The notes under the pieces: model-generated
What the model saw: the letters and a program-made list of their open reading frames with translations, nothing else
Databases searched by the model: none
What the model was told of the DNA's origin: nothing
Origin: Paramoeba atlantica
Taxonomy: Eukaryota > Protista > Discosea
Assembly: GCA_977017575.1 (NCBI GenBank)
Contig: CDRNVI010000022.1
Span: forward strand, 92,424-156,423
Reading direction: 5' to 3'
Length of the DNA: 64,000 bases
Part shown: positions 1 to 64,000 of the stretch, piece by piece
Position numbering within the stretch: the stretch's first letter is position 1
Layout: every line of letters starts with the position of its first letter
Program-made: the position numbers and the translations under genes

Positions 1-2
1 CA

Positions 3-254
3 GTCGATCGTGTTCAACAACGCCTCCATCAAGTGGAAGACCCCAATGACGTATTTGGGAAAATGATGCTTGAGGAACAGCTCAAGCAAACTCGTATTTC
101 TCGCCGTGCCAACCCTGTTTGCTATAATTGTCGTAAACCAGGTCATATACGTGCTAACTGTCCTCTTTTGACTCAGATTTTTCAGAGGGGGGTGGCGAGT
201 GGCGCTGCGCGTTCCCACCAAATGGTGCGCAGCGAAAGACGGACAATCCACTAG
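3..254 (+). CDS. Gag-like protein, C-terminal part with CCHC zinc knuckle (5'-partial)
   Basis: CYNCRKPGHIRANC fits CX2CX4HX4C. The frame is open from position 3 (VDRVQQRLH), matching VERVQQRLH in copy 2. Confidence 0.85.
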   Translation, partial: VDRVQQRLHQVEDPNDVFGKMMLEEQLKQTRISRRANPVCYNCRKPGHIRANCPLLTQIFQRGVASGAARSHQMVRSERRTIH

Positions 255-257
255 GGA

Positions 258-1165
258 TTGTTCCCCACCCCAAAAACTACTCGTGTCATTGGATTGAAGA
301 GATCGTGGAAAAGTTCGCAAAACTCGTTCGTGAGGTGCTCTCCCAAATTTCCCAAAATCAGTGCCCGGAGTGTGCCCAAAACTACTCGTATCCCAATACA
401 GACCAAAATGCATCCTTGCACACGACTGATTCCACTAAGGGTCTTACCTCAAACACGTGTCGCGCACCGCACAGATTCGCAAACAGTCAGAGGACTAAAA
501 CGAGAACACAGTCGCGATGTATCCCACGACCAAGTTCAAAACATTACTCAGGCAATTCTGAGGATAAATCCGGACGATCCGGACTCCGTCCAGCTGACCG
601 AAGCGATTCAGCCGATGTGGGCAAAGTCGACTTGGAACAACAGAACACGCCTATGGAAAAACGTAAACGAATTTTGTCGCGTGAAGCACCGAGAGATGAA
701 TTCAGCAACCGCCATTTTGTATCTCCAGACTCTACGCGTCGCGCCGTCAACTCGCCTCAATTATGCTCGCGCTCTTCACACGGTTTTCACGTTGATGGGG
801 ATGGAATGCAATCCGTTGAAGTTGTTCACAAAAGCGATTCAGGCCCAGGGGGGCACGGAACCACAACGTCAAATGCAACCGATAACACCTCCCATGTTGC
901 AAAAATTGTGCACACGCCTGTCGATAACACAAGCAATGACGGTCCTGCTATGCTGGAAAGCCGCGTCACGCTGGACCGAAACGGCCGAGCTAAGAAGGGA
1001 GCAATTTCTGAGTGTAAATTCGAACGAAATAATAATCTACTGGGGACGTTTCACGAAGACCACTCGTCTAAATCCGTACCGACCGTACATGTACGCGATC
1101 ATCACGGGTCCGGGCACAAACCAAATAGCTCAGTATGTAAGCAGCCTGCGACCAGGGCAACGAAT
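258..1165 (+). CDS. Tyrosine recombinase, N-terminal part (interrupted by LINE)
   Basis: PMWAKSTW, LLCWKAASRW and NPYRPYMYAI align to copy-2 YR. Removing 1166-5582 rejoins LRPGQR|MSTATVQEMD in frame. Confidence 0.85.
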
Positions 1166-1199
1166 CAAAAAGACGAATCAAAAAGACACAACGAATCAA

Positions 1200-4100
1200 A
1201 AAGACACAACCGTTGCAACGCTTAACGTTACGACGTTAAAACTCGAGGGGGAAGATGAATTCTCTCTTCGAAGATGCACCCGTTTGAACGAGGTGCTTGC
1301 TTTCATGCAGGTAAGGGGGGTTGGTGTCATGTGCCTTCAGGAGACGAGATACAATTTCTCGAAGGAAGGACATGAGGATGGAATCCTCTACAGGCAGGTT
1401 GAAAACCTAGGGGAGAGGTTTCACCTGTATTTGCAGTCGGCCGCCGCACGCGATTCATATAATGGCATGGCCATAGTGAGCCGGCATGCGTTTCGGAAGG
1501 TTTGGATGGTGAGCAACAGGGTGATGGGAGCTGAGTATCCAAATAAAAAAAAATCATCATCCAAATCATTCCGGATTGCTCCGGATGGTCACTGGCAAGC
1601 CAGACCCTTCACAGACAGATTTGGAAGTTCCGAGGCCGACGTCCTCTACCAGTTTCCGCTTGTCCAAGGCGGCACCAACGTGCTGTTGCCAACACGCTGC
1701 GTCGACGAACTGTACGTCAACACGGCTTACCCAAGAGGTGTAAGCCGGGTAAGGGAGCTGGTTCCCTGAGGAAAGGGAGCTGGTTCCCTGAGGGAGCTGA
1801 GTATCCCCTGGAGGAGGGGACCGGCACTTTATTCAATGTCTATGCCCCAATACGGGACTCCTCAGAAGCCGTTCATGCGGCATTTCTGGGTGACTTGGAC
1901 AAGGCGTGTCGTGAGGTCAAGGCTGAACGGAAACGAAGACCTTTATTGGTCATGGGGGATTTCAATGCACCGATAACGCTCGTGACAAATCCGAGCATGG
2001 ATCCCCCAGCGGTCTCTCAGCTGAAAGGCCTCTTGTGCTCCATTGGCTGTAAGTCAGCACACACCCTCTGCCCGAGCAAGAGGAAATGGACATGCGAGTT
2101 GCCGGGCAGGAGGGCGGAGACAAAGGACCGTCGCAACGTAGGAGCAGAGAAGGTGGGGCAGAAGGGGGAAGAAGGAAAGGTGGAAATGGGAAGGAAAGGA
2201 TCAGAGCCAGAGGGGACGGATAACAACGGTATGGTGAAGAGGGGAAGGGAAGGAGAGGAAAATGGGGACAAGGCCTGCGAGTGCATGCACGTAAAAGGGG
2301 AGGTCGGCAACAAGGGAGGTAGCAAAAGGCGTGGGGACAACAAGGTGCGGAGACAGCTTGACCACATCATGGTCAGTGAGCGCTTTGCCTCCAGCATTAG
2401 GAGGCACAAAGTACTCAAGGCGCCAGTGCCTACAGTACACTGCGTCGTTATGGCGGATGTGAAAATCAAGTGGCGTTCTAAAGGTACAGGGGGGCAAAGC
2501 AAGGTACCCTGGCCAAGACTTGGAGATGAAGAGAAGAAGGCATCCTTCCAGCAAGCAGTGTGGGAAATGGCGAAGAAAGAGGAAGAGATCACATGGGAAC
2601 ACTTATCGGAAAATATGGTACATACAGCGAAAAGACTCTCAAAAAAGGACCGAACCCCAAAAACGACCAACGCGCCTACAGGGACAGAAAACACACCACC
2701 GGGTACAGAAACACCGCGCATCTCAGGGTTTCGCGACTTATTTCTTCAGAGTCGAAAACCGGACCACTTCAAGGAAGTGCTAAAAGAGCACGGAGAAGAA
2801 ATTGAGGCGCAGATTGGGCAGGAATGCGCCGAAATTGAAGCAGGTCTGCGGCGAAACCGTTCTAATCCGTGGCGTACTCTACGTAGAATTTGCGGTTTGT
2901 ACAGGGAGACTCTTTGCATCGAGACCTCGTCGACAAGGGAAACTCTTAACATTGTTAAAGATTTCTTTGCTCGTATGGGGTCCGATGATCGCGGAGATAA
3001 AGATATAAAATTTGACAAAGTAGTCAGCCCGAAAGTACCAATCAACGATGAAAGTTTCACTGCAGAAGAGCTCGAGGACGGCATCAGTAGACTAGCGCGC
3101 AACAAGGCACCTGGAATAGACCAAATTCCGGCGGAGGCACTCAGAATGATCACAGAGCATGCTGAACTGAGAAAATCCTTATTACATATTATAAACGAGG
3201 TTCATCGAACAGGGGTTTCGCCTGCGTCCTGGAAAATTGTCCTTCAGGTGCCTATTCCAAAAAAAGGCGACCTGACACAAATAGCGAATTGGCGGCCAAT
3301 CTGTCTCGTGAACAGTGCGGTTAAATTGATGAATGCAATGATCCTGAAAAGAATCAGACCATCCATCGAGCCGCTCCTTCGCGACAGTCAATTTGGTTTT
3401 CGGCCAGAAAGGTCCACGGCAGGGGCGCAAATCATTTTGAATGATGCAAGAGTTCGTGCGACCAGGGGCAAGAAAGGCATTGCAGTGGCATTCATGGACT
3501 TCGCAAAAGCATTTCCCTCGGTATCGTTTCATGCTATCCGTGCTGCATTGAATGCCTTTCATGTCGGACCCGCGCTTACTAGGATGGTAATGTCCTTGTA
3601 CTCGAATTTAAAAGGAATAGTCCGCACACCATACGGAAATACGGATTCTTTTCCCATTGAAACAGGAATTCTTCAAGGGGACGTGCTTGCTCCTTATCTC
3701 TTTGTGCTTGTAATCGATAGGATTCTCAACAAAGCACTCGATAACAAGCCGCTCGGGATTCTTCTAAGGAGCAGCGGGACGAAAAGCAGGGGAATTCAAG
3801 AATTTAGACTAAAGGACATCGACTACGCAGACGACATAGCACTTTTAGCTTCCACGAAACATGAAATATCGCAAATGATCGAAGCTACGGCAAATGAGGC
3901 AAAACCAGCTAATCTGAGGATTGCCGTGGGGAAAACCAAGACTGCGTGGATGGCCTTTGGGAAAGTTCCGGGGGGGACGCGAGAACTTCGAGCAGGATCG
4001 CTTGGCAAGATTCCTCTTGTGGATTCCTACCGGCATCTTGGTCATCTTCAAGATGCTACAGCATCATCCCCCATCAAGGACAGGCTAAGGCTCACATGGG

Positions 4101-5530
4101 CAGCATTTCGTAAACTCAGTGGAATTTGGGCTTCTCCTCTGAGTGCTGCCACGAAAATACGCCTGTTTGACTGCTTGGTCTACCCTATTTTAACGTTTGG
4201 TGCAGCCTCTCTTTCTCTTTCTAACAAAATGCTTCGAAAAACGGAGGTTGAGGTAAATATGATGAGGAGATTCGCTTGTAACTCAGCAAAGCTTGACGAT
4301 TTCGGACATTGCTACCCATTAGAGTCCTTGTATTGTGGTACGCCTCGATTTTCGACCGTGCATCGTGTTGCCCGTGCGAAAATCGTTGGCCACATGCTCA
4401 GGCACTCCTCTACGTTTCGCGAGCTCGTTCAATGGAATAGCACGGAAAAAACAAGAAATATTTCTCCTAGCGAAGCAAGTTTTAATGATCTAGGGGTCAC
4501 TCTGGAGCAGGCGCTTGTTTACTCGCAGGATCGGCTACACTGGCAAAAGCTATGCGATGAGCTCAGGCAGAAACTTGAACCACTTCCGATGTATGAGGTA
4601 TTAAGGTCTCCAAGGTGGAAAACTAAACACACTCAAGCGGTCAAAAGCAAAAGCTCTTATGAGCTACAATTTGTGGAGGAAGGCTCGGATCCGTTCCCCA
4701 TGAGTGAGGGTGAGGTTCATATGTATATTGATGGCTCTGTTCGGCAGTTGCGGGGGTCCAAGGAACAAAGATCCGGTGCGGGAATAGTTCTGAGAATGAG
4801 TGGAACAGAAGACAAATACTATTCCATAGCATTGGATGCTGGCTCAGCTGAGAGAGCTGAGGTTGAATCGCTGAGGGAAGCGCTGGAAAGGATACCTAAT
4901 GAGGCTCAAACAGTTGTCATACACACCGATTCGTTCTATGTATGGAATTTCTTCCATCATACTCGTCTGCGACGGCGAATCATTGGGTATAACAATCTAC
5001 CGAATGGGGGTATCCTTGAGAAATTGGATCGGGAAATTCGAACGCTCCAATCGATGGATAAAAGGTGTTACGTGTGCAAAGTGAAATCCCACAACGGGAA
5101 CATTTACAATGAGAAGGCAGACACCTTGGCGCTTGCAGGGTCGAGAAAAATAGTCCCAGACTCAGAAATAAAGAGGAGAAAGACTGCGACAAGTGCCTCA
5201 GAAGCTCAAAGGGTTAGCTCAGAAACCGTCCAAACCATGAATCGTCCTCGGAAACACTGTGGCCAAATACCTAAGCCATTAGGGAAAAGACGGGATTACT
5301 TCAAGATTGCAGAAGGTGATCCTCTCTCCAAAAAGGGTACCTCGCCACCTGTAGAGACTGGAGTGGATTCTCCTGAAAAGAAAGAGTGTTTGCCTGAGGA
5401 ATGTGATGCCAAAAATACAAAGTTGCATGAAAGACGTACCACGCCCGGTTCAGCGGACAAGGAGCATGAAAGGGCGAATTCACCTGAGAGAAAGACGTCG
5501 AAGCGACGACAAAAACGGATGTGTTCTTAA
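1200..5530 (+). CDS. LINE polyprotein (APE endonuclease, RT, RNase H), disrupted by a 251 bp insertion at 1541-1791
   Basis: APE: TLNV, LQET, NVYAP, MGDFNA, QLDHIMV. RT: KAPGID, DFAKAF, GILQGDVLAPYLF, YADD. RNase H: YIDGS, AERAE, HTDS, VKSH, NEKAD. Removing the insert and one TSD copy restores the frame (GAEYP|LEEGTGTLFNVYAP). The start codon was not identified. Confidence 0.88.
1541..1791 (-). mobile_element. SINE-like non-autonomous retroposon, 5'-truncated copy
   Basis: 15 bp TSD GGGAGCTGAGTATCC at 1526-1540 and 1792-1806. About 210 bp match 20801-21010. The orientation is inferred from the fixed tail end. Confidence 0.85.
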
Positions 5531-5582
5531 CCGATGCAAATCGGTCTTATAGGATAGGATAGGATAGGATAGGGCAACGAAT

Positions 5583-5850
5583 GAGCACCGCGACAGTTCA
5601 GGAGATGGATCTCCATATTCGAGACGTCCTAGGCGACGGATATGGCACGCACTCAATCAAGAGAGGAGCCATCACCTTTCTATTTCAGGAAATAGTAGAA
5701 GGCCACCTCAACTTATCGGAAGTAATGAATCTCTCAAAGCACTTGAACGTAGAAAGTCTACTGCGGTACAACGCCAACCAAATAACTACGGCAAGAGCGT
5801 TAGGGACTCAGAAGGTGTCAGTACTTCTCCCCGGTGCATCGATAATGTGA
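5583..5850 (+). CDS. Tyrosine recombinase, C-terminal catalytic part
   Basis: GYGTHSIKRG, SKH and LLRYN supply the H-x-x-(K)R, H and Y catalytic residues. Confidence 0.87.
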
Positions 5851-7439
5851 TGGTTCAGGAGTTTTACGAACAGGTTCCTTTCCTTAAATCGTATTCAATT
5901 TTATGTCCAAGGCGCAGTTCCAAATTAGCTAAAACCGACGACTACCATATCCCCTTGCATGCAAAGGATAATATTCCGACGTTGAATGTTCAAAAATTAC
6001 GGAAGTGGCTAACGGAACAACAGAATGATAGGCTAACGTACGTTCTTGATGAACTCACCAAGTTGCCCGAGAAAGCTGAGTCCGCTCCTTGCATTAAACC
6101 GGCATTGGCTCCAGGAGACATTCCAGCATTGATTCGGTCTAAAGTCATATCGAAGGTATCTACCGAAGAAGCCAAACGACGCCCGACCATGCAATATATG
6201 GTTCCGTTCACTGTCCTTGAAAAAGACGACGCGGGCAAAGACAGAAGACGTTTTATTTCATGGACACGATCAGACAATTTACGCCTAAAGGACTACGAAC
6301 CAGCTGTTCCTCTCCTACACCCTTCTCGTTATTTATACGCAGTAAATGCTGAGGTGGGGGTAAAACGTGATCTAATGTGTGGTTTTTACCAGGTTGGCTT
6401 ACCCTTACGATCCCGAGCAAAGTTTCGGTTTCGTGCAGAAGATGGGCAATTATACGAAATGAATGTTTTACCCATGGGCCACAGATGTGCGCCTGAAATT
6501 ATGCATTGCATGACAGCAGCGTTGGCAGGAAATAAAGATTATTGCTCAAAATCCCACTCGTATCAACACGGTTCTACTGATATCTATATAGATGGAGTTC
6601 GTTTTTCCGGATCTAGAAAACATGCAGACGAGTATGTTTATTTTATTGACTCGCGTGCGCGAGTGGCAGGAGCTCGATTTAAAGATCAGGACGTTCCTCC
6701 GACGAAACAATACGTGTTCAACGGAGTGAAATTTGATCACGCATCAAGCCGGGTCTGCTTGGGACCGAAGGTTGTGAGCAAATTGAAACGGGATACTTTT
6801 TCGAGACTCACTTTCTTAGAGCTGGAGGCGGCGGTGGGGCGTCTACTGTACTGCTCTTCGATACTTGGTGTGGTAATCCCGCAATATCACTTTGCGATAA
6901 AAATAGTACAACGACGTATTAATTACTTGAACCGACATCCTTTTGCAAAGGACAAAATCGTGGATCTTCCCATGAAAACTCGTGTGATCTTAGCTCAATG
7001 GCGTGACGACTTGATTAAAAACGTGCCGATAAGAGCACCCCCTCACCCCGCCACTGCACCTCCGCGTCATAAACTCTTTACAGACGCCTCCTCAAAAGGA
7101 TGGGGAGCAATTCTGTACATGGATAGCGGAGAGGTTAAGATTTTGGGCGCACCTTGGCCAGCAGAATGGACCTACGAAGTTAACAAATCAGAAGCGGCGG
7201 CGGTGCGATTCGCCCTCGAAGAATTCCAAAAATATTTCGAGCAAGGGACTTGCGTTCAGCTTTGGATTGATAATACGTCTTGTCGAGCAGCGTTGAATCG
7301 GAAAATATGCAAGTCTGATGGCATAGCGAAAGAATTGAAAAGCATTTTACAGAGTTTAAAGAATAAAGGAATATGTATTCAAGCTCATTATATTTCTACG
7401 AAACTAAATCCAGCGGACCCAATAAGCAGAATTTTTTAG
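5847..7439 (+). CDS. Reverse transcriptase + RNase H (DIRS/VIPER type)
   Basis: RT motifs KRDLMCGFYQV, LPMGHRCAP and YIDG; RNase H motifs LFTDAS, NKSEA, WIDN and NPADPISR. The same frame is also open across the whole YR gene (see findings). Confidence 0.9.
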   Translation: MMVQEFYEQVPFLKSYSILCPRRSSKLAKTDDYHIPLHAKDNIPTLNVQKLRKWLTEQQNDRLTYVLDELTKLPEKAESAPCIKPALAPGDIPALIRSKVISKVSTEEAKRRPTMQYMVPFTVLEKDDAGKDRRRFISWTRSDNLRLKDYEPAVPLLHPSRYLYAVNAEVGVKRDLMCGFYQVGLPLRSRAKFRFRAEDGQLYEMNVLPMGHRCAPEIMHCMTAALAGNKDYCSKSHSYQHGSTDIYIDGVRFSGSRKHADEYVYFIDSRARVAGARFKDQDVPPTKQYVFNGVKFDHASSRVCLGPKVVSKLKRDTFSRLTFLELEAAVGRLLYCSSILGVVIPQYHFAIKIVQRRINYLNRHPFAKDKIVDLPMKTRVILAQWRDDLIKNVPIRAPPHPATAPPRHKLFTDASSKGWGAILYMDSGEVKILGAPWPAEWTYEVNKSEAAAVRFALEEFQKYFEQGTCVQLWIDNTSCRAALNRKICKSDGIAKELKSILQSLKNKGICIQAHYISTKLNPADPISRIF

Positions 7440-7445
7440 AGATTA

Positions 7446-7453
7446 AACACACA

Positions 7454-7488
<35 letters not shown>

Positions 7489-7492
7489 AAAA
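7446..7492 (+). repeat. (CA)n microsatellite followed by poly(A)
   Basis: Read directly, just after the RNase H stop codon. Confidence 0.9.
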
Positions 7493-7638
7493 TATGTATT
7501 TAGTGAATGATCAAATGTAGGTTTATCAAGCTTCCGTTCGCAGCTTGGCCAGCTTCGCAATGGAATTTTGTATGTGGAACGTGCAGCGATTTAATATACG
7601 AGAGACAGGATGTTGTGAGGAGACGAGCGATCGGGGTG

Positions 7639-7759
7639 GTGGCTGCGTGCCAGGGGGCAAAGCCCCTTCACTACGTATTATATTTTTATATTATGCTTTT
7701 GAAATAGTTTGCGCGCTATATACATCCGGATAGTTGCATCAATAATACGAATATTCTTT
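7639..7759. repeat. 121 bp direct repeat, second copy at 8110-8230
   Basis: Both copies run from GTGGCTGCGTGCCAGGGGGCAAAGCCCC to AATATTCTTT. Confidence 0.88.
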
Positions 7760-7882
7760 AGCTAGTAAATATAGGCAGTGGATGAGATTCAGGATATCAG
7801 CGATATATTTCTTTAGCTCTTACAACAATGTTTTCTTACAAGTTGTTTTTAATGTATGTGGAAGACTCTCGTCGTTGATTTC
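7750..7882. repeat. 133 bp dispersed repeat, second copy at 12265-12397
   Basis: Both copies run from AATATTCTTTAGCTAG to CGTTGATTTC. Confidence 0.88.
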
Positions 7883-8070
7883 TGATAGTTTACGAGAGGA
7901 AATTTAGACGAGAACAAATACGAATTTGAAAAGACTCCTTTTTCTCGAATGGCCCTACGAGGCACATAATCTCTGATTATGAATTCTATTATATCTTTTA
8001 ATATGATTTAAATTATAACTTTATGTAGATTGTGTATAGTTTTATAGCTTACATTCTCTTACAAGTTATT
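7883..8070 (+). mobile_element. Partial, inverted copy of the AT-rich TSD-less insertion family
   Basis: Begins TGATAGTTTACG (compare TTATAGTTTACG, the reverse complement of the full copies' end) exactly where the 133 bp repeat stops. Carries TGGCCCTACGAGGCACAT at 7950-7967. Confidence 0.6.
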
Positions 8071-8660
8071 TTTATTAGTGTGCGATGCCCTCCCACCAGC
8101 CCCCAACCAGTGGCTGCGTGCCAGGGGGCAAAGCCCCTTCACTACGTATTATATTTTTATATTATGCTTTTGAAATAGTTTGCGCGCTATATACATCCGG
8201 ATAGTTGCATCAATAATACGAATATTCTTTTTTTTTGAACAGCACTGCCTCAGGTATATCAATTCTCCTAGGCTGATGTTGCCATTTGTTCAACCGAATT
8301 TCTTGTATCTCTACACGGTTTACTTACTAATGCTTTCTTGAAATACAATCACAAGTGTCTCTTTCGAAGATTGAAGATGGGGTATTCCAATACAAAAAGT
8401 GGTCTTAATTTCCACCAACTCCTCAATAATCTAACGCAAATTGAAGGTATTTTTTTTTTTTATTCTATTAGAATTTCCCTGAGTTGGTGATCTCAGGCTA
8501 CTATTGAAAAGGGAATGTTATGGTCTTTCGGTTTTATATAACAATATCTTCATATAGTCGAACGTGTACGAGCTGCCGTCATATGTTAAGAATTTGGGTT
8601 TTCTCAAATACCCGTAAATTTAGATTACAAATTTTACTTTAAAGAGACTTTAAATATATC

Positions 8661-11600
8661 TTATAGGCGCAATTCACTCATCCACTTCTCTGCTGGAATG
8701 TAGTCTCGGAGCTGCGACACTACCGTGTACGCTGACATTTTTTCGATTTCGAGCTGGAAAGCATTGCGCACGCTTTCATATTTAAGTTTCGCTCTTTGTG
8801 AGAGAGCCTTCAGCAAAGCCTTAGTATCGTCATGTAGAAGGCCGCAATCTGTTGCAGCCAGACACTTAAACGAATCGCTATCGACACCCTTCTCAGTAAC
8901 GTATTTCTTATATTTTCTGTCGGAGACCTGCTGCATAAGGGCAGAGCTGGTGTGTTTTGCGTAGCTTGAGCAGCACGTATGTACTATTGTGAAGTCGTAG
9001 AGTACCTCACCCATGTGAGGCCACATGATGGCCAGATCTGGACCTGAACGAATACGGCGTGCTTTGCAAGGATGTTGCGCGGCGACATCTGCTGAGATAG
9101 TGCACTTACATTTAGTGCAATGATACGAGGAGTAGATGCGGGGTTCGATCACGCTAGGAAGGCCTGCTTTTGAGCACAACTCTGAGAGATACCGGACGAT
9201 ATGTGAATGTTTGCGTGTGGAGTTCATCCCGGAGCATCGGGAGCATCCAGCAACGTGGGGAATAATGGTGGAGGGTGATTCTTGATTAGAACAGCCGGGG
9301 CATGTTACTTTGGCCGGTGCCTTAGGCAAGCCAATTCCTAAGCGCATCATGAGCGTATATCGGAATAGGTATGGGTTAACGTAGTTGCTGGTGTTTTCGA
9401 GGTGGATATTAGCCTCTTTAGTGCGTTTTATGATGTTCGCTGCGGTGGAGTCTTTCTGTATTTCTGTCAATTGTTTTTCGTGAGCTTGACTCATGATCTT
9501 CTTAAGCGATTTGCGGGCCTTTTCTGCGCGGCTCTGAATTTTAGCTTTGCTCTTGTCATTGCCTTGCGAATCTACCGGAGCTTTATTGGGTTCCAAGTGC
9601 TCTTCAATAGATTCTCGGGCTGCTGCGAAGTAGTGCTGCTGTTTCAGAGTGCAAGAAGTCAGTCCTAATCCACCTAATTTTTGCGGGAGAGCTGCGAGCT
9701 TAAGTGCCTGGGCGTCCGCGCCGCACCATTTCTGCAAGACTTCGTGTACGTGGCTTTCAAAAGAATGTGCCAGACGCCGAGTGGCCTCCGGGCGGTGAAC
9801 TCTCAGATGATAGTCTTGACGTGGAATTGTACATCGGCGAAGAATCGCGAGAGAAAGGTTACTGGGGCCCATGAGAAGTAAACGGCGGAAAAGGCATTTA
9901 TGCTTACTGAGTTTGCGCAGGAGAAGATCCTCTACCACATTATCTTTCCCGATATAGGCTCCCAGAATCTTGATCGAATCAGTGCAAAGCTTGACGCCTA
10001 GATTATGCAAAGAGAACGGTTCGTATGTGGTATTTTTCTGGAAAAATTCGCATTTCTGAAAGTTGACGCGTAGATTGAGCTCGCCTGTGATTTCACGTAA
10101 GTGCAGGAACGCAGCTTCGAGTGACGGTACGTTTGTAGAGCTGAGAGTCACATCGTCTTGATATGCTCGTATTTTGACGTCGGGGTATAAGCTTGCGATC
10201 TCGCGAATGGGACCGTGTAAAAGTGCACAGAAGTACATGGAGGATAATGATGAGCCTTGTCGAATTCCTGACGAACTTTCGATGGTCGCGAAAAGAGCGT
10301 TGTGTGCGAAAAACAAAAGTTCGGATGAGAGGCCGTATTCAAGGTAAAACAGTCGCATAAAAGGTTTGAACACAGGATTCTCTAGTAGTGCTTGTGTTAT
10401 GGCGTCGCGTCGTGGAGTGTTGTATGCGTTCGTGAAATCTACCGTAATCAATGCGCATCCATCCTCGTATTCTTGTAGTAGCTCATGCACTATTGATTCA
10501 CATGCGCTCTTGTGGAGAACACCCCGCTGCATAGGCGAAAAGTATTTTCGTAGTGCACATTCATGTCGCTCGAGTAAAATGGATCCGCAGATTTTTAGGA
10601 TCGTCTCCCCCATGGCGACTGGCCGTATACCGTTTTGTGGCTTCGGAAGAGCAATAATTCGGCAACGAGTGAGACGCTTCCGCACGCTTACAGGCACGTC
10701 GCCATTGATAACGTCGCGAATCATATGGCATAATGAAAGGCATGCTTCTTCATCTTCAACAAGCAAACGCATCATGCTCTCACTAAGCCCGCTTGGTCCC
10801 GGAGATGCCCCTCGCGCAAGTTTTTCGACTGCAAGGCGGAGTTCTGATTTATCTACAACGCCGATCCGTGGAAAGTCAGCTTCCGGAATTTCAATACTAG
10901 GCCCCTCGGGATGCAAATCGCGAAGTTTCTGTAATTTTTCATGCGCTGTAAGATTGGAGACCTTGTAAACGTTGTCGAGAATTCGAGTGGCTTTCCCGAT
11001 GTTTCCAGCTCGAGCGGTCGTTAAAGCATTCTTGATCGAGCGACGGTCGACGCCAAGTTCTTCCCTTTGTTCTATGCTGAGTGTTTCGTTTTCCGATGGA
11101 TCCGCTTGTTTGTTTATGTGTCCGACTCGTTGATTTTGCCGAGAAAGTTGACGAATAGTAGCGAGCGAGTCTCTTGGTGCGTTCAAAAATTTATGCCAGA
11201 TAGCTGTTTTCTCAGAGTCAAGTTCTACCGATGGATACCCACGAAGTATGGCTCGGAAGATGGCGACTACATGGATTGAAAAAGATGAATCAATGGGTAC
11301 CATCGTGGGCAGCGGCTCGAGATCACTTTGACCATTTTCATCGCTAGACACGTTGTCGGCGTGTTCTTCTAAATTCCGCGTAATTGTTTCGACTTTGATC
11401 AGTTTCGTGGCTCGTATCGAACAGATTCTGATCCTGTTTGTGTGTGGAAGATAAAGAAAGCCACTGGGACCTTTGCTGCCTTGAGCTGGATTGTAAGAGA
11501 TTTTGACTTTGACCATTCCTTTTCGTGAGGTCCTACCTACGACGATGCCTTTCGACGTGTAATTTACCGTGTCTTGTCGGAAGCCCCACTCGATAACACA

Positions 11601-11813
11601 TTCCGTGCCTTTGCCCCACTTTGCTACCATGTTGTGCACATGATCCGGTGCTTTGGAAAGAGCACTTCTGTTTGCCAGATCTGCTATGACCTCGTTATCG
11701 CTGTCAAGAGACATATCTTCGCTCTCGTCTTCGTAATGTTCCTCTTCCGAGTCAATATCCGGTGTTGTCTCTTGTTGTGGTTCTTGACGTGGCTGTTCGT
11801 CGAAAGATGTCAA
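8661..11813 (-). CDS. RT + zinc knuckle + restriction-like endonuclease (1050 aa)
   Basis: GIRPVAMGE, DFTNAYN, GIRQGSSLS, YQDD, CPGC...H...C, GPDLAIMW...YDFTIVH. An in-frame upstream ORF (about 12200-11868) is separated from it by a single TAG. Confidence 0.9.
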   Translation of the reverse strand: MTSFDEQPRQEPQQETTPDIDSEEEHYEDESEDMSLDSDNEVIADLANRSALSKAPDHVHNMVAKWGKGTECVIEWGFRQDTVNYTSKGIVVGRTSRKGMVKVKISYNPAQGSKGPSGFLYLPHTNRIRICSIRATKLIKVETITRNLEEHADNVSSDENGQSDLEPLPTMVPIDSSFSIHVVAIFRAILRGYPSVELDSEKTAIWHKFLNAPRDSLATIRQLSRQNQRVGHINKQADPSENETLSIEQREELGVDRRSIKNALTTARAGNIGKATRILDNVYKVSNLTAHEKLQKLRDLHPEGPSIEIPEADFPRIGVVDKSELRLAVEKLARGASPGPSGLSESMMRLLVEDEEACLSLCHMIRDVINGDVPVSVRKRLTRCRIIALPKPQNGIRPVAMGETILKICGSILLERHECALRKYFSPMQRGVLHKSACESIVHELLQEYEDGCALITVDFTNAYNTPRRDAITQALLENPVFKPFMRLFYLEYGLSSELLFFAHNALFATIESSSGIRQGSSLSSMYFCALLHGPIREIASLYPDVKIRAYQDDVTLSSTNVPSLEAAFLHLREITGELNLRVNFQKCEFFQKNTTYEPFSLHNLGVKLCTDSIKILGAYIGKDNVVEDLLLRKLSKHKCLFRRLLLMGPSNLSLAILRRCTIPRQDYHLRVHRPEATRRLAHSFESHVHEVLQKWCGADAQALKLAALPQKLGGLGLTSCTLKQQHYFAAARESIEEHLEPNKAPVDSQGNDKSKAKIQSRAEKARKSLKKIMSQAHEKQLTEIQKDSTAANIIKRTKEANIHLENTSNYVNPYLFRYTLMMRLGIGLPKAPAKVTCPGCSNQESPSTIIPHVAGCSRCSGMNSTRKHSHIVRYLSELCSKAGLPSVIEPRIYSSYHCTKCKCTISADVAAQHPCKARRIRSGPDLAIMWPHMGEVLYDFTIVHTCCSSYAKHTSSALMQQVSDRKYKKYVTEKGVDSDSFKCLAATDCGLLHDDTKALLKALSQRAKLKYESVRNAFQLEIEKMSAYTVVSQLRDYIPAEKWMSELRL

Positions 11814-12227
11814 TCGAAAGGTCTTAGGCGTGATTTTGATTTTGATTTTGTCGCTGTGCGCACTGTTCTATTCGCCGTGATCAGCCCAGTCTTTTGGCAG
11901 AGGTGTAGATCCGACGATTCGAATTCTTGGGGTTTTCTTTGGTTTGGACAGTTCATGCGTAATTCGGCCATCTCCTGTGGTGAGATCGGGTAAGTCTGAC
12001 GCCGTGTGATTTCCGGAGCGTTCCTTCATTCCCTCTTTCCGCGAAACTTGTAGAATCTTGATCATTGAGCCGTCTGAGGAAACCGTTGTTGTGCTCTTCT
12101 TTTCTTTGCCACGCTTTCCTTTTTCACGTGATTTCTCTGTTGTACGACTTGTCTTCAGGTCTGAATTTTCGCTCACGACTGAGCGGGAAGGGCGTGTCAT
12201 AACGATTGAGATAATAAGAAAATAAAT

Positions 12228-12260
12228 CAACAAGGTACAGAAACTGTATCTTTATCGTTA
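12228..12260 (-). other. Spliced-leader exon copy (33 nt) at the 5' end of C1
   Basis: TAACGATAAAGATACAGTTTCTGTACCTTGTTG; its core ACAGTTTCTGTAC..TTG matches kinetoplastid and diplonemid SL exons. No GT donor follows. Confidence 0.8.
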
Positions 12261-12760
12261 TATTAATATTCTTTAGCTAGTAAATATAGGCAGTGGATGA
12301 GATTCAGGATATCAGCGATATATTTCTTTAGCTCTTACAACAATGTTTTCTTACAAGTTGTTTTTAATGTATGTGGAAGACTCTCGTCGTTGATTTCCGT
12401 GGCAGATCAGTTCGCCGACCTTTGCAGCAGAGCCAAACTGGCCCCACAACGAGAAAAAAGTCTTGGCAACAGAGGCCCAGGGGGCGCCCTCACCAGACCC
12501 GGCGATGTCTATTTGCCCGGTCTCCAGTTGGGGAATCCGATTGTACTTGACTTCGCGGTCACCCATGCTCAGCAACTAAAATATACGGACAAAGTCCGGA
12601 ATGCTAGCTGGGTAACCGCGGGGTCATTTGCTGAACAATATTCATCAACGCAAAAGGGCCAGCAGAGACACGAATCTGAAGAAGCCGGCTGTGCATTCAC
12701 CGCCATGGTGGTGGAGAGCTACGGTGCGTGGAGCAGCAGTGCATCCGCAGTACTCCGTAA

Positions 12761-13911
12761 TTTTCTGTGGTAGAGCGGCGAGTTTCAGGGCGTTTGCGTC
12801 TGCTCCACTCCACTTTTCTAGAACTTTGTTTACTTGGTTCTCGAAGGATTGTGCTAGTTGGAAAGTAGCGCCTGGCCGATGTACTCGTAGAGTGGAACTT
12901 TTTTTTTTTATTTACGTTTAATAACCTGGCCCTTCGGGGCACATAAATATATGAACTTATGATATGGCCCTTCGGGGCACATGTATTATTCAAGAATGCG
13001 AAACACCGCCACCATGCGATCGGAACGGACACCACCACGAACACTCCACAGGTACGGGTGCTAATATTATGAAAGTATCGCACATATGTCCCGTATCCCA
13101 AAATATCACGAATGTTCACGTATCGCATAAACTTCCCGTATCCCAAAAAACACTTACCATACGCCGTATCATACACCCTAAATCTCGCAGGCATTCTAAA
13201 CACGGATAATCGTTGTGAATAATAATAAGAACTTTTAAGAGCTTTTCTAATGTGCGAACTTGTTGGTCGACTCACTGACGCAGTCCACCAATCCAATGTG
13301 CTTCTGGAATATACTCGCGGAGCTGCGATACAATAGTATACGCTGCTAGCTTTTCTATCTCGAGTTGGAAGGCCTCACGTACGTCTTCGTACTTTTGTTT
13401 GGCTCGTTGGGATAATGCCTTGAGGAGGGTTTTGGTGTCGTTGTGCAGAAGACCGCAGTCAGAGGCGGCCAGGCAACGAAAAGAGTCGCTTTCTACGCCT
13501 TTCTCCGTAACGTACTTCTTGAATTTCTTGTCGAGCACGTGCTGCATCAGCGCTGTACTTGTTTGTTTGGCATAGCTGCTGCAACAGGTGTGAACAACGG
13601 TAAAATCATACAGGACCTCCCCCATGTGGGGCCACATAATAGCAAGATCAGGACCGGATCGGATTCTGCGGGCTTTGCAAGGATGATGTTCAGCTACTTC
13701 CGCTGAGATGGAACACTTGCACTTAGTACAGAAAAACGAAGAATGGATGCGCGGTTCGATAATACAAGGGAGACCAGCTTTGGAGCACAAATCTGCGAGG
13801 TACCTCACTATGTGTGAGTGCTTTCTGGTGCAATTCATGCCCGAGCACCGGGAGCATCCTGCGACGTGTGGTATAATGCTGGTAGGAGATTCATGGCCAC
13901 AGCATCCAGGG
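12761..13911 (-). mobile_element. Family C copy C2, 5'-truncated (REL fragment ORF 13272-13838)
   Basis: 6 bp TSD CCGTAA at 12755-12760 and 13912-13917. The protein is a close homolog of the C1 C-terminus (GPDLAIMWPHMGEVLYDF). Confidence 0.88.
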
Positions 13912-14441
13912 CCGTAAAGTTGGAGAACGGCTTTCGCACGCCTCGTGCGGGTTATTGACAGAAGGGGGGGCGACGAGCAGAATCTTCACGGAGTTAAACG
14001 TGACCCTCATGCGCCTTCAGGCCCGCATGATGGTTAATCGCCTTCTCCCTGATGACCCGTTTTCTTGCTTGGGGGAGTAAACGTTTCCTGACCGGACGGC
14101 AGTCAGCACAGACCCACGTTTGCGCCCTCATAGATGGCTGGCCTGGATGCTGGTCGATGCCGACAGGGTCTATGCTCACGCCTAGCCCTCAAGGGCTAGG
14201 TACTCCAAGTGAGGTAGGACATGGGTCGGGAACTAAAACTTCCTCCCCGTCGGCCAGCACCCTGTTTCGCGACCGTGCCGCTGTCGGCACAAGCCCGCGC
14301 CTGCGCCCTCCCATATAACAAGGGAAGAGTTCACAAGTCAGGCCGAGGAGTGGTCGAAAGACCCGGTCCGGAACGCGCGAATGAATTGGGCATAAATTGC
14401 TTCTTTTTATTATTATTGTTATCAAAATCATAAATACTGTA

Positions 14442-17400
14442 CCTGGACGGAGTGAAGCTCATCTTGAGTAATGTTCCAAGTTCCCGGATTATAGTATACC
14501 ACCGATGGTCTTACAAAAAATTTTTTTTTTTGAGCTCGTAAAAGAGAACCTTTCTAGATTCGTTCCTTTAGATATTATGAAAGTATCGCACATATGTCCC
14601 GTATCCCAAAATATCACGAATGTTCACGTATCGCATAAACTTCCCGTATCCCAAAAAACACTTACCATACGCCGTATCATACACCCCGATTTGTGAGGAT
14701 TCTGCAGCTATTCCTTGCCTTCCTAGAAAGCCATTTCATCGTCTTCCAACGGTAGGAAAAATTGTCTGAGCTGACCGATAATGACTGATCCGTGGAGTTC
14801 TTGCAAACGAAGCACGAAATCTTGAATGGCTCTCTCCCGTTCGAGCCCACACGCATCGGCCAGTGTATGCAGAAGGATTTTCGTGTTCCCGTGCAAAGCG
14901 CCTCCCGATAGCATAGGAATACATCGAAATTGGTGGCTTGGTATTTGCTTGGAAAGAACGTAGGTATTATGCTTTCGTCGTATAACTTCGCGCATTAGCT
15001 GTGCACCGGATCTGGATACATTAGACGGGGAGAGCTCGTGAACGATTGTAAAATCGTAAAAGATGTCGCCACTTGCCCAATGGATCACTAAATCGGGACC
15101 TGAATGATAGAATGACCCTGAGCTGCATACTCTTTGATGTGTACGTTTGTTGTCACCATCGACCACGGCGCTACATTTAGAGCACGTGTATGATGAAAAT
15201 TGGCGCGGTTCGATCTCGCAAGGTATTCCGGCTTTTATACACAATTCGTACAGACAGCGTACCATTCGATTGTGTTTAGCCGTTGCATTGTTCCCCATAC
15301 AGTTAGTGCATCCTGATACATGTGCCAGGGCGTTATCACTCGTAAGCAGGATATGGCAACCTGGGCATTTTAGATGACTTGGGAGCTTAGGGTGTGCTAT
15401 ACCGAGTCTTGGCATAACAGCAAGCGTAAAAAGTCGTGGGGGAATCAGTTTAGCACATGATTGCAGCCAAGAGTAATTACCTTTGGTACTCGCGGCTCGG
15501 ATAATGTCAGCTTGACGAGGAGTCTCCATGAGCCTGTCGCGAATGTCTTGATGGTACAATTCTTCTGAGGTTGGTTCGTCGGTCGGGGTTTGCGACTCAC
15601 CCTGAGACAGCATCGGCGTGCGCTCACTTGATTCAAAGCCACAGACGGGAGCTGAAAGATAGACTGGTCGCTCCATTGCCTGTTGTTTCGATTTATTGAA
15701 CGCAGCCTCTCGAATTTGTTCGGAGGGTGTGAGGCCGAGTCCTCCCTTTTTCAATGGGAGTCTCGCCCATGATATTTGATTCGCGGACAATTTACCAAAC
15801 CACGTCTTGAGAGTGTTAGTCACCTCTTGATCAAATCGTCGAGTGAGCTCGAGGGAACTTTCGGGATCATGGACGCGTATGTGATACCGATGTCTTACAT
15901 TCACACACCGCGAAAGTAAGACAAGCGACACGTTGCTGGCGCCCATCTGGTTCAAACGCCTGAATGCCGTCTGGTGTTTTCTCAATTTTAGCACGAGCTG
16001 GTCGCTCACTCGTTGGGTTTCTCCGACAAACGCACCAAGAATTTTTGTTGAACCTGATTCCGACGTTACTCCCTCATTTTGTAGCCCATGCGGAATTGGC
16101 ACATTTTCGATTCCATTAAACCAAACACATTTTGTAGGGGACATTTCAACACGCTTTTCGGCTAATAGCTCACGTATGCGGAGGAACGCAGAAGTCAGAA
16201 GGTCGGCGTCCTGCGAAGCAAAGCTTATGTCATCCACAAAAGCATATATGCGGATACTTGGAAATTCATCGGCAATCGTCTCGAGCATTGGTTGGAGAAA
16301 GGCACAAAATAGTACTGAGGACAGTGGCGATCCTTGGCGCACGCCCGCCGCGCTCATGACTGTATTGCAAAGTTTACCATCTTTTCCATAAAACAAAAGT
16401 TCAGATGGGCTTCCGTATTCTGCGCAAAATAGTCGATAGAAGGGCCGTAGGGAGCTGAAGGCGAAGACTGCTTTAGCGATTTCATCTCGCGAAGGAGAAT
16501 TGAACGCATTTTTAAGATCAATTGACAGAATGTTGCAGCCTTCTATGTACCTTTCGCGCAGTTCGTGTACGACACGCTCACAACCTGATTTGACCATTAC
16601 CCCGTATTGATGCGGTGAGAATAGTGGGGCGAGCTTTTTTTCGTGCCGTTGTAGGAGTACTAATTCGGCGAGTTTCAGCCATACCTCTCCGACGGCTATC
16701 GGTCGTATTCCTCCTGCAGGTTTCGGGATACCAACAAGACGTGCTCGCTTAAGTCGCTTCATTACTTCATCAGAAACTGATCCATTTATCAAATCGGTGA
16801 ACATGTGAGTTAAGCTGACGCAACATACTTCATCATCTAATAGCATGCGTAGAATTAAGTCCGTCGTTCCTGTCGGCCCCGGCGCAGCACCTTTAGCCAT
16901 GCGTCTACCGGCTTCTCTAAGCTCATCAGGCGTGATGCATGCCGTGATAGGTGCGTCTTGTGGAATCTGGAAGTTTACCGGCAGATCGGGGTGTAAATCG
17001 CGAAGTTTTGCAAGAGTGTCATCGTCGCTCATTGACTTCGCAACGATTTCCTGATCTAAAACGCGTGTAGCTTTTGAAACACATCCGTCCATCACGAGAC
17101 TAGTAGCCTTTTTAATGGCCCGCTTATCGCTAACATTAATATCAGGACTGGATCCTGTTCCTTCGTTTGTTGGCGTTTGCGACTCCATGGATTGTAGGGG
17201 GCGTCGTCGACGTCGCTTGACAGTGACTTTACGAATCGTGGTTAACGAGTATTTCATGGCGGAAAGGAGCTTGTGCCAAATTCGGTGGCGTTGGGGATAC
17301 GCGCTATCGGCATAGTCACGTACTATATCTCTATAGATTGCGATCACGCAAGGGATAAACTCCGGTGCAACTGTGCGCAGAGTTGGCATTGGCTCCAGGT

Positions 17401-17876
17401 CCAAATCGTCTTCTGTGTGTCGGCATTTGACAGTTTGTGTGGTATGGGTCGTATCTTGTTGCACGCTGGCGTCCCACATCAGTTTGAAAACACGAACGTT
17501 GGCTTGCGGAGGGATATGTCCAGGAAATATTTCCCCTGCCTTATGTCCGAGTACTCCCGTGTATTCCATAGCCAGCTTTCTGATATTACCTCGTTTACGG
17601 GAAGTCTGGACCACTCCACGAGAAATGTTCATCGCCGGTGTACAGTCAAAGCTCCAAGCGATAATGCAACGGTCTCCGGGTTTTGCATTATACGACATGG
17701 TGTTTATTTCATCTGCTGGGATAGGGAACTGAGTCTTCGGGTCTATTTCTTGCTGAATTGCACGGGCAACGTCATCGGGTGACACCGCGGCATCGCTCGC
17801 TAATACTTCGGTCGAAGGAGAAATGGGAGATTCGCAGTCGAAAAAATCGCGTTGCGTGACGAAGTTTTGCGCATCA
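14442..17876 (-). mobile_element. Family C copy C3, 5'-truncated within its ORF
   Basis: 6 bp TSD ACTGTA at 14436-14441 and 17877-17882. The reading frame stays open up to the 5' junction. Confidence 0.88.
14723..17785 (-). CDS. RT + zinc knuckle + REL endonuclease (1020 aa or more)
   Basis: GIRPIAVGE, DLKNAFN, GVRQGSPLS, FVDD, CPGC...H...C, GPDLVIHW...YDFTIVH. Confidence 0.9.
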   Translation of the reverse strand: MSPDDVARAIQQEIDPKTQFPIPADEINTMSYNAKPGDRCIIAWSFDCTPAMNISRGVVQTSRKRGNIRKLAMEYTGVLGHKAGEIFPGHIPPQANVRVFKLMWDASVQQDTTHTTQTVKCRHTEDDLDLEPMPTLRTVAPEFIPCVIAIYRDIVRDYADSAYPQRHRIWHKLLSAMKYSLTTIRKVTVKRRRRRPLQSMESQTPTNEGTGSSPDINVSDKRAIKKATSLVMDGCVSKATRVLDQEIVAKSMSDDDTLAKLRDLHPDLPVNFQIPQDAPITACITPDELREAGRRMAKGAAPGPTGTTDLILRMLLDDEVCCVSLTHMFTDLINGSVSDEVMKRLKRARLVGIPKPAGGIRPIAVGEVWLKLAELVLLQRHEKKLAPLFSPHQYGVMVKSGCERVVHELRERYIEGCNILSIDLKNAFNSPSRDEIAKAVFAFSSLRPFYRLFCAEYGSPSELLFYGKDGKLCNTVMSAAGVRQGSPLSSVLFCAFLQPMLETIADEFPSIRIYAFVDDISFASQDADLLTSAFLRIRELLAEKRVEMSPTKCVWFNGIENVPIPHGLQNEGVTSESGSTKILGAFVGETQRVSDQLVLKLRKHQTAFRRLNQMGASNVSLVLLSRCVNVRHRYHIRVHDPESSLELTRRFDQEVTNTLKTWFGKLSANQISWARLPLKKGGLGLTPSEQIREAAFNKSKQQAMERPVYLSAPVCGFESSERTPMLSQGESQTPTDEPTSEELYHQDIRDRLMETPRQADIIRAASTKGNYSWLQSCAKLIPPRLFTLAVMPRLGIAHPKLPSHLKCPGCHILLTSDNALAHVSGCTNCMGNNATAKHNRMVRCLYELCIKAGIPCEIEPRQFSSYTCSKCSAVVDGDNKRTHQRVCSSGSFYHSGPDLVIHWASGDIFYDFTIVHELSPSNVSRSGAQLMREVIRRKHNTYVLSKQIPSHQFRCIPMLSGGALHGNTKILLHTLADACGLERERAIQDFVLRLQELHGSVIIGQLRQFFLPLEDDEMAF

Positions 17877-18089
17877 ACTGTAACTTAAGGCAGGTTGAAT
17901 TATTAGTTTTGGGCTACAACATGTGAAATTGCTAATTTGATTGCTTGTTTACAAATCATATACCCCCCCAATGGACCTACTTGGTTCGTCTACTGAGTAA
18001 AAAAAAAAAAAAAAAAAAAAATTCGGAGATCGAATTGCTAGTTTTGGGCTCCAAAATATGAAATTGCTAAAAAAAAAAAAAAAAAAAAA

Positions 18090-18988
18090 GAATTGTGGAC
18101 TCAGTCCACAATGCTAGCTGGGTGACCCCGGGGTCTTTTGCCGAGCACTTCGCGGAGACCAAGGCGCGACAGCGACAAGAAGCAGAAAAAGCAGGACACC
18201 TCTTCACAGCGATGGTGGTGGAATCCTTTGGTTCCTGGAGCGAGAGTGCGCTAGCGTTACTCCGGGACATCGGAACCCAACGGGCGAACGCATCCAAAGG
18301 GCTCCTTTCACGAGACCAAGCGCGAAACGATCTCCTAACAGATCTGAACGTGACGCTAATGCGTTCTCAAGCCAGGATGATGGTTTCGCGCATCCGCGTA
18401 GAGGACCCAGCGGATCCTTTGGTAGAGGCTTAAGCCTCTACTGACAGTCCTATTTCAGCACGAAGACGCCATGGTATCCAGGACGGGTGCTGGTCGGGTC
18501 GACAGAGTCTATGCTCACGCCTAGCCCGCGAGGGCTAGGTACCCCAAGTGAGGTAGTACACGGGCAGTGAATCTCCTCCCCGTCGGCCAGCATCCTGTTT
18601 CGCGACCGTGTCGCTGTCGACACAGGCCCGCGCCTGCGCCCTCCCGTATAGCAAGGGACGGGTTCACAAGTCAGGCCGTGGAGTGGTCGAAAGACCCGGT
18701 CCGGAACGCGCGAATGGATTGGGCCTGGATTGCTTGTTTTTATTTTTACTGTGTCTTGTTTGTCGTATATACTTAGGGGAGATTGAATTGCTAGTTTTGG
18801 GCTAAGAAAAAAGAAAAAGAAAATATACTTCTGTGGAAATAAAAAGATTTGCTAATTTGATTGCTTGTTTTAAATTCATATACCCCCCCCAATGGACCTA
18901 CTATGTACTTGGTTCGTCTACTGGGTCAACATATAGAGGCAATGCCGCGATTCATACTTCTCCCCCCTTATTAACTGCAAAAAAAAAG
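18090..18988 (+). mobile_element. Family B CRE-like 3' fragment (REL C-terminus to 18433, 3'UTR, A-tail); also at 25042-25940 and once per array unit
   Basis: FTAMVVESFGSW...NVTLMRSQARMM is homologous to the C-termini of A, D and H. Confidence 0.85.
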
Positions 18989-18993
18989 ACCTC

Positions 18994-19029
18994 CTTTAAC
19001 GATAAAGATACAGTTTCTGTACCTTGTTG
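18994..19029 (+). other. Spliced-leader exon copy (36 nt) heading an A 5' fragment
   Basis: Identical 36-mer; preceded by an A-tract plus GACCTC; not followed by GT. Confidence 0.8.
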
Positions 19030-20424
19030 AATTATTTTCCTTATTCCATCTTTTTCCAGGTACGCGGTTCCTTCTATATGACCGTCGAAGAGGAGTCGAC
19101 TCATAAAACAGGATCCTGGGATCAATTTGAAGGTAATGCGCACCTGATTAACCAGCCGAGTACCTACAACGAACTTCTATACACCACTCCCATTCCTACA
19201 AATATCCCTGAAGACTGGTGCAAAAAAGCTGATTCGATTTCACACGGAAAATCGACACCCGACACAGGACGCGAAGATGGAAGCGACGAAGAAATGAATC
19301 ACTCTCGGGTGCTCATCGGCCCAGATCACGAGGTTAAAGCACCACAGTCTGACAAAGATTCTGTATATAAAAAAAAAAAATCGTTTCTATTTGCTGGTTT
19401 TCTCGGGTGGTTTCTTTTTGGGGCTTTGGGTATTCGTTTTTTGGGGAAGGTTTTTCTTGGGGGTGGGAACGGGTTCTTATTTGCTGTTTTTTGGGCCGTT
19501 TGCTCGGTTGAACATTCTTTTACTTTTCGTACAGTTGCTTGTTTCTATTCTGAGCCTAACTTTAAAAAGTATCTAAAAAAAAAAAACGGGGTCATCCGCG
19601 AGATGTAAATTACGATTGAGTAGATTGATTCTGCGTCAAAAAAAAAAAAAAAAAAAAGACCCTCGTGCGGGTTATTGACAGAAGGGGGGGCGACGAGCAG
19701 AATCTTCACGGAGTTAAACGTGACCCTCATGCGCCTTCAGGCCCGCATGATGGTTAATCGCCTTCTCCCTGATGACCCGTTTTCTTGCTTGGGGGAGTAA
19801 ACGTTTCCTGACCGGACGGCAGTCAGCACAGACCCACGTTTGCGCCCTCATAGATGGCTGGCCTGGATGCTGGTCGATGCCGACAGGGTCTATGCTCACG
19901 CCTAGCCCTCAAGGGCTAGGTACTCCAAGTGAGGTAGGACATGGGTCGGGAACTAAAACTTCCTCCCCGTCGGCCAGCACCCTGTTTCGCGACCGTGCCG
20001 CTGTCGGCACAAGCCCGCGCCTGCGCCCTCCCATATAACAAGGGAAGAGTTCACAAGTCAGGCCGAGGAGTGGTCGAAAGACCCGGTCCGGAACGCGCGA
20101 ATGAATTGGGCATAAATTGCTTCTTTTTATTATTATTGTTATCAAAATCATAAATACTGTAACTTAAGGCAGGTTGAATTATTAGTTTTGGGCTACAACA
20201 TGTGAAATTGCTAATTTGATTGCTTGTTTACAAATCATATACCCCCCCAATGGACCTACTTGGTTCGTCTACTGAGTAAAAAAAAAAAAAAAAAAATTCG
20301 GAGATCGAATTGCTAGTTTTGGGCTCCAAAATATGAAATTGCTAAAAAAAAAAAAAAAAAAAAAACTTTAACGATAAAGATACAGTTTCTGTACCTTGTT
20401 GATTTATTTCCTAATCCTCTCCAA

Positions 20425-23400
20425 ATGGTCGCGTTGACTCGCTCCGTAGCCATACGCTCGGGCCAACACATTGAAACTCCACCCTTACCTTTGTGCCGCG
20501 GACATAAGAACCGCCCCCTGAAGGATTCCTTGCTTCCAAACCCCCACGACGCAAAAACTTCTCCGACGGATTCACCGGTAAAAATTTCTGATCTCCCTCG
20601 CGAAGATTCCACTAATCCTTGCAAACACATATGTAAAAACAAACTGACATGCAAACACAGTTGTTGCAAGCGCGGTCTCAACACTGGTACGGAATTCACG
20701 CGGCCACACGCGACGCAGGAAAATCCGTCCACGAAACCGTGCCACCACAGCTGCAAGGTAAAGTCGACGTGCAGACAAAAAAAATCCAAAAAAAAAATCC
20801 AAATCATTCCGGATTGCTCCGGATGGTCACTGGCAAGCCAGACCCTTCACAGACAGATTTGGAAGTTCCGAGGCCGACGTCCTCTACCAGTTTCCGCTTG
20901 TCCAAGGCGGCACCAACGTGCTGTTGCCAACACGCTGCGTCGACGAACTGTACGTCAACACGGCTTACCCAAGAGGTGTAAGCCGGGTAAGGGAGCTGGT
21001 TCCCTGAGGGGAGGGTCCGGGACGGTCCTCCGAGTACTGGGCCTAGTCGGTTATCAGCCCAGCCTCTTAGAGTGAGGCCGCCAGGAATGTTGCGATGAGT
21101 GCAGACACTCATGGTGCGACGTGCAGACACCAGTGCTGTAAGCGTGCACACGCCCCAGCCCGCACGGCGCAGTGGAGGCGCCTATTGACAGTTCCCATCA
21201 CATACATACAGTTTGCATACGTACTGGTGACGATCGTCTTCTTCATACTAAAGTACACTAGCGTTATTGTAGGGAACGTCCTCGCCCTAGGATGCACGGT
21301 GACTTGGACAGTCGCATGCCTGGTCGGGAGCATTATATTGAAAACGCGTGGTCTGCTTTCACTTCGTTCCAAGGACGTTGCCGCACCAGGTCATGACCCC
21401 CCTGTGACGCTAAACCTCTGCACACGTAAACGAAATTGTGTCTCACCGCAACCTTCTCCCCCCACCTTGTTCTCTGTTACCTTGAGCAATCCTCCTAGCT
21501 TTGAGTTATTGATTCCTGTATCCCCAACCGACGAGACTGACTCAACTCAGGAGACCGTACTATGCGACCCTCACCGCGCTGTGACTCTAGCTGGTCCTGC
21601 AACGGAAGCTGTCGTGCCACCTCTTCGTTCTGCGGGGGACCCGCCCCTCCCGGAACGTCGGTACTGTCCGGCAGACGGATGTGCGTGGTCCGCACAATCC
21701 CACGGCGGCAAATGGCAAGCTTTTTATAATCATGTGGCCTCCCGACACGCCGAAGGCATACCGCTAGAGTGGTGGGCACGTGAAGGCAGATTTCTTTGCA
21801 CGGTGTGCAACAAACATTTTGTGTTGACCAAGAAAGAAGCCCATTCAATTCAATGCTACGGGGCGGACCCACCTCCCACACAGCCATCACCAACAAGAGA
21901 TCTTCCTGACCCCGCGTACCCTTCAGAGACGCCAGAGGAATCTAGCTTACCGCCCACTATAGACCCACCATGTTTCCCTAGCCTAAGAGCCGTCTGTACA
22001 ACACCTATGACCACGTCCAAAGACGTTCCTTTCCGATGCCGACGCCAGTGGGATACGGTCCTAACAGCCACCGTCGCAACAGCCGAGAGGGAGAACACCG
22101 TCGCTGCATGGACACGACTAGCGATGCTTCCGAAATGTGTCCTTCCAGCCCCGCATAGAAGAGGACGAAAGGGAAATAGCTCGTACGCCTCCCACGTGCG
22201 GAAATGTCTGGATCGCTGGGAAGCACACGAATATTCAGCCCTGTGGAAAGAAGCTGTACTTGAACACCAGAAGAAGAGGAAGCAAGGATCCGGAGCAGGT
22301 ACACTACTGGATGAGGAAAAGAAAGCGATTCGCTCCGAACTACTGGTCCGTCAAGGAGAAGTTTCTCGAGGAATAGCTGCACTCACTTCGGCGCCAATGG
22401 CACCCGACAATGAGGAGACATATAACAAACTAGTCACCAAGCACCCGAGCCGGCTGTTCGGTCCACTACGCCAAAGCGCACCGTCCTCCAACGAAATCAT
22501 TTCCTTGACTGTCAATGAGGATGATGTACGAAAGGCGATCCAAAGCTTTAACAGGGGCTCCTCAGGTGGAACCATGGCGCTACGAGCGGAACATATACAA
22601 GCGGCATTATTCGCTGGAACTGACACGGATGTTCATCCCCTCGAGAGTCTCACAAAGCTTGCCAATCACCTACTCGCCGGTAAGGCTCCAGTTGAAGCAC
22701 AACAATATTACGCAGGGGCTCGATTGTGTGCATTGCAGAAAGGGCAAAATGATGTAAGACCTATCGCAGCAGGGGAAACGTTGCGCCGCATGGTCAGCAA
22801 GGATGCCTGCTCTGTTGTAAAGTCCAAAGCTAGCACACTTTTCCAAGGACGTCAATATGGTGTGGCAACGGCATCTGGCTCCGAAAGGGTTATCCACCTC
22901 TGCCGCCAAGTGGTGGAGTCCACAAAGAATGACCCAGAATTTGTCTTATGCAAGGTGGACCTTCGTAACGCATTCAATACGGTTTCCAGGGCGGCGTTCA
23001 TATCTCTATCAGAAAAGCACTTCCCCGAGTTGACTCCTTGGATAAATTGGTGCTACTCCACCGATAGCGCACTCACATATGGTTCTCAAACAGTTGCCTC
23101 CACCGAAGGAGTTCAACAGGGCGACCCTTTAGGGCCCCTCCTTTTCTCCATGGTTCTGCGAGAGATTACTGAACTGATCGAGAATGAAGTGCCCAGCGGA
23201 CTCCTCTTGCACCTTTGGTATCTCGATGACGGTGTTTTAGCCGGAAAATCCGACAGCGTACGGAGGGCGTTGGATGCTATAGCATGTGCGGGACCTCAGT
23301 GGGGGCTCCATCTTAATGCGAGTAAATGCGAGATAATATCTCATCCGATATCCTCGCGTTGCACGGACTCATTCACTACCATCCCAGCCAGAATGAAAAA

Positions 23401-24859
23401 TCACGAAGGAAACTTTAGCATTTTGGGTAGCCCAGTAGGGTCAGAAGAGTTCTGTATTGAATACCTACGTGAGTTTGCGATCGAACCTGCGGAAGCAACT
23501 CTAAAGGCGATAGGCATACTAGAAGACCCACAGGTAGCCCTCACGCTAATTCGCCACTGCGCTGGCTTTTGCCAATTAGTCTACTCCCTCCGCACAACGC
23601 CACCAAAATACATGGTAGACCTCTGTCAGAGGCTTGATAACGCCGTGCTCCGCGCTACGGAGCTTATACTCTGTCCTCTAGACGTCCCGGCACGAGCACA
23701 AATCCAACGCGACAAGAGACATGGTGGTTTTGGCCTAAGATCCTCCGTTATACATTCATCTGCAGCTTATGTCTCTTCAGCAGCCTTTGCGGGTTCTCAA
23801 GATGACTGGGCACCGTCCGAGGCGAAATGGTTTTCCGAGGCAGTGGAGCGTGTTAACCGCCAGGCGGGAAAGACTTTGGTGGATTCGACAACCGGCAAAA
23901 TACAGGAGGCACTAATCCACAAAGATTATAACGCATCAACCAACCCTCTCAATGCACACCATGATCACAGCCTAGATGCCGGGATGAATGAAAAGCTGAT
24001 TATCCCGCGACAGAAACACCTTTGTCGCGAGATAGGCGACCGGGAATTTTCTTCAGCATATGAGGCAGCAGACTTCAACACACGCGCACGTTTGATTTCG
24101 CAAACTGGGAGAGGGGCCGCGAGTTGGGCATTCGTTATTCCCTCCAAGGAGAGAGGATACTCTTACACTCCTACTGAGTTTCGCGCCTTGTCCCGCTGGT
24201 GGTTGGGAGCAGACATTTACCCCGGAACGCGGCCCTGTCCTATGGGGAGGTGTCAGCAACCGTTGGGACCAAAAGGCGACCATGCCGTGTCCTGTAAGTG
24301 TGGACATGGCATCATGACGCGCCACAACGCGCTGGCGTGTCAATTTGTCGATTTCTGCAGTAAGGCGCACCTCGCCCCCCAACGGGAGGTAAGTCTTGGC
24401 AATCGCGGTCCCGCTGGAGCGCCCACGAGGCCTGGTGATGTCGTTTTGCCCAGCATTGGCTTAGGCAAGTCTCTGGTGCTTGATTTCGCCGTTACCCACG
24501 TTCAGCAACCCAAATACGCGGACCTCGTCCGTAACGCTAACGGGGTGACGGCGGGATCATTCGCCGAGAGCTATGCCACAAGCCATAAGCAGGTGCAGCG
24601 ACGGGACGCCGAGACTGCTGGGCACGACTTCGCGGCCATGGTCGTAGGCTCCTATGGCTCGTGGTCCGACAGCGCCCTCGCTGTGCTTAAGAAGGTTGGA
24701 GCGTGGCGCTCTGCTACGTCCCAAGGGACGATGGACAGGGGAACGGCGACGGCAAATCTCATCCGTGACTTGAATGTCACTTTAATGCGAGCTCAGGCTC
24801 GTATGATGGTGGCGCGGATGGCAGAAGATGACCCGGATCCACCTCTGCTCCTGAATTAG
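20425..24859 (+). CDS. Family D polyprotein (Cys/His fingers, hydrophobic segment, C2H2-like finger, RT, CCHC, REL); about 1360 aa after removing the SINE
   Basis: RT: DVRPIAAGE, DLRNAFN, GVQQGDPLGPLLF, WYLDDG. CPMGRC...HAVSC knuckle. REL: RPGDV...LDFAVTH. Removing 352 nt (insert plus one TSD) rejoins KSTCR|HQCCK in frame. Confidence 0.88.
20778..21116 (-). mobile_element. SINE-like non-autonomous retroposon, 339 bp copy
   Basis: 13 bp TSD CGACGTGCAGACA at 20765-20777 and 21117-21129; short-repeat tail; many hairpins; second copy at 1541-1791. Confidence 0.88.
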
Positions 24860-26029
24860 AGGGTGATGCATTCTTTTTTTTTTCTTTTTCTTTTCTTTGG
24901 TTTGGTTTCGTCAAATAGAGTGATTTGTTGTAGATTGATTTATAGAGATAAATTTGAATAATAAAAAAAAAAAAATACTGATACCGTACATTCATAGAAA
25001 GTTAGAACTCATACTCAAAAAAAAAAAAAAAAAAAAAAAAAGAATTGTGGACTCAGTCCACAATGCTAGCTGGGTGACCCCGGGGTCTTTTGCCGAGCAC
25101 TTCGCGGAGACCAAGGCGCGACAGCGACAAGAAGCAGAAAAAGCAGGACACCTCTTCACAGCGATGGTGGTGGAATCCTTTGGTTCCTGGAGCGAGAGTG
25201 CGCTAGCGTTACTCCGGGACATCGGAACCCAACGGGCGAACGCATCCAAAGGGCTCCTTTCACGAGACCAAGCGCGAAACGATCTCCTAACAGATCTGAA
25301 CGTGACGCTAATGCGTTCTCAAGCCAGGATGATGGTTTCGCGCATCCGCGTAGAGGACCCAGCGGATCCTTTGGTAGAGGCTTAAGCCTCTACTGACAGT
25401 CCTATTTCAGCACGAAGACGCCATGGTATCCAGGACGGGTGCTGGTCGGGTCGACAGAGTCTATGCTCACGCCTAGCCCGCGAGGGCTAGGTACCCCAAG
25501 TGAGGTAGTACACGGGCAGTGAATCTCCTCCCCGTCGGCCAGCATCCTGTTTCGCGACCGTGTCGCTGTCGACACAGGCCCGCGCCTGCGCCCTCCCGTA
25601 TAGCAAGGGACGGGTTCACAAGTCAGGCCGTGGAGTGGTCGAAAGACCCGGTCCGGAACGCGCGAATGGATTGGGCCTGGATTGCTTGTTTTTATTTTTA
25701 CTGTGTCTTGTTTGTCGTATATACTTAGGGGAGATTGAATTGCTAGTTTTGGGCTAAGAAAAAAGAAAAAGAAAATATACTTCTGTGGAAATAAAAAGAT
25801 TTGCTAATTTGATTGCTTGTTTTAAATTCATATACCCCCCCCAATGGACCTACTATGTACTTGGTTCGTCTACTGGGTCAACATATAGAGGCAATGCCGC
25901 GATTCATACTTCTCCCCCCTTATTAACTGCAAAAAAAAAGACCTCCTTTAACGATAAAGATACAGTTTCTGTACCTTGTTGAATTATTTTCCTTATTCCA
26001 TCTTTTTCCAGGTACGCGGTTCCTTCTAT

Positions 26030-29000
26030 ATGACCGTCGAAGAGGAGTCGACTCATAAAAAAGGATCCTGGGATCAATTTGAAGGTAATGCGCACCTGAT
26101 TAACCAGCCGAGTACCTACAACGAACTTCTATACACCACTCCCATTCCTACAAATATCCCTGAAGACTGGTGCAAAAAAGCTGATTCGATTTCACACGGA
26201 AAATCGACACCCGACACAGGACGCGAAGATGGAAGCGACGAAGAAATGAATCACTCTCGGGTGCTCATCGGCCCAGATCACGAGGTTAAAGCACCACAGT
26301 CTGACAAAGATTCTGTTGCAAAGAAGTTCGTACGGCGTAAAGCATCCACCTCATCTCCTTGTACTAAAGGGCACATTCGAGGCATCATAAAAACTCCCAA
26401 GACGCGAGACAAAACCACTTTCAGAAAAACGGAAGAGGCGGACCATAGGGTACACGACAATGAGTTACGCGATAGGGAAGATTTGCTTGCAATGGAGCTT
26501 GATCCATGTTCGACGCAACTAACGACAACCCAAATACAGACTGCGTCCGCTGGATCCACGATTCACGACCAAGCTGCCCCCTATCCCCCACCATCGCAAC
26601 AAAGAGGAATGCCCCCAGCAACCAATTCTGCAGAGAACGCTGTCTCAGCAGAATTGAGTCAAGGACAACGGGAAGATGGGTACTCCGGCTCACAAGGCGC
26701 ATCTTTTCCCCTCAACGGAGACGATTCTCGACAGTGCCCGGGTCAGGGATGTTCATGGCGGAGCTTGCCACACGGCGGGTCGTGGCAAGCTTTTTACAAC
26801 CACGTCGCTTGCCGGCACGGAAGCAGCATTCCCGAAGAGTGGTGGGATGGAGAAGGTCGCTTCCTTTGTTCTTCTTGCGGGCGAAACTACGACAAAAACA
26901 AACGTTCATATCACCCCCATAGCTGCAAAGCAACAAAGGCCTCTCCGCCATCCGAGCTTCATGCGCAAACCCTTCCTGACGCGGAGATCCCAGGACGGAG
27001 AGCCGGAATCACTCAGTTTGAGCTTCCATCTTTATCAACTATCTGCTCGCTACCGCTTAGTACATGCAAGGACGTACCACATCGATGCCGCCAGCTGTGG
27101 GGTGAAATTCTTACGGAGACCATGGATAACGCCGTCAAAGACAATTCACTGCAGTCGTGGACCTTGCTGGCCATGCTACCCAAATGTGTCCTCCCCGCCC
27201 CACGCCGTGGAGGTCGCAAAGGCCACATGGCATATGCTTCCCACGCCTACAGTTGCATGCAGCGTTGGCTTGCGTTGGATTATTCCCTCCTCTGGAAAGA
27301 GGCCTTGACGACCTACCGCAAAAAGGAAGCAACACCTACCGAGGTTAGTGATGAAGAAGAGAAAGCCACACTAAGGGCAGAACTCCTCGTTCGGCAGGGG
27401 GAATATTCCAGAGGCTTGGCTGCTCTAACGTCGGATCCCATGGCTCCGGACGATGATGACACGTTCTCTAAGCTACAAGAAAAACACCCCTGCCGTCTGC
27501 TCATCCCTGGGAGCGTCAACCACTTCCCCGCTGCAGCACCCCTGGAGTTGGATGAATCCGAAATTGAGAAGGCGGTAAAGAGTTTTCACCGAGGCTCCTC
27601 CGCGGGCACAATGGGACTGCGCCCCGAGCACTTACAAGCGGCGATACTTACCCACGGAGGCAAGAACGTTAATTCACTCCAGTCTCTAACGAAGCTGGCG
27701 AATCACCTCCTAGCGGGAAAAGCACCAGTGGAAGTACAGAGCCACTTTGCTGGAGCCCGGCTGTGCGCTTTAGAGAAAGGCGAAAACGACGTCCGCCCAA
27801 TTGCCGCAGGAGAAACTGTGAGACGGTTGGTGAGCAAGGCTGCGTGCAACGCGGTTCGGTCCAAAGCTAGTACTCTTTTCGCTGGTCGGCAATATGGTGT
27901 AGCTACACCAGCAGGGGCTGAGCGCATAATCCACATGTGCCGCTTGGCTATTTCATCGAACATGGATTGCCCCAATTTTGTACTATGCAAAGTTGACCTC
28001 CGAAACGCGTTCAACAACGTGAGCAGAGCTTGCTTTCTACCTCTAGTCCAGGAACATTTCCCTGAGCTATTCCCATGGATAAACTGGTGCTACGCAAATC
28101 CCAACTCCCTTACCTACGGACTCCGATCACTTTCTTCCGAAGAAGGAGTGCAGCAGGGCGACCCTTTAGGACCACTACTCTTCTCATTAGTGTCCTTAGC
28201 GCTCTCAGAAGCAATCGATCTTCAGGCGGACCTCTTCGCCCAGCTATGGTACCTCGACGACGGTGTCCTCATTGGCCAGGCGCAAGACGTCAGGAACGCC
28301 CTCGACACGATTGCCAGAGTAGGTCCGCAATGGGGCTTATTCCTTAACATGTCTAAATGTGAGATCATTACACCCCCCACCTCGGCACACCACGCCTCTG
28401 AATTTCCAGACATACCCGTCAATAAGATCAACGTCCATGGCAATTTCGACATCCTTGGAAGCCCGGTGGGATCGCCCGAACATTGCTCAGAGTATCTCGC
28501 GATCCACGCCATAGGCCCCGCTGAGGATACGCTCGACGCGATCGCCACCATTCGGGACCCACAGGTCGCACTTGCTCTTATCAGGCAGTGTGCCGGTTTC
28601 TGCCAGATGGTCTACGCCCTGAGAAGCACACCACCCCAAACCATAGCCCATCTCTGCGCCCGACTCGACGATTTTCTTATGACCGCCACCGAAGCTATAA
28701 TTTGCCCCCTGGACCCCTACGCCCGATCTCAGGCACAACGTTTGAAGCGGCATGGCGGTTTTGGGTTAAGATCCGCAGCGTTACACGCCACTGCCGCATA
28801 CGTATCTTCCGTCGCCTTCTCTGCGGATAAAGATTCATGGAACCCCTCTGATGCGGATGGGTTTGTGGAAGCTGTCAGGGACATCAATCAGAAAGCTGGA
28901 ACATCTTTACTTGATCCCCGAGGTCGGATCCTTACAACGCCGAACGCCCCTTGCGAAAAAGCAGTGAGTAGTCCCTTCTTTTACCGAAAAAGGAAACGTA

Positions 29001-30466
29001 CGCTAAGTATCAACGATAACCCTCCCTCAGAGAACTCCCTACCACCCGCGCTCCGTACAACTTCCCGCACCATGCACATCCCTGAAGATATCCACTTATC
29101 TACACCATTGTATGCCTCGGAGGATTGTACTGATACAGATCCCCCACAATGGAGGAAAGGGAAGATTCCACGCCAACGAGACATCAGCTACGCGATCGCG
29201 GCCTATGATTTCTCTCATTCGTACGAGATGTCAGATGTGCGAACACGAACAAGATGGATATCCCAATGCGGGAAAGGGGCAAGCAGCTGGGCTTTTGTAA
29301 CCCCGTCTAAGGACGAATTGTTCATCATCGTATTTGTAATAAATAGAAAGATACTGCACAATAACATATTCGTTTCACCAGCGCATATTTCCTTCTGCAC
29401 ATATTACTAATAACACTTTGAACTCGTGTAATCCAATCCAAAGATAAAATAGTTTTTTCACTGGGACGTCCCTTCATATAAATCATAACTTCCAACCAAT
29501 CACTGTCCTATACCTTGCGATCGGGTAGTACCACGCGGGGACCACCCACTCGCCAGTTCCTATATACCCAACTTTCCTTACGCGAATAGGGAGTGAAAAA
29601 CAAACTACAAGGTGACAATTGTAATTTTTCTATACACATATTTATCACATATTAATAGATCATAATAAAATATTATTATGTGCCCCGTAGGGCCACACAT
29701 ACCCTCTATAATATAGAAAACCTGCAAATCCTCTTCAAACAATTCTTTTCGTAAACTATAAATGGGGTATTCCTTTACTCCTACAGAATTTCGAACCTTG
29801 GCCCGCTGGTGGTTAGGGGTCGACGTCTACCCTGAAGAAGGGAAATGCCCTATGCCGAAATGTTCTCTCCCACTGGACACCAAAGGGGACCACGCATTGT
29901 CCTGCAAACACGGCAATGGAATTATCACGAGGCATAATGCCGTGGCAGATCAGTTCGCCGACCTTTGCAGCAGAGCCAAACTGGCCCCACAACGAGAAAA
30001 AAGTCTTGGCAACAGAGGCCCAGGGGGCGCCCTCACCAGACCCGGCGATGTCTATTTGCCCGGTCTCCAGTTGGGGAATCCGATTGTACTTGACTTCGCG
30101 GTCACCCATGCTCAGCAACTAAAATATACGGACAAAGTCCGGAATGCTAGCTGGGTAACCGCGGGGTCATTTGCTGAACAATATTCATCAACGCAAAAGG
30201 GCCAGCAGAGACACGAATCTGAAGAAGCCGGCTGTGCATTCACCGCCATGGTGGTGGAGAGCTACGGTGCGTGGAGCAGCAGTGCATCCGCAGTACTCCG
30301 TAAAGTTGGAGAACGGCTTTCGCACGCCTCGTGCGGGTTATTGACAGAAGGGGGGGCGACGAGCAGAATCTTCACGGAGTTAAACGTGACCCTCATGCGC
30401 CTTCAGGCCCGCATGATGGTTAATCGCCTTCTCCCTGATGACCCGTTTTCTTGCTTGGGGGAGTAA
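26030..30466 (+). CDS. Family A polyprotein (LsmAD-like N-terminus, Zn finger, RT, CCHC, REL); 1329 aa after removing the 447 bp insertion at 29315-29761
   Basis: GVQQGDPLGPLLF, WYLDDG, CPMPKC...HALSC, RPGDV...LDFAVTH. The rejoined WAFVTPSKD|MGYSFTPTEF matches D (WAFVIPSKERGYSYTPTEF). Confidence 0.88.
29315..29761. mobile_element. AT-rich TSD-less insertion, copy 1 (447 bp), class unknown
   Basis: Runs GAATTGTTCATCA to CGTAAACTATAA; interrupts the A ORF; shares termini and internal blocks with 37349-37786. Confidence 0.8.
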
Positions 30467-30531
30467 ACGTTTCCTGACCGGACGGCAGTCAGCACAGACC
30501 CACGTTTGCGCCCTCATAGATGGCTGGCCTG

Positions 30532-30780
30532 GATGCTGGTCGATGCCGACAGGGTCTATGCTCACGCCTAGCCCTCAAGGGCTAGGTACTCCAAGTGAGG
30601 TAGGACATGGGTCGGGAACTAAAACTTCCTCCCCGTCGGCCAGCACCCTGTTTCGCGACCGTGCCGCTGTCGGCACAAGCCCGCGCCTGCGCCCTCCCAT
30701 ATAACAAGGGAAGAGTTCACAAGTCAGGCCGAGGAGTGGTCGAAAGACCCGGTCCGGAACGCGCGAATGAATTGGGCATA
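30532..30780 (+). ncRNA. Putative structured RNA element in the 3'UTR of families A and B (function unknown)
   Basis: Much higher nucleotide conservation between A and B than in the adjacent coding sequence, with compensatory stem changes and GAAA/GCGA tetraloops. Confidence 0.6.
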
Positions 30781-31045
30781 AATTGCTTCTTTTTATTATT
30801 ATTGTTATCAAAATCATAAATACTGTAACTTAAGGCAGGTTGAATTATTAGTTTTGGGCTACAACATGTGAAATTGCTAATTTGATTGCTTGTTTACAAA
30901 TCATATACCCCCCCAATGGACCTACTTGGTTCGTCTACTGAGTAAAAAAAAAAAAAAAAAAAAAATTTCGGAGATCGAATTGCTAGTTTTGGGCTCCAAA
31001 ATATGAAATTGCTAAAAAAAAAAAAAATAAAAAAAAAAAGACCTC

Positions 31046-31200
31046 CTTTAACGATAAAGATACAGTTTCTGTACCTTGTTGAATTATTTTCCTTATTCCA
31101 TCTTTTTCCAGGTACGCGGTTCCTTCTATATGACCGTCGAAGAGGAGTCGACTCATAAAACAGGATCCTGGGATCAATTTGAAGGTAATGCGCACCTGAT
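31046..31200 (+). mobile_element. SL-led family A 5' stub ending the plus-strand chain
   Basis: SL exon at 31046-31081; the A sequence stops after GCGCACCTGATT. Confidence 0.85.
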
Positions 31201-31699
31201 TGAATTGCGCATCTGAAAGACAAGAAAAAAAAATTGTTTTCTTTAGTTCAGAATCTAGGCAGGGCTAGTTCCTCGGAAAAGCGTGTCACGAAGGTTTGGT
31301 CACCCTTTTTGGCATTCTATCATGACAAGCGACATTGGATAAACGCGAGAAAGGAGATCAATAGCTACGCGTGAGCGGTTTGGAGGCTGCGAGTGTTGGG
31401 GGGCTTAGCCCCTTCACATAGTATTTACTTGTTTTATTATTGATTTTAGATTCGGTACCAAGTTATTATCTTATTAGCGTGCGCATTATAGATCGTAGTA
31501 TACATGTATTCCTGTTCTATAAAAATATTGTATGTTCAGTGAAAAGAGACAGAAGTGTGTATTTCTGGAATTAGATACTTTATATTGTTTCTGCTTTATT
31601 GAATGTTCGGACGCCTCGCTGCGGATTTCTTGAAGTGAAAAACACAACACACTCCAAAGATTGTGCTGAATGACACCCACCCTAGTTTCTTAGTACCTT

Positions 31700-33229
31700 G
31701 TTATATCCGGTACCGGGCGGTGTCATTCAGTTTTCAATGCAGCAGGTGACGCACAACCTCCGGACACGAGCAAGGAATCCGGTCAATCACTTGAGCCACC
31801 TGTCAGGAACGAGGAAATAGCAGCCGCATCTGAAGGTTTGGAGGATCACTCAGCGCATGAGTTCCAGGATTGCGACTCGCCTCAGGGAGATAAACCACAA
31901 CGGGAAGGTGCTGTCCATCCGATCAGCTTTATTAACGACGAACACCCGGACGGAAGCTCAGGAGTCTTTGAGATTATGCAGAACATTGACGTCAAAACAC
32001 AATTCCCCATACCACCTGACGAAATCTGGAGACAATCCAAGCAAATAAAGGCAGGAACTTTGTGTTCGATAGTGTGGGCTTTTGCAAATCAGTAAAAGAT
32101 CAATATGGCGTGCGGTAAGGTAGTGCGAACGCATAGCAAGCGTGGAGGGATGGGGAAACTCTCAATGCAATACACGGGGATCTCAGGGTACAAAGAAGAA
32201 CAGGAATACACAGGATCTCTACCGCCCCAAGAAAACGTGAGAATCTTCCGCATTATCTGGCATCAAGCGCCACCTCCGATTGATGTTACCGTGTTACGTG
32301 ATAGTACTATCGAGAATCATCTGATCACACTGACCCCAGACGACGTACATGGGGAGGGAGTTGATCTCTTACCAATACCCACCGTTCGGAATATCAGTCC
32401 TGACCTTATTCCATGCGTCATCGCAACTTTTCGTGAAATTGTAAAGGATTACATCAGTGCCGATCACCAGCAGAGGAATATTATTTGGCATCGACTGCCG
32501 TCGGCGATGAAGCTGTCGCTTGCAGGAGTACGCCGCGCCAGTGGAAGGAGTAGGAGACAAAGACCATATCCTAAAAATAACGATGACAAGGAAGATCAGG
32601 CCGCCTTGAATGACCGGAGAGCTATCAAAAGAGCAACGCGGTTGGTTACTGAAGGGTGCGCGTCAAAAGCAGCCAGAGTATTAGATCAAGCCTTCACGCC
32701 AAGTAATCTTCCGGATGAGGAAACCTTGGACAAGTTGTTAGAATTGCATCCTCAAAAAGAATGCGACTTCAGAATCCCAGCAGACGCGCCAATAATGTCT
32801 GGGATTGAAATGGAAGAACTCCGTGCTGCTGGAAAGCTCCTGGCGAAAGGGGCCAATCAAGGTCCAACAGGGATGACGGATAGCATTGTACGGCTGCTGC
32901 TTGATGATGAACTTTGCTGCATCAATTTGTGTCACATGATATGTGATCTCATCAACGGTTTCCTGGGCAAGGACGTGATTCGTCGCATCAACCGCGCTAG
33001 GCTGGTTGCCATTCCCAAAAGTTGTGGAGGGGTTCGCCCATTCGCAATGGGTGAGGTGCTCAATAAATTGGCCGGCATAGTCCTAATGCAAAGGTATGAG
33101 CATACGCTGGCTCCGTTATTTGCACCCATGCAACAGGGCGTTTTCTCAAAAGCGGGATGTGAGAAAATAGTGCACCAACTTCGGAATCGCCACAGCAATG
33201 GATATTCCATTCTATCCGTAGACGTTAAA
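31700..33229 (+). pseudogene. Family C copy C4, 3'-truncated within RT, in-frame TAA at 32093
   Basis: Family C N-terminal domain, RLVAIPK, GVRPFAMGE; the sequence breaks at SVDVK (the D-x-K-N-A-F-N motif). Confidence 0.82.
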
Positions 33230-36225
33230 CAACCGAGTCTGACTTCGAAGAAGACAAAAGGTCCCACGCTTTCGTGTGAAGAGCTGCCGCCGCCGTATCT
33301 TCGTCGATAGGAACGCTGGTGTCGGTTGTTGCTGTTGGCACGCTGGTGTCGGTTGTTGCTGTTGGCACGCTGGTGTCGGTGTCGGACTGCAAAATGGCGT
33401 GCGTCTGGTCTCCTTGGTGTTCGACTTGAGCTGAAAGATTAATTGGGCGCTCGAAAACTGAATACCAAGAGGACTCAAAGGCTGCACACCGAATTGGGAG
33501 ACAAGACGTCAGGCCCAGCCCGCCTTTCTTAACCGGTAAACGTAACTGAGTTATCTGATCCTGAGATAGCGTTCCAAACCACGAATTCAACACCTCTTCT
33601 ACCTCGTGATCGAATAGTTTAGCTAGATTTTCGGAGACTATGGGGTGGTGTACTCTCAACTGGTAGTTCTGACGTACATTCACGCATTTGGACAACAATT
33701 GTGCCGACGTGTTGTTGATACCCATCTGCTTCAGACGTCGAAAAATTTCATAATATTTTTGCAAAGATTTCACCAGCTCTTCGCTGACCTTACTTTCTTC
33801 GCCGATGAAAGCACCCAGTACCTTTATCGTACAGTCTGCTTTTTTTACCTCTGCACTGCTGAGTTCTTGCGGCATTGGAATGTTCCCCGTCCCTCCAAAC
33901 CACATGCATTTGTTTGTTGAAACAATCAGGCTGCAGTCTTGCAATAGGGATTGGAGGCGTGTTAAAGCTTTTGTTAAAAGCTGCGGGTCGTCGGAAACAA
34001 GGTTGATATCGTCTATGTACGCGCAGATTTCAACTCCAGGAAATTCTTCAGCAAGATTTTCTAATATTGGCTGCAACAGAGCGCAAAAATAAATGGTGGA
34101 TAGCGTTGAGCCTTGACGGACGCCACTGGTGCTTTTCACTATGCCGGTCAAACGGTTTGTCTTAGCGCCGTAGAAAAGTAATTCGAAAGCTTCAGCATAC
34201 TCCGCGTGGAAAAACCTTTGAAACGGTCGGAGAGTAGCTAGTCCAAAAACATGTTTGGCGATAAGATTCCGCGACGGGGTATTGAACGCATTTTTTAGGT
34301 CGATGGCTAAGATGCACGCGCCTTTTCTGTATCGTTCATTTAAGGTGTGTACAATGCGCTCACTCCCCGATTTTGAAAGCACACCTTGCTGCATTGGTGC
34401 GAAAAGGGGTTGAATCGTGGATTCGTATCGCTGAACGAGAATGTTGCCGGCAAGCTTCATCAGCACCTCACCGATGGCCACGGGGCGGATACCACCTCCT
34501 GTTTTCTGAATCGCTACTAGACGTGATCTTGCCAAACGTTTCATCAGATCTCGCGGAAGAAAACCGTTGATTAGATCCATGAGCATGTGGAAAAGGTTTG
34601 GGCTGCACACTGGGTCATCAATAAGGAGACGCACGACGCTGTCTGTAGTGCCTGTCGGACCTGGGCTAGCTCCTCTTACTAAACGCATCCCTGCTGACCG
34701 AAGCTCAGAAGAATCCAAACCAGTAAGAAGAGGCGCATCATTTGGTAGGTTAAACTTGTATTCGTGTTGCGGATGTAAATCCTTCAGCCTATCTAGAATC
34801 TGATCATCCGACAGAGTGTTTGGGATGAATTTCTGATCAAGAGTTTTGCATGCCTTTCTCGCGCATCCTTCCATGACTAAACGCGTTGCCTTTTTTATTG
34901 CTCTTTTATCCGCTTCGTGCTCATCAGACTTGGTTGGATGATCGCCAGATGTTTCGCTGTCGGCTTCGAATGGGCGGCGGCGTCTTCGGGGATTGGAGGC
35001 TTGACGCACTATTGCTAGGGAATATTTCATCGCTGAGAGAACTTCGTGCCAGATTTTGTGCCTTTGTGGATAAGTACTGTTGATGTATTCACGCATTATT
35101 TCTCGGTAAGACGCGATTACAGCGGATATCATTTCCGGTTTTATGACGCGAGATGTTGGAATGGGCACTTAATCCAAGTCCTTTGACTTCCAACCTTCCT
35201 TCGAGTTACTCATGCTTTGCTCGGCCGACTGCCCAAACATGTATTCCCCTTGCGATTGACCGTCGTTTGGATCAATGGGCGTAGAGGCTGTACACGGGGG
35301 TGCTGCAGCATGCCATATCATCCCGTTAACCCTCACACTTTCGTGTGGCGGTAGTGTCCAAGTGAATTCCTCACCAACTTTATGCCCTACGATCCCCGAG
35401 TAGATTATGTTCAGCTTCCAAGTACCTTTCCTACGATACACGCTGGTTACTTTCCCAATTGAGATGTTGGTGTCATCTCGATTCCCGAAAGACCACGCGA
35501 CCGAACATAGCGTTCCTTTTTTGATATGTTGAGACTTCGATTGGATATCGCTTGCTTGTAGAGGAAAGCCTCGTGTAGCGAATTGGGGCGACAGTGTGTC
35601 ACACATCTCTGCCGAATTCGCATTCTCTACGAACCGAATTCTATCTAGCGCGGAGTTCAACACATTCCCCATTTCAGACAAAGTTGTACCACCAGAATTT
35701 TCGTCAGGCGCTGGAAGAGGACTGGGAAGTTCCGATTGTACGGGGTTCCCATCACTAATCGTACCGTATGACTTGTGAGGTTGCGGAGAGGAGAACACAG
35801 AATTTACCGATCGAGCTGAATGATTGGTTTGTCGCTCAGAAGCGGTAGAGTCTGTCCCCCCTGCATCCTGCAGATAGTCTTGCAGATCAGGGTTCTGACC
35901 TACGATGGACGCAATCCCGTTGTCCGTACGTTCCTCTACGAACACTTCATTTTTATTATGGAATGCAGACGCAACATTGGATAAGGGTGATGCGTTCGTG
36001 TCCTCATTAGGCCTTTCTTTCGTCTGATTCGCGTCAAAAGGCGTCATAAACGCGATGTCCGGGGCATCTGGCCTCATGTCCGGGGCATCTGGCGTTTTTG
36101 GAGTCAAGAATATGCCCGTACTCTCATCTGGCGGCGTGATAGTTCCGGTGGGCGTGTAGACTGCGGTGGGGTCCGCCTCGTCGAGCGCATCGGAGAATGG
36201 GTCGAAACTGTAAACGTCATGTAAA
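33230..36225 (-). pseudogene. Family C copy C5, lacking knuckle and REL, in-frame TAA at 35169-35171
   Basis: DLKNAFN, GVRQGSTLS, YIDD; contains a 27 bp in-frame tandem repeat (TDTSVPTAT) at about 33310-33385. Confidence 0.83.
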
Positions 36226-36670
36226 CTTGAGAAAGTAATTTTGATTACGTCTTATATCGAAAACATATGGCATTATTATCATTATTGTTGTACGTGTTAG
36301 AACATTTCCGCTATTTGAAAAGAAAAAGTTTGGTGGGTGCCGCCGACACCCAGTCGTGAGTTCTTTTAGCAAGTTAGTTTTGTTTTCTACTATGTAACAT
36401 TCTTTCGCGAATCCTAAATAGAATAGTTTATAGTATCCTTATATTTCTTACGTCACGAGTTCACCAATAACATTCTGGTTTTAAATTTGTGTTACTTCGC
36501 TTTCATTCACAATGATGCGGAATCGAAATTATTAAAAGTTTACGGATTGAAATTCAGGAGGGATTATATTTGAATAGGGTTTGTTAATAATTATGTACGT
36601 GTATGAACTGTATGCATTTTCGCGTGAAATTGATTTTATTCTTATGTGACTGTATTAGTGACTATTCTAT

Positions 36671-38125
36671 TTGGGTAAAGCTTCACTCGTTTTCGCAATT
36701 ATGACACATCAAGTTTTCGGCACCCCTGGTGCGCCGGAGCGTGGTGCTCCCGAAACTCAGACTGAACAAGTTCTCAACCTTGACCAAGTTGAGAGTTTGT
36801 TGCGCAACGGAAACGGGAGCGTTCGGATGTCTGCGACAGACAAGGAAGAGTTTGGCAAGAAGATTTTGACACTGCTCGAACGAGGTTTTAAGGTGCGGGT
36901 AGAAGCACGGTGGGCGGAGCAGCAGGATGACACGATTCAAACTGTGGTAGGAGACGTGTACCGTAGACGTGCTAGAGGCAGTAATTCCTTTGAGTTGTGG
37001 GCCTCTTGGGATGACGAGCCCGACAATGAATATGAGTTTCCTCACCCCTTGATTGATTATTTCTCACTATCGATAGTCAAGGTGTACAAAGCGATGCCTG
37101 GGGGGAAGCCACGTGATGATCAGTTGACGGCGATGCAAGAATTGCAGATTGCTGACCCGGCGAAGTTTTCCGCATTTGTTCCTCTTACTTGGGCAGCTTG
37201 GATTGAATCTCTCGACGAATTCAAAGCTCGCGAGTTGATTCGGGAACTTCGTGAGTCTCCTCAGTTGGGTGTTCGTTTTAACCCCCCTGCACATCGCGAA
37301 CGTTTGTTCGCAATTCTTGTGAAATGGATTTATGCAGCACGAGTTATGGAATTGCTCATCAGAATATAATTTTAATAAACAAATAATTAATTTGTAATCA
37401 CTAAATATAATTTATCAAATACGAGGCACCCAAATACCTGTGTTTTGAACGTTACTATAAATAAAATTATTTGATGAATATAGTACTAAAGGACGTCCTT
37501 ATCAAAACAATCTTCACCTCTCTCTCTCTTGCGAATGGGTAGTTCCCCGGCGGGGACCTAACGCAACTTTCCTTTTGCGAAAATAGAGAAAAGCTACTAG
37601 TGTAATAATAAAGTATAGTACTGTATAATTGATAATCTACAAATATACATGGTTCCCCCCAGAGGGGGCAATGTCACACTGAAATCAGATCATAATATTA
37701 AATATCATGTGCCCCGTAGGGCCACGGTCAGATCTCATACAGAATCAAAAGTATCTTCTTTGATCAATTCTTTCCGTAAACTATAAGAAGGATGGAAGGA
37801 TGAACAATTCCTGTGCATTGCGGAGATGCTGGTAGAAGAACTCAGAAACCATTACTGGGCCTCGACGGGGGCTCCTGTTGAACGTGTGCAACAGCGACTT
37901 CATAAAGACGACGATCCCAACGATCGCTACGGCCAGATTATGACTGAAGAACAACTGCGTAGTAATCGTCCTCGGGCTTCGAAAGGAAGTCGCGTGTGTT
38001 TTAATTGCCGACAGCCAGGGCACTACCGAAATCAGTGTCCGCGTCTGCATAGCGCAGGTACGAAGACGGTTTTTCGCCCGGGGGTGGCGAGCAGCGCCCA
38101 GGCAGGCGTAAGACGCACGGAATAG
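36671..38125 (+). CDS. Gag-like protein with CCHC knuckle, interrupted by the 438 bp insertion at 37349-37786
   Basis: Removing the insert rejoins YAARVM|EGWKDEQF...MLVEELRN in frame; CFNCRQPGHYRNQC knuckle. Confidence 0.83.
37349..37786. mobile_element. AT-rich TSD-less insertion, copy 2 (438 bp), class unknown
   Basis: Runs GAATTGCTCATCA to CGTAAACTATAA; shares GGACGTCC, CTTGCGA..GGGTAGT, CAACTTTCCTT and ATGTGCCCCGTAGGGCCAC with copy 1. Confidence 0.8.
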
Positions 38126-38128
38126 GAA

Positions 38129-39217
38129 ATGTGCCCCACCCCGATAATTGCTCGTGCCCGTCCGTTAAGGATACGGAGGGTGAAATTACCAGGCTTATCT
38201 CCGAATTTATCTTTCTCCTTACCAAGCGATGCATTTGTTGCAAATCCGGTTCATCGAATTCAACTTCGGGGAAGAAACAACTCGTGCGGAGCGACACGCT
38301 CCGCGCCTCCGTTGGGAGCCAAACGAGCGAGGTCAGATCTGATGTGCGATCTCTTACGGATCGACTCACGAGACCCACACGGCCGAATAGTTCGGGAGGC
38401 TATCGAGCCCATGTGGGCGACCAGCACGTGGGCAACCAGAGAGAGACTCTGGGTTCGAATGAACAAATTTTGCGCGCAGTTTCACTTGTCACAAAGCGCT
38501 CTAAGTGCAGTCCAATTCGTGGACTCATTAAAGTTAGCAACTTCGACGAAACTCGCTTATGCTCGGAATCTTCAAACTCTCCTGGTACTGATGGGAAACG
38601 AAGCAACGCCATTGAAAATGTACGGGAAAGCATTGCAAGCACAAGGCGCGCTAGAACAAAAGAGGCAGATGCTTCCGATTACCCCCTTGTTGCTCCGAAT
38701 CTTAAGGAGAAATCTGTCGCCGTCAGAGAGCATGACGGTGTTACTGTGTTGGAAAACAGCGGCTCGTTGGACGGAAGCAGCAGAACTAGGTCCGGATCAA
38801 ATACTGAAAAGCATGCAAGAGGAAGTGGTAGTCTACTGGGGACGGTCGACGAAGTCCACGAGAATGAACCCTTACAGACCATATATGTATGCAATAGTGA
38901 CCGGCCCCGGGACGACCGAGCTTGCAGAATATATGGGACGCCTTCCAAGAGGGGGGAGAATGTGCTACACGGAGGTCTCCTAAATGGACAAGAAAATCCG
39001 GGAAATTTTGGGCAGTGGTTACGGCACGCATTCCATCAAAAGGGGAGCAGTAACCTTGCTATTCAACGAAGTGGCCGCGGGAAACATGTCCATCTCCGAC
39101 GTCCAAAACATGACGAAGCACCTCAGTCTAGAGAGTCTACTGAGGTACAATGCCAATCAGGTAACGACAGCGAGGGCACTCGGGACGCAACGGGTATCTG
39201 CACGACTCCCGATATGA
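38129..39217 (+). pseudogene. Tyrosine recombinase with one in-frame TAA at 38981-38983
   Basis: TAARW, HSIKRG, TKH and LLRYN motifs; the stop aligns with a Glu in copy 1. Confidence 0.85.
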
Positions 39218-41983
39218 CACCAGAATTGTTGGAGCAACTTTACTCTGAGGTGCCGTGCTTGAAGAGGCACTCATTGACTTGCGCGCGAAGATCTTCTAAA
39301 CTCGCACGCGCTAAGGACTTTAACATAGCGTTGCATGTTAAAAAAGACACACCCATATTGAAATTGGACGTAATTAAATCATGGATGAACTTGAATGCGA
39401 AACAGCGTTTTGAGGAAGTGTTGAATCAACTTTTTTACGTACCAGATGAGAAACCTGAAAAGCAGCCGACCGGAGTTAATTCTTTACCTTCCTCTGATAT
39501 CAAACTGCTATTACAAGCTGGCATTATTTCGCAAGTAACCTCTGAAGAAGTAATAGACCGTCCGACCGCCCAGTTCGTTATACCCTTTACTGTCATAGAA
39601 CAAGATGAGGAAGGTAAAGAGAGGAGACGATTTATCTCCTGGTCGCGCGCAGATAACACTCGCCTAAAGGAGTATGTGCCGAATGTACCACTGCTTCACC
39701 CGAGTAAGTATTTACACCGCGTTGATGACTGTGTGGGGGTCAAGAGGGATTTGAGATGTGGTTTTTATCAAGTGTCGGTGCCGTTGGAAGCTCGTCGTAA
39801 GTTTAGATTCATTTCCAAAGGAGCTACGTACGAAATGAATGTTCTTCCAATGGGGCATAGATGTGCCCCAGAAGTTATGCAGACCATTACATCAGCTCTT
39901 GCTGGTCTTCCAAGTGTATGCAAGGCTGAATCATCCTTTTCAAGTGCCGCGATGGACGTGTACATTGACGGGGTTCGGTTTTCTGGAACCCAGGAGGAAG
40001 CTCAGAATTATGTGCGCTTCGTTGATGAAAGATGCGCGAAAAGCGGTGGGAAGTTTAAGGAGGAAGGGTCAGAACCGGCCATCTGTTATGTGTTTAATGG
40101 AGTGTGCTACAATCATAAGACACACAAGGTCAGCCTGGGACCACGTGTTGTCCGAAAACTCAAAAACGATAAGTTTTATGAGCTCAGTTTCATTGATTTG
40201 GGGGCGGCGGTGGGGCGCCTTTTGTACTCGTCGGCGGTTCTGGGAATTATAATCCCACGCTTTCATTTTGCGATCAAGATCGCACAAAGACGTATCAATT
40301 TGCTGAACCGGTGTCCTTGGATAGGGAGGAAACCTGTTGATCTCCCACGCAAGACACGGATCATTTTGGCCCAGTGGCGAGATGAAGTAGTGCGAAACAC
40401 TCCGATTAAGGCACCCCCTCACCCGGATTTAGTATCACATAAACATCGACTATGTACGGATGCGTCAAGCAAAGGATGGTGTGGGATACTGTATTTGGAT
40501 TCAGGGGAAGTTCTTGTGACAGGAAAGCCTTGGGAACCCGGTACAAGATATGAGGTAAACAATGCGGAGGCGACTGCAGTGCGTTTAGCTATCCTGGTCT
40601 TAATAAAAACAAAGGTCTTAATAAAAACAAAGATCATCTAATCCATCCGGTTTTAGGTTGTAGTTTGTTTGCTCGTTGCTTTTTTTTGAGGTATTATTTA
40701 CAGATTTTTAGGGAATAATTTACCGCATGATTGTTTTGGACTTTAGGCGTTTTTGTTGCTGTTGGAATTGACGTGGACTTGCGCATATATATATACCATG
40801 TATGTATATTGCATAAAAACGAATCTCTCACTATTATTATTTTGCGGTATGTTCTTTTAGTTGCAACTTTACGCAGAGAAAATAAGCGGTCTTGACACGG
40901 GTTCTTTTTTCGAACTTTATTTTTCAATGGCTGAGGCCTCCTATGTTCTTTTAGTTGCCACTTTACGCAGAGGAAAATAAGCGGTCTTGACAAGGGTTCT
41001 TTTTGCGAACTTTATTTTTCAATGGCTGAGGCCTCCTAGCCATTGTTCTGCTGAGATGTATTGTCGTAATTGTGATACGACAGTGTAAGCTGCAAATTTC
41101 TCGATTTCTAGTTGAAAGGAATCTCGCGTGTTTTGGAAATCAAGCTCAGCCCTTTTCGCCAGGGTTTTGATTAGGTTCTTCGTTTCTTCATGCATTAACC
41201 CACAGTCTGTTACCGCTATACATCGAAAATACTCTGGTTCCAGACCTTTTTCCACTATATATTTCCGATGTTTTCGTTCCACTGCACTTTGTAAAAGAGC
41301 TCTGCTGCTTTGTTTACGATATCCACTGCAACATGTATGGACCACTGTCACGTCGTATAAAACTTCCCCTACGTCAGGCCACATTATTGCTAGATCCGGG
41401 CCTGATCTAATTCTTCTAGCGCGACATGGGTGTCTTTCTGCGGCTTCGGGTGAGATTGAACATTTGCACTTTGTACAGAAAAAGGATGAATAAAGACGAG
41501 GCTCAATGGCGCATGGCAGCCCTGCTTTGGCACACAAGTTAGATAAATACCGTACGATGTGTGAGTGTTTCCTTGTGCTATTCATTCCTGCACATCGCGA
41601 ACAGCCGGCCACATGTGGAATAATATTGCTCGGTGATTAAATGGTTCCACATCCTGGGCACGAAACGGCTTCTGGGGCATTCTCCAGTCTTATCGCTAGA
41701 CGCATCGTGAGGGTTTGCTTAATATTATTCGTGAGGATACGCATCGTGAGGGTTTGCTATCCTCGAATTTAGTAAGCATCTCAAGCGCGGAACATGTCTT
41801 GATCTTTTCGTTGACAATACTTCGTGCAAAGAAGCACTCAACCGGAAAATGTCAAAGTCAGACAATATTGCAAAAAATCTTTTGGTAGTTCTGGAGGAAG
41901 CGAAGCGTAAAGGGATTTGCATTAAAGCGAGCTATGTCGCATCTTCTCAAAATCCAGCGGATCCGATTAGTAGGGCATTTTGA
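39214..41983 (+). CDS. RT + RNase H, split by family C insertion at 40596-41755
   Basis: KRDLRCGFYQV, YIDG, LCTDAS. It resumes at 41764 (AI|LEFSKH...FVDNTS...NPADPISRAF*), a part not shown in the ORF track. Confidence 0.87.
40596..41755 (-). mobile_element. Family C copy C6, 5'-truncated (REL fragment to 41019)
   Basis: 8 bp TSD GCTATCCT at 40588-40595 and 41756-41763; GPDLAIMW...YDVTVVH; about 94 bp tandem duplication at 40850-41038. Confidence 0.88.
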
Positions 41984-42510
41984 GTGATAAATCACATACT
42001 TATTAGTAAATAAATTGGCTAACTCACCATACGCATAAATAATTTAGATTCATATTCTAGTAGTTTCATTGAATTTTAGTGGTACTATGGAGGACTGGTC
42101 AGCCTTCGAGTGCTCTTTTGTATTATGAATACAAAATAAAAAAAACTTTTTACATAGAATCATCAAAAAAATAAAAAGAAAAACTTATTTATATAGAATC
42201 ATCAGAAAAAAAGAGGGCGGACGAGCCAGTCGGTAGCGAGTAAGTGGGTTACTGACACGTGCTCGGGTATGAATTACGCGACGTGACGTGTGCTCGGGTT
42301 GGTTGGCTGCGAGCTGAGGGGATGGGTCTTCCCGTTCACAAGTTACTTTGATTATGGAATTCCGGAATATTGTTTCAAACTGTGCTGATGTGATGAGACT
42401 TGTACGCAATCTTTGAGAAACTGATCTACATGTATGACGATTTCAATGAAATTTCGTTATGTTCTATTTCCAGTTATATTTCTTCTTAATATATCTTTTC
42501 ATATTCTTTG

Positions 42511-42564
42511 TAAGACCTTTCCTTATTGTAAGACCTTTCCTTATTGTAAGACCTTTCCTTATTG
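42511..42564 (+). repeat. 3 x 18 bp tandem repeat TAAGACCTTTCCTTATTG followed by an A-run
   Basis: Read directly. Confidence 0.9.
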
Positions 42565-43012
42565 TAAAAAAAAATTTTGTTAATGTACGTGACTTGTTGC
42601 TTGTTGTTTTTTTTCCTACTAAGTCTTACACCTTAATGCGACGAGGGGGGCTCCGCCCCATGAGAAGACGATTGGGAATGAGATGCGTTCATCGCGTGTA
42701 CCTCTCGTGTGCGTTTTCGGAAACTATTTCGCCCAAAAAAACGAGGGGATCAGGAACTTTGAAGCGATATCAGTCGGTCTCTAGAGCGCCCGAAATCCTT
42801 TTCAGCTCGGGTCCTGCTGTTAGTCTTCAAATGTGTCTGAAAGCCTTGTTATGGTGGGTGAAGTTCTCTGAGCTATCAAAATTGAAGGGATCAACATTGG
42901 CGACAAAAAAAAAATATCGGAAAGCTCCTTTCAATGTATCCCCATCCTTTTTTTTTTTTTTTTTTTTTTTTCATATTTTGGAGCCCAAAACTAGCAATTC
43001 GATCTCCGAAAT

Positions 43013-45063
43013 TTTTTTTTTTTTTTTTTTAAAGTTAGGCTCAAAATAGAAACAAGCAACTGTACGAAAAGTAAAAGAATGTTCAACCGAGCAAACGGCC
43101 CAAAAAACAGCAAATAAGAACCCGTTCCCACCCCCAAAAAAAAACCTTCCCCAAAAAACGAATACCCAAAGCCCCAAAAAGAAACCACCCGAGAAAACCA
43201 GCAAATAGAAACGAGGTCTTGACACCGACTCCTTCACTTTCCTACTGAGCTCCTACTCCTCTTTTCCGTAACCTAAGAGCACTGTGTCAGGGGCCGCCGC
43301 TGGGGATCGTAATACAAGAATGCGAGCTTGCGACCTCATGAGGGTAATGTTGAGAGATGAAAGGAGGTGATGCAAGGCATCCCTTTTAGGGAGGGTATCC
43401 CCTGAGTTCGCCGACTTTCTAGTTGAAATTTCCCTAAGAACCGCCATGGCGCTGGGACTCCAGGCGCCATAGGACTCTACTACCATTGCCGCGAACTTGT
43501 ACCCAGCCGTGTTAGCCTCTTCCCGTTGTCTTCTCTTGTTTTCGGTAGCATAGCGCTCCGCAAATGACCCGGCCGTCACCCCGTTAGCGTCACGGACTGA
43601 GTCCGTATATTTTTGTTGCTGTACATGGGTGACGGCAAAGTCAAGCACAAGACCCTCGCCAAGCCCGAAATTTTTAATGAAGACATCACCAGGCCTGGTG
43701 AGGGCGCCCCCGGGCCCCTTGTTTCCCAAGCTCATTTCCCTCTGGGTAGTGAACCCAGCCTTAGAACATTCAGAAGAAAATTCTGCGGCCAGGGCATTAT
43801 GCCGCGAGGTGATACCATGTCCACTTTTGCAAGCCAATGCGTGATCGCCCTCAGGACCCAACGGTTGGGTGCACTTCTCCATGGGACAAGATCGGGGACC
43901 CGGATATATTTGCTCCCCTAGCCACCAACGTACCAGAGTCCGAAACTCGGTTGGGGTATAAGCGTGGCCGTTCTTTTTCGACGGCAATACAAAAGCCCAT
44001 TCTGCTGCTCCGTGCCCCGTTTCCGAAATCCATCGAGCCCTCGTACGTGGGTCAGCGAGGGAGAGTGCTTGATGAAACTCGTGAGATGAGATGAGTGATA
44101 TGAACGTTTGTTTTTGTCGTAGTTTCGCCCGCAAGAAGAACAAAGGAAGCGACCTTCTCCATCCCACCACTCTGCGGGAATGCTGCTTCCGTGCCGGCAA
44201 GCGACGTGGTTGTAAAAAGCTTGCCACGACCCGCCGTGTGGCAAGCTCCGCCATGAACATCCCTGACCCGGGCACTGTCGAGAATCGTCTCCGTTGAGGG
44301 GAAAAGATGCGCCTTGTGAGCCGGAGTACCCATCTCCCCGTTGTCCTTGACTCAATTCTGCTGAGACAGCGTTCTCTGCAGAATTGGTTGCTGGGGGCAT
44401 TCCTCTTTGTTGCGATGGTGGGGGATAGGGGGCAGCTTGGTCGTGAATCGTGGATCCAGCGGACGCAGTCTGTATTTGGGTTGTCGTTAGTTGCGTCGAA
44501 CATGGATCAAGCTCCATTGCAAGCAAATCTTCCCTATCGCGTAACTCATTGTCGTGTACCCTATGGTCCGCCTCTTCCGTTTTTCTGAAAGTGGTTTTGT
44601 CTCGCGTCTTGGGAGTTTTTATGATGCCTCGAATGTGCCCTTTAGTACAAGGAGATGAGGTGGATGCTTTACGCCGTACGAACTTCTTTGCAACAGAATC
44701 TTTGTCAGACTGTGGTGCTTTAACCTCGTGATCTGGGCCGATGAGCACCCGAGAGTGATTCATTTCTTCGTCGCTTCCATCTTCGCGTCCTGTGTCGGGT
44801 GTCGATTTTCCGTGTGAAATCGAATCAGCTTTTTTGCACCAGTCTTCAGGGATATTTGTAGGAATGGGAGTGGTGTATAGAAGTTCGTTGTAGGTACTCG
44901 GCTGGTTAATCAGGTGCGCATTACCTTCAAATTGATCCCAGGATCCTGTTTTATGAGTCGACTCCTCTTCGACGGTCATATAGAAGGAACCGCGTACCTG
45001 GAAAAAGATGGAATAAGGAAAATAATTCAACAAGGTACAGAAACTGTATCTTTATCGTTAAAG
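43013..45063 (-). mobile_element. Chimeric internally deleted CRE-like element: SL + family A 5' part (45063-44097) fused to family H 3' part and 3'UTR
   Basis: The A sequence ends at NKRSYH. The H portion encodes WAFVLPSK...RPGDV...LDFAVTH and ends at TAG 43253-43255; poly(A) at about 43013-43030. Confidence 0.85.
45028..45063 (-). other. Spliced-leader exon copy; further array copies at 47308, 49594, 51879, 54158, 56437, 58719, 61001 and 63282 (each 36 nt)
   Basis: Identical 36-mer read at each position. Confidence 0.82.
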
Positions 45064-48000
45064 GAGGTCTTTTTTTTTGCAGTTAATAAGGGGGGAGAAG
45101 TATGAATCGCGGCATTGCCTCTATATGTTGACCCAGTAGACGAACCAAGTACATAGTAGGTCCATTGGGGGGGGTATATGAATTTAAAACAAGCAATCAA
45201 ATTAGCAAATCTTTTTATTTCCACAGAAGTATATTTTCTTTTTCTTTTTTCTTAGCCCAAAACTAGCAATTCAATCTCCCCTAAGTATATACGACAAACA
45301 AGACACAGTAAAAATAAAAACAAGCAATCCAGGCCCAATCCATTCGCGCGTTCCGGACCGGGTCTTTCGACCACTCCACGGCCTGACTTGTGAACCCGTC
45401 CCTTGCTATACGGGAGGGCGCAGGCGCGGGCCTGTGTCGACAGCGACACGGTCGCGAAACAGGATGCTGGCCGACGGGGAGGAGATTCACTGCCCGTGTA
45501 CTACCTCACTTGGGGTACCTAGCCCTCGCGGGCTAGGCGTGAGCATAGACTCTGTCGACCCGACCAGCACCCGTCCTGGATACCATGGCGTCTTCGTGCT
45601 GAAATAGGACTGTCAGTAGAGGCTTAAGCCTCTACCAAAGGATCCGCTGGGTCCTCTACGCGGATGCGCGAAACCATCATCCTGGCTTGAGAACGCATTA
45701 GCGTCACGTTCAGATCTGTTAGGAGATCGTTTCGCGCTTGGTCTCGTGAAAGGAGCCCTTTGGATGCGTTCGCCCGTTGGGTTCCGATGTCCCGGAGTAA
45801 CGCTAGCGCACTCTCGCTCCAGGAACCAAAGGATTCCACCACCATCGCTGTGAAGAGGTGTCCTGCTTTTTCTGCTTCTTGTCGCTGTCGCGCCTTGGTC
45901 TCCGCGAAGTGCTCGGCAAAAGACCCCGGGGTCACCCAGCTAGCATTGTGGACTGAGTCCACAATTCTTTTTTTTTTTTTTTTTTTAGCAATTTCATATT
46001 TTGGAGCCCAAAACTAGCAATTCGATCTCCGAATTTTTTTTTTTTTTTTTTTTTTTACTCAGTAGACGAACCAAGTAGGTCCATTGGGGGGGTATATGAT
46101 TTGTAAACAAGCAATCAAATTAGCAATTTCACATGTTGTAGCCCAAAACTAATAATTCAACCTGCCTTAAGTTACAGTATTTATGATTTTGATAACAATA
46201 ATAATAAAAAGAAGCAATTTATGCCCAATTCATTCGCGCGTTCCGGACCGGGTCTTTCGACCACTCCTCGGCCTGACTTGTGAACTCTTCCCTTGTTATA
46301 TGGGAGGGCGCAGGCGCGGGCTTGTGCCGACAGCGGCACGGTCGCGAAACAGGGTGCTGGCCGACGGGGAGGAAGTTTTAGTTCCCGACCCATGTCCTAC
46401 CTCACTTGGAGTACCTAGCCCTTGAGGGCTAGGCGTGAGCATAGACCCTGTCGGCATCGACCAGCATCCAGGCCAGCCATCTATGAGGGCGCAAACGTGG
46501 GTCTGTGCTGACTGCCGTCCGGTCAGGAAACGTTTACTCCCCCAAGCAAGAAAACGGGTCATCAGGGAGAAGGCGATTAACCATCATGCGGGCCTGAAGG
46601 CGCATGAGGGTCACGTTTAACTCCGTGAAGATTCTGCTCGTCGCCCCCCCTTCTGTCAATAACCCGCACGAGGGTCTTTTTTTTTTTTTTTTTTTTTGAC
46701 GCAGAATCAATCTACTCAATCGTAATTTACATCTCGCGGATGACCCCGTTTTTTTTTTTTAGATACTTTTTAAAGTTAGGCTCAGAATAGAAACAAGCAA
46801 CTGTACGAAAAGTAAAAGAATGTTCAACCGAGCAAACGGCCCAAAAAACAGCAAATAAGAACCCGTTCCCACCCCCAAGAAAAACCTTCCCCAAAAAACG
46901 AATACCCAAAGCCCCAAAAAGAAACCACCCGAGAAAACCAGCAAATAGAAACGATTTTTTTTTTTTTTATATACAGAATCTTTGTCAGACTGTGGTGCTT
47001 TAACCTCGTGATCTGGGCCGATGAGCACCCGAGAGTGATTCATTTCTTCGTCGCTTCCATCTTCGCGTCCTGTGTCGGGTGTCGATTTTCCGTGTGAAAT
47101 CGAATCAGCTTTTTTGCACCAGTCTTCAGGGATATTTGTAGGAATGGGAGTGGTGTATAGAAGTTCGTTGTAGGTACTCGGCTGGTTAATCAGGTGCGCA
47201 TTACCTTCAAATTGATCCCAGGATCCTGTTTTATGAGTCGACTCCTCTTCGACGGTCATATAGAAGGAACCGCGTACCTGGAAAAAGATGGAATAAGGAA
47301 AATAATTCAACAAGGTACAGAAACTGTATCTTTATCGTTAAAGGAGGTCTTTTTTTTTGCAGTTAATAAGGGGGGAGAAGTATGAATCGCGGCATTGCCT
47401 CTATATGTTGACCCAGTAGACGAACCAAGTACATAGTAGATCCATTGGGGGGGGTATATGAATTTAAAACAAGCAATCAAATTAGCAAATCTTTTTATTT
47501 CCACAGAAGTATATTTTCTTTTTCTTTTTTCTTAGCCCAAAACTAGCAATTCAATCTCCCCTAAGTATATACGACAAACAAGACACAGTAAAAATAAAAA
47601 CAAGCAATCCAGGCCCAATCCATTCGCGCGTTCCGGACCGGGTCTTTGGACCACTCCACGGCCTGACTTGTGAACCCGTCCCTTGCTATACGGGAGGGCG
47701 CAGGCGCGGGCCTGTGTCGACAGCGACACGGTCGCGAAACAGGATGCTGGCCGACGGGGAGGAGATTCACTGCCCGTGTACTACCTCACTTGGGGTACCT
47801 AGCCCTCGCGGGCTAGGCGTGAGCATAGACTCTGTCGACCCGACCAGCACCCGTCCTGGATACCATGGCGTCTTCGTGCTGAAATAGGACTGTCAGTAGA
47901 GGCTTAAGCCTCTACCAAAGGATCCGCTGGGTCCTCTACGCGGATGCGCGAAACCATCATCCTGGCTTGAGAACGCATTAGCGTCACGTTCAGATCTGTT

Positions 48001-51000
48001 AGGAGATCGTTTCGCGCTTGGTCTCGTGAAAGGAGCCCTTTGGATGCGTTCGCCCGTTGGGTTCCGATGTCCCGGAGTAACGCTAGCGCACTCTCGCTCC
48101 AGGAACCAAAGGATTCCACCACCATCGCTGTGAAGAGGTGTCCTGCTTTTTCTGCTTCTTGTCGCTGTCGCGCCTTGGTCTCCGCGAAGTGCTCGGCAAA
48201 AGACCCCGGGGTCACCCAGCTAGCATTGTGGACTGAGTCCACAATTCTTTTTTTTTTTTTTTTTTTTAGCAATTTCATATTTTGGAGCCGAAAACTAGCA
48301 ATTCGATCTCCGAATTTTTTTTTTTTTTTTTTTTTTTTTACTCAGTAGACGAACCAAGTAGGTCCATTGGGGGGGTATATGATTTGTAAACAAGCAATCA
48401 AATTAGCAATTTCACATGTTGTAGCCCAAAACTAATAATTCAACCTGCCTTAAGTTACAGTATTTATGATTTTGATAACAATAATAATAAAAAGAAGCAA
48501 TTTATGCCCAATTCATTCGCGCGTTCCGGACCGGGTCTTTCGACCACTCCTCGGCCTGACTTGTGAACTCTTCCCTTGTTATATGGGAGGGCGCAGGCGC
48601 GGGCTTGTGCCGACAGCGGCACGGTCGCGAAACAGGGTGCTGGCCGACGGGGAGGAAGTTTTAGTTCCCGACCCATGTCCTACCTCACTTGGAGTACCTA
48701 GCCCTTGAGGGCTAGGCGTGAGCATAGACCCTGTCGGCATCGACCAGCATCCAGGCCAGCCATCTATGAGGGCGCAAACGTGGGTCTGTGCTGACTGCCG
48801 TCCGGTCAGGAAACGTTTACTCCCCCAAGCAAGAAAACGGGTCATCAGGGAGAAGGCGATTAACCATCATGCGGGCCTGAAGGCGCATGAGGGTCACGTT
48901 TAACTCCGTGAAGATTCTGCTCGTCGCCCCCCCTTCTGTCAATAACCCGCACGAGGGTCTTTTTTTTTTTTTTTTTTTTTTGACGCAGAATCAATCTACT
49001 CAATCGTAATTTACATCTCGCGGATGACCCCGTTTTTTTTTTTTAGATACTTTTTAAAGTTAGGCTCAGAATAGAAACAAGCAACTGTACGAAAAGTAAA
49101 AGAATGTTCAACCGAGCAAACGGCCCAAAAAACAGCAAATAAGAACCCGTTCCCACCCCCAAGAAAAACCTTCCCCAAAAAACGAATACCCAAAGCCCCA
49201 AAAAGAAACCACCCGAGAAAACCAGCAAATAGAAACGATTTTTTTTTTTTTTTTATATACAGAATCTTTGTCAGACTGTGGTGCTTTAACCTCGTGATCT
49301 GGGCCGATGAGCACCCGAGAGTGATTCATTTCTTCGTCGCTTCCATCTTCGCGTCCTGTGTCGGGTGTCGATTTTCCGTGTGAAATCGAATCAGCTTTTT
49401 TGCACCAGTCTTCAGGGATATTTGTAGGAATGGGAGTGGTGTATAGAAGTTCGTTGTAGGTACTCGGCTGGTTAATCAGGTGCGCATTACCTTCAAATTG
49501 ATCCCAGGATCCTGTTTTATGAGTCGACTCCTCTTCGACGGTCATATAGAAGGAACCGCGTACCTGGAAAAAGATGGAATAAGGAAAATAATTCAACAAG
49601 GTACAGAAACTGTATCTTTATCGTTAAAGGAGGTCTTTTTTTTTGCAGTTAATAAGGGGGGAGAAGTATGAATCGCGGCATTGCCTCTATATGTTGACCC
49701 AGTAGACGAACCAAGTACATAGTAGATCCATTGGGGGGGGTATATGAATTTAAAACAAGCAATCAAATTAGCAAATCTTTTTATTTCCACAGAAGTATAT
49801 TTTCTTTTTCTTTTTTCTTAGCCCAAAACTAGCAATTCAATCTCCCCTAAGTATATACGACAAACAAGACACAGTAAAAATAAAAACAAGCAATCCAGGC
49901 CCAATCCATTCGCGCGTTCCGGACCGGGTCTTTGGACCACTCCACGGCCTGACTTGTGAACCCGTCCCTTGCTATACGGGAGGGCGCAGGCGCGGGCCTG
50001 TGTCGACAGCGACACGGTCGCGAAACAGGATGCTGGCCGACGGGGAGGAGATTCACTGCCCGTGTACTACCTCACTTGGGGTACCTAGCCCTCGCGGGCT
50101 AGGCGTGAGCATAGACTCTGTCGACCCGACCAGCACCCGTCCTGGATACCATGGCGTCTTCGTGCTGAAATAGGACTGTCAGTAGAGGCTTAAGCCTCTA
50201 CCAAAGGATCCGCTGGGTCCTCTACGCGGATGCGCGAAACCATCATCCTGGCTTGAGAACGCATTAGCGTCACGTTCAGATCTGTTAGGAGATCGTTTCG
50301 CGCTTGGTCTCGTGAAAGGAGCCCTTTGGATGCGTTCGCCCGTTGGGTTCCGATGTCCCGGAGTAACGCTAGCGCACTCTCGCTCCAGGAACCAAAGGAT
50401 TCCACCACCATCGCTGTGAAGAGGTGTCCTGCTTTTTCTGCTTCTTGTCGCTGTCGCGCCTTGGTCTCCGCGAAGTGCTCGGCAAAAGACCCCGGGGTCA
50501 CCCAGCTAGCATTGTGGACTGAGTCCACAATTCTTTTTTTTTTTTTTTTTTTTTAGCAATTTCATATTTTGGAGCCGAAAACTAGCAATTCGATCTCCGA
50601 ATTTTTTTTTTTTTTTTTTTTTTTTACTCAGTAGACGAACCAAGTAGGTCCATTGGGGGGGTATATGATTTGTAAACAAGCAATCAAATTAGCAATTTCA
50701 CATGTTGTAGCCCAAAACTAATAATTCAACCTGCCTTAAGTTACAGTATTTATGATTTTGATAACAATAATAATAAAAAGAAGCAATTTATGCCCAATTC
50801 ATTCGCGCGTTCCGGACCGGGTCTTTCGACCACTCCTCGGCCTGACTTGTGAACTCTTCCCTTGTTATATGGGAGGGCGCAGGCGCGGGCTTGTGCCGAC
50901 AGCGGCACGGTCGCGAAACAGGGTGCTGGCCGACGGGGAGGAAGTTTTAGTTCCCGACCCATGTCCTACCTCACTTGGAGTACCTAGCCCTTGAGGGCTA

Positions 51001-54000
51001 GGCGTGAGCATAGACCCTGTCGGCATCGACCAGCATCCAGGCCAGCCATCTATGAGGGCGCAAACGTGGGTCTGTGCTGACTGCCGTCCGGTCAGGAAAC
51101 GTTTACTCCCCCAAGCAAGAAAACGGGTCATCAGGGAGAAGGCGATTAACCATCATGCGGGCCTGAAGGCGCATGAGGGTCACGTTTAACTCCGTGAAGA
51201 TTCTGCTCGTCGCCCCCCCTTCTGTCAATAACCCGCACGAGGGTCTTTTTTTTTTTTTTTTTTTTTGACGCAGAATCAATCTACTCAATCGTAATTTACA
51301 TCTCGCGGATGACCCCGTTTTTTTTTTTTAGATACTTTTTAAAGTTAGGCTCAGAATAGAAACAAGCAACTGTACGAAAAGTAAAAGAATGTTCAACCGA
51401 GCAAACGGCCCAAAAAACAGCAAATAAGAACCCGTTCCCACCCCCAAGAAAAACCTTCCCCAAAAAACGAATACCCAAAGCCCCAAAAAGAAACCACCCG
51501 AGAAAACCAGCAAATAGAAACGATTTTTTTTTTTTTTTTATATACAGAATCTTTGTCAGACTGTGGTGCTTTAACCTCGTGATCTGGGCCGATGAGCACC
51601 CGAGAGTGATTCATTTCTTCGTCGCTTCCATCTTCGCGTCCTGTGTCGGGTGTCGATTTTCCGTGTGAAATCGAATCAGCTTTTTTGCACCAGTCTTCAG
51701 GGATATTTGTAGGAATGGGAGTGGTGTATAGAAGTTCGTTGTAGGTACTCGGCTGGTTAATCAGGTGCGCATTACCTTCAAATTGATCCCAGGATCCTGT
51801 TTTATGAGTCGACTCCTCTTCGACGGTCATATAGAAGGAACCGCGTACCTGGAAAAAGATGGAATAAGGAAAATAATTCAACAAGGTACAGAAACTGTAT
51901 CTTTATCGTTAAAGGAGGTCTTTTTTTTTGCAGTTAATAAGGGGGGAGAAGTATGAATCGCGGCATTGCCTCTATATGTTGACCCAGTAGACGAACCAAG
52001 TACATAGTAGGTCCATTGGGGGGGGTATATGAATTTAAAACAAGCAATCAAATTAGCAAATCTTTTTATTTCCACAGAAGTATATTTTCTTTTTCTTTTT
52101 TCTTAGCCCAAAACTAGCAATTCAATCTCCCCTAAGTATATACGACAAACAAGACACAGTAAAAATAAAAACAAGCAATCCAGGCCCAATCCATTCGCGC
52201 GTTCCGGACCGGGTCTTTCGACCACTCCACGGCCTGACTTGTGAACCCGTCCCTTGCTATACGGGAGGGCGCAGGCGCGGGCCTGTGTCGACAGCGACAC
52301 GGTCGCGAAACAGGATGCTGGCCGACGGGGAGGAGATTCACTGCCCGTGTACTACCTCACTTGGGGTACCTAGCCCTCGCGGGCTAGGCGTGAGCATAGA
52401 CTCTGTCGACCCGACCAGCACCCGTCCTGGATACCATGGCGTCTTCGTGCTGAAATAGGGCTGTCAGTAGAGGCTTAAGCCTCTACCAAAGGATCCGCTG
52501 GGTCCTCTACGCGGATGCGCGAAACCATCATCCTGGCTTGAGAACGCATTAGCGTCACGTTCAGATCTGTTAGGAGATCGTTTCGCGCTTGGTCTCGTGA
52601 AAGGAGCCCTTTGGATGCGTTCGCCCGTTGGGTTCCGATGTCCCGGAGTAACGCTAGCGCACTCTCGCTCCAGGAACCAAAGGATTCCACCACCATCGCT
52701 GTGAAGAGGTGTCCTGCTTTTTCTGCTTCTTGTCGCTGTCGCGCCTTGGTCTCCGCGAAGTGCTCGGCAAAAGACCCCGGGGTCACCCAGCTAGCATTGT
52801 GGACTGAGTCCACAATTCTTTTTTTTTTTTTTTTTTTTTAGCAATTTCATATTTTGGAGCCCAAAACTAGCAATTCGATCTCCGAATTTTTTTTTTTTTT
52901 TTTTTTTTTTACTCAGTAGACGAACCAAGTAGGTCCATTGGGGGGGTATATGATTTGTAAACAAGCAATCAAATTAGCAATTTCACATGTTGTAGCCCAA
53001 AACTAATAATTCAACCTGCCTTAAGTTACAGTATTTATGATTTTGATAACAATAATAATAAAAAGAAGCAATTTATGCCCAATTCATTCGCGCGTTCCGG
53101 ACCGGGTCTTTCGACCACTCCTCGGCCTGACTTGTGAACTCTTCCCTTGTTATATGGGAGGGCGCAGGCGCGGGCTTGTGCCGACAGCGGCACGGTCGCG
53201 AAACAGGGTGCTGGCCGACGGGGAGGAAGTTTTAGTTCCCGACCCATGTCCTACCTCACTTGGAGTACCTAGCCCTTGAGGGCTAGGCGTGAGCATAGAC
53301 CCTGTCGGCATCGACCAGCATCCAGGCCAGCCATCTATGAGGGCGCAAACGTGGGTCTGTGCTGACTGCCGTCCGGTCAGGAAACGTTTACTCCCCCAAG
53401 CAAGAAAACGGGTCATCAGGGAGAAGGCGATTAACCATCATGCGGGCCTGAAGGCGCATGAGGGTCACGTTTAACTCCGTGAAGATTCTGCTCGTCGCCC
53501 CCCCTTCTGTCAATAACCCGCACGAGGGTCTTTTTTTTTTTTTTTTTTGACGCAGAATCAATCTACTCAATCGTAATTTACATCTCGCGGATGACCCCGT
53601 TTTTTTTTTTAGATACTTTTTAAAGTTAGGCTCAGAATAGAAACAAGCAACTGTACGAAAAGTAAAAGAATGTTCAACCGAGCAAACGGCCCAAAAAACA
53701 GCAAATAAGAACCCTTTCCCACCCCCAAGAAAAACCTTCCCCAAAAAACGAATACCCAAAGCCCCAAAAAGAAACCACCCGAGAAAACCAGCAAATAGAA
53801 ACGATTTTTTTTTTTTTTATATACAGAATCTTTGTCAGACTGTGGTGCTTTAACCTCGTGATCTGGGCCGATGAGCACCCGAGAGTGATTCATTTCTTCG
53901 TCGCTTCCATCTTCGCGTCCTGTGTCGGGTGTCGATTTTCCGTGTGAAATCGAATCAGCTTTTTTGCACCAGTCTTCAGGGATATTTGTAGGAATGGGAG

Positions 54001-57000
54001 TGGTGTATAGAAGTTCGTTGTAGGTACTCGGCTGGTTAATCAGGTGCGCATTACCTTCAAATTGATCCCAGGATCCTGTTTTATGAGTCGACTCCTCTTC
54101 GACGGTCATATAGAAGGAACCGCGTACCTGGAAAAAGATGGAATAAGGAAAATAATTCAACAAGGTACAGAAACTGTATCTTTATCGTTAAAGGAGGTCT
54201 TTTTTTTGCAGTTAATAAGGGGGGAGAAGTATGAATCGCGGCATTGCCTCTATATGTTGACCCAGTAGACGAACCAAGTACATAGTAGGTCCATTGGGGG
54301 GGGTATATGAATTTAAAACAAGCAATCAAATTAGCAAATCTTTTTATTTCCACAGAAGTATATTTTCTTTTTCTTTTTTCTTAGCCCAAAACTAGCAATT
54401 CAATCTCCCCTAAGTATATACGACAAACAAGACACAGTAAAAATAAAAACAAGCAATCCAGGCCCAATCCATTCGCGCGTTCCGGACCGGGTCTTTCGAC
54501 CACTCCACGGCCTGACTTGTGAACCCGTCCCTTGCTATACGGGAGGGCGCAGGCGCGGGCCTGTGTCGACAGCGACACGGTCGCGAAACAGGATGCTGGC
54601 CGACGGGGAGGAGATTCACTGCCCGTGTACTACCTCACTTGGGGTACCTAGCCCTCGCGGGCTAGGCGTGAGCATAGACTCTGTCGACCCGACCAGCACC
54701 CGTCCTGGATACCATGGCGTCTTCGTGCTGAAATAGGACTGTCAGTAGAGGCTTAAGCCTCTACCAAAGGATCCGCTGGGTCCTCTACGCGGATGCGCGA
54801 AACCATCATCCTGGCTTGAGAACGCATTAGCGTCACGTTCAGATCTGTTAGGAGATCGTTTCGCGCTTGGTCTCGTGAAAGGAGCCCTTTGGATGCGTTC
54901 GCCCGTTGGGTTCCGATGTCCCGGAGTAACGCTAGCGCACTCTCGCTCCAGGAACCAAAGGATTCCACCACCATCGCTGTGAAGAGGTGTCCTGCTTTTT
55001 CTGCTTCTTGTCGCTGTCGCGCCTTGGTCTCCGCGAAGTGCTCGGCAAAAGACCCCGGGGTCACCCAGCTAGCATTGTGGACTGAGTCCACAATTCTTTT
55101 TTTTTTTTTTTTTTTTTAGCAATTTCATATTTTGGAGCCGAAAACTAGCAATTCGATCTCCGAATTTTTTTTTTTTTTTTTTTTTTTTACTCAGTAGACG
55201 AACCAAGTAGGTCCATTGGGGGGGTATATGATTTGTAAACAAGCAATCAAATTAGCAATTTCACATGTTGTAGCCCAAAACTAATAATTCAACCTGCCTT
55301 AAGTTACAGTATTTATGATTTTGATAACAATAATAATAAAAAGAAGCAATTTATGCCCAATTCATTCGCGCGTTCCGGACCGGGTCTTTCGACCACTCCT
55401 CGGCCTGACTTGTGAACTCTTCCCTTGTTATATGGGAGGGCGCAGGCGCGGGCTTGTGCCGACAGCGGCACGGTCGCGAAACAGGGTGCTGGCCGACGGG
55501 GAGGAAGTTTTAGTTCCCGACCCATGTCCTACCTCACTTGGAGTACCTAGCCCTTGAGGGCTAGGCGTGAGCATAGACCCTGTCGGCATCGACCAGCATC
55601 CAGGCCAGCCATCTATGAGGGCGCAAACGTGGGTCTGTGCTGACTGCCGTCCGGTCAGGAAACGTTTACTCCCCCAAGCAAGAAAACGGGTCATCAGGGA
55701 GAAGGCGATTAACCATCATGCGGGCCTGAAGGCGCATGAGGGTCACGTTTAACTCCGTGAAGATTCTGCTCGTCGCCCCCCCTTCTGTCAATAACCCGCA
55801 CGAGGGTCTTTTTTTTTTTTTTTTTTTTGACGCAGAATCAATCTACTCAATCGTAATTTACATCTCGCGGATGACCCCGTTTTTTTTTTTAGATACTTTT
55901 TAAAGTTAGGCTCAGAATAGAAACAAGCAACTGTACGAAAAGTAAAAGAATGTTCAACCGAGCAAACGGCCCAAAAAACAGCAAATAAGAACCCTTTCCC
56001 ACCCCCAAGAAAAACCTTCCCCAAAAAACGAATACCCAAAGCCCCAAAAAGAAACCACCCGAGAAAACCAGCAAATAGAAACGATTTTTTTTTTTTTATA
56101 TACAGAATCTTTGTCAGACTGTGGTGCTTTAACCTCGTGATCTGGGCCGATGAGCACCCGAGAGTGATTCATTTCTTCGTCGCTTCCATCTTCGCGTCCT
56201 GTGTCGGGTGTCGATTTTCCGTGTGAAATCGAATCAGCTTTTTTGCACCAGTCTTCAGGGATATTTGTAGGAATGGGAGTGGTGTATAGAAGTTCGTTGT
56301 AGGTACTCGGCTGGTTAATCAGGTGCGCATTACCTTCAAATTGATCCCAGGATCCTGTTTTATGAGTCGACTCCTCTTCGACGGTCATATAGAAGGAACC
56401 GCGTACCTGGAAAAAGATGGAATAAGGAAAATAATTCAACAAGGTACAGAAACTGTATCTTTATCGTTAAAGGAGGTCTTTTTTTTTGCAGTTAATAAGG
56501 GGGGAGAAGTATGAATCGCGGCATTGCCTCTATATGTTGACCCAGTAGACGAACCAAGTACATAGTAGGTCCATTGGGGGGGGTATATGAATTTAAAACA
56601 AGCAATCAAATTAGCAAATCTTTTTATTTCCACAGAAGTATATTTTCTTTTTCTTTTTTCTTAGCCCAAAACTAGCAATTCAATCTCCCCTAAGTATATA
56701 CGACAAACAAGACACAGTAAAAATAAAAACAAGCAATCCAGGCCCAATCCATTCGCGCGTTCCGGACCGGGTCTTTCGACCACTCCACGGCCTGACTTGT
56801 GAACCCGTCCCTTGCTATACGGGAGGGCGCAGGCGCGGGCCTGTGTCGACAGCGACACGGTCGCGAAACAGGATGCTGGCCGACGGGGAGGAGATTCACT
56901 GCCCGTGTACTACCTCACTTGGGGTACCTAGCCCTCGCGGGCTAGGCGTGAGCATAGACTCTGTCGACCCGACCAGCACCCGTCCTGGATACCATGGCGT

Positions 57001-60000
57001 CTTCGTGCTGAAATAGGACTGTCAGTAGAGGCTTAAGCCTCTACCAAAGGATCCGCTGGGTCCTCTACGCGGATGCGCGAAACCATCATCCTGGCTTGAG
57101 AACGCATTAGCGTCACGTTCAGATCTGTTAGGAGATCGTTTCGCGCTTGGTCTCGTGAAAGGAGCCCTTTGGATGCGTTCGCCCGTTGGGTTCCGATGTC
57201 CCGGAGTAACGCTAGCGCACTCTCGCTCCAGGAACCAAAGGATTCCACCACCATCGCTGTGAAGAGGTGTCCTGCTTTTTCTGCTTCTTGTCGCTGTCGC
57301 GCCTTGGTCTCCGCGAAGTGCTCGGCAAAAGACCCCGGGGTCACCCAGCTAGCATTGTGGACTGAGTCCACAATTCTTTTTTTTTTTTTTTTTTTTAGCA
57401 ATTTCATATTTTGGAGCCGAAAACTAGCAATTCGATCTCCGAATTTTTTTTTTTTTTTTTTTTTTTTACTCAGTAGACGAACCAAGTAGGTCCATTGGGG
57501 GGGTATATGATTTGTAAACAAGCAATCAAATTAGCAATTTCACATGTTGTAGCCCAAAACTAATAATTCAACCTGCCTTAAGTTACAGTATTTATGATTT
57601 TGATAACAATAATAATAAAAAGAAGCAATTTATGCCCAATTCATTCGCGCGTTCCGGACCGGGTCTTTCGACCACTCCTCGGCCTGACTTGTGAACTCTT
57701 CCCTTGTTATATGGGAGGGCGCAGGCGCGGGCTTGTGCCGACAGCGGCACGGTCGCGAAACAGGGTGCTGGCCGACGGGGAGGAAGTTTTAGTTCCCGAC
57801 CCATGTCCTACCTCACTTGGAGTACCTAGCCCTTGAGGGCTAGGCGTGAGCATAGACCCTGTCGGCATCGACCAGCATCCAGGCCAGCCATCTATGAGGG
57901 CGCAAACGTGGGTCTGTGCTGACTGCCGTCCGGTCAGGAAACGTTTACTCCCCCAAGCAAGAAAACGGGTCATCAGGGAGAAGGCGATTAACCATCATGC
58001 GGGCCTGAAGGCGCATGAGGGTCACGTTTAACTCCGTGAAGATTCTGCTCGTCGCCCCCCCTTCTGTCAATAACCCGCACGAGGGTCTTTTTTTTTTTTT
58101 TTTTTTTGACGCAGAATCAATCTACTCAATCGTAATTTACATCTCGCGGATGACCCCGTTTTTTTTTTTTAGATACTTTTTAAAGTTAGGCTCAGAATAG
58201 AAACAAGCAACTGTACGAAAAGTAAAAGAATGTTCAACCGAGCAAACGGCCCAAAAAACAGCAAATAAGAACCCTTTCCCACCCCCAAGAAAAACCTTCC
58301 CCAAAAAACGAATACCCAAAGCCCCAAAAAGAAACCACCCGAGAAAACCAGCAAATAGAAACGATTTTTTTTTTTTTTTATATACAGAATCTTTGTCAGA
58401 CTGTGGTGCTTTAACCTCGTGATCTGGGCCGATGAGCACCCGAGAGTGATTCATTTCTTCGTCGCTTCCATCTTCGCGTCCTGTGTCGGGTGTCGATTTT
58501 CCGTGTGAAATCGAATCAGCTTTTTTGCACCAGTCTTCAGGGATATTTGTAGGAATGGGAGTGGTGTATAGAAGTTCGTTGTAGGTACTCGGCTGGTTAA
58601 TCAGGTGCGCATTACCTTCAAATTGATCCCAGGATCCTGTTTTATGAGTCGACTCCTCTTCGACGGTCATATAGAAGGAACCGCGTACCTGGAAAAAGAT
58701 GGAATAAGGAAAATAATTCAACAAGGTACAGAAACTGTATCTTTATCGTTAAAGGAGGTCTTTTTTTTTGCAGTTAATAAGGGGGGAGAAGTATGAATCG
58801 CGGCATTGCCTCTATATGTTGACCCAGTAGACGAACCAAGTACATAGTAGGTCCATTGGGGGGGGTATATGAATTTAAAACAAGCAATCAAATTAGCAAA
58901 TCTTTTTATTTCCACAGAAGTATATTTTCTTTTTCTTTTTTCTTAGCCCAAAACTAGCAATTCAATCTCCCCTAAGTATATACGACAAACAAGACACAGT
59001 AAAAATAAAAACAAGCAATCCAGGCCCAATCCATTCGCGCGTTCCGGACCGGGTCTTTCGACCACTCCACGGCCTGACTTGTGAACCCGTCCCTTGCTAT
59101 ACGGGAGGGCGCAGGCGCGGGCCTGTGTCGACAGCGACACGGTCGCGAAACAGGATGCTGGCCGACGGGGAGGAGATTCACTGCCCGTGTACTACCTCAC
59201 TTGGGGTACCTAGCCCTCGCGGGCTAGGCGTGAGCATAGACTCTGTCGACCCGACCAGCACCCGTCCTGGATACCATGGCGTCTTCGTGCTGAAATAGGA
59301 CTGTCAGTAGAGGCTTAAGCCTCTACCAAAGGATCCGCTGGGTCCTCTACGCGGATGCGCGAAACCATCATCCTGGCTTGAGAACGCATTAGCGTCACGT
59401 TCAGATCTGTTAGGAGATCGTTTCGCGCTTGGTCTCGTGAAAGGAGCCCTTTGGATGCGTTCGCCCGTTGGGTTCCGATGTCCCGGAGTAACGCTAGCGC
59501 ACTCTCGCTCCAGGAACCAAAGGATTCCACCACCATCGCTGTGAAGAGGTGTCCTGCTTTTTCTGCTTCTTGTCGCTGTCGCGCCTTGGTCTCCGCGAAG
59601 TGCTCGGCAAAAGACCCCGGGGTCACCCAGCTAGCATTGTGGACTGAGTCCACAATTCTTTTTTTTTTTTTTTTTTTTTAGCAATTTCATATTTTGGAGC
59701 CCAAAACTAGCAATTCGATCTCCGAATTTTTTTTTTTTTTTTTTTTTTTTACTCAGTAGACGAACCAAGTAGGTCCATTGGGGGGGTATATGATTTGTAA
59801 ACAAGCAATCAAATTAGCAATTTCACATGTTGTAGCCCAAAACTAATAATTCAACCTGCCTTAAGTTACAGTATTTATGATTTTGATAACAATAATAATA
59901 AAAAGAAGCAATTTATGCCCAATTCATTCGCGCGTTCCGGACCGGGTCTTTCGACCACTCCTCGGCCTGACTTGTGAACTCTTCCCTTGTTATATGGGAG

Positions 60001-63000
60001 GGCGCAGGCGCGGGCTTGTGCCGACAGCGGCACGGTCGCGAAACAGGGTGCTGGCCGACGGGGAGGAAGTTTTAGTTCCCGACCCATGTCCTACCTCACT
60101 TGGAGTACCTAGCCCTTGAGGGCTAGGCGTGAGCATAGACCCTGTCGGCATCGACCAGCATCCAGGCCAGCCATCTATGAGGGCGCAAACGTGGGTCTGT
60201 GCTGACTGCCGTCCGGTCAGGAAACGTTTACTCCCCCAAGCAAGAAAACGGGTCATCAGGGAGAAGGCGATTAACCATCATGCGGGCCTGAAGGCGCATG
60301 AGGGTCACGTTTAACTCCGTGAAGATTCTGCTCGTCGCCCCCCCTTCTGTCAATAACCCGCACGAGGGTCTTTTTTTTTTTTTTTTTTTTGACGCAGAAT
60401 CAATCTACTCAATCGTAATTTACATCTCGCGGATGACCCCGTTTTTTTTTTTTAGATACTTTTTAAAGTTAGGCTCAGAATAGAAACAAGCAACTGTACG
60501 AAAAGTAAAAGAATGTTCAACCGAGCAAACGGCCCAAAAAACAGCAAATAAGAACCCTTTCCCACCCCCAAGAAAAACCTTCCCCAAAAAACGAATACCC
60601 AAAGCCCCAAAAAGAAACCACCCGAGAAAACCAGCAAATAGAAACGATTTTTTTTTTTTTTATATACAGAATCTTTGTCAGACTGTGGTGCTTTAACCTC
60701 GTGATCTGGGCCGATGAGCACCCGAGAGTGATTCATTTCTTCGTCGCTTCCATCTTCGCGTCCTGTGTCGGGTGTCGATTTTCCGTGTGAAATCGAATCA
60801 GCTTTTTTGCACCAGTCTTCAGGGATATTTGTAGGAATGGGAGTGGTGTATAGAAGTTCGTTGTAGGTACTCGGCTGGTTAATCAGGTGCGCATTACCTT
60901 CAAATTGATCCCAGGATCCTGTTTTATGAGTCGACTCCTCTTCGACGGTCATATAGAAGGAACCGCGTACCTGGAAAAAGATGGAATAAGGAAAATAATT
61001 CAACAAGGTACAGAAACTGTATCTTTATCGTTAAAGGAGGTCTTTTTTTTTGCAGTTAATAAGGGGGGAGAAGTATGAATCGCGGCATTGCCTCTATATG
61101 TTGACCCAGTAGACGAACCAAGTACATAGTAGGTCCATTGGGGGGGGTATATGAATTTAAAACAAGCAATCAAATTAGCAAATCTTTTTATTTCCACAGA
61201 AGTATATTTTCTTTTTCTTTTTTCTTAGCCCAAAACTAGCAATTCAATCTCCCCTAAGTATATACGACAAACAAGACACAGTAAAAATAAAAACAAGCAA
61301 TCCAGGCCCAATCCATTCGCGCGTTCCGGACCGGGTCTTTCGACCACTCCACGGCCTGACTTGTGAACCCGTCCCTTGCTATACGGGAGGGCGCAGGCGC
61401 GGGCCTGTGTCGACAGCGACACGGTCGCGAAACAGGATGCTGGCCGACGGGGAGGAGATTCACTGCCCGTGTACTACCTCACTTGGGGTACCTAGCCCTC
61501 GCGGGCTAGGCGTGAGCATAGACTCTGTCGACCCGACCAGCACCCGTCCTGGATACCATGGCGTCTTCGTGCTGAAATAGGACTGTCAGTAGAGGCTTAA
61601 GCCTCTACCAAAGGATCCGCTGGGTCCTCTACGCGGATGCGCGAAACCATCATCCTGGCTTGAGAACGCATTAGCGTCACGTTCAGATCTGTTAGGAGAT
61701 CGTTTCGCGCTTGGTCTCGTGAAAGGAGCCCTTTGGATGCGTTCGCCCGTTGGGTTCCGATGTCCCGGAGTAACGCTAGCGCACTCTCGCTCCAGGAACC
61801 AAAGGATTCCACCACCATCGCTGTGAAGAGGTGTCCTGCTTTTTCTGCTTCTTGTCGCTGTCGCGCCTTGGTCTCCGCGAAGTGCTCGGCAAAAGACCCC
61901 GGGGTCACCCAGCTAGCATTGTGGACTGAGTCCACAATTCTTTTTTTTTTTTTTTTTTTTTAGCAATTTCATATTTTGGAGCCGAAAACTAGCAATTCGA
62001 TCTCCGAATTTTTTTTTTTTTTTTTTTTTTTACTCAGTAGACGAACCAAGTAGGTCCATTGGGGGGGTATATGATTTGTAAACAAGCAATCAAATTAGCA
62101 ATTTCACATGTTGTAGCCCAAAACTAATAATTCAACCTGCCTTAAGTTACAGTATTTATGATTTTGATAACAATAATAATAAAAAGAAGCAATTTATGCC
62201 CAATTCATTCGCGCGTTCCGGACCGGGTCTTTCGACCACTCCTCGGCCTGACTTGTGAACTCTTCCCTTGTTATATGGGAGGGCGCAGGCGCGGGCTTGT
62301 GCCGACAGCGGCACGGTCGCGAAACAGGGTGCTGGCCGACGGGGAGGAAGTTTTAGTTCCCGACCCATGTCCTACCTCACTTGGAGTACCTAGCCCTTGA
62401 GGGCTAGGCGTGAGCATAGACCCTGTCGGCATCGACCAGCATCCAGGCCAGCCATCTATGAGGGCGCAAACGTGGGTCTGTGCTGACTGCCGTCCGGTCA
62501 GGAAACGTTTACTCCCCCAAGCAAGAAAACGGGTCATCAGGGAGAAGGCGATTAACCATCATGCGGGCCTGAAGGCGCATGAGGGTCACGTTTAACTCCG
62601 TGAAGATTCTGCTCGTCGCCCCCCCTTCTGTCAATAACCCGCACGAGGGTCTTTTTTTTTTTTTTTTTTTTGACGCAGAATCAATCTACTCAATCGTAAT
62701 TTACATCTCGCGGATGACCCCGTTTTTTTTTTTTAGATACTTTTTAAAGTTAGGCTCAGAATAGAAACAAGCAACTGTACGAAAAGTAAAAGAATGTTCA
62801 ACCGAGCAAACGGCCCAAAAAACAGCAAATAAGAACCCTTTCCCACCCCCAAGAAAAACCTTCCCCAAAAAACGAATACCCAAAGCCCCAAAAAGAAACC
62901 ACCCGAGAAAACCAGCAAATAGAAACGATTTTTTTTTTTTTTATATACAGAATCTTTGTCAGACTGTGGTGCTTTAACCTCGTGATCTGGGCCGATGAGC

Positions 63001-64000
63001 ACCCGAGAGTGATTCATTTCTTCGTCGCTTCCATCTTCGCGTCCTGTGTCGGGTGTCGATTTTCCGTGTGAAATCGAATCAGCTTTTTTGCACCAGTCTT
63101 CAGGGATATTTGTAGGAATGGGAGTGGTGTATAGAAGTTCGTTGTAGGTACTCGGCTGGTTAATCAGGTGCGCATTACCTTCAAATTGATCCCAGGATCC
63201 TGTTTTATGAGTCGACTCCTCTTCGACGGTCATATAGAAGGAACCGCGTACCTGGAAAAAGATGGAATAAGGAAAATAATTCAACAAGGTACAGAAACTG
63301 TATCTTTATCGTTAAAGGAGGTCTTTTTTTTTGCAGTTAATAAGGGGGGAGAAGTATGAATCGCGGCATTGCCTCTATATGTTGACCCAGTAGACGAACC
63401 AAGTACATAGTAGGTCCATTGGGGGGGGTATATGAATTTAAAACAAGCAATCAAATTAGCAAATCTTTTTATTTCCACAGAAGTATATTTTCTTTTTCTT
63501 TTTTCTTAGCCCAAAACTAGCAATTCAATCTCCCCTAAGTATATACGACAAACAAGACACAGTAAAAATAAAAACAAGCAATCCAGGCCCAATCCATTCG
63601 CGCGTTCCGGACCGGGTCTTTCGACCACTCCACGGCCTGACTTGTGAACCCGTCCCTTGCTATACGGGAGGGCGCAGGCGCGGGCCTGTGTCGACAGCGA
63701 CACGGTCGCGAAACAGGATGCTGGCCGACGGGGAGGAGATTCACTGCCCGTGTACTACCTCACTTGGGGTACCTAGCCCTCGCGGGCTAGGCGTGAGCAT
63801 AGACTCTGTCGACCCGACCAGCACCCGTCCTGGATACCATGGCGTCTTCGTGCTGAAATAGGACTGTCAGTAGAGGCTTAAGCCTCTACCAAAGGATCCG
63901 CTGGGTCCTCTACGCGGATGCGCGAAACCATCATCCTGGCTTGAGAACGCATTAGCGTCACGTTCAGATCTGTTAGGAGATCGTTTCGCGCTTGGTCTCG
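45064..64000 (-). repeat. Tandem array of a ~2,282 bp composite retroelement unit, 8 complete copies plus a partial one, continuing past the window edge
   Basis: SL-to-SL spacing is 2280, 2286, 2285, 2279, 2279, 2282, 2282 and 2281 bp. Differences are homopolymer lengths and a few SNVs. Confidence 0.97.

What the first reader, a model, noticed from the sequence alone, without database searches (positions are those of the whole stretch)
29315..29761. TSD-less ~440 bp AT-rich insertion family with conserved ends and GC-rich islands
Seen: two diverged full copies (29315-29761, 447 bp; 37349-37786, 438 bp), both in the sense orientation of their host ORF, in unrelated retroelements. Exact removal restores each ORF. 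There is no poly(A), no TSD and no shared flank. Conserved blocks: GAATTGYTCATCA, GGACGTCC, CTTGCGA..GGGTAGT.CC.CG.CGGGGACC, CAACTTTCCTT, AGATCATAATA, ATGTGCCCCGTAGGGCCAC and CAATTCTTTYCGTAAACTATAA. The 5' GAATTG is complementary to a CAATTC 16 nt from the 3' end. The hairpin reads as a cUNCGg tetraloop on the opposite strand. A partial inverted copy starts at 7883, and the hairpin recurs at 12927 and 12965. Inference: a non-autonomous YR- or HUH-mobilised element (compare SIRE, the short partner of VIPER), or a non-canonical intron. It does not fit GT-AG, group I or group II boundaries.
Basis: partly seen in the sequence, partly recalled or inferred. Interest (0 to 1): 0.75.

Follow-up and report, generated by a model that had tools for sequence, protein, structure and literature searches.

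The report
Mini copies of a recombinase retrotransposon
The two ~440-letter insertions are stripped-down copies, ends only, of a 5-kb jumping gene that integrates with a tyrosine recombinase; they are this protist's counterpart of the known SIRE/VIPER pair of Trypanosoma cruzi, so real but not a new kind of element.

Summary
Both units (29315-29761 and 37349-37786) are real insertions. Near-identical uninterrupted copies of each host element elsewhere in the genome show the empty site. Copy A has no target-site duplication; copy B has only a 3-nt GAA ambiguity.

I found the autonomous partners. They are 5.0-kb elements laid out, on the unit's + strand, as [full unit][5' half][4.1 kb][3' half]. 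The genes lie on the opposite strand: a gag-like ORF, a tyrosine recombinase (Cre-like predicted fold, catalytic motifs present) and an RT/RNase H ORF. Read in gene sense this is A1-genes-B1-A2-B2, the split-direct-repeat layout published for VIPER, whose short partner SIRE equals A2+B2.

The window's two units are A joined directly to B with the genes deleted. Every solo copy I examined has its own deletion junction, so they look like one-off by-products or remnants, not an amplified SINE-like family.

No ribozyme, intron boundaries, terminal inverted repeats or HUH gene were found.

The scan had already noted split-direct-repeat recombinase elements on other DNA of this genome. Verdict: a new member of a known kind, of modest interest.

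The parts
29315..29541 (-). Family A solo unit: B repeat, the 3'-terminal split repeat in gene sense; gene sense is the window's minus strand
   Evidence: 100% identical to the gene-flanking 5' halves at C30, C16 and C47. Shared with the attached full unit E' up to ...CGCGGGGA.
29542..29568 (-). 27-nt remnant of the partner's 3' UTR, kept at the deletion junction; CAA at 29569-29571 is a 3-nt microhomology
   Evidence: Alignment of solo, E' and gene-flanking halves. This junction is unique in the genome.
29569..29761 (-). Family A solo unit: A repeat (5'-terminal split repeat in gene sense), with a UACG-loop hairpin at 29678-29697
   Evidence: 100% identical to the gene-flanking 3' halves at C75, C47 and C43.
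37349..37556 (-). Family B solo unit: B repeat
   Evidence: 100% identical to the gene-flanking 5' half of the 5010-bp elements at C46, C4 and C21.
37557..37562 (-). Deletion junction: 2 nt of partner sequence (CC) plus a TAAC filler
   Evidence: This junction is unique in the genome.
37563..37786 (-). Family B solo unit: A repeat, with hairpin at 37707-37725
   Evidence: 100% identical to the gene-flanking 3' half of the full-length elements.
25976..29314 (+). Host of copy A, upstream part: ORF of another retroelement (RVT_1)
29762..30466 (+). Host of copy A, downstream part, same phase
36671..37348 (+). Host of copy B, upstream part: gag-like ORF of another retroelement
37787..38122 (+). Host of copy B, downstream part, with a CCHC zinc knuckle
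5847..7439 (+). RT/RNase H ORF of a third, related recombinase-retroelement family
   Evidence: RT_RNaseH E 6e-7.
7639..7882 (+). Third family: B1 repeat. The first 121 nt recur 100% identical at 8110-8230.
7883..8087 (+).
   Evidence: nhmmer E 8e-6 against the unit profile.
8088..8109 (+). Third family: C-rich centre between A2 and B2 (complement of the G-rich centre motif)
8110..8230 (+). Third family: B2 repeat (partial)
12925..12985 (+). Two copies of the GCCC-UUCG-GGGC hairpin in another element

Best explanation
Each ~440-bp unit is a miniature, gene-less copy of a VIPER-like tyrosine-recombinase (YR) retrotransposon with split direct repeats.

The window's units are A joined directly to B, with the 4.1-kb coding core deleted at or within ~27 nt of the repeat boundaries.

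They carry both element termini, so they carry the two halves of the B|A junction site (CAATTC, 16 nt, GAATTG) that forms when the ends are joined in a circle or a tandem. I infer that a circular or end-joined DNA form of the mini unit was inserted by the partner's recombinase. Conservative strand exchange would explain the exact boundaries and the lack of a target-site duplication.

Shown here: the insertion, its exact boundaries, the partner's structure and genes, and the differing junction in each solo copy. Inferred: that integration went through a circle and the YR, and that the deletion arose before integration (by template switching in reverse transcription or by deletion in a one-unit circle) and not after it.
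For: Partner elements exist. Family B is [E' 456][5' half 210][core 4119][3' half 225] = 5010 bp, with the same layout at C46, C4 (twice), C21 and C18. Family A is 257 + 4068 + 193 with an attached E' at C43, C30 and C16, and forms a head-to-tail array at C92.

The genes lie on the opposite strand: gag-like 404 aa, YR 349 aa, RT/RH 940 aa. YR evidence: Pfam Phage_integrase E 3.4e-4 over 19-167/172 of the profile; conserved R, K, HxxKR, H and LRY motifs; AlphaFold2 model pLDDT 74.5 with Cre recombinase as top Foldseek hit, E 4e-6, probability 1.00. The RT/RH ORF has relatives in Trypanosoma theileri and Diplonema papillatum.

A1=A2 and B1=B2 are identical in the C46 copy outside the centre. Empty sites show exact, TSD-less insertion; 13 further insertion sites also lack TSDs.

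The published model matches. VIPER has A1...B1-A2-B2, and SIRE = A2+B2 with a ~30-bp exclusive centre. Sizes are alike: T. cruzi A 173, B 219, gag 492, YR 338, RT/RH 948 aa (PMC6681497).
Against: The YR Pfam hit is below the gathering score, and a profile search of PDB sequences found nothing; the assignment rests on motifs plus the predicted fold. No phylogeny with reference VIPER, TATE, DIRS, Ngaro or PAT sequences could be made.

Every solo junction is different and occurs once. So there is no direct proof that a mini unit ever moved as such. Post-insertion decay of a full-length copy is not excluded. Unlike SIRE, the window's units lack the conserved centre, and solos are few.
Confidence: 0.85

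Rival explanations
1. Post-insertion remnant. A full-length 5-kb element was inserted at each site. It later lost its attached unit by homologous recombination between the split repeats, and lost its coding core by a microhomology-mediated deletion. The ~440-bp unit was never mobile by itself.
For: Each solo junction is unique. A 3-nt microhomology (CAA) marks copy A's junction and a 4-nt filler marks copy B's. Copies lacking the attached unit exist at C47 and C54. Core-deleted variants also occupy the attached position, at C30, C6 and C92.
Against: It needs two separate events at each of at least four sites, with each deletion ending within 0-27 nt of the repeat boundaries. The units are 100% identical to the halves of current full-length copies, which leaves little time for two events.
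Confidence: 0.3
2. A non-canonical or self-splicing intron, or an introner-like element removed from host transcripts.
For: Same strand as the host ORF, and removal restores the frame. Both lengths are multiples of 3. A conserved hairpin is present.
Against: No GT-AG or group I/II boundaries, and no Rfam family on either strand at E up to 5. The hosts are dead-end transposon copies with 98-99% identical uninterrupted paralogues. The unit's ends are the ends of a 5-kb YR retroelement.
Confidence: 0.02
3. The short unit is an independent landing pad, and the 4.1-kb coding core is a separate site-specific element that inserts into the unit's centre.
For: The core always sits at the same place in the unit. 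A 3-nt CAA is shared at both core boundaries in family A.
Against: The attached unit carries a conserved 24-nt centre that is absent from the 'filled' unit: 81 genome matches against 0 for the control. Solo junctions retain 2-27 nt of core sequence, which fits deletion and not an empty site. The whole 5010-bp block recurs as one unit at unrelated sites.
Confidence: 0.03
4. A DNA transposon derivative (MITE), a Helitron/HUH element or a solo LTR.
For: Short, AT-rich, with conserved ends.
Against: No terminal inverted repeats, no TSD and no TG...CA ends. The partner encodes YR and RT/RH, not a transposase or Rep-helicase.
Confidence: 0.02

Closest known systems
SIRE, the short partner of VIPER in Trypanosoma cruzi (Vazquez et al. 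2000; Ribeiro et al. 2019, PMC6681497)
   Same: A ~430-bp unit made of the partner's two end repeats. The partner is ~4.5-5 kb with gag-like, YR and RT/RH genes in that order. The repeats are laid out A1...B1-A2-B2, and the attached A2-B2 unit has a short exclusive centre. Whether the short unit is a remnant or is mobilised in trans is an open question in the literature too.
   Different: SIRE equals A2+centre+B2. The window's two units lack the centre and instead keep 2-27 nt of the coding core's edge. Solos here are few and each has its own junction, so this is not a large amplified family. There is no detectable nucleotide similarity claim to SIRE, which I could not test. The host is a different spliced-leader protist.
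Ngaro-like and PAT-like YR retrotransposons (Goodwin and Poulter 2004; Poulter and Goodwin 2005, as cited in PMC6681497)
   Same: Split direct repeats A1-genes-B1-A2-B2, YR-mediated integration, no TSD.
   Different: Gene order here is gag-YR-RT/RH, with the YR ORF overlapping the RT frame as in VIPER. No methyltransferase domain was seen.
Solo LTRs of LTR retrotransposons
   Same: A repeat-only remnant left at an insertion site. Some solos in this genome, which carry the centre (for example C29:766871-767331), could arise by recombination between the element's direct repeats.
   Different: No TSD, no TG...CA ends, no integrase. The window's units are not the product of simple repeat-repeat recombination.

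Membership tests
VIPER-like / split-direct-repeat YR retrotransposons (order DIRS) | Encodes a tyrosine recombinase | tested here: met
   The partner's 349-aa ORF hits Pfam Phage_integrase at E 3.4e-4, below the gathering score. R, K, HxxKR, H and LRY motifs are conserved in 8 sequences. The AF2 model's top Foldseek hits are Cre, Tn1549 Int and XerA, probability 1.00.
VIPER-like / split-direct-repeat YR retrotransposons (order DIRS) | Encodes RT and RNase H | tested here: met
   Weak RVT_1 and RT_RNaseH hits in the 940-aa ORF. 54 relatives were found, several with RVT_1 or RT_RNaseH Pfam marks, including T. theileri and Diplonema proteins.
VIPER-like / split-direct-repeat YR retrotransposons (order DIRS) | Split direct repeats A1...B1-A2-B2 | tested here: met
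   also in the window at 7639-8230.
VIPER-like / split-direct-repeat YR retrotransposons (order DIRS) | Integration without target-site duplication | tested here: met
   Empty sites and the flanks of 13 insertions. One site has a 3-nt ambiguity.
VIPER-like / split-direct-repeat YR retrotransposons (order DIRS) | Gene order gag-like, YR, RT/RH (as in VIPER) | tested here: met
   L035 minus strand: 5445-6659, 4347-5396, 2725-5547.
VIPER-like / split-direct-repeat YR retrotransposons (order DIRS) | RT and YR group with VIPER/TATE in a phylogeny | tested here: inconclusive
   Only a pairwise link was obtained: T. theileri protein, 30% identity, E 2e-58. No reference set was available for a tree.
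SIRE-type short partner | Consists of A2 + exclusive centre + B2 | tested here: not met
   The window's units lack the 24-nt centre and carry core remnants or filler instead. Other solos in the genome, such as C29:766871-767331, do carry it.
SIRE-type short partner | Dispersed, amplified copies of one short master | tested here: not met
   Both junctions are unique in the genome. All five solos aligned differ at the centre.
Spliceosomal, group I or group II intron | Canonical boundaries or catalytic RNA structure | tested here: not met
   The ends are GAATTG...CTATAA. No Rfam match on either strand.
Twister-headed YR retroelements noted earlier in this genome | Twister ribozyme at the element's 5' end | tested here: not met
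   No twister or other ribozyme hit in full-length family A or B, or in the units.

The most novel reading that the evidence does not exclude
The mini units are made afresh each time by the element's own machinery. One route is the recombinase resolving the two B|A junction sites of the replicative circle into a gene circle and a mini-circle. Another is reverse transcriptase jumping between the two repeat boundaries. The resulting circles then integrate with a short GAA/NAA homology preference. On this reading the conserved 24-nt G-rich centre and the CAATTC-16-GAATTG dyad are the working signals of this replication cycle. That would give a tractable view of how split-direct-repeat elements replicate and integrate, which is still only modelled.
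Probability: 0.25. Interest if true: 0.5.

Novelty: new member of a known kind. Interest (0 to 1): 0.3.

Why it matters
It settles what a puzzling TSD-less insertion is. It also adds a well-preserved VIPER/SIRE-like system, in a spliced-leader protist outside the well-studied trypanosomes, with identical split repeats, open gag-like, recombinase and RT/RNase H reading frames, tandem arrays and several kinds of derivative.

The set of derivatives is natural material for testing the replication and integration model of split-direct-repeat retrotransposons. That set is: the full element, elements without the attached unit, attached units with deleted centres, solos with the centre, and solos with core remnants. 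It also bears on the open question, raised for SIRE, of whether the short units are mobile or remnants. It does not reveal a new class of element.

Tried and rejected
- **Rfam scans.** Scans of the units, their surroundings and both full-length families, on both strands with permissive thresholds, found no ribozyme or known RNA.
- **GT-AG reading.** Reading the deleted core as a GT-AG intron on the gene-sense strand does not reproduce the junctions, by inspection.
- **YR against PDB sequences.** The profile search found nothing; the predicted fold was needed.
- **Spliced-leader fossil.** I asked whether the A/core boundary (a pyrimidine tract followed by AAGGAAAG) is a spliced-leader acceptor. 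A search for a spliced-leader fossil fused to the family B core start gave 0 matches, so the idea stays untested.
- **Consensus RNA folding.** Folding the A and B repeats of three families gave only the already conserved hairpin and no convincing covariation.

Full report
**The observation**

The two units lie at 29315-29761 (447 bp, here family A) and 37349-37786 (438 bp, family B). They are not chance matches. Searches of the window's own 45.7-Mb assembly return many copies at E down to 1e-233. The 22-nt 3' end motif occurs 186 times against 0 for its reversed control.

Uninterrupted paralogues of each host element give the empty sites.
- For A, the 500 bp on each side abut exactly at C63:487285/487284, C60, C27, C6 and C22:91333/91334, at 98-100% identity.
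- For B, they abut with a 3-nt overlap (GAA) at C1:109589-109591, C59, C26 and C18.

So the insertions are exact. There is no poly(A), and no target-site duplication in A. In B there is at most a 3-nt microhomology. The host frames are open in the same phase on both sides.

**The partners**

The genome hits fall into a pattern: a full unit, immediately followed by a 5' half, and a 3' half about 4.1 kb further on.
- Family B is [456-bp unit E'][1-210][4119 bp][214-438] = 5010 bp, at C46, C4 (twice), C21 and C18.
- Family A is [E'][1-257][4068 bp][255-447] at C43, C30 and C16. At C92 it forms a head-to-tail array. Longer copies (C43, C47, C54) hold nested insertions of other elements.

There are three:
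- a 404-aa gag-like ORF with no Pfam match;
- a 349-aa ORF in a second frame;
- a 940-aa ORF with weak RVT_1 and RT_RNaseH matches.

The 349-aa protein is a tyrosine recombinase on four lines of evidence:
- It matches Phage_integrase over nearly the whole catalytic domain, at E 3.4e-4, below Pfam's cut-off.
- It is 73% identical to its family A counterpart.
- It conserves the ASRWTE arginine, the TKTSR lysine, HSAKRG, KHQ and LLRY.
- Its AlphaFold2 model (pLDDT 74.5) has Cre recombinase, Tn1549 integrase and XerA as best structural matches, at probability 1.00.

The RT/RNase H part has relatives in Trypanosoma theileri and Diplonema papillatum at about 30% identity.

**The architecture**

Read in gene sense, the element is A1 - gag-like/YR/RT-RH - B1 - A2 - centre - B2.
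- A is the reverse complement of the unit's 3' half: 193 nt in family A, 224 nt in family B.
- B is the reverse complement of the unit's 5' part: 227 nt and 208 nt.

In the C46 copy, A1=A2 and B1=B2 are identical outside the centre. This is the split-direct-repeat layout.

Ribeiro et al. 2019 (PMC6681497) describe exactly this for VIPER of T. cruzi and Crithidia. Their figures are A 173 bp, B 219 bp, gag-like 492 aa, YR 338 aa and RT/RH 948 aa. They show that SIRE is the A2-B2 region with a ~30-bp exclusive centre. They leave open whether SIRE is mobile or a remnant.

The window holds a third family's B1-A2-centre-B2 at 7639-8230, behind an RT/RNase H ORF at 5847-7439.

**What the window's units are**

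Alignments of solos, attached units and core-flanking halves show that the attached unit E' has a conserved G-rich centre, GTGGTTYGGGGGATGGYGGGYGGG. This motif has 81 genome matches against 0 for the control.

The window's units lack that centre.
- **Copy A** is B (29315-29541), plus 27 nt of the core's edge, plus a CAA microhomology, plus A (29569-29761).
- **Copy B** is B (37349-37556), plus CC, plus a TAAC filler, plus A (37563-37786).

Both are 100% identical to the halves that flank the core in current full-length copies. Both junctions occur once in the genome.

Other solos differ again at the centre.
- C40:67679-68121 has a junction 4 nt shorter.
- C29:169981-170427 breaks 4 nt into A.
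- C29:766871-767331 carries the centre and so is SIRE-like.

By coordinates, 17 of 24 exact-centre units are followed by the junction with a 5' half. At least three more centre units have a 3' end not followed by that junction and appear to be solos: near C3:717975, C18:104151 and C27:85591. I could not read these.

**How it most likely works**

*Shown.* The units carry the same termini as the 5-kb elements and were inserted exactly, without duplication. The partner encodes a YR.

*Also shown.* When ends are joined, as at B1|A2 and in arrays, the sequence reads CAATTC, 16 nt, GAATTG, with the element boundary directly before GAATTG. There are 34 such junctions in at least four subfamilies. A first-stage note on other DNA of this genome (s1-396292) pointed to the same dyad.

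*Inferred.* The YR acts on this junction in a circular or end-joined DNA and exchanges strands with the target, which leaves no duplication.

*Inferred for the solos.* A one-unit molecule lacking the core was integrated. It could have been made by a template jump during reverse transcription or by deletion in a circle. Against this stands the remnant model: a full insertion, followed by repeat recombination and then a deletion. The data do not exclude it. Copies without the attached unit (C47, C54) and attached units with deleted centres (C30, C6, C92) show that such rearrangements are frequent. I put about 55:45 on integration as a mini unit.

**Rejected readings**

- **Intron.** The boundaries are GAATTG...CTATAA. 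Rfam finds nothing. The hosts are transposon copies with intact paralogues.
- **HUH, MITE or solo LTR.** There is no Rep gene, no inverted termini, no TSD and no TG...CA ends.
- **Landing pad.** The solos keep bits of the core, and the attached unit has its own centre.
- **Twister-headed elements.** Earlier agents described these in this genome. They are a different architecture: families A and B have split repeats and no ribozyme.

**Limits**

Its spliced leader...ACGATAAAGATACAGTTTCTGTACCTTGTTG, is of kinetoplastid type.
- No reference set was available for a phylogeny.

**Verdict**

The feature is real and is explained as mini derivatives of a VIPER-like split-direct-repeat recombinase retrotransposon. 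It is a new member of a known kind, and I score interest at 0.3.

Noticed in passing
L035:2077-2100 (C46:161577-161600); window 8088-8109 (complement); 81 sites genome-wide: The 24-nt G-rich centre between B2 and A2 (C-rich in gene sense), GTGGTTYGGGGGATGGYGGGYGGG, is the best-conserved piece across several YR families: 81 matches against 0 for the control. Its role is unknown. Possibilities are a pyrimidine tract for RNA processing, a primer or strand-transfer signal, or a G-quadruplex on the cDNA strand.
   Followed up: partly
window 29315/29761, 37349/37786; L046, L047, L031, L036, L043, L045: All four solos whose host frame could be read, plus the C92 array, lie with the unit's + strand in the host ORF's sense. 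The three full-length copies inside ORFs (C4, C54, C43) lie the other way. The sample is small and the cause unknown.
   Followed up: partly
flanks listed: The flank next to the GAATTG end starts with GAA in 3 of 13 independent insertions and with NAA in 5 of 13, more than base composition predicts. This may be a short homology used in strand exchange.
   Followed up: partly
L035:1840-1869 and 6880-6909 (C46); L044 flanks (C47): A family B element and a family A element are each inserted, seamlessly, into arrays of the same 18-bp satellite AAGGTCTTACAATAAGGA, at different positions of the repeat.
   Followed up: no
L031:3512-9103 (C92:39511-45102): A head-to-tail array of family A units sits inside an RT ORF. 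The first unit is an 815-bp core-deleted derivative with a 15-nt duplicated filler, followed by at least two 4520-bp units.
   Followed up: partly
L043, L044, L045 (C43, C47, C54): Family A cores carry nested 4.2-4.6-kb insertions of other elements at three different positions. In C47 the aligned segments on either side of the insertion share an 18-nt overlap, which may be a duplication at the insertion site.
   Followed up: no
L039:6660-7420 (C18:154159-154919): Directly downstream of a family B element lies a related repeat of 555-bp period. Its A-type end (…CGTAAACTATGA) is followed by GACTTCC instead of GAATTG. This is a further family without the dyad at the junction.
   Followed up: no
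window 25930-25994 and 14 other window sites: Many retroelement copies begin with the spliced-leader exon (...ACGATAAAGATACAGTTTCTGTACCTTGTTG), including the host of copy A. Earlier notes of the scan cover this.
   Followed up: no
L035:4347-5547 minus strand: The whole recombinase ORF overlaps the N-terminal extension of the RT/RNase H frame, so the stretch is dual-coding. First-stage notes on this window record the same.
   Followed up: no

What the first reader, a model, noticed from the sequence alone, without database searches (positions are those of the whole stretch)
45064..64000. Tandem array of a six-part retro-concatemer
Seen: in sense orientation each 2.28 kb unit is SL-A5' (about 0.39 kb)-pA, F (H 3'UTR, about 0.19 kb)-pA, G (51 bp)-pA, A3' (about 0.62 kb)-pA, E (47 bp)-pA, B3' (about 0.88 kb)-pA, with no TSDs. 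An inverted single copy lies at 17.9-20.4 kb, and the same B3'/SL-A junction precedes full-length A at 25.9 kb. Established: R2-type RTs jump between template ends, and retrotransposon arrays build or border chromosome ends in Drosophila, Giardia and Cryptococcus (Cnl1). Inference: the unit arose by serial insertion or template jumping and was then amplified as a satellite. It retains an SL start and RT-recognition 3' ends, so it could also move as one non-autonomous RNA. Its 5' ends face the right edge, the polarity of HeT-A/TART if that side is distal; the chromosomal position is unknown.
Basis: partly seen in the sequence, partly recalled or inferred. Interest (0 to 1): 0.8.

Follow-up and report, generated by a model that had tools for sequence, protein, structure and literature searches.

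The report
Tandem array of retrotransposon scraps
A 2.28-kb patchwork of six poly(A)-tailed retrotransposon fragments is repeated head-to-tail at least 14 times inside a transposon-rich stretch of a spliced-leader protist's chromosome; it is a transposon-derived satellite that grew by unequal recombination, not a chromosome end built by retrotransposons.

Summary
On the minus strand, window 44693-64000 carries 8.5 copies of a 2278-2286-bp unit. The unit has six fragments of fixed length (381, 194, 51, 620, 47 and 889 bp), each followed by 9-25 A. Twelve units differ at only 7 substitution sites.

The window ends where contig C22 ends. The same array, on the same strand, opens contig C21 (1-11741), and C21 runs on for another 770 kb. 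C21 holds the array's sense-5' edge and C22 its sense-3' edge. This is therefore most likely one internal array of at least 32 kb, split by an assembly gap.

Every internal A5' segment combines the 5' junction of the 3'-edge copy with the 3' junction of the 5'-edge copy. That is the expected product of unequal crossing-over between two A 5' fragments lying 1.9 kb apart.

The unit is one local case of a genome-wide habit: retro-fragments joined poly(A)-to-5'-end in one orientation. Other readers of this scan noted such chains on other DNA of this genome.

Canonical TTTAGGG telomeres exist. No dispersed copies of the unit exist. The telomere idea is not supported and the "moves as one RNA" idea has no support. 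It is a new member of a known kind, the transposon-derived macrosatellite.

The parts
44693..64000 (-). Tandem array: 8.5 units of 2278-2286 bp. It runs off the end of contig C22 and continues on C21:1-11741.
49255..49635 (-). Reference unit, part 1 (381 bp): GACCTC + spliced leader nt 3-38 + family A nt 1-~337 after the leader + ATAT. Tail of 16 A at 49239-49254.
   Evidence: SL RNA gene read
49045..49238 (-). Part 2, F: the last 194 nt of the family H 3'UTR. Tail of 12 A.
48982..49032 (-). Part 3, G (51 bp): an internal piece (ORF end plus about 20 nt) of a five-copy repeat family. Tail of 22 A that the source does not template.
48340..48959 (-). Part 4 (620 bp): GAC + 3' part of family A. 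It ends about 50 nt before the usual A 3' end, at an internal A5 run. Tail of 25 A. It contains the conserved structured 3'UTR core.
48268..48314 (-). Part 5, E (47 bp): an internal piece of the 3'UTR of an abundant A/B-like family (91 genomic matches). Tail of 20 A.
47359..48247 (-). Part 6, B3' (889 bp): a 5'-truncated family B copy (C-terminal nuclease coding end plus 3'UTR). Tail of 9 A. Among the copies read, this truncation point occurs only on this contig.
44095..45069 (-). 3'-edge copy: GACCTC-SL-A nt 1-975, 99.7% identical to full-length A. It reads on past the point where array units switch to ATAT-poly(A).
42948..44094 (-). Tail of the chain beyond the array: a family H 3' part joined directly to A with no poly(A) (RLE-type ORF end plus an F copy 96% like the unit's). 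Then 19 A, a shortened E, and 24 A.
12397..20365 (+). Inverted relative ('Locus II'): A 3' kb (split by insertions at 12761-13911 and 14445-17876, TSDs CCGTAA and ACTGTA) -pA-E-pA-B3'-pA9-SL-A5'-pA-F-pA-G-pA-A3'-pA-E-pA.
25017..31201 (+). 'Locus III': pA25-B3'-pA9-GACCTC-SL-A (full length, 25940-30943)-pA22-E-pA26-GACCTC-SL-A5' (162 nt). This is the long form of the same junction set.

Best explanation
This is a transposon-derived macrosatellite lying inside a chromosome.

Step 1 (shown as anatomy; mechanism inferred). cDNA fragments of polyadenylated RNAs from R2-like non-LTR retrotransposons with a restriction-like endonuclease (families A, B, H and an E-type family), plus one other repeat (G), piled up poly(A)-to-5'-end in one orientation. 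They did so either by repeated insertion into each other's poly(A) tracts or by reverse-transcriptase template jumps. The result was the chain Y-pA-[SL'-A5'-ATAT-pA]-[F-pA]-[G-pA]-[A3'-pA]-[E-pA]-[B3'-pA9]-[SL-A...].

Step 2 (shown by edge anatomy). The two A 5' segments in this chain were direct repeats 1.9 kb apart. Unequal crossing-over between them duplicated the 2.28-kb interval. Further unequal exchange and gene conversion expanded and homogenised it to at least 14 units.

Step 3 (shown). The assembler could not span the array, so it sits half on the end of C22 and half on the start of C21.

The DNA-encoded spliced leader is a relic of a trans-spliced template RNA, not a start signal.
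For: Fixed six-part unit with only poly(A) length and 7 substitution sites varying among 12 units.

The array occurs only on the C22 end and the C21 start, on the same strand. C21 holds one sense-5' edge (11741) and C22 one sense-3' edge (window 45069).

The 5'-edge A5' has its own junction: another element's 21 A, then GTTAAATCT, a leader with 2 differences, and 1 further difference. It shares the ATAT-pA-F end. The 3'-edge A5' has the B3'-A9-GACCTC junction but reads on into A. All internal copies combine the second copy's 5' junction with the first copy's 3' junction.

The B3'-A9-GACCTC junction is invariant in every junction read in the window (9 array copies) and at two neighbouring loci. 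One unit has 8 A. Independent A insertions have different junctions (5' edge).

Independent chains exist elsewhere: 18 fragments of 21-1050 bp, each followed by 10-39 A, with no T runs, at C9:290.4-295.9 kb, and likewise on C185 and C17. About a third of spliced-leader relics (84 of 258 on one strand) lie within 16 nt of a run of 8 or more A, with variable junction bases.

The reverse transcriptases match R2 best among solved structures, and the ORF ends carry CCHC...RHN...RPGD...LDFAV.
Against: The join of C22 to C21 is inferred, not read. The two contig ends are out of phase, so at least 1.28 kb is missing.

Both edge copies of A5' are followed by family H sequence (the F copies are 96% alike), which is a coincidence under this model.

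The inverted Locus II already carries the recombinant junction together with A sequence absent from the array. Extra recombination or inversion steps are therefore needed, and the order of events is not settled.

Nothing here distinguishes serial insertion from template jumping in step 1.
Confidence: 0.75

Rival explanations
1. The reverse transcriptase made the tandem array. Either a composite unit-length RNA was copied repeatedly by end-to-end template jumps, or it was reinserted into its own poly(A) tail, so the unit is a non-autonomous mobile element.
For: The unit carries two copies of a conserved, strongly folding 3'UTR core (-106 kcal/mol, 2 compensatory pairs), which could be the reverse transcriptase's binding site. 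R2-type enzymes perform serial template jumps in vitro (PMC8594491, PMC8857657). Poly(A)-to-5'-end chains are common in this genome.
Against: No junction within the unit is more variable than the others, and the unit-to-unit junction is identical in every copy read. Real insertion junctions vary. There are no dispersed copies. The edge anatomy fits a DNA crossover. The nearby inverted locus is not a copy of an array transcript.
Confidence: 0.08
2. The array is a retrotransposon-built or retrotransposon-bordered chromosome end of the HeT-A/TART, Giardia GilM/GilT or Zepp type, with 5' ends pointing distally.
For: The array runs to the end of contig C22 with 5' ends facing outward. The start of C22 and the end of C21 lack telomere repeats, so chromosome positions are unknown.
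Against: Canonical CCCTAAA tracts of about 0.9 kb cap contigs C205 and C138, with 4652 overlapping 35-mer hits genome-wide. The subtelomere of C205 shares nothing with this window. The array reappears at the start of a 782-kb contig with the opposite polarity towards that end, and it has a defined internal edge there. Units are identical, not variably truncated.
Confidence: 0.03
3. The array is an assembly artefact: a collapsed or over-expanded repeat, or a circular 2.28-kb molecule read as a concatemer.
For: Two contigs break inside it. Poly(A) length differences could partly be homopolymer read errors.
Against: Units carry distinct substitution variants in a non-random order. Both edges are anchored in different flanking sequence, with the diverged edge copy typical of real arrays.
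Confidence: 0.03
4. The array is maintained for a function. It could be a source of double-stranded RNA and small RNAs against families A, B and H (it faces inverted copies 14-32 kb away), or part of a transposon-filled centromere core. This is compatible with the origin given above.
For: Inverted relatives lie at 12.4-31.2 kb on the opposite strand. The genome has seven Piwi-domain loci with open frames of 926-976 aa. The surrounding 100 kb or more is retroelement-rich.
Against: There are no expression, small-RNA or kinetochore data. Homogeneity is explained by recent unequal exchange without any selection.
Confidence: 0.1

Closest known systems
Satellites derived from non-LTR retrotransposon pieces, such as the cetacean common satellite from the L1 3' end, the HeT-A 3'UTR-derived satellite and chicken HinfI/CR1 (reviewed in PMC9659126)
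   Same: Head-to-tail repeats whose monomer is homologous to dispersed retrotransposons, mostly their 3' parts. They are homogenised by unequal exchange and lie in repeat-rich DNA.
   Different: Here the monomer is a six-piece mosaic from five source families, with every piece keeping its own poly(A) tail. One piece keeps a spliced-leader relic. Both seeding repeats can still be read at the array edges.
Zepp LINE clusters of Chlorella and Coccomyxa (PMC3446292)
   Same: Non-LTR elements accumulate as clusters of nested, truncated copies at a few sites. These were first taken for telomere structures and later found mostly inside chromosomes, possibly at centromeres.
   Different: Zepp clusters hold one family and are not a regular tandem repeat of a fixed composite unit. 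I could not read the original Zepp papers here.
HeT-A/TART/TAHRE telomere arrays of Drosophila (PMC5537684)
   Same: Head-to-tail, poly(A)-to-5'-end chains of non-LTR elements in one polarity.
   Different: Drosophila lacks telomerase repeats, and its units are independent insertions with variable 5' truncation at the true chromosome end. Here TTTAGGG telomeres exist, the units are identical, and the array has edges on both sides.
Chimeric retrocopies made by template jumps (tripartite chimera of Magnaporthe, PMC2104539; serial jumping by R2-type enzymes in vitro, PMC8594491 and PMC8857657)
   Same: Pieces of different RNAs are joined in one orientation, often with a few extra bases at the joints. 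The enzyme class is the R2-like one.
   Different: The described chimeras are two or three parts fused directly, with one terminal poly(A) and one TSD. Here each part has its own 9-25 A tail, and chains reach 18 parts elsewhere in the genome.
CRE/SLACS/CZAR elements of trypanosomatids (own knowledge)
   Same: Non-LTR elements with a restriction-like endonuclease, in a spliced-leader organism, linked to the leader sequence.
   Different: Those elements insert at a fixed site inside SL RNA genes. Here the leader sits at the element's own 5' end, preceded by another element's poly(A), with no SL gene promoter or intron around it.
Spliced-leader relics on retrogenes of dinoflagellates (PMC12014239)
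   Same: A DNA-encoded leader at the 5' end marks a copy made from a trans-spliced RNA.
   Different: Here the tagged RNAs are the retrotransposons themselves, and the leader is of the kinetoplastid type.

Membership tests
Transposon-derived satellite / macrosatellite | Many head-to-tail copies of one unit | tested here: met
   8.5 units on C22 and 5.2 on C21, with a period of 2278-2286 bp
Transposon-derived satellite / macrosatellite | Unit homologous to dispersed mobile elements | tested here: met
   A, B, H and E-type pieces match tens of dispersed copies at 87-100% identity
Transposon-derived satellite / macrosatellite | DNA-level amplification: invariant junctions, homogenised interior, diverged edge unit | tested here: met
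   7 variable sites among 12 units. The edge copy differs in its first ~65 nt only.
Telomeric retrotransposon array (HeT-A/TART type) | Lies at the physical chromosome end | tested here: not met
   The array has a 3' edge on C22 and a 5' edge on C21, and C21 continues for 770 kb. The join itself was not read.
Telomeric retrotransposon array (HeT-A/TART type) | Successive units are independent insertions with variable 5' truncation | tested here: not met
   All units have identical segment lengths and junctions
Telomeric retrotransposon array (HeT-A/TART type) | Replaces telomerase repeats | tested here: not met
   CCCTAAA tracts sit at contig starts C205 and C138. A TERT RBD profile search was uninformative because the control rang nowhere.
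Template-jump chimeric retrocopy | Parts from different RNAs, same orientation, joined 5' end to 3' end | tested here: met
Template-jump chimeric retrocopy | Whole chimera flanked by one TSD and made in one event | tested here: inconclusive
   No TSD can be recognised. The flanks are other poly(A) tracts or other elements.
R2-like (RLE-bearing) non-LTR retrotransposon (source families A, B, H, X) | Single long ORF with a reverse transcriptase followed by a CCHC knuckle and a restriction-like nuclease motif | tested here: met
   RVT_1 in Pfam. Best solved-structure matches are R2 proteins. CCHC...RHN...RPGD...LDFAV read. No phylogeny was made.
CRE/SLACS/CZAR | Inserted at a fixed position inside SL RNA gene exons | tested here: not met
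   The leader lies at the element's 5' end after poly(A), without the SL gene's upstream sequence or its GT intron
SL RNA gene | Leader exon followed by GT intron, in the 2.56-kb gene repeat | tested here: not met
   The unit's leader is followed by family A sequence. True genes are on C97 and C107. No Rfam hit in the unit.

The most novel reading that the evidence does not exclude
The array is the visible tip of an undescribed activity. In this protist, R2-like reverse transcriptases would routinely string together many short, A-tailed RNA pieces into long one-way chains. Some of these pieces end at non-canonical sites and look like oligoadenylated decay fragments (E, G and A5' with its ATAT-A tail). 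These chains would then seed satellites that serve as small-RNA traps or centromere cores.
Probability: 0.15. Interest if true: 0.65.

Novelty: new member of a known kind. Interest (0 to 1): 0.35.

Why it matters
It removes a tempting but wrong reading, a retrotransposon telomere in a protist, and explains one assembly gap between two contigs. It is also an unusually clear example of how a satellite is born. Both seeding repeats survive at the array edges, and the recombinant junction is present in every unit. The underlying chain-building by R2-like elements that carry spliced-leader 5' ends deserves its own study. That feature is genome-wide and is not specific to this array.

Tried and rejected
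- TRF found nothing, because its period limit is 500.
- (TTAGGG)4 occurs once only; the real repeat is TTTAGGG.
- A Pfam Telomerase_RBD search of the genome found nothing, but the control also found nothing, so it is uninformative.
- I first read 'B3'' as a discrete 0.9-kb non-autonomous element, because about 25 loci matched from the same query position. I rejected this: those copies continue upstream, and the apparent poly(A) match was an A-rich stretch of family B.
- I first read the inverted copy as 1.09 array units, possibly a retrocopy. I rejected this after finding that it continues into A sequence absent from the array.
- The continuation of the element left of 17877 is not in the window, so no empty site was recovered.
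- Variants shared between C21 and C22 units fit one array but do not prove adjacency.
- There is no Rfam family in the unit.
- Pfam gave only RVT_1 for the A ORF at E up to 0.01, so the LsmAD-like reading of the A N-terminus is not backed by Pfam.
- The original Zepp papers are not held.
Full report
OBSERVATION

Direct repeats are spaced 2278-2286 bp from window 44693 to 64000, at 99-100% identity. TRF missed them only because its period limit is 500.

Read on the minus strand and cut at every run of nine or more A, each unit gives the same six segments:
- 381 bp: GACCTC, the spliced leader from its third base, the first ~337 bases of family A, then ATAT
- 194 bp: F
- 51 bp: G
- 620 bp: GAC plus the A 3' part
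- 47 bp: E
- 889 bp: the B 3' part

The tails are 13-16, 11-12, 18-22, 23-25, 19-21 and 8-9 A. Segment lengths never vary. Twelve complete units differ at only seven substitution sites.

IDENTITY OF THE PIECES

The leader is real. SL RNA genes on C97 and C107 (2.56-kb repeats) read AACTTTAACGATAAAGATACAGTTTCTGTACCTTGTTG followed by GT.

Families A, B, H and X each encode a long ORF with a reverse transcriptase. Their best solved-structure matches are R2 proteins. The ORFs end in a CCHC...RHN...RPGD...LDFAV nuclease-type domain. They are therefore R2-like, restriction-like-endonuclease elements. I made no phylogeny.

F is the end of an H 3'UTR. At 43214-43014 it follows an H ORF stop by 39 nt.

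B3' is a true 5' truncation. All five other B copies that I read continue upstream of that point, so this truncation marks one lineage.

E belongs to an abundant family (91 matches) but is an internal 3'UTR piece. G is an internal piece of a five-copy repeat, and its source does not template its tail. The A 3' part stops about 50 nt short of the usual A end. Three of the six tails therefore sit at non-canonical ends.

The A and B 3' parts share a conserved ~230-nt core. It is predicted to fold strongly (-106 kcal/mol, two compensatory pairs). This fits, but does not prove, an enzyme-recognition element. No Rfam family matches the unit.

CHROMOSOMAL POSITION

The window is C22:92424-156423, and C22 is 156423 bases long, so the window's right edge is a contig end.

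The unit-specific junction and the G marker occur elsewhere only at C21:1-11741, on the same strand, as 5.2 further units. C21 is 782 kb long.

On C21 the array has its sense-5' edge, and on C22 its sense-3' edge. The two contig ends are out of phase, so at least 1.28 kb plus n units is missing. The simplest reading is one array of at least 14 units (about 32 kb) broken by the assembler.

If these were two terminal arrays, they would point in opposite ways relative to their ends. The first 40 kb of C21, and the 10 kb left of the window, are also retroelement-rich.

TELOMERES

(TTAGGG)4 occurs once. That hit led to C205, which starts with about 0.9 kb of CCCTAAA. C138 does the same, and the 35-mer of TTTAGGG has 4652 overlapping hits.

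The C205 subtelomere shares nothing with this window. The start of C22 and the end of C21 carry no telomere repeats. A TERT profile search was uninformative.

HOW THE ARRAY AROSE

The 5'-edge A5' copy on C21 follows 21 A of an unrelated element. It has GTTAAATCT instead of GACCTC, two differences in the leader, and one more just after it. From there on it is identical to internal copies and ends in ATAT-poly(A)-F.

The 3'-edge copy (45069-44095) has the B3'-A9-GACCTC junction but reads on into family A for 975 nt. There it is fused directly to an H 3' part.

Every internal copy has the 5' junction of the second copy and the 3' junction of the first. That is what unequal crossing-over between two direct repeats 1.9 kb apart produces. 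Repeated exchange and conversion explain the growth and the homogeneity.

The unit junction (TGC-A9-GACCTC-leader) is the same in all copies read in the window, with one unit at A8. Independent A insertions have other junctions, for example 22 A + T + leader just left of the window. This argues against units made one by one through RNA.

THE NEIGHBOURING LOCI

The 'inverted single copy' is larger than described. It starts at 12397 as the last kilobase of A. Two later insertions with 6-bp TSDs (CCGTAA, ACTGTA) split it. It then runs pA-E-pA-B3'-pA9-SL-A5'-pA-F-pA-G-pA-A3'-pA-E-pA up to 20365. An SL-led element X, a second B3'-pA9-GACCTC-SL junction, a full-length A, E, and a short third A5' follow.

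These loci share the array's idiosyncratic junctions, so they are related to it by DNA rearrangement. The exact order of events is not resolved. The inverted locus contains A sequence that the array lacks, so it is not a retrocopy of an array transcript.

THE CHAIN HABIT

Same-strand chains of poly(A)-ended fragments are common in this genome.
- C9:290.4-295.9 kb holds 18 fragments of 21-1050 bp, each followed by 10-39 A, with no T runs.
- C185 and C17 show the same pattern.
- Of 512 exact leader relics, 84 of the 258 on the reverse strand lie within 16 nt of eight or more A. Junction bases vary: none, T, C, GAAT, CGT, or a leader trimmed by up to nine bases.

This fits either insertion into poly(A) tracts, where TSDs would be invisible, or jumps of the enzyme from a capped 5' end onto another A-tailed RNA. 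The second is known for R2-type enzymes in vitro (PMC8594491, PMC8857657) and was inferred for chimeric retrocopies (PMC2104539). I cannot tell the two apart. Other first-stage notes of this scan describe such chains on other DNA of this genome. I treated them as leads only.

COMPARISON AND VERDICT

Satellites made from retrotransposon pieces are well known (PMC9659126). Zepp clusters show how such piles can be mistaken for telomere structures (PMC3446292).

This array is a clear new example. Its unusual features are a six-part, tail-by-tail mosaic monomer and edges that still record the seeding crossover.

The telomere idea is not supported, and the idea that the unit moves as one RNA has no support. 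A role as a small-RNA source or a centromere component is possible, given seven Piwi-domain loci and the inverted copies nearby, but it is untested.

Noticed in passing
L002 (G000:C205:1-8000) 1-925; G000:C138:21-750: The genome's telomere repeat is TTTAGGG (CCCTAAA at contig starts), not the TTAGGG usual for kinetoplastids. On C205 a purine-only A/G-rich stretch follows it.
   Followed up: partly
L009, L010 (G000:C97, C107): SL RNA genes lie in 2.56-kb tandem repeats on two short contigs. The leader is 38 nt, of the kinetoplastid/diplonemid type, followed by GTATGAG.
   Followed up: partly
genome-wide; examples and L001:5519-5560: Poly(A)|leader junctions often read A(n)-T-CTTTAACG or A(n)-C-CTTTAACG where the gene has AACTTTAACG. 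This may be misreading of the modified cap-proximal bases, which would mean the templates were genuinely capped, trans-spliced RNAs. How an SL-led copy could be trans-spliced again at the same site (no AG before AATTATTTT) is unexplained.
   Followed up: no
L013 (G000:C9:290400-295931): A non-tandem chain of 18 same-strand retro-fragments, some only 21-87 bp long, each with a 10-39 A tail.
   Followed up: partly
window 12761-13911 and 14445-17876: Two insertions into a family A 3' part have clean 6-bp target duplications (CCGTAA, ACTGTA). The larger one (minus strand, RT ORF 14723-17785) has no poly(A) at its 3' end and a 99.9% identical copy on C21:27298-29252.
   Followed up: partly
window 44095: Family A nt 1-975 is fused directly to a family H 3' part with no poly(A) between them. 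This is either a recombinant element or an insertion with loss of the rest of A.
   Followed up: no
window 48957-48959, 49630-49635, 48242-48247: Extra bases at the 5' joints of three segments all start with G (GAC, GACCTC, GAATTG). The A5' and A3' joints begin almost alike (GACCTCC and GACCCTC).
   Followed up: no
L005/L004 (G000:C21:15016-17967 and 20981-23932): A 984-aa ORF with no Pfam match is duplicated with a 5965-bp period just beyond the array's edge on C21.
   Followed up: no
G000:C1:9752-25058: Four leader relics are spaced exactly 5093 bp apart on the minus strand, without poly(A) upstream. This is another tandem repeat of an SL-containing element, of a different kind.
   Followed up: no
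window 40848-41038: A 95-bp unit is repeated twice (95% match).
   Followed up: no
G000:C49, C29, C26, C42: Seven Piwi-domain loci (open frames 926-976 aa), several in near-identical local duplicates. RNA interference is probably present.
   Followed up: no
Pfam gave no such hit for the A ORF at E up to 0.01.
   Followed up: partly
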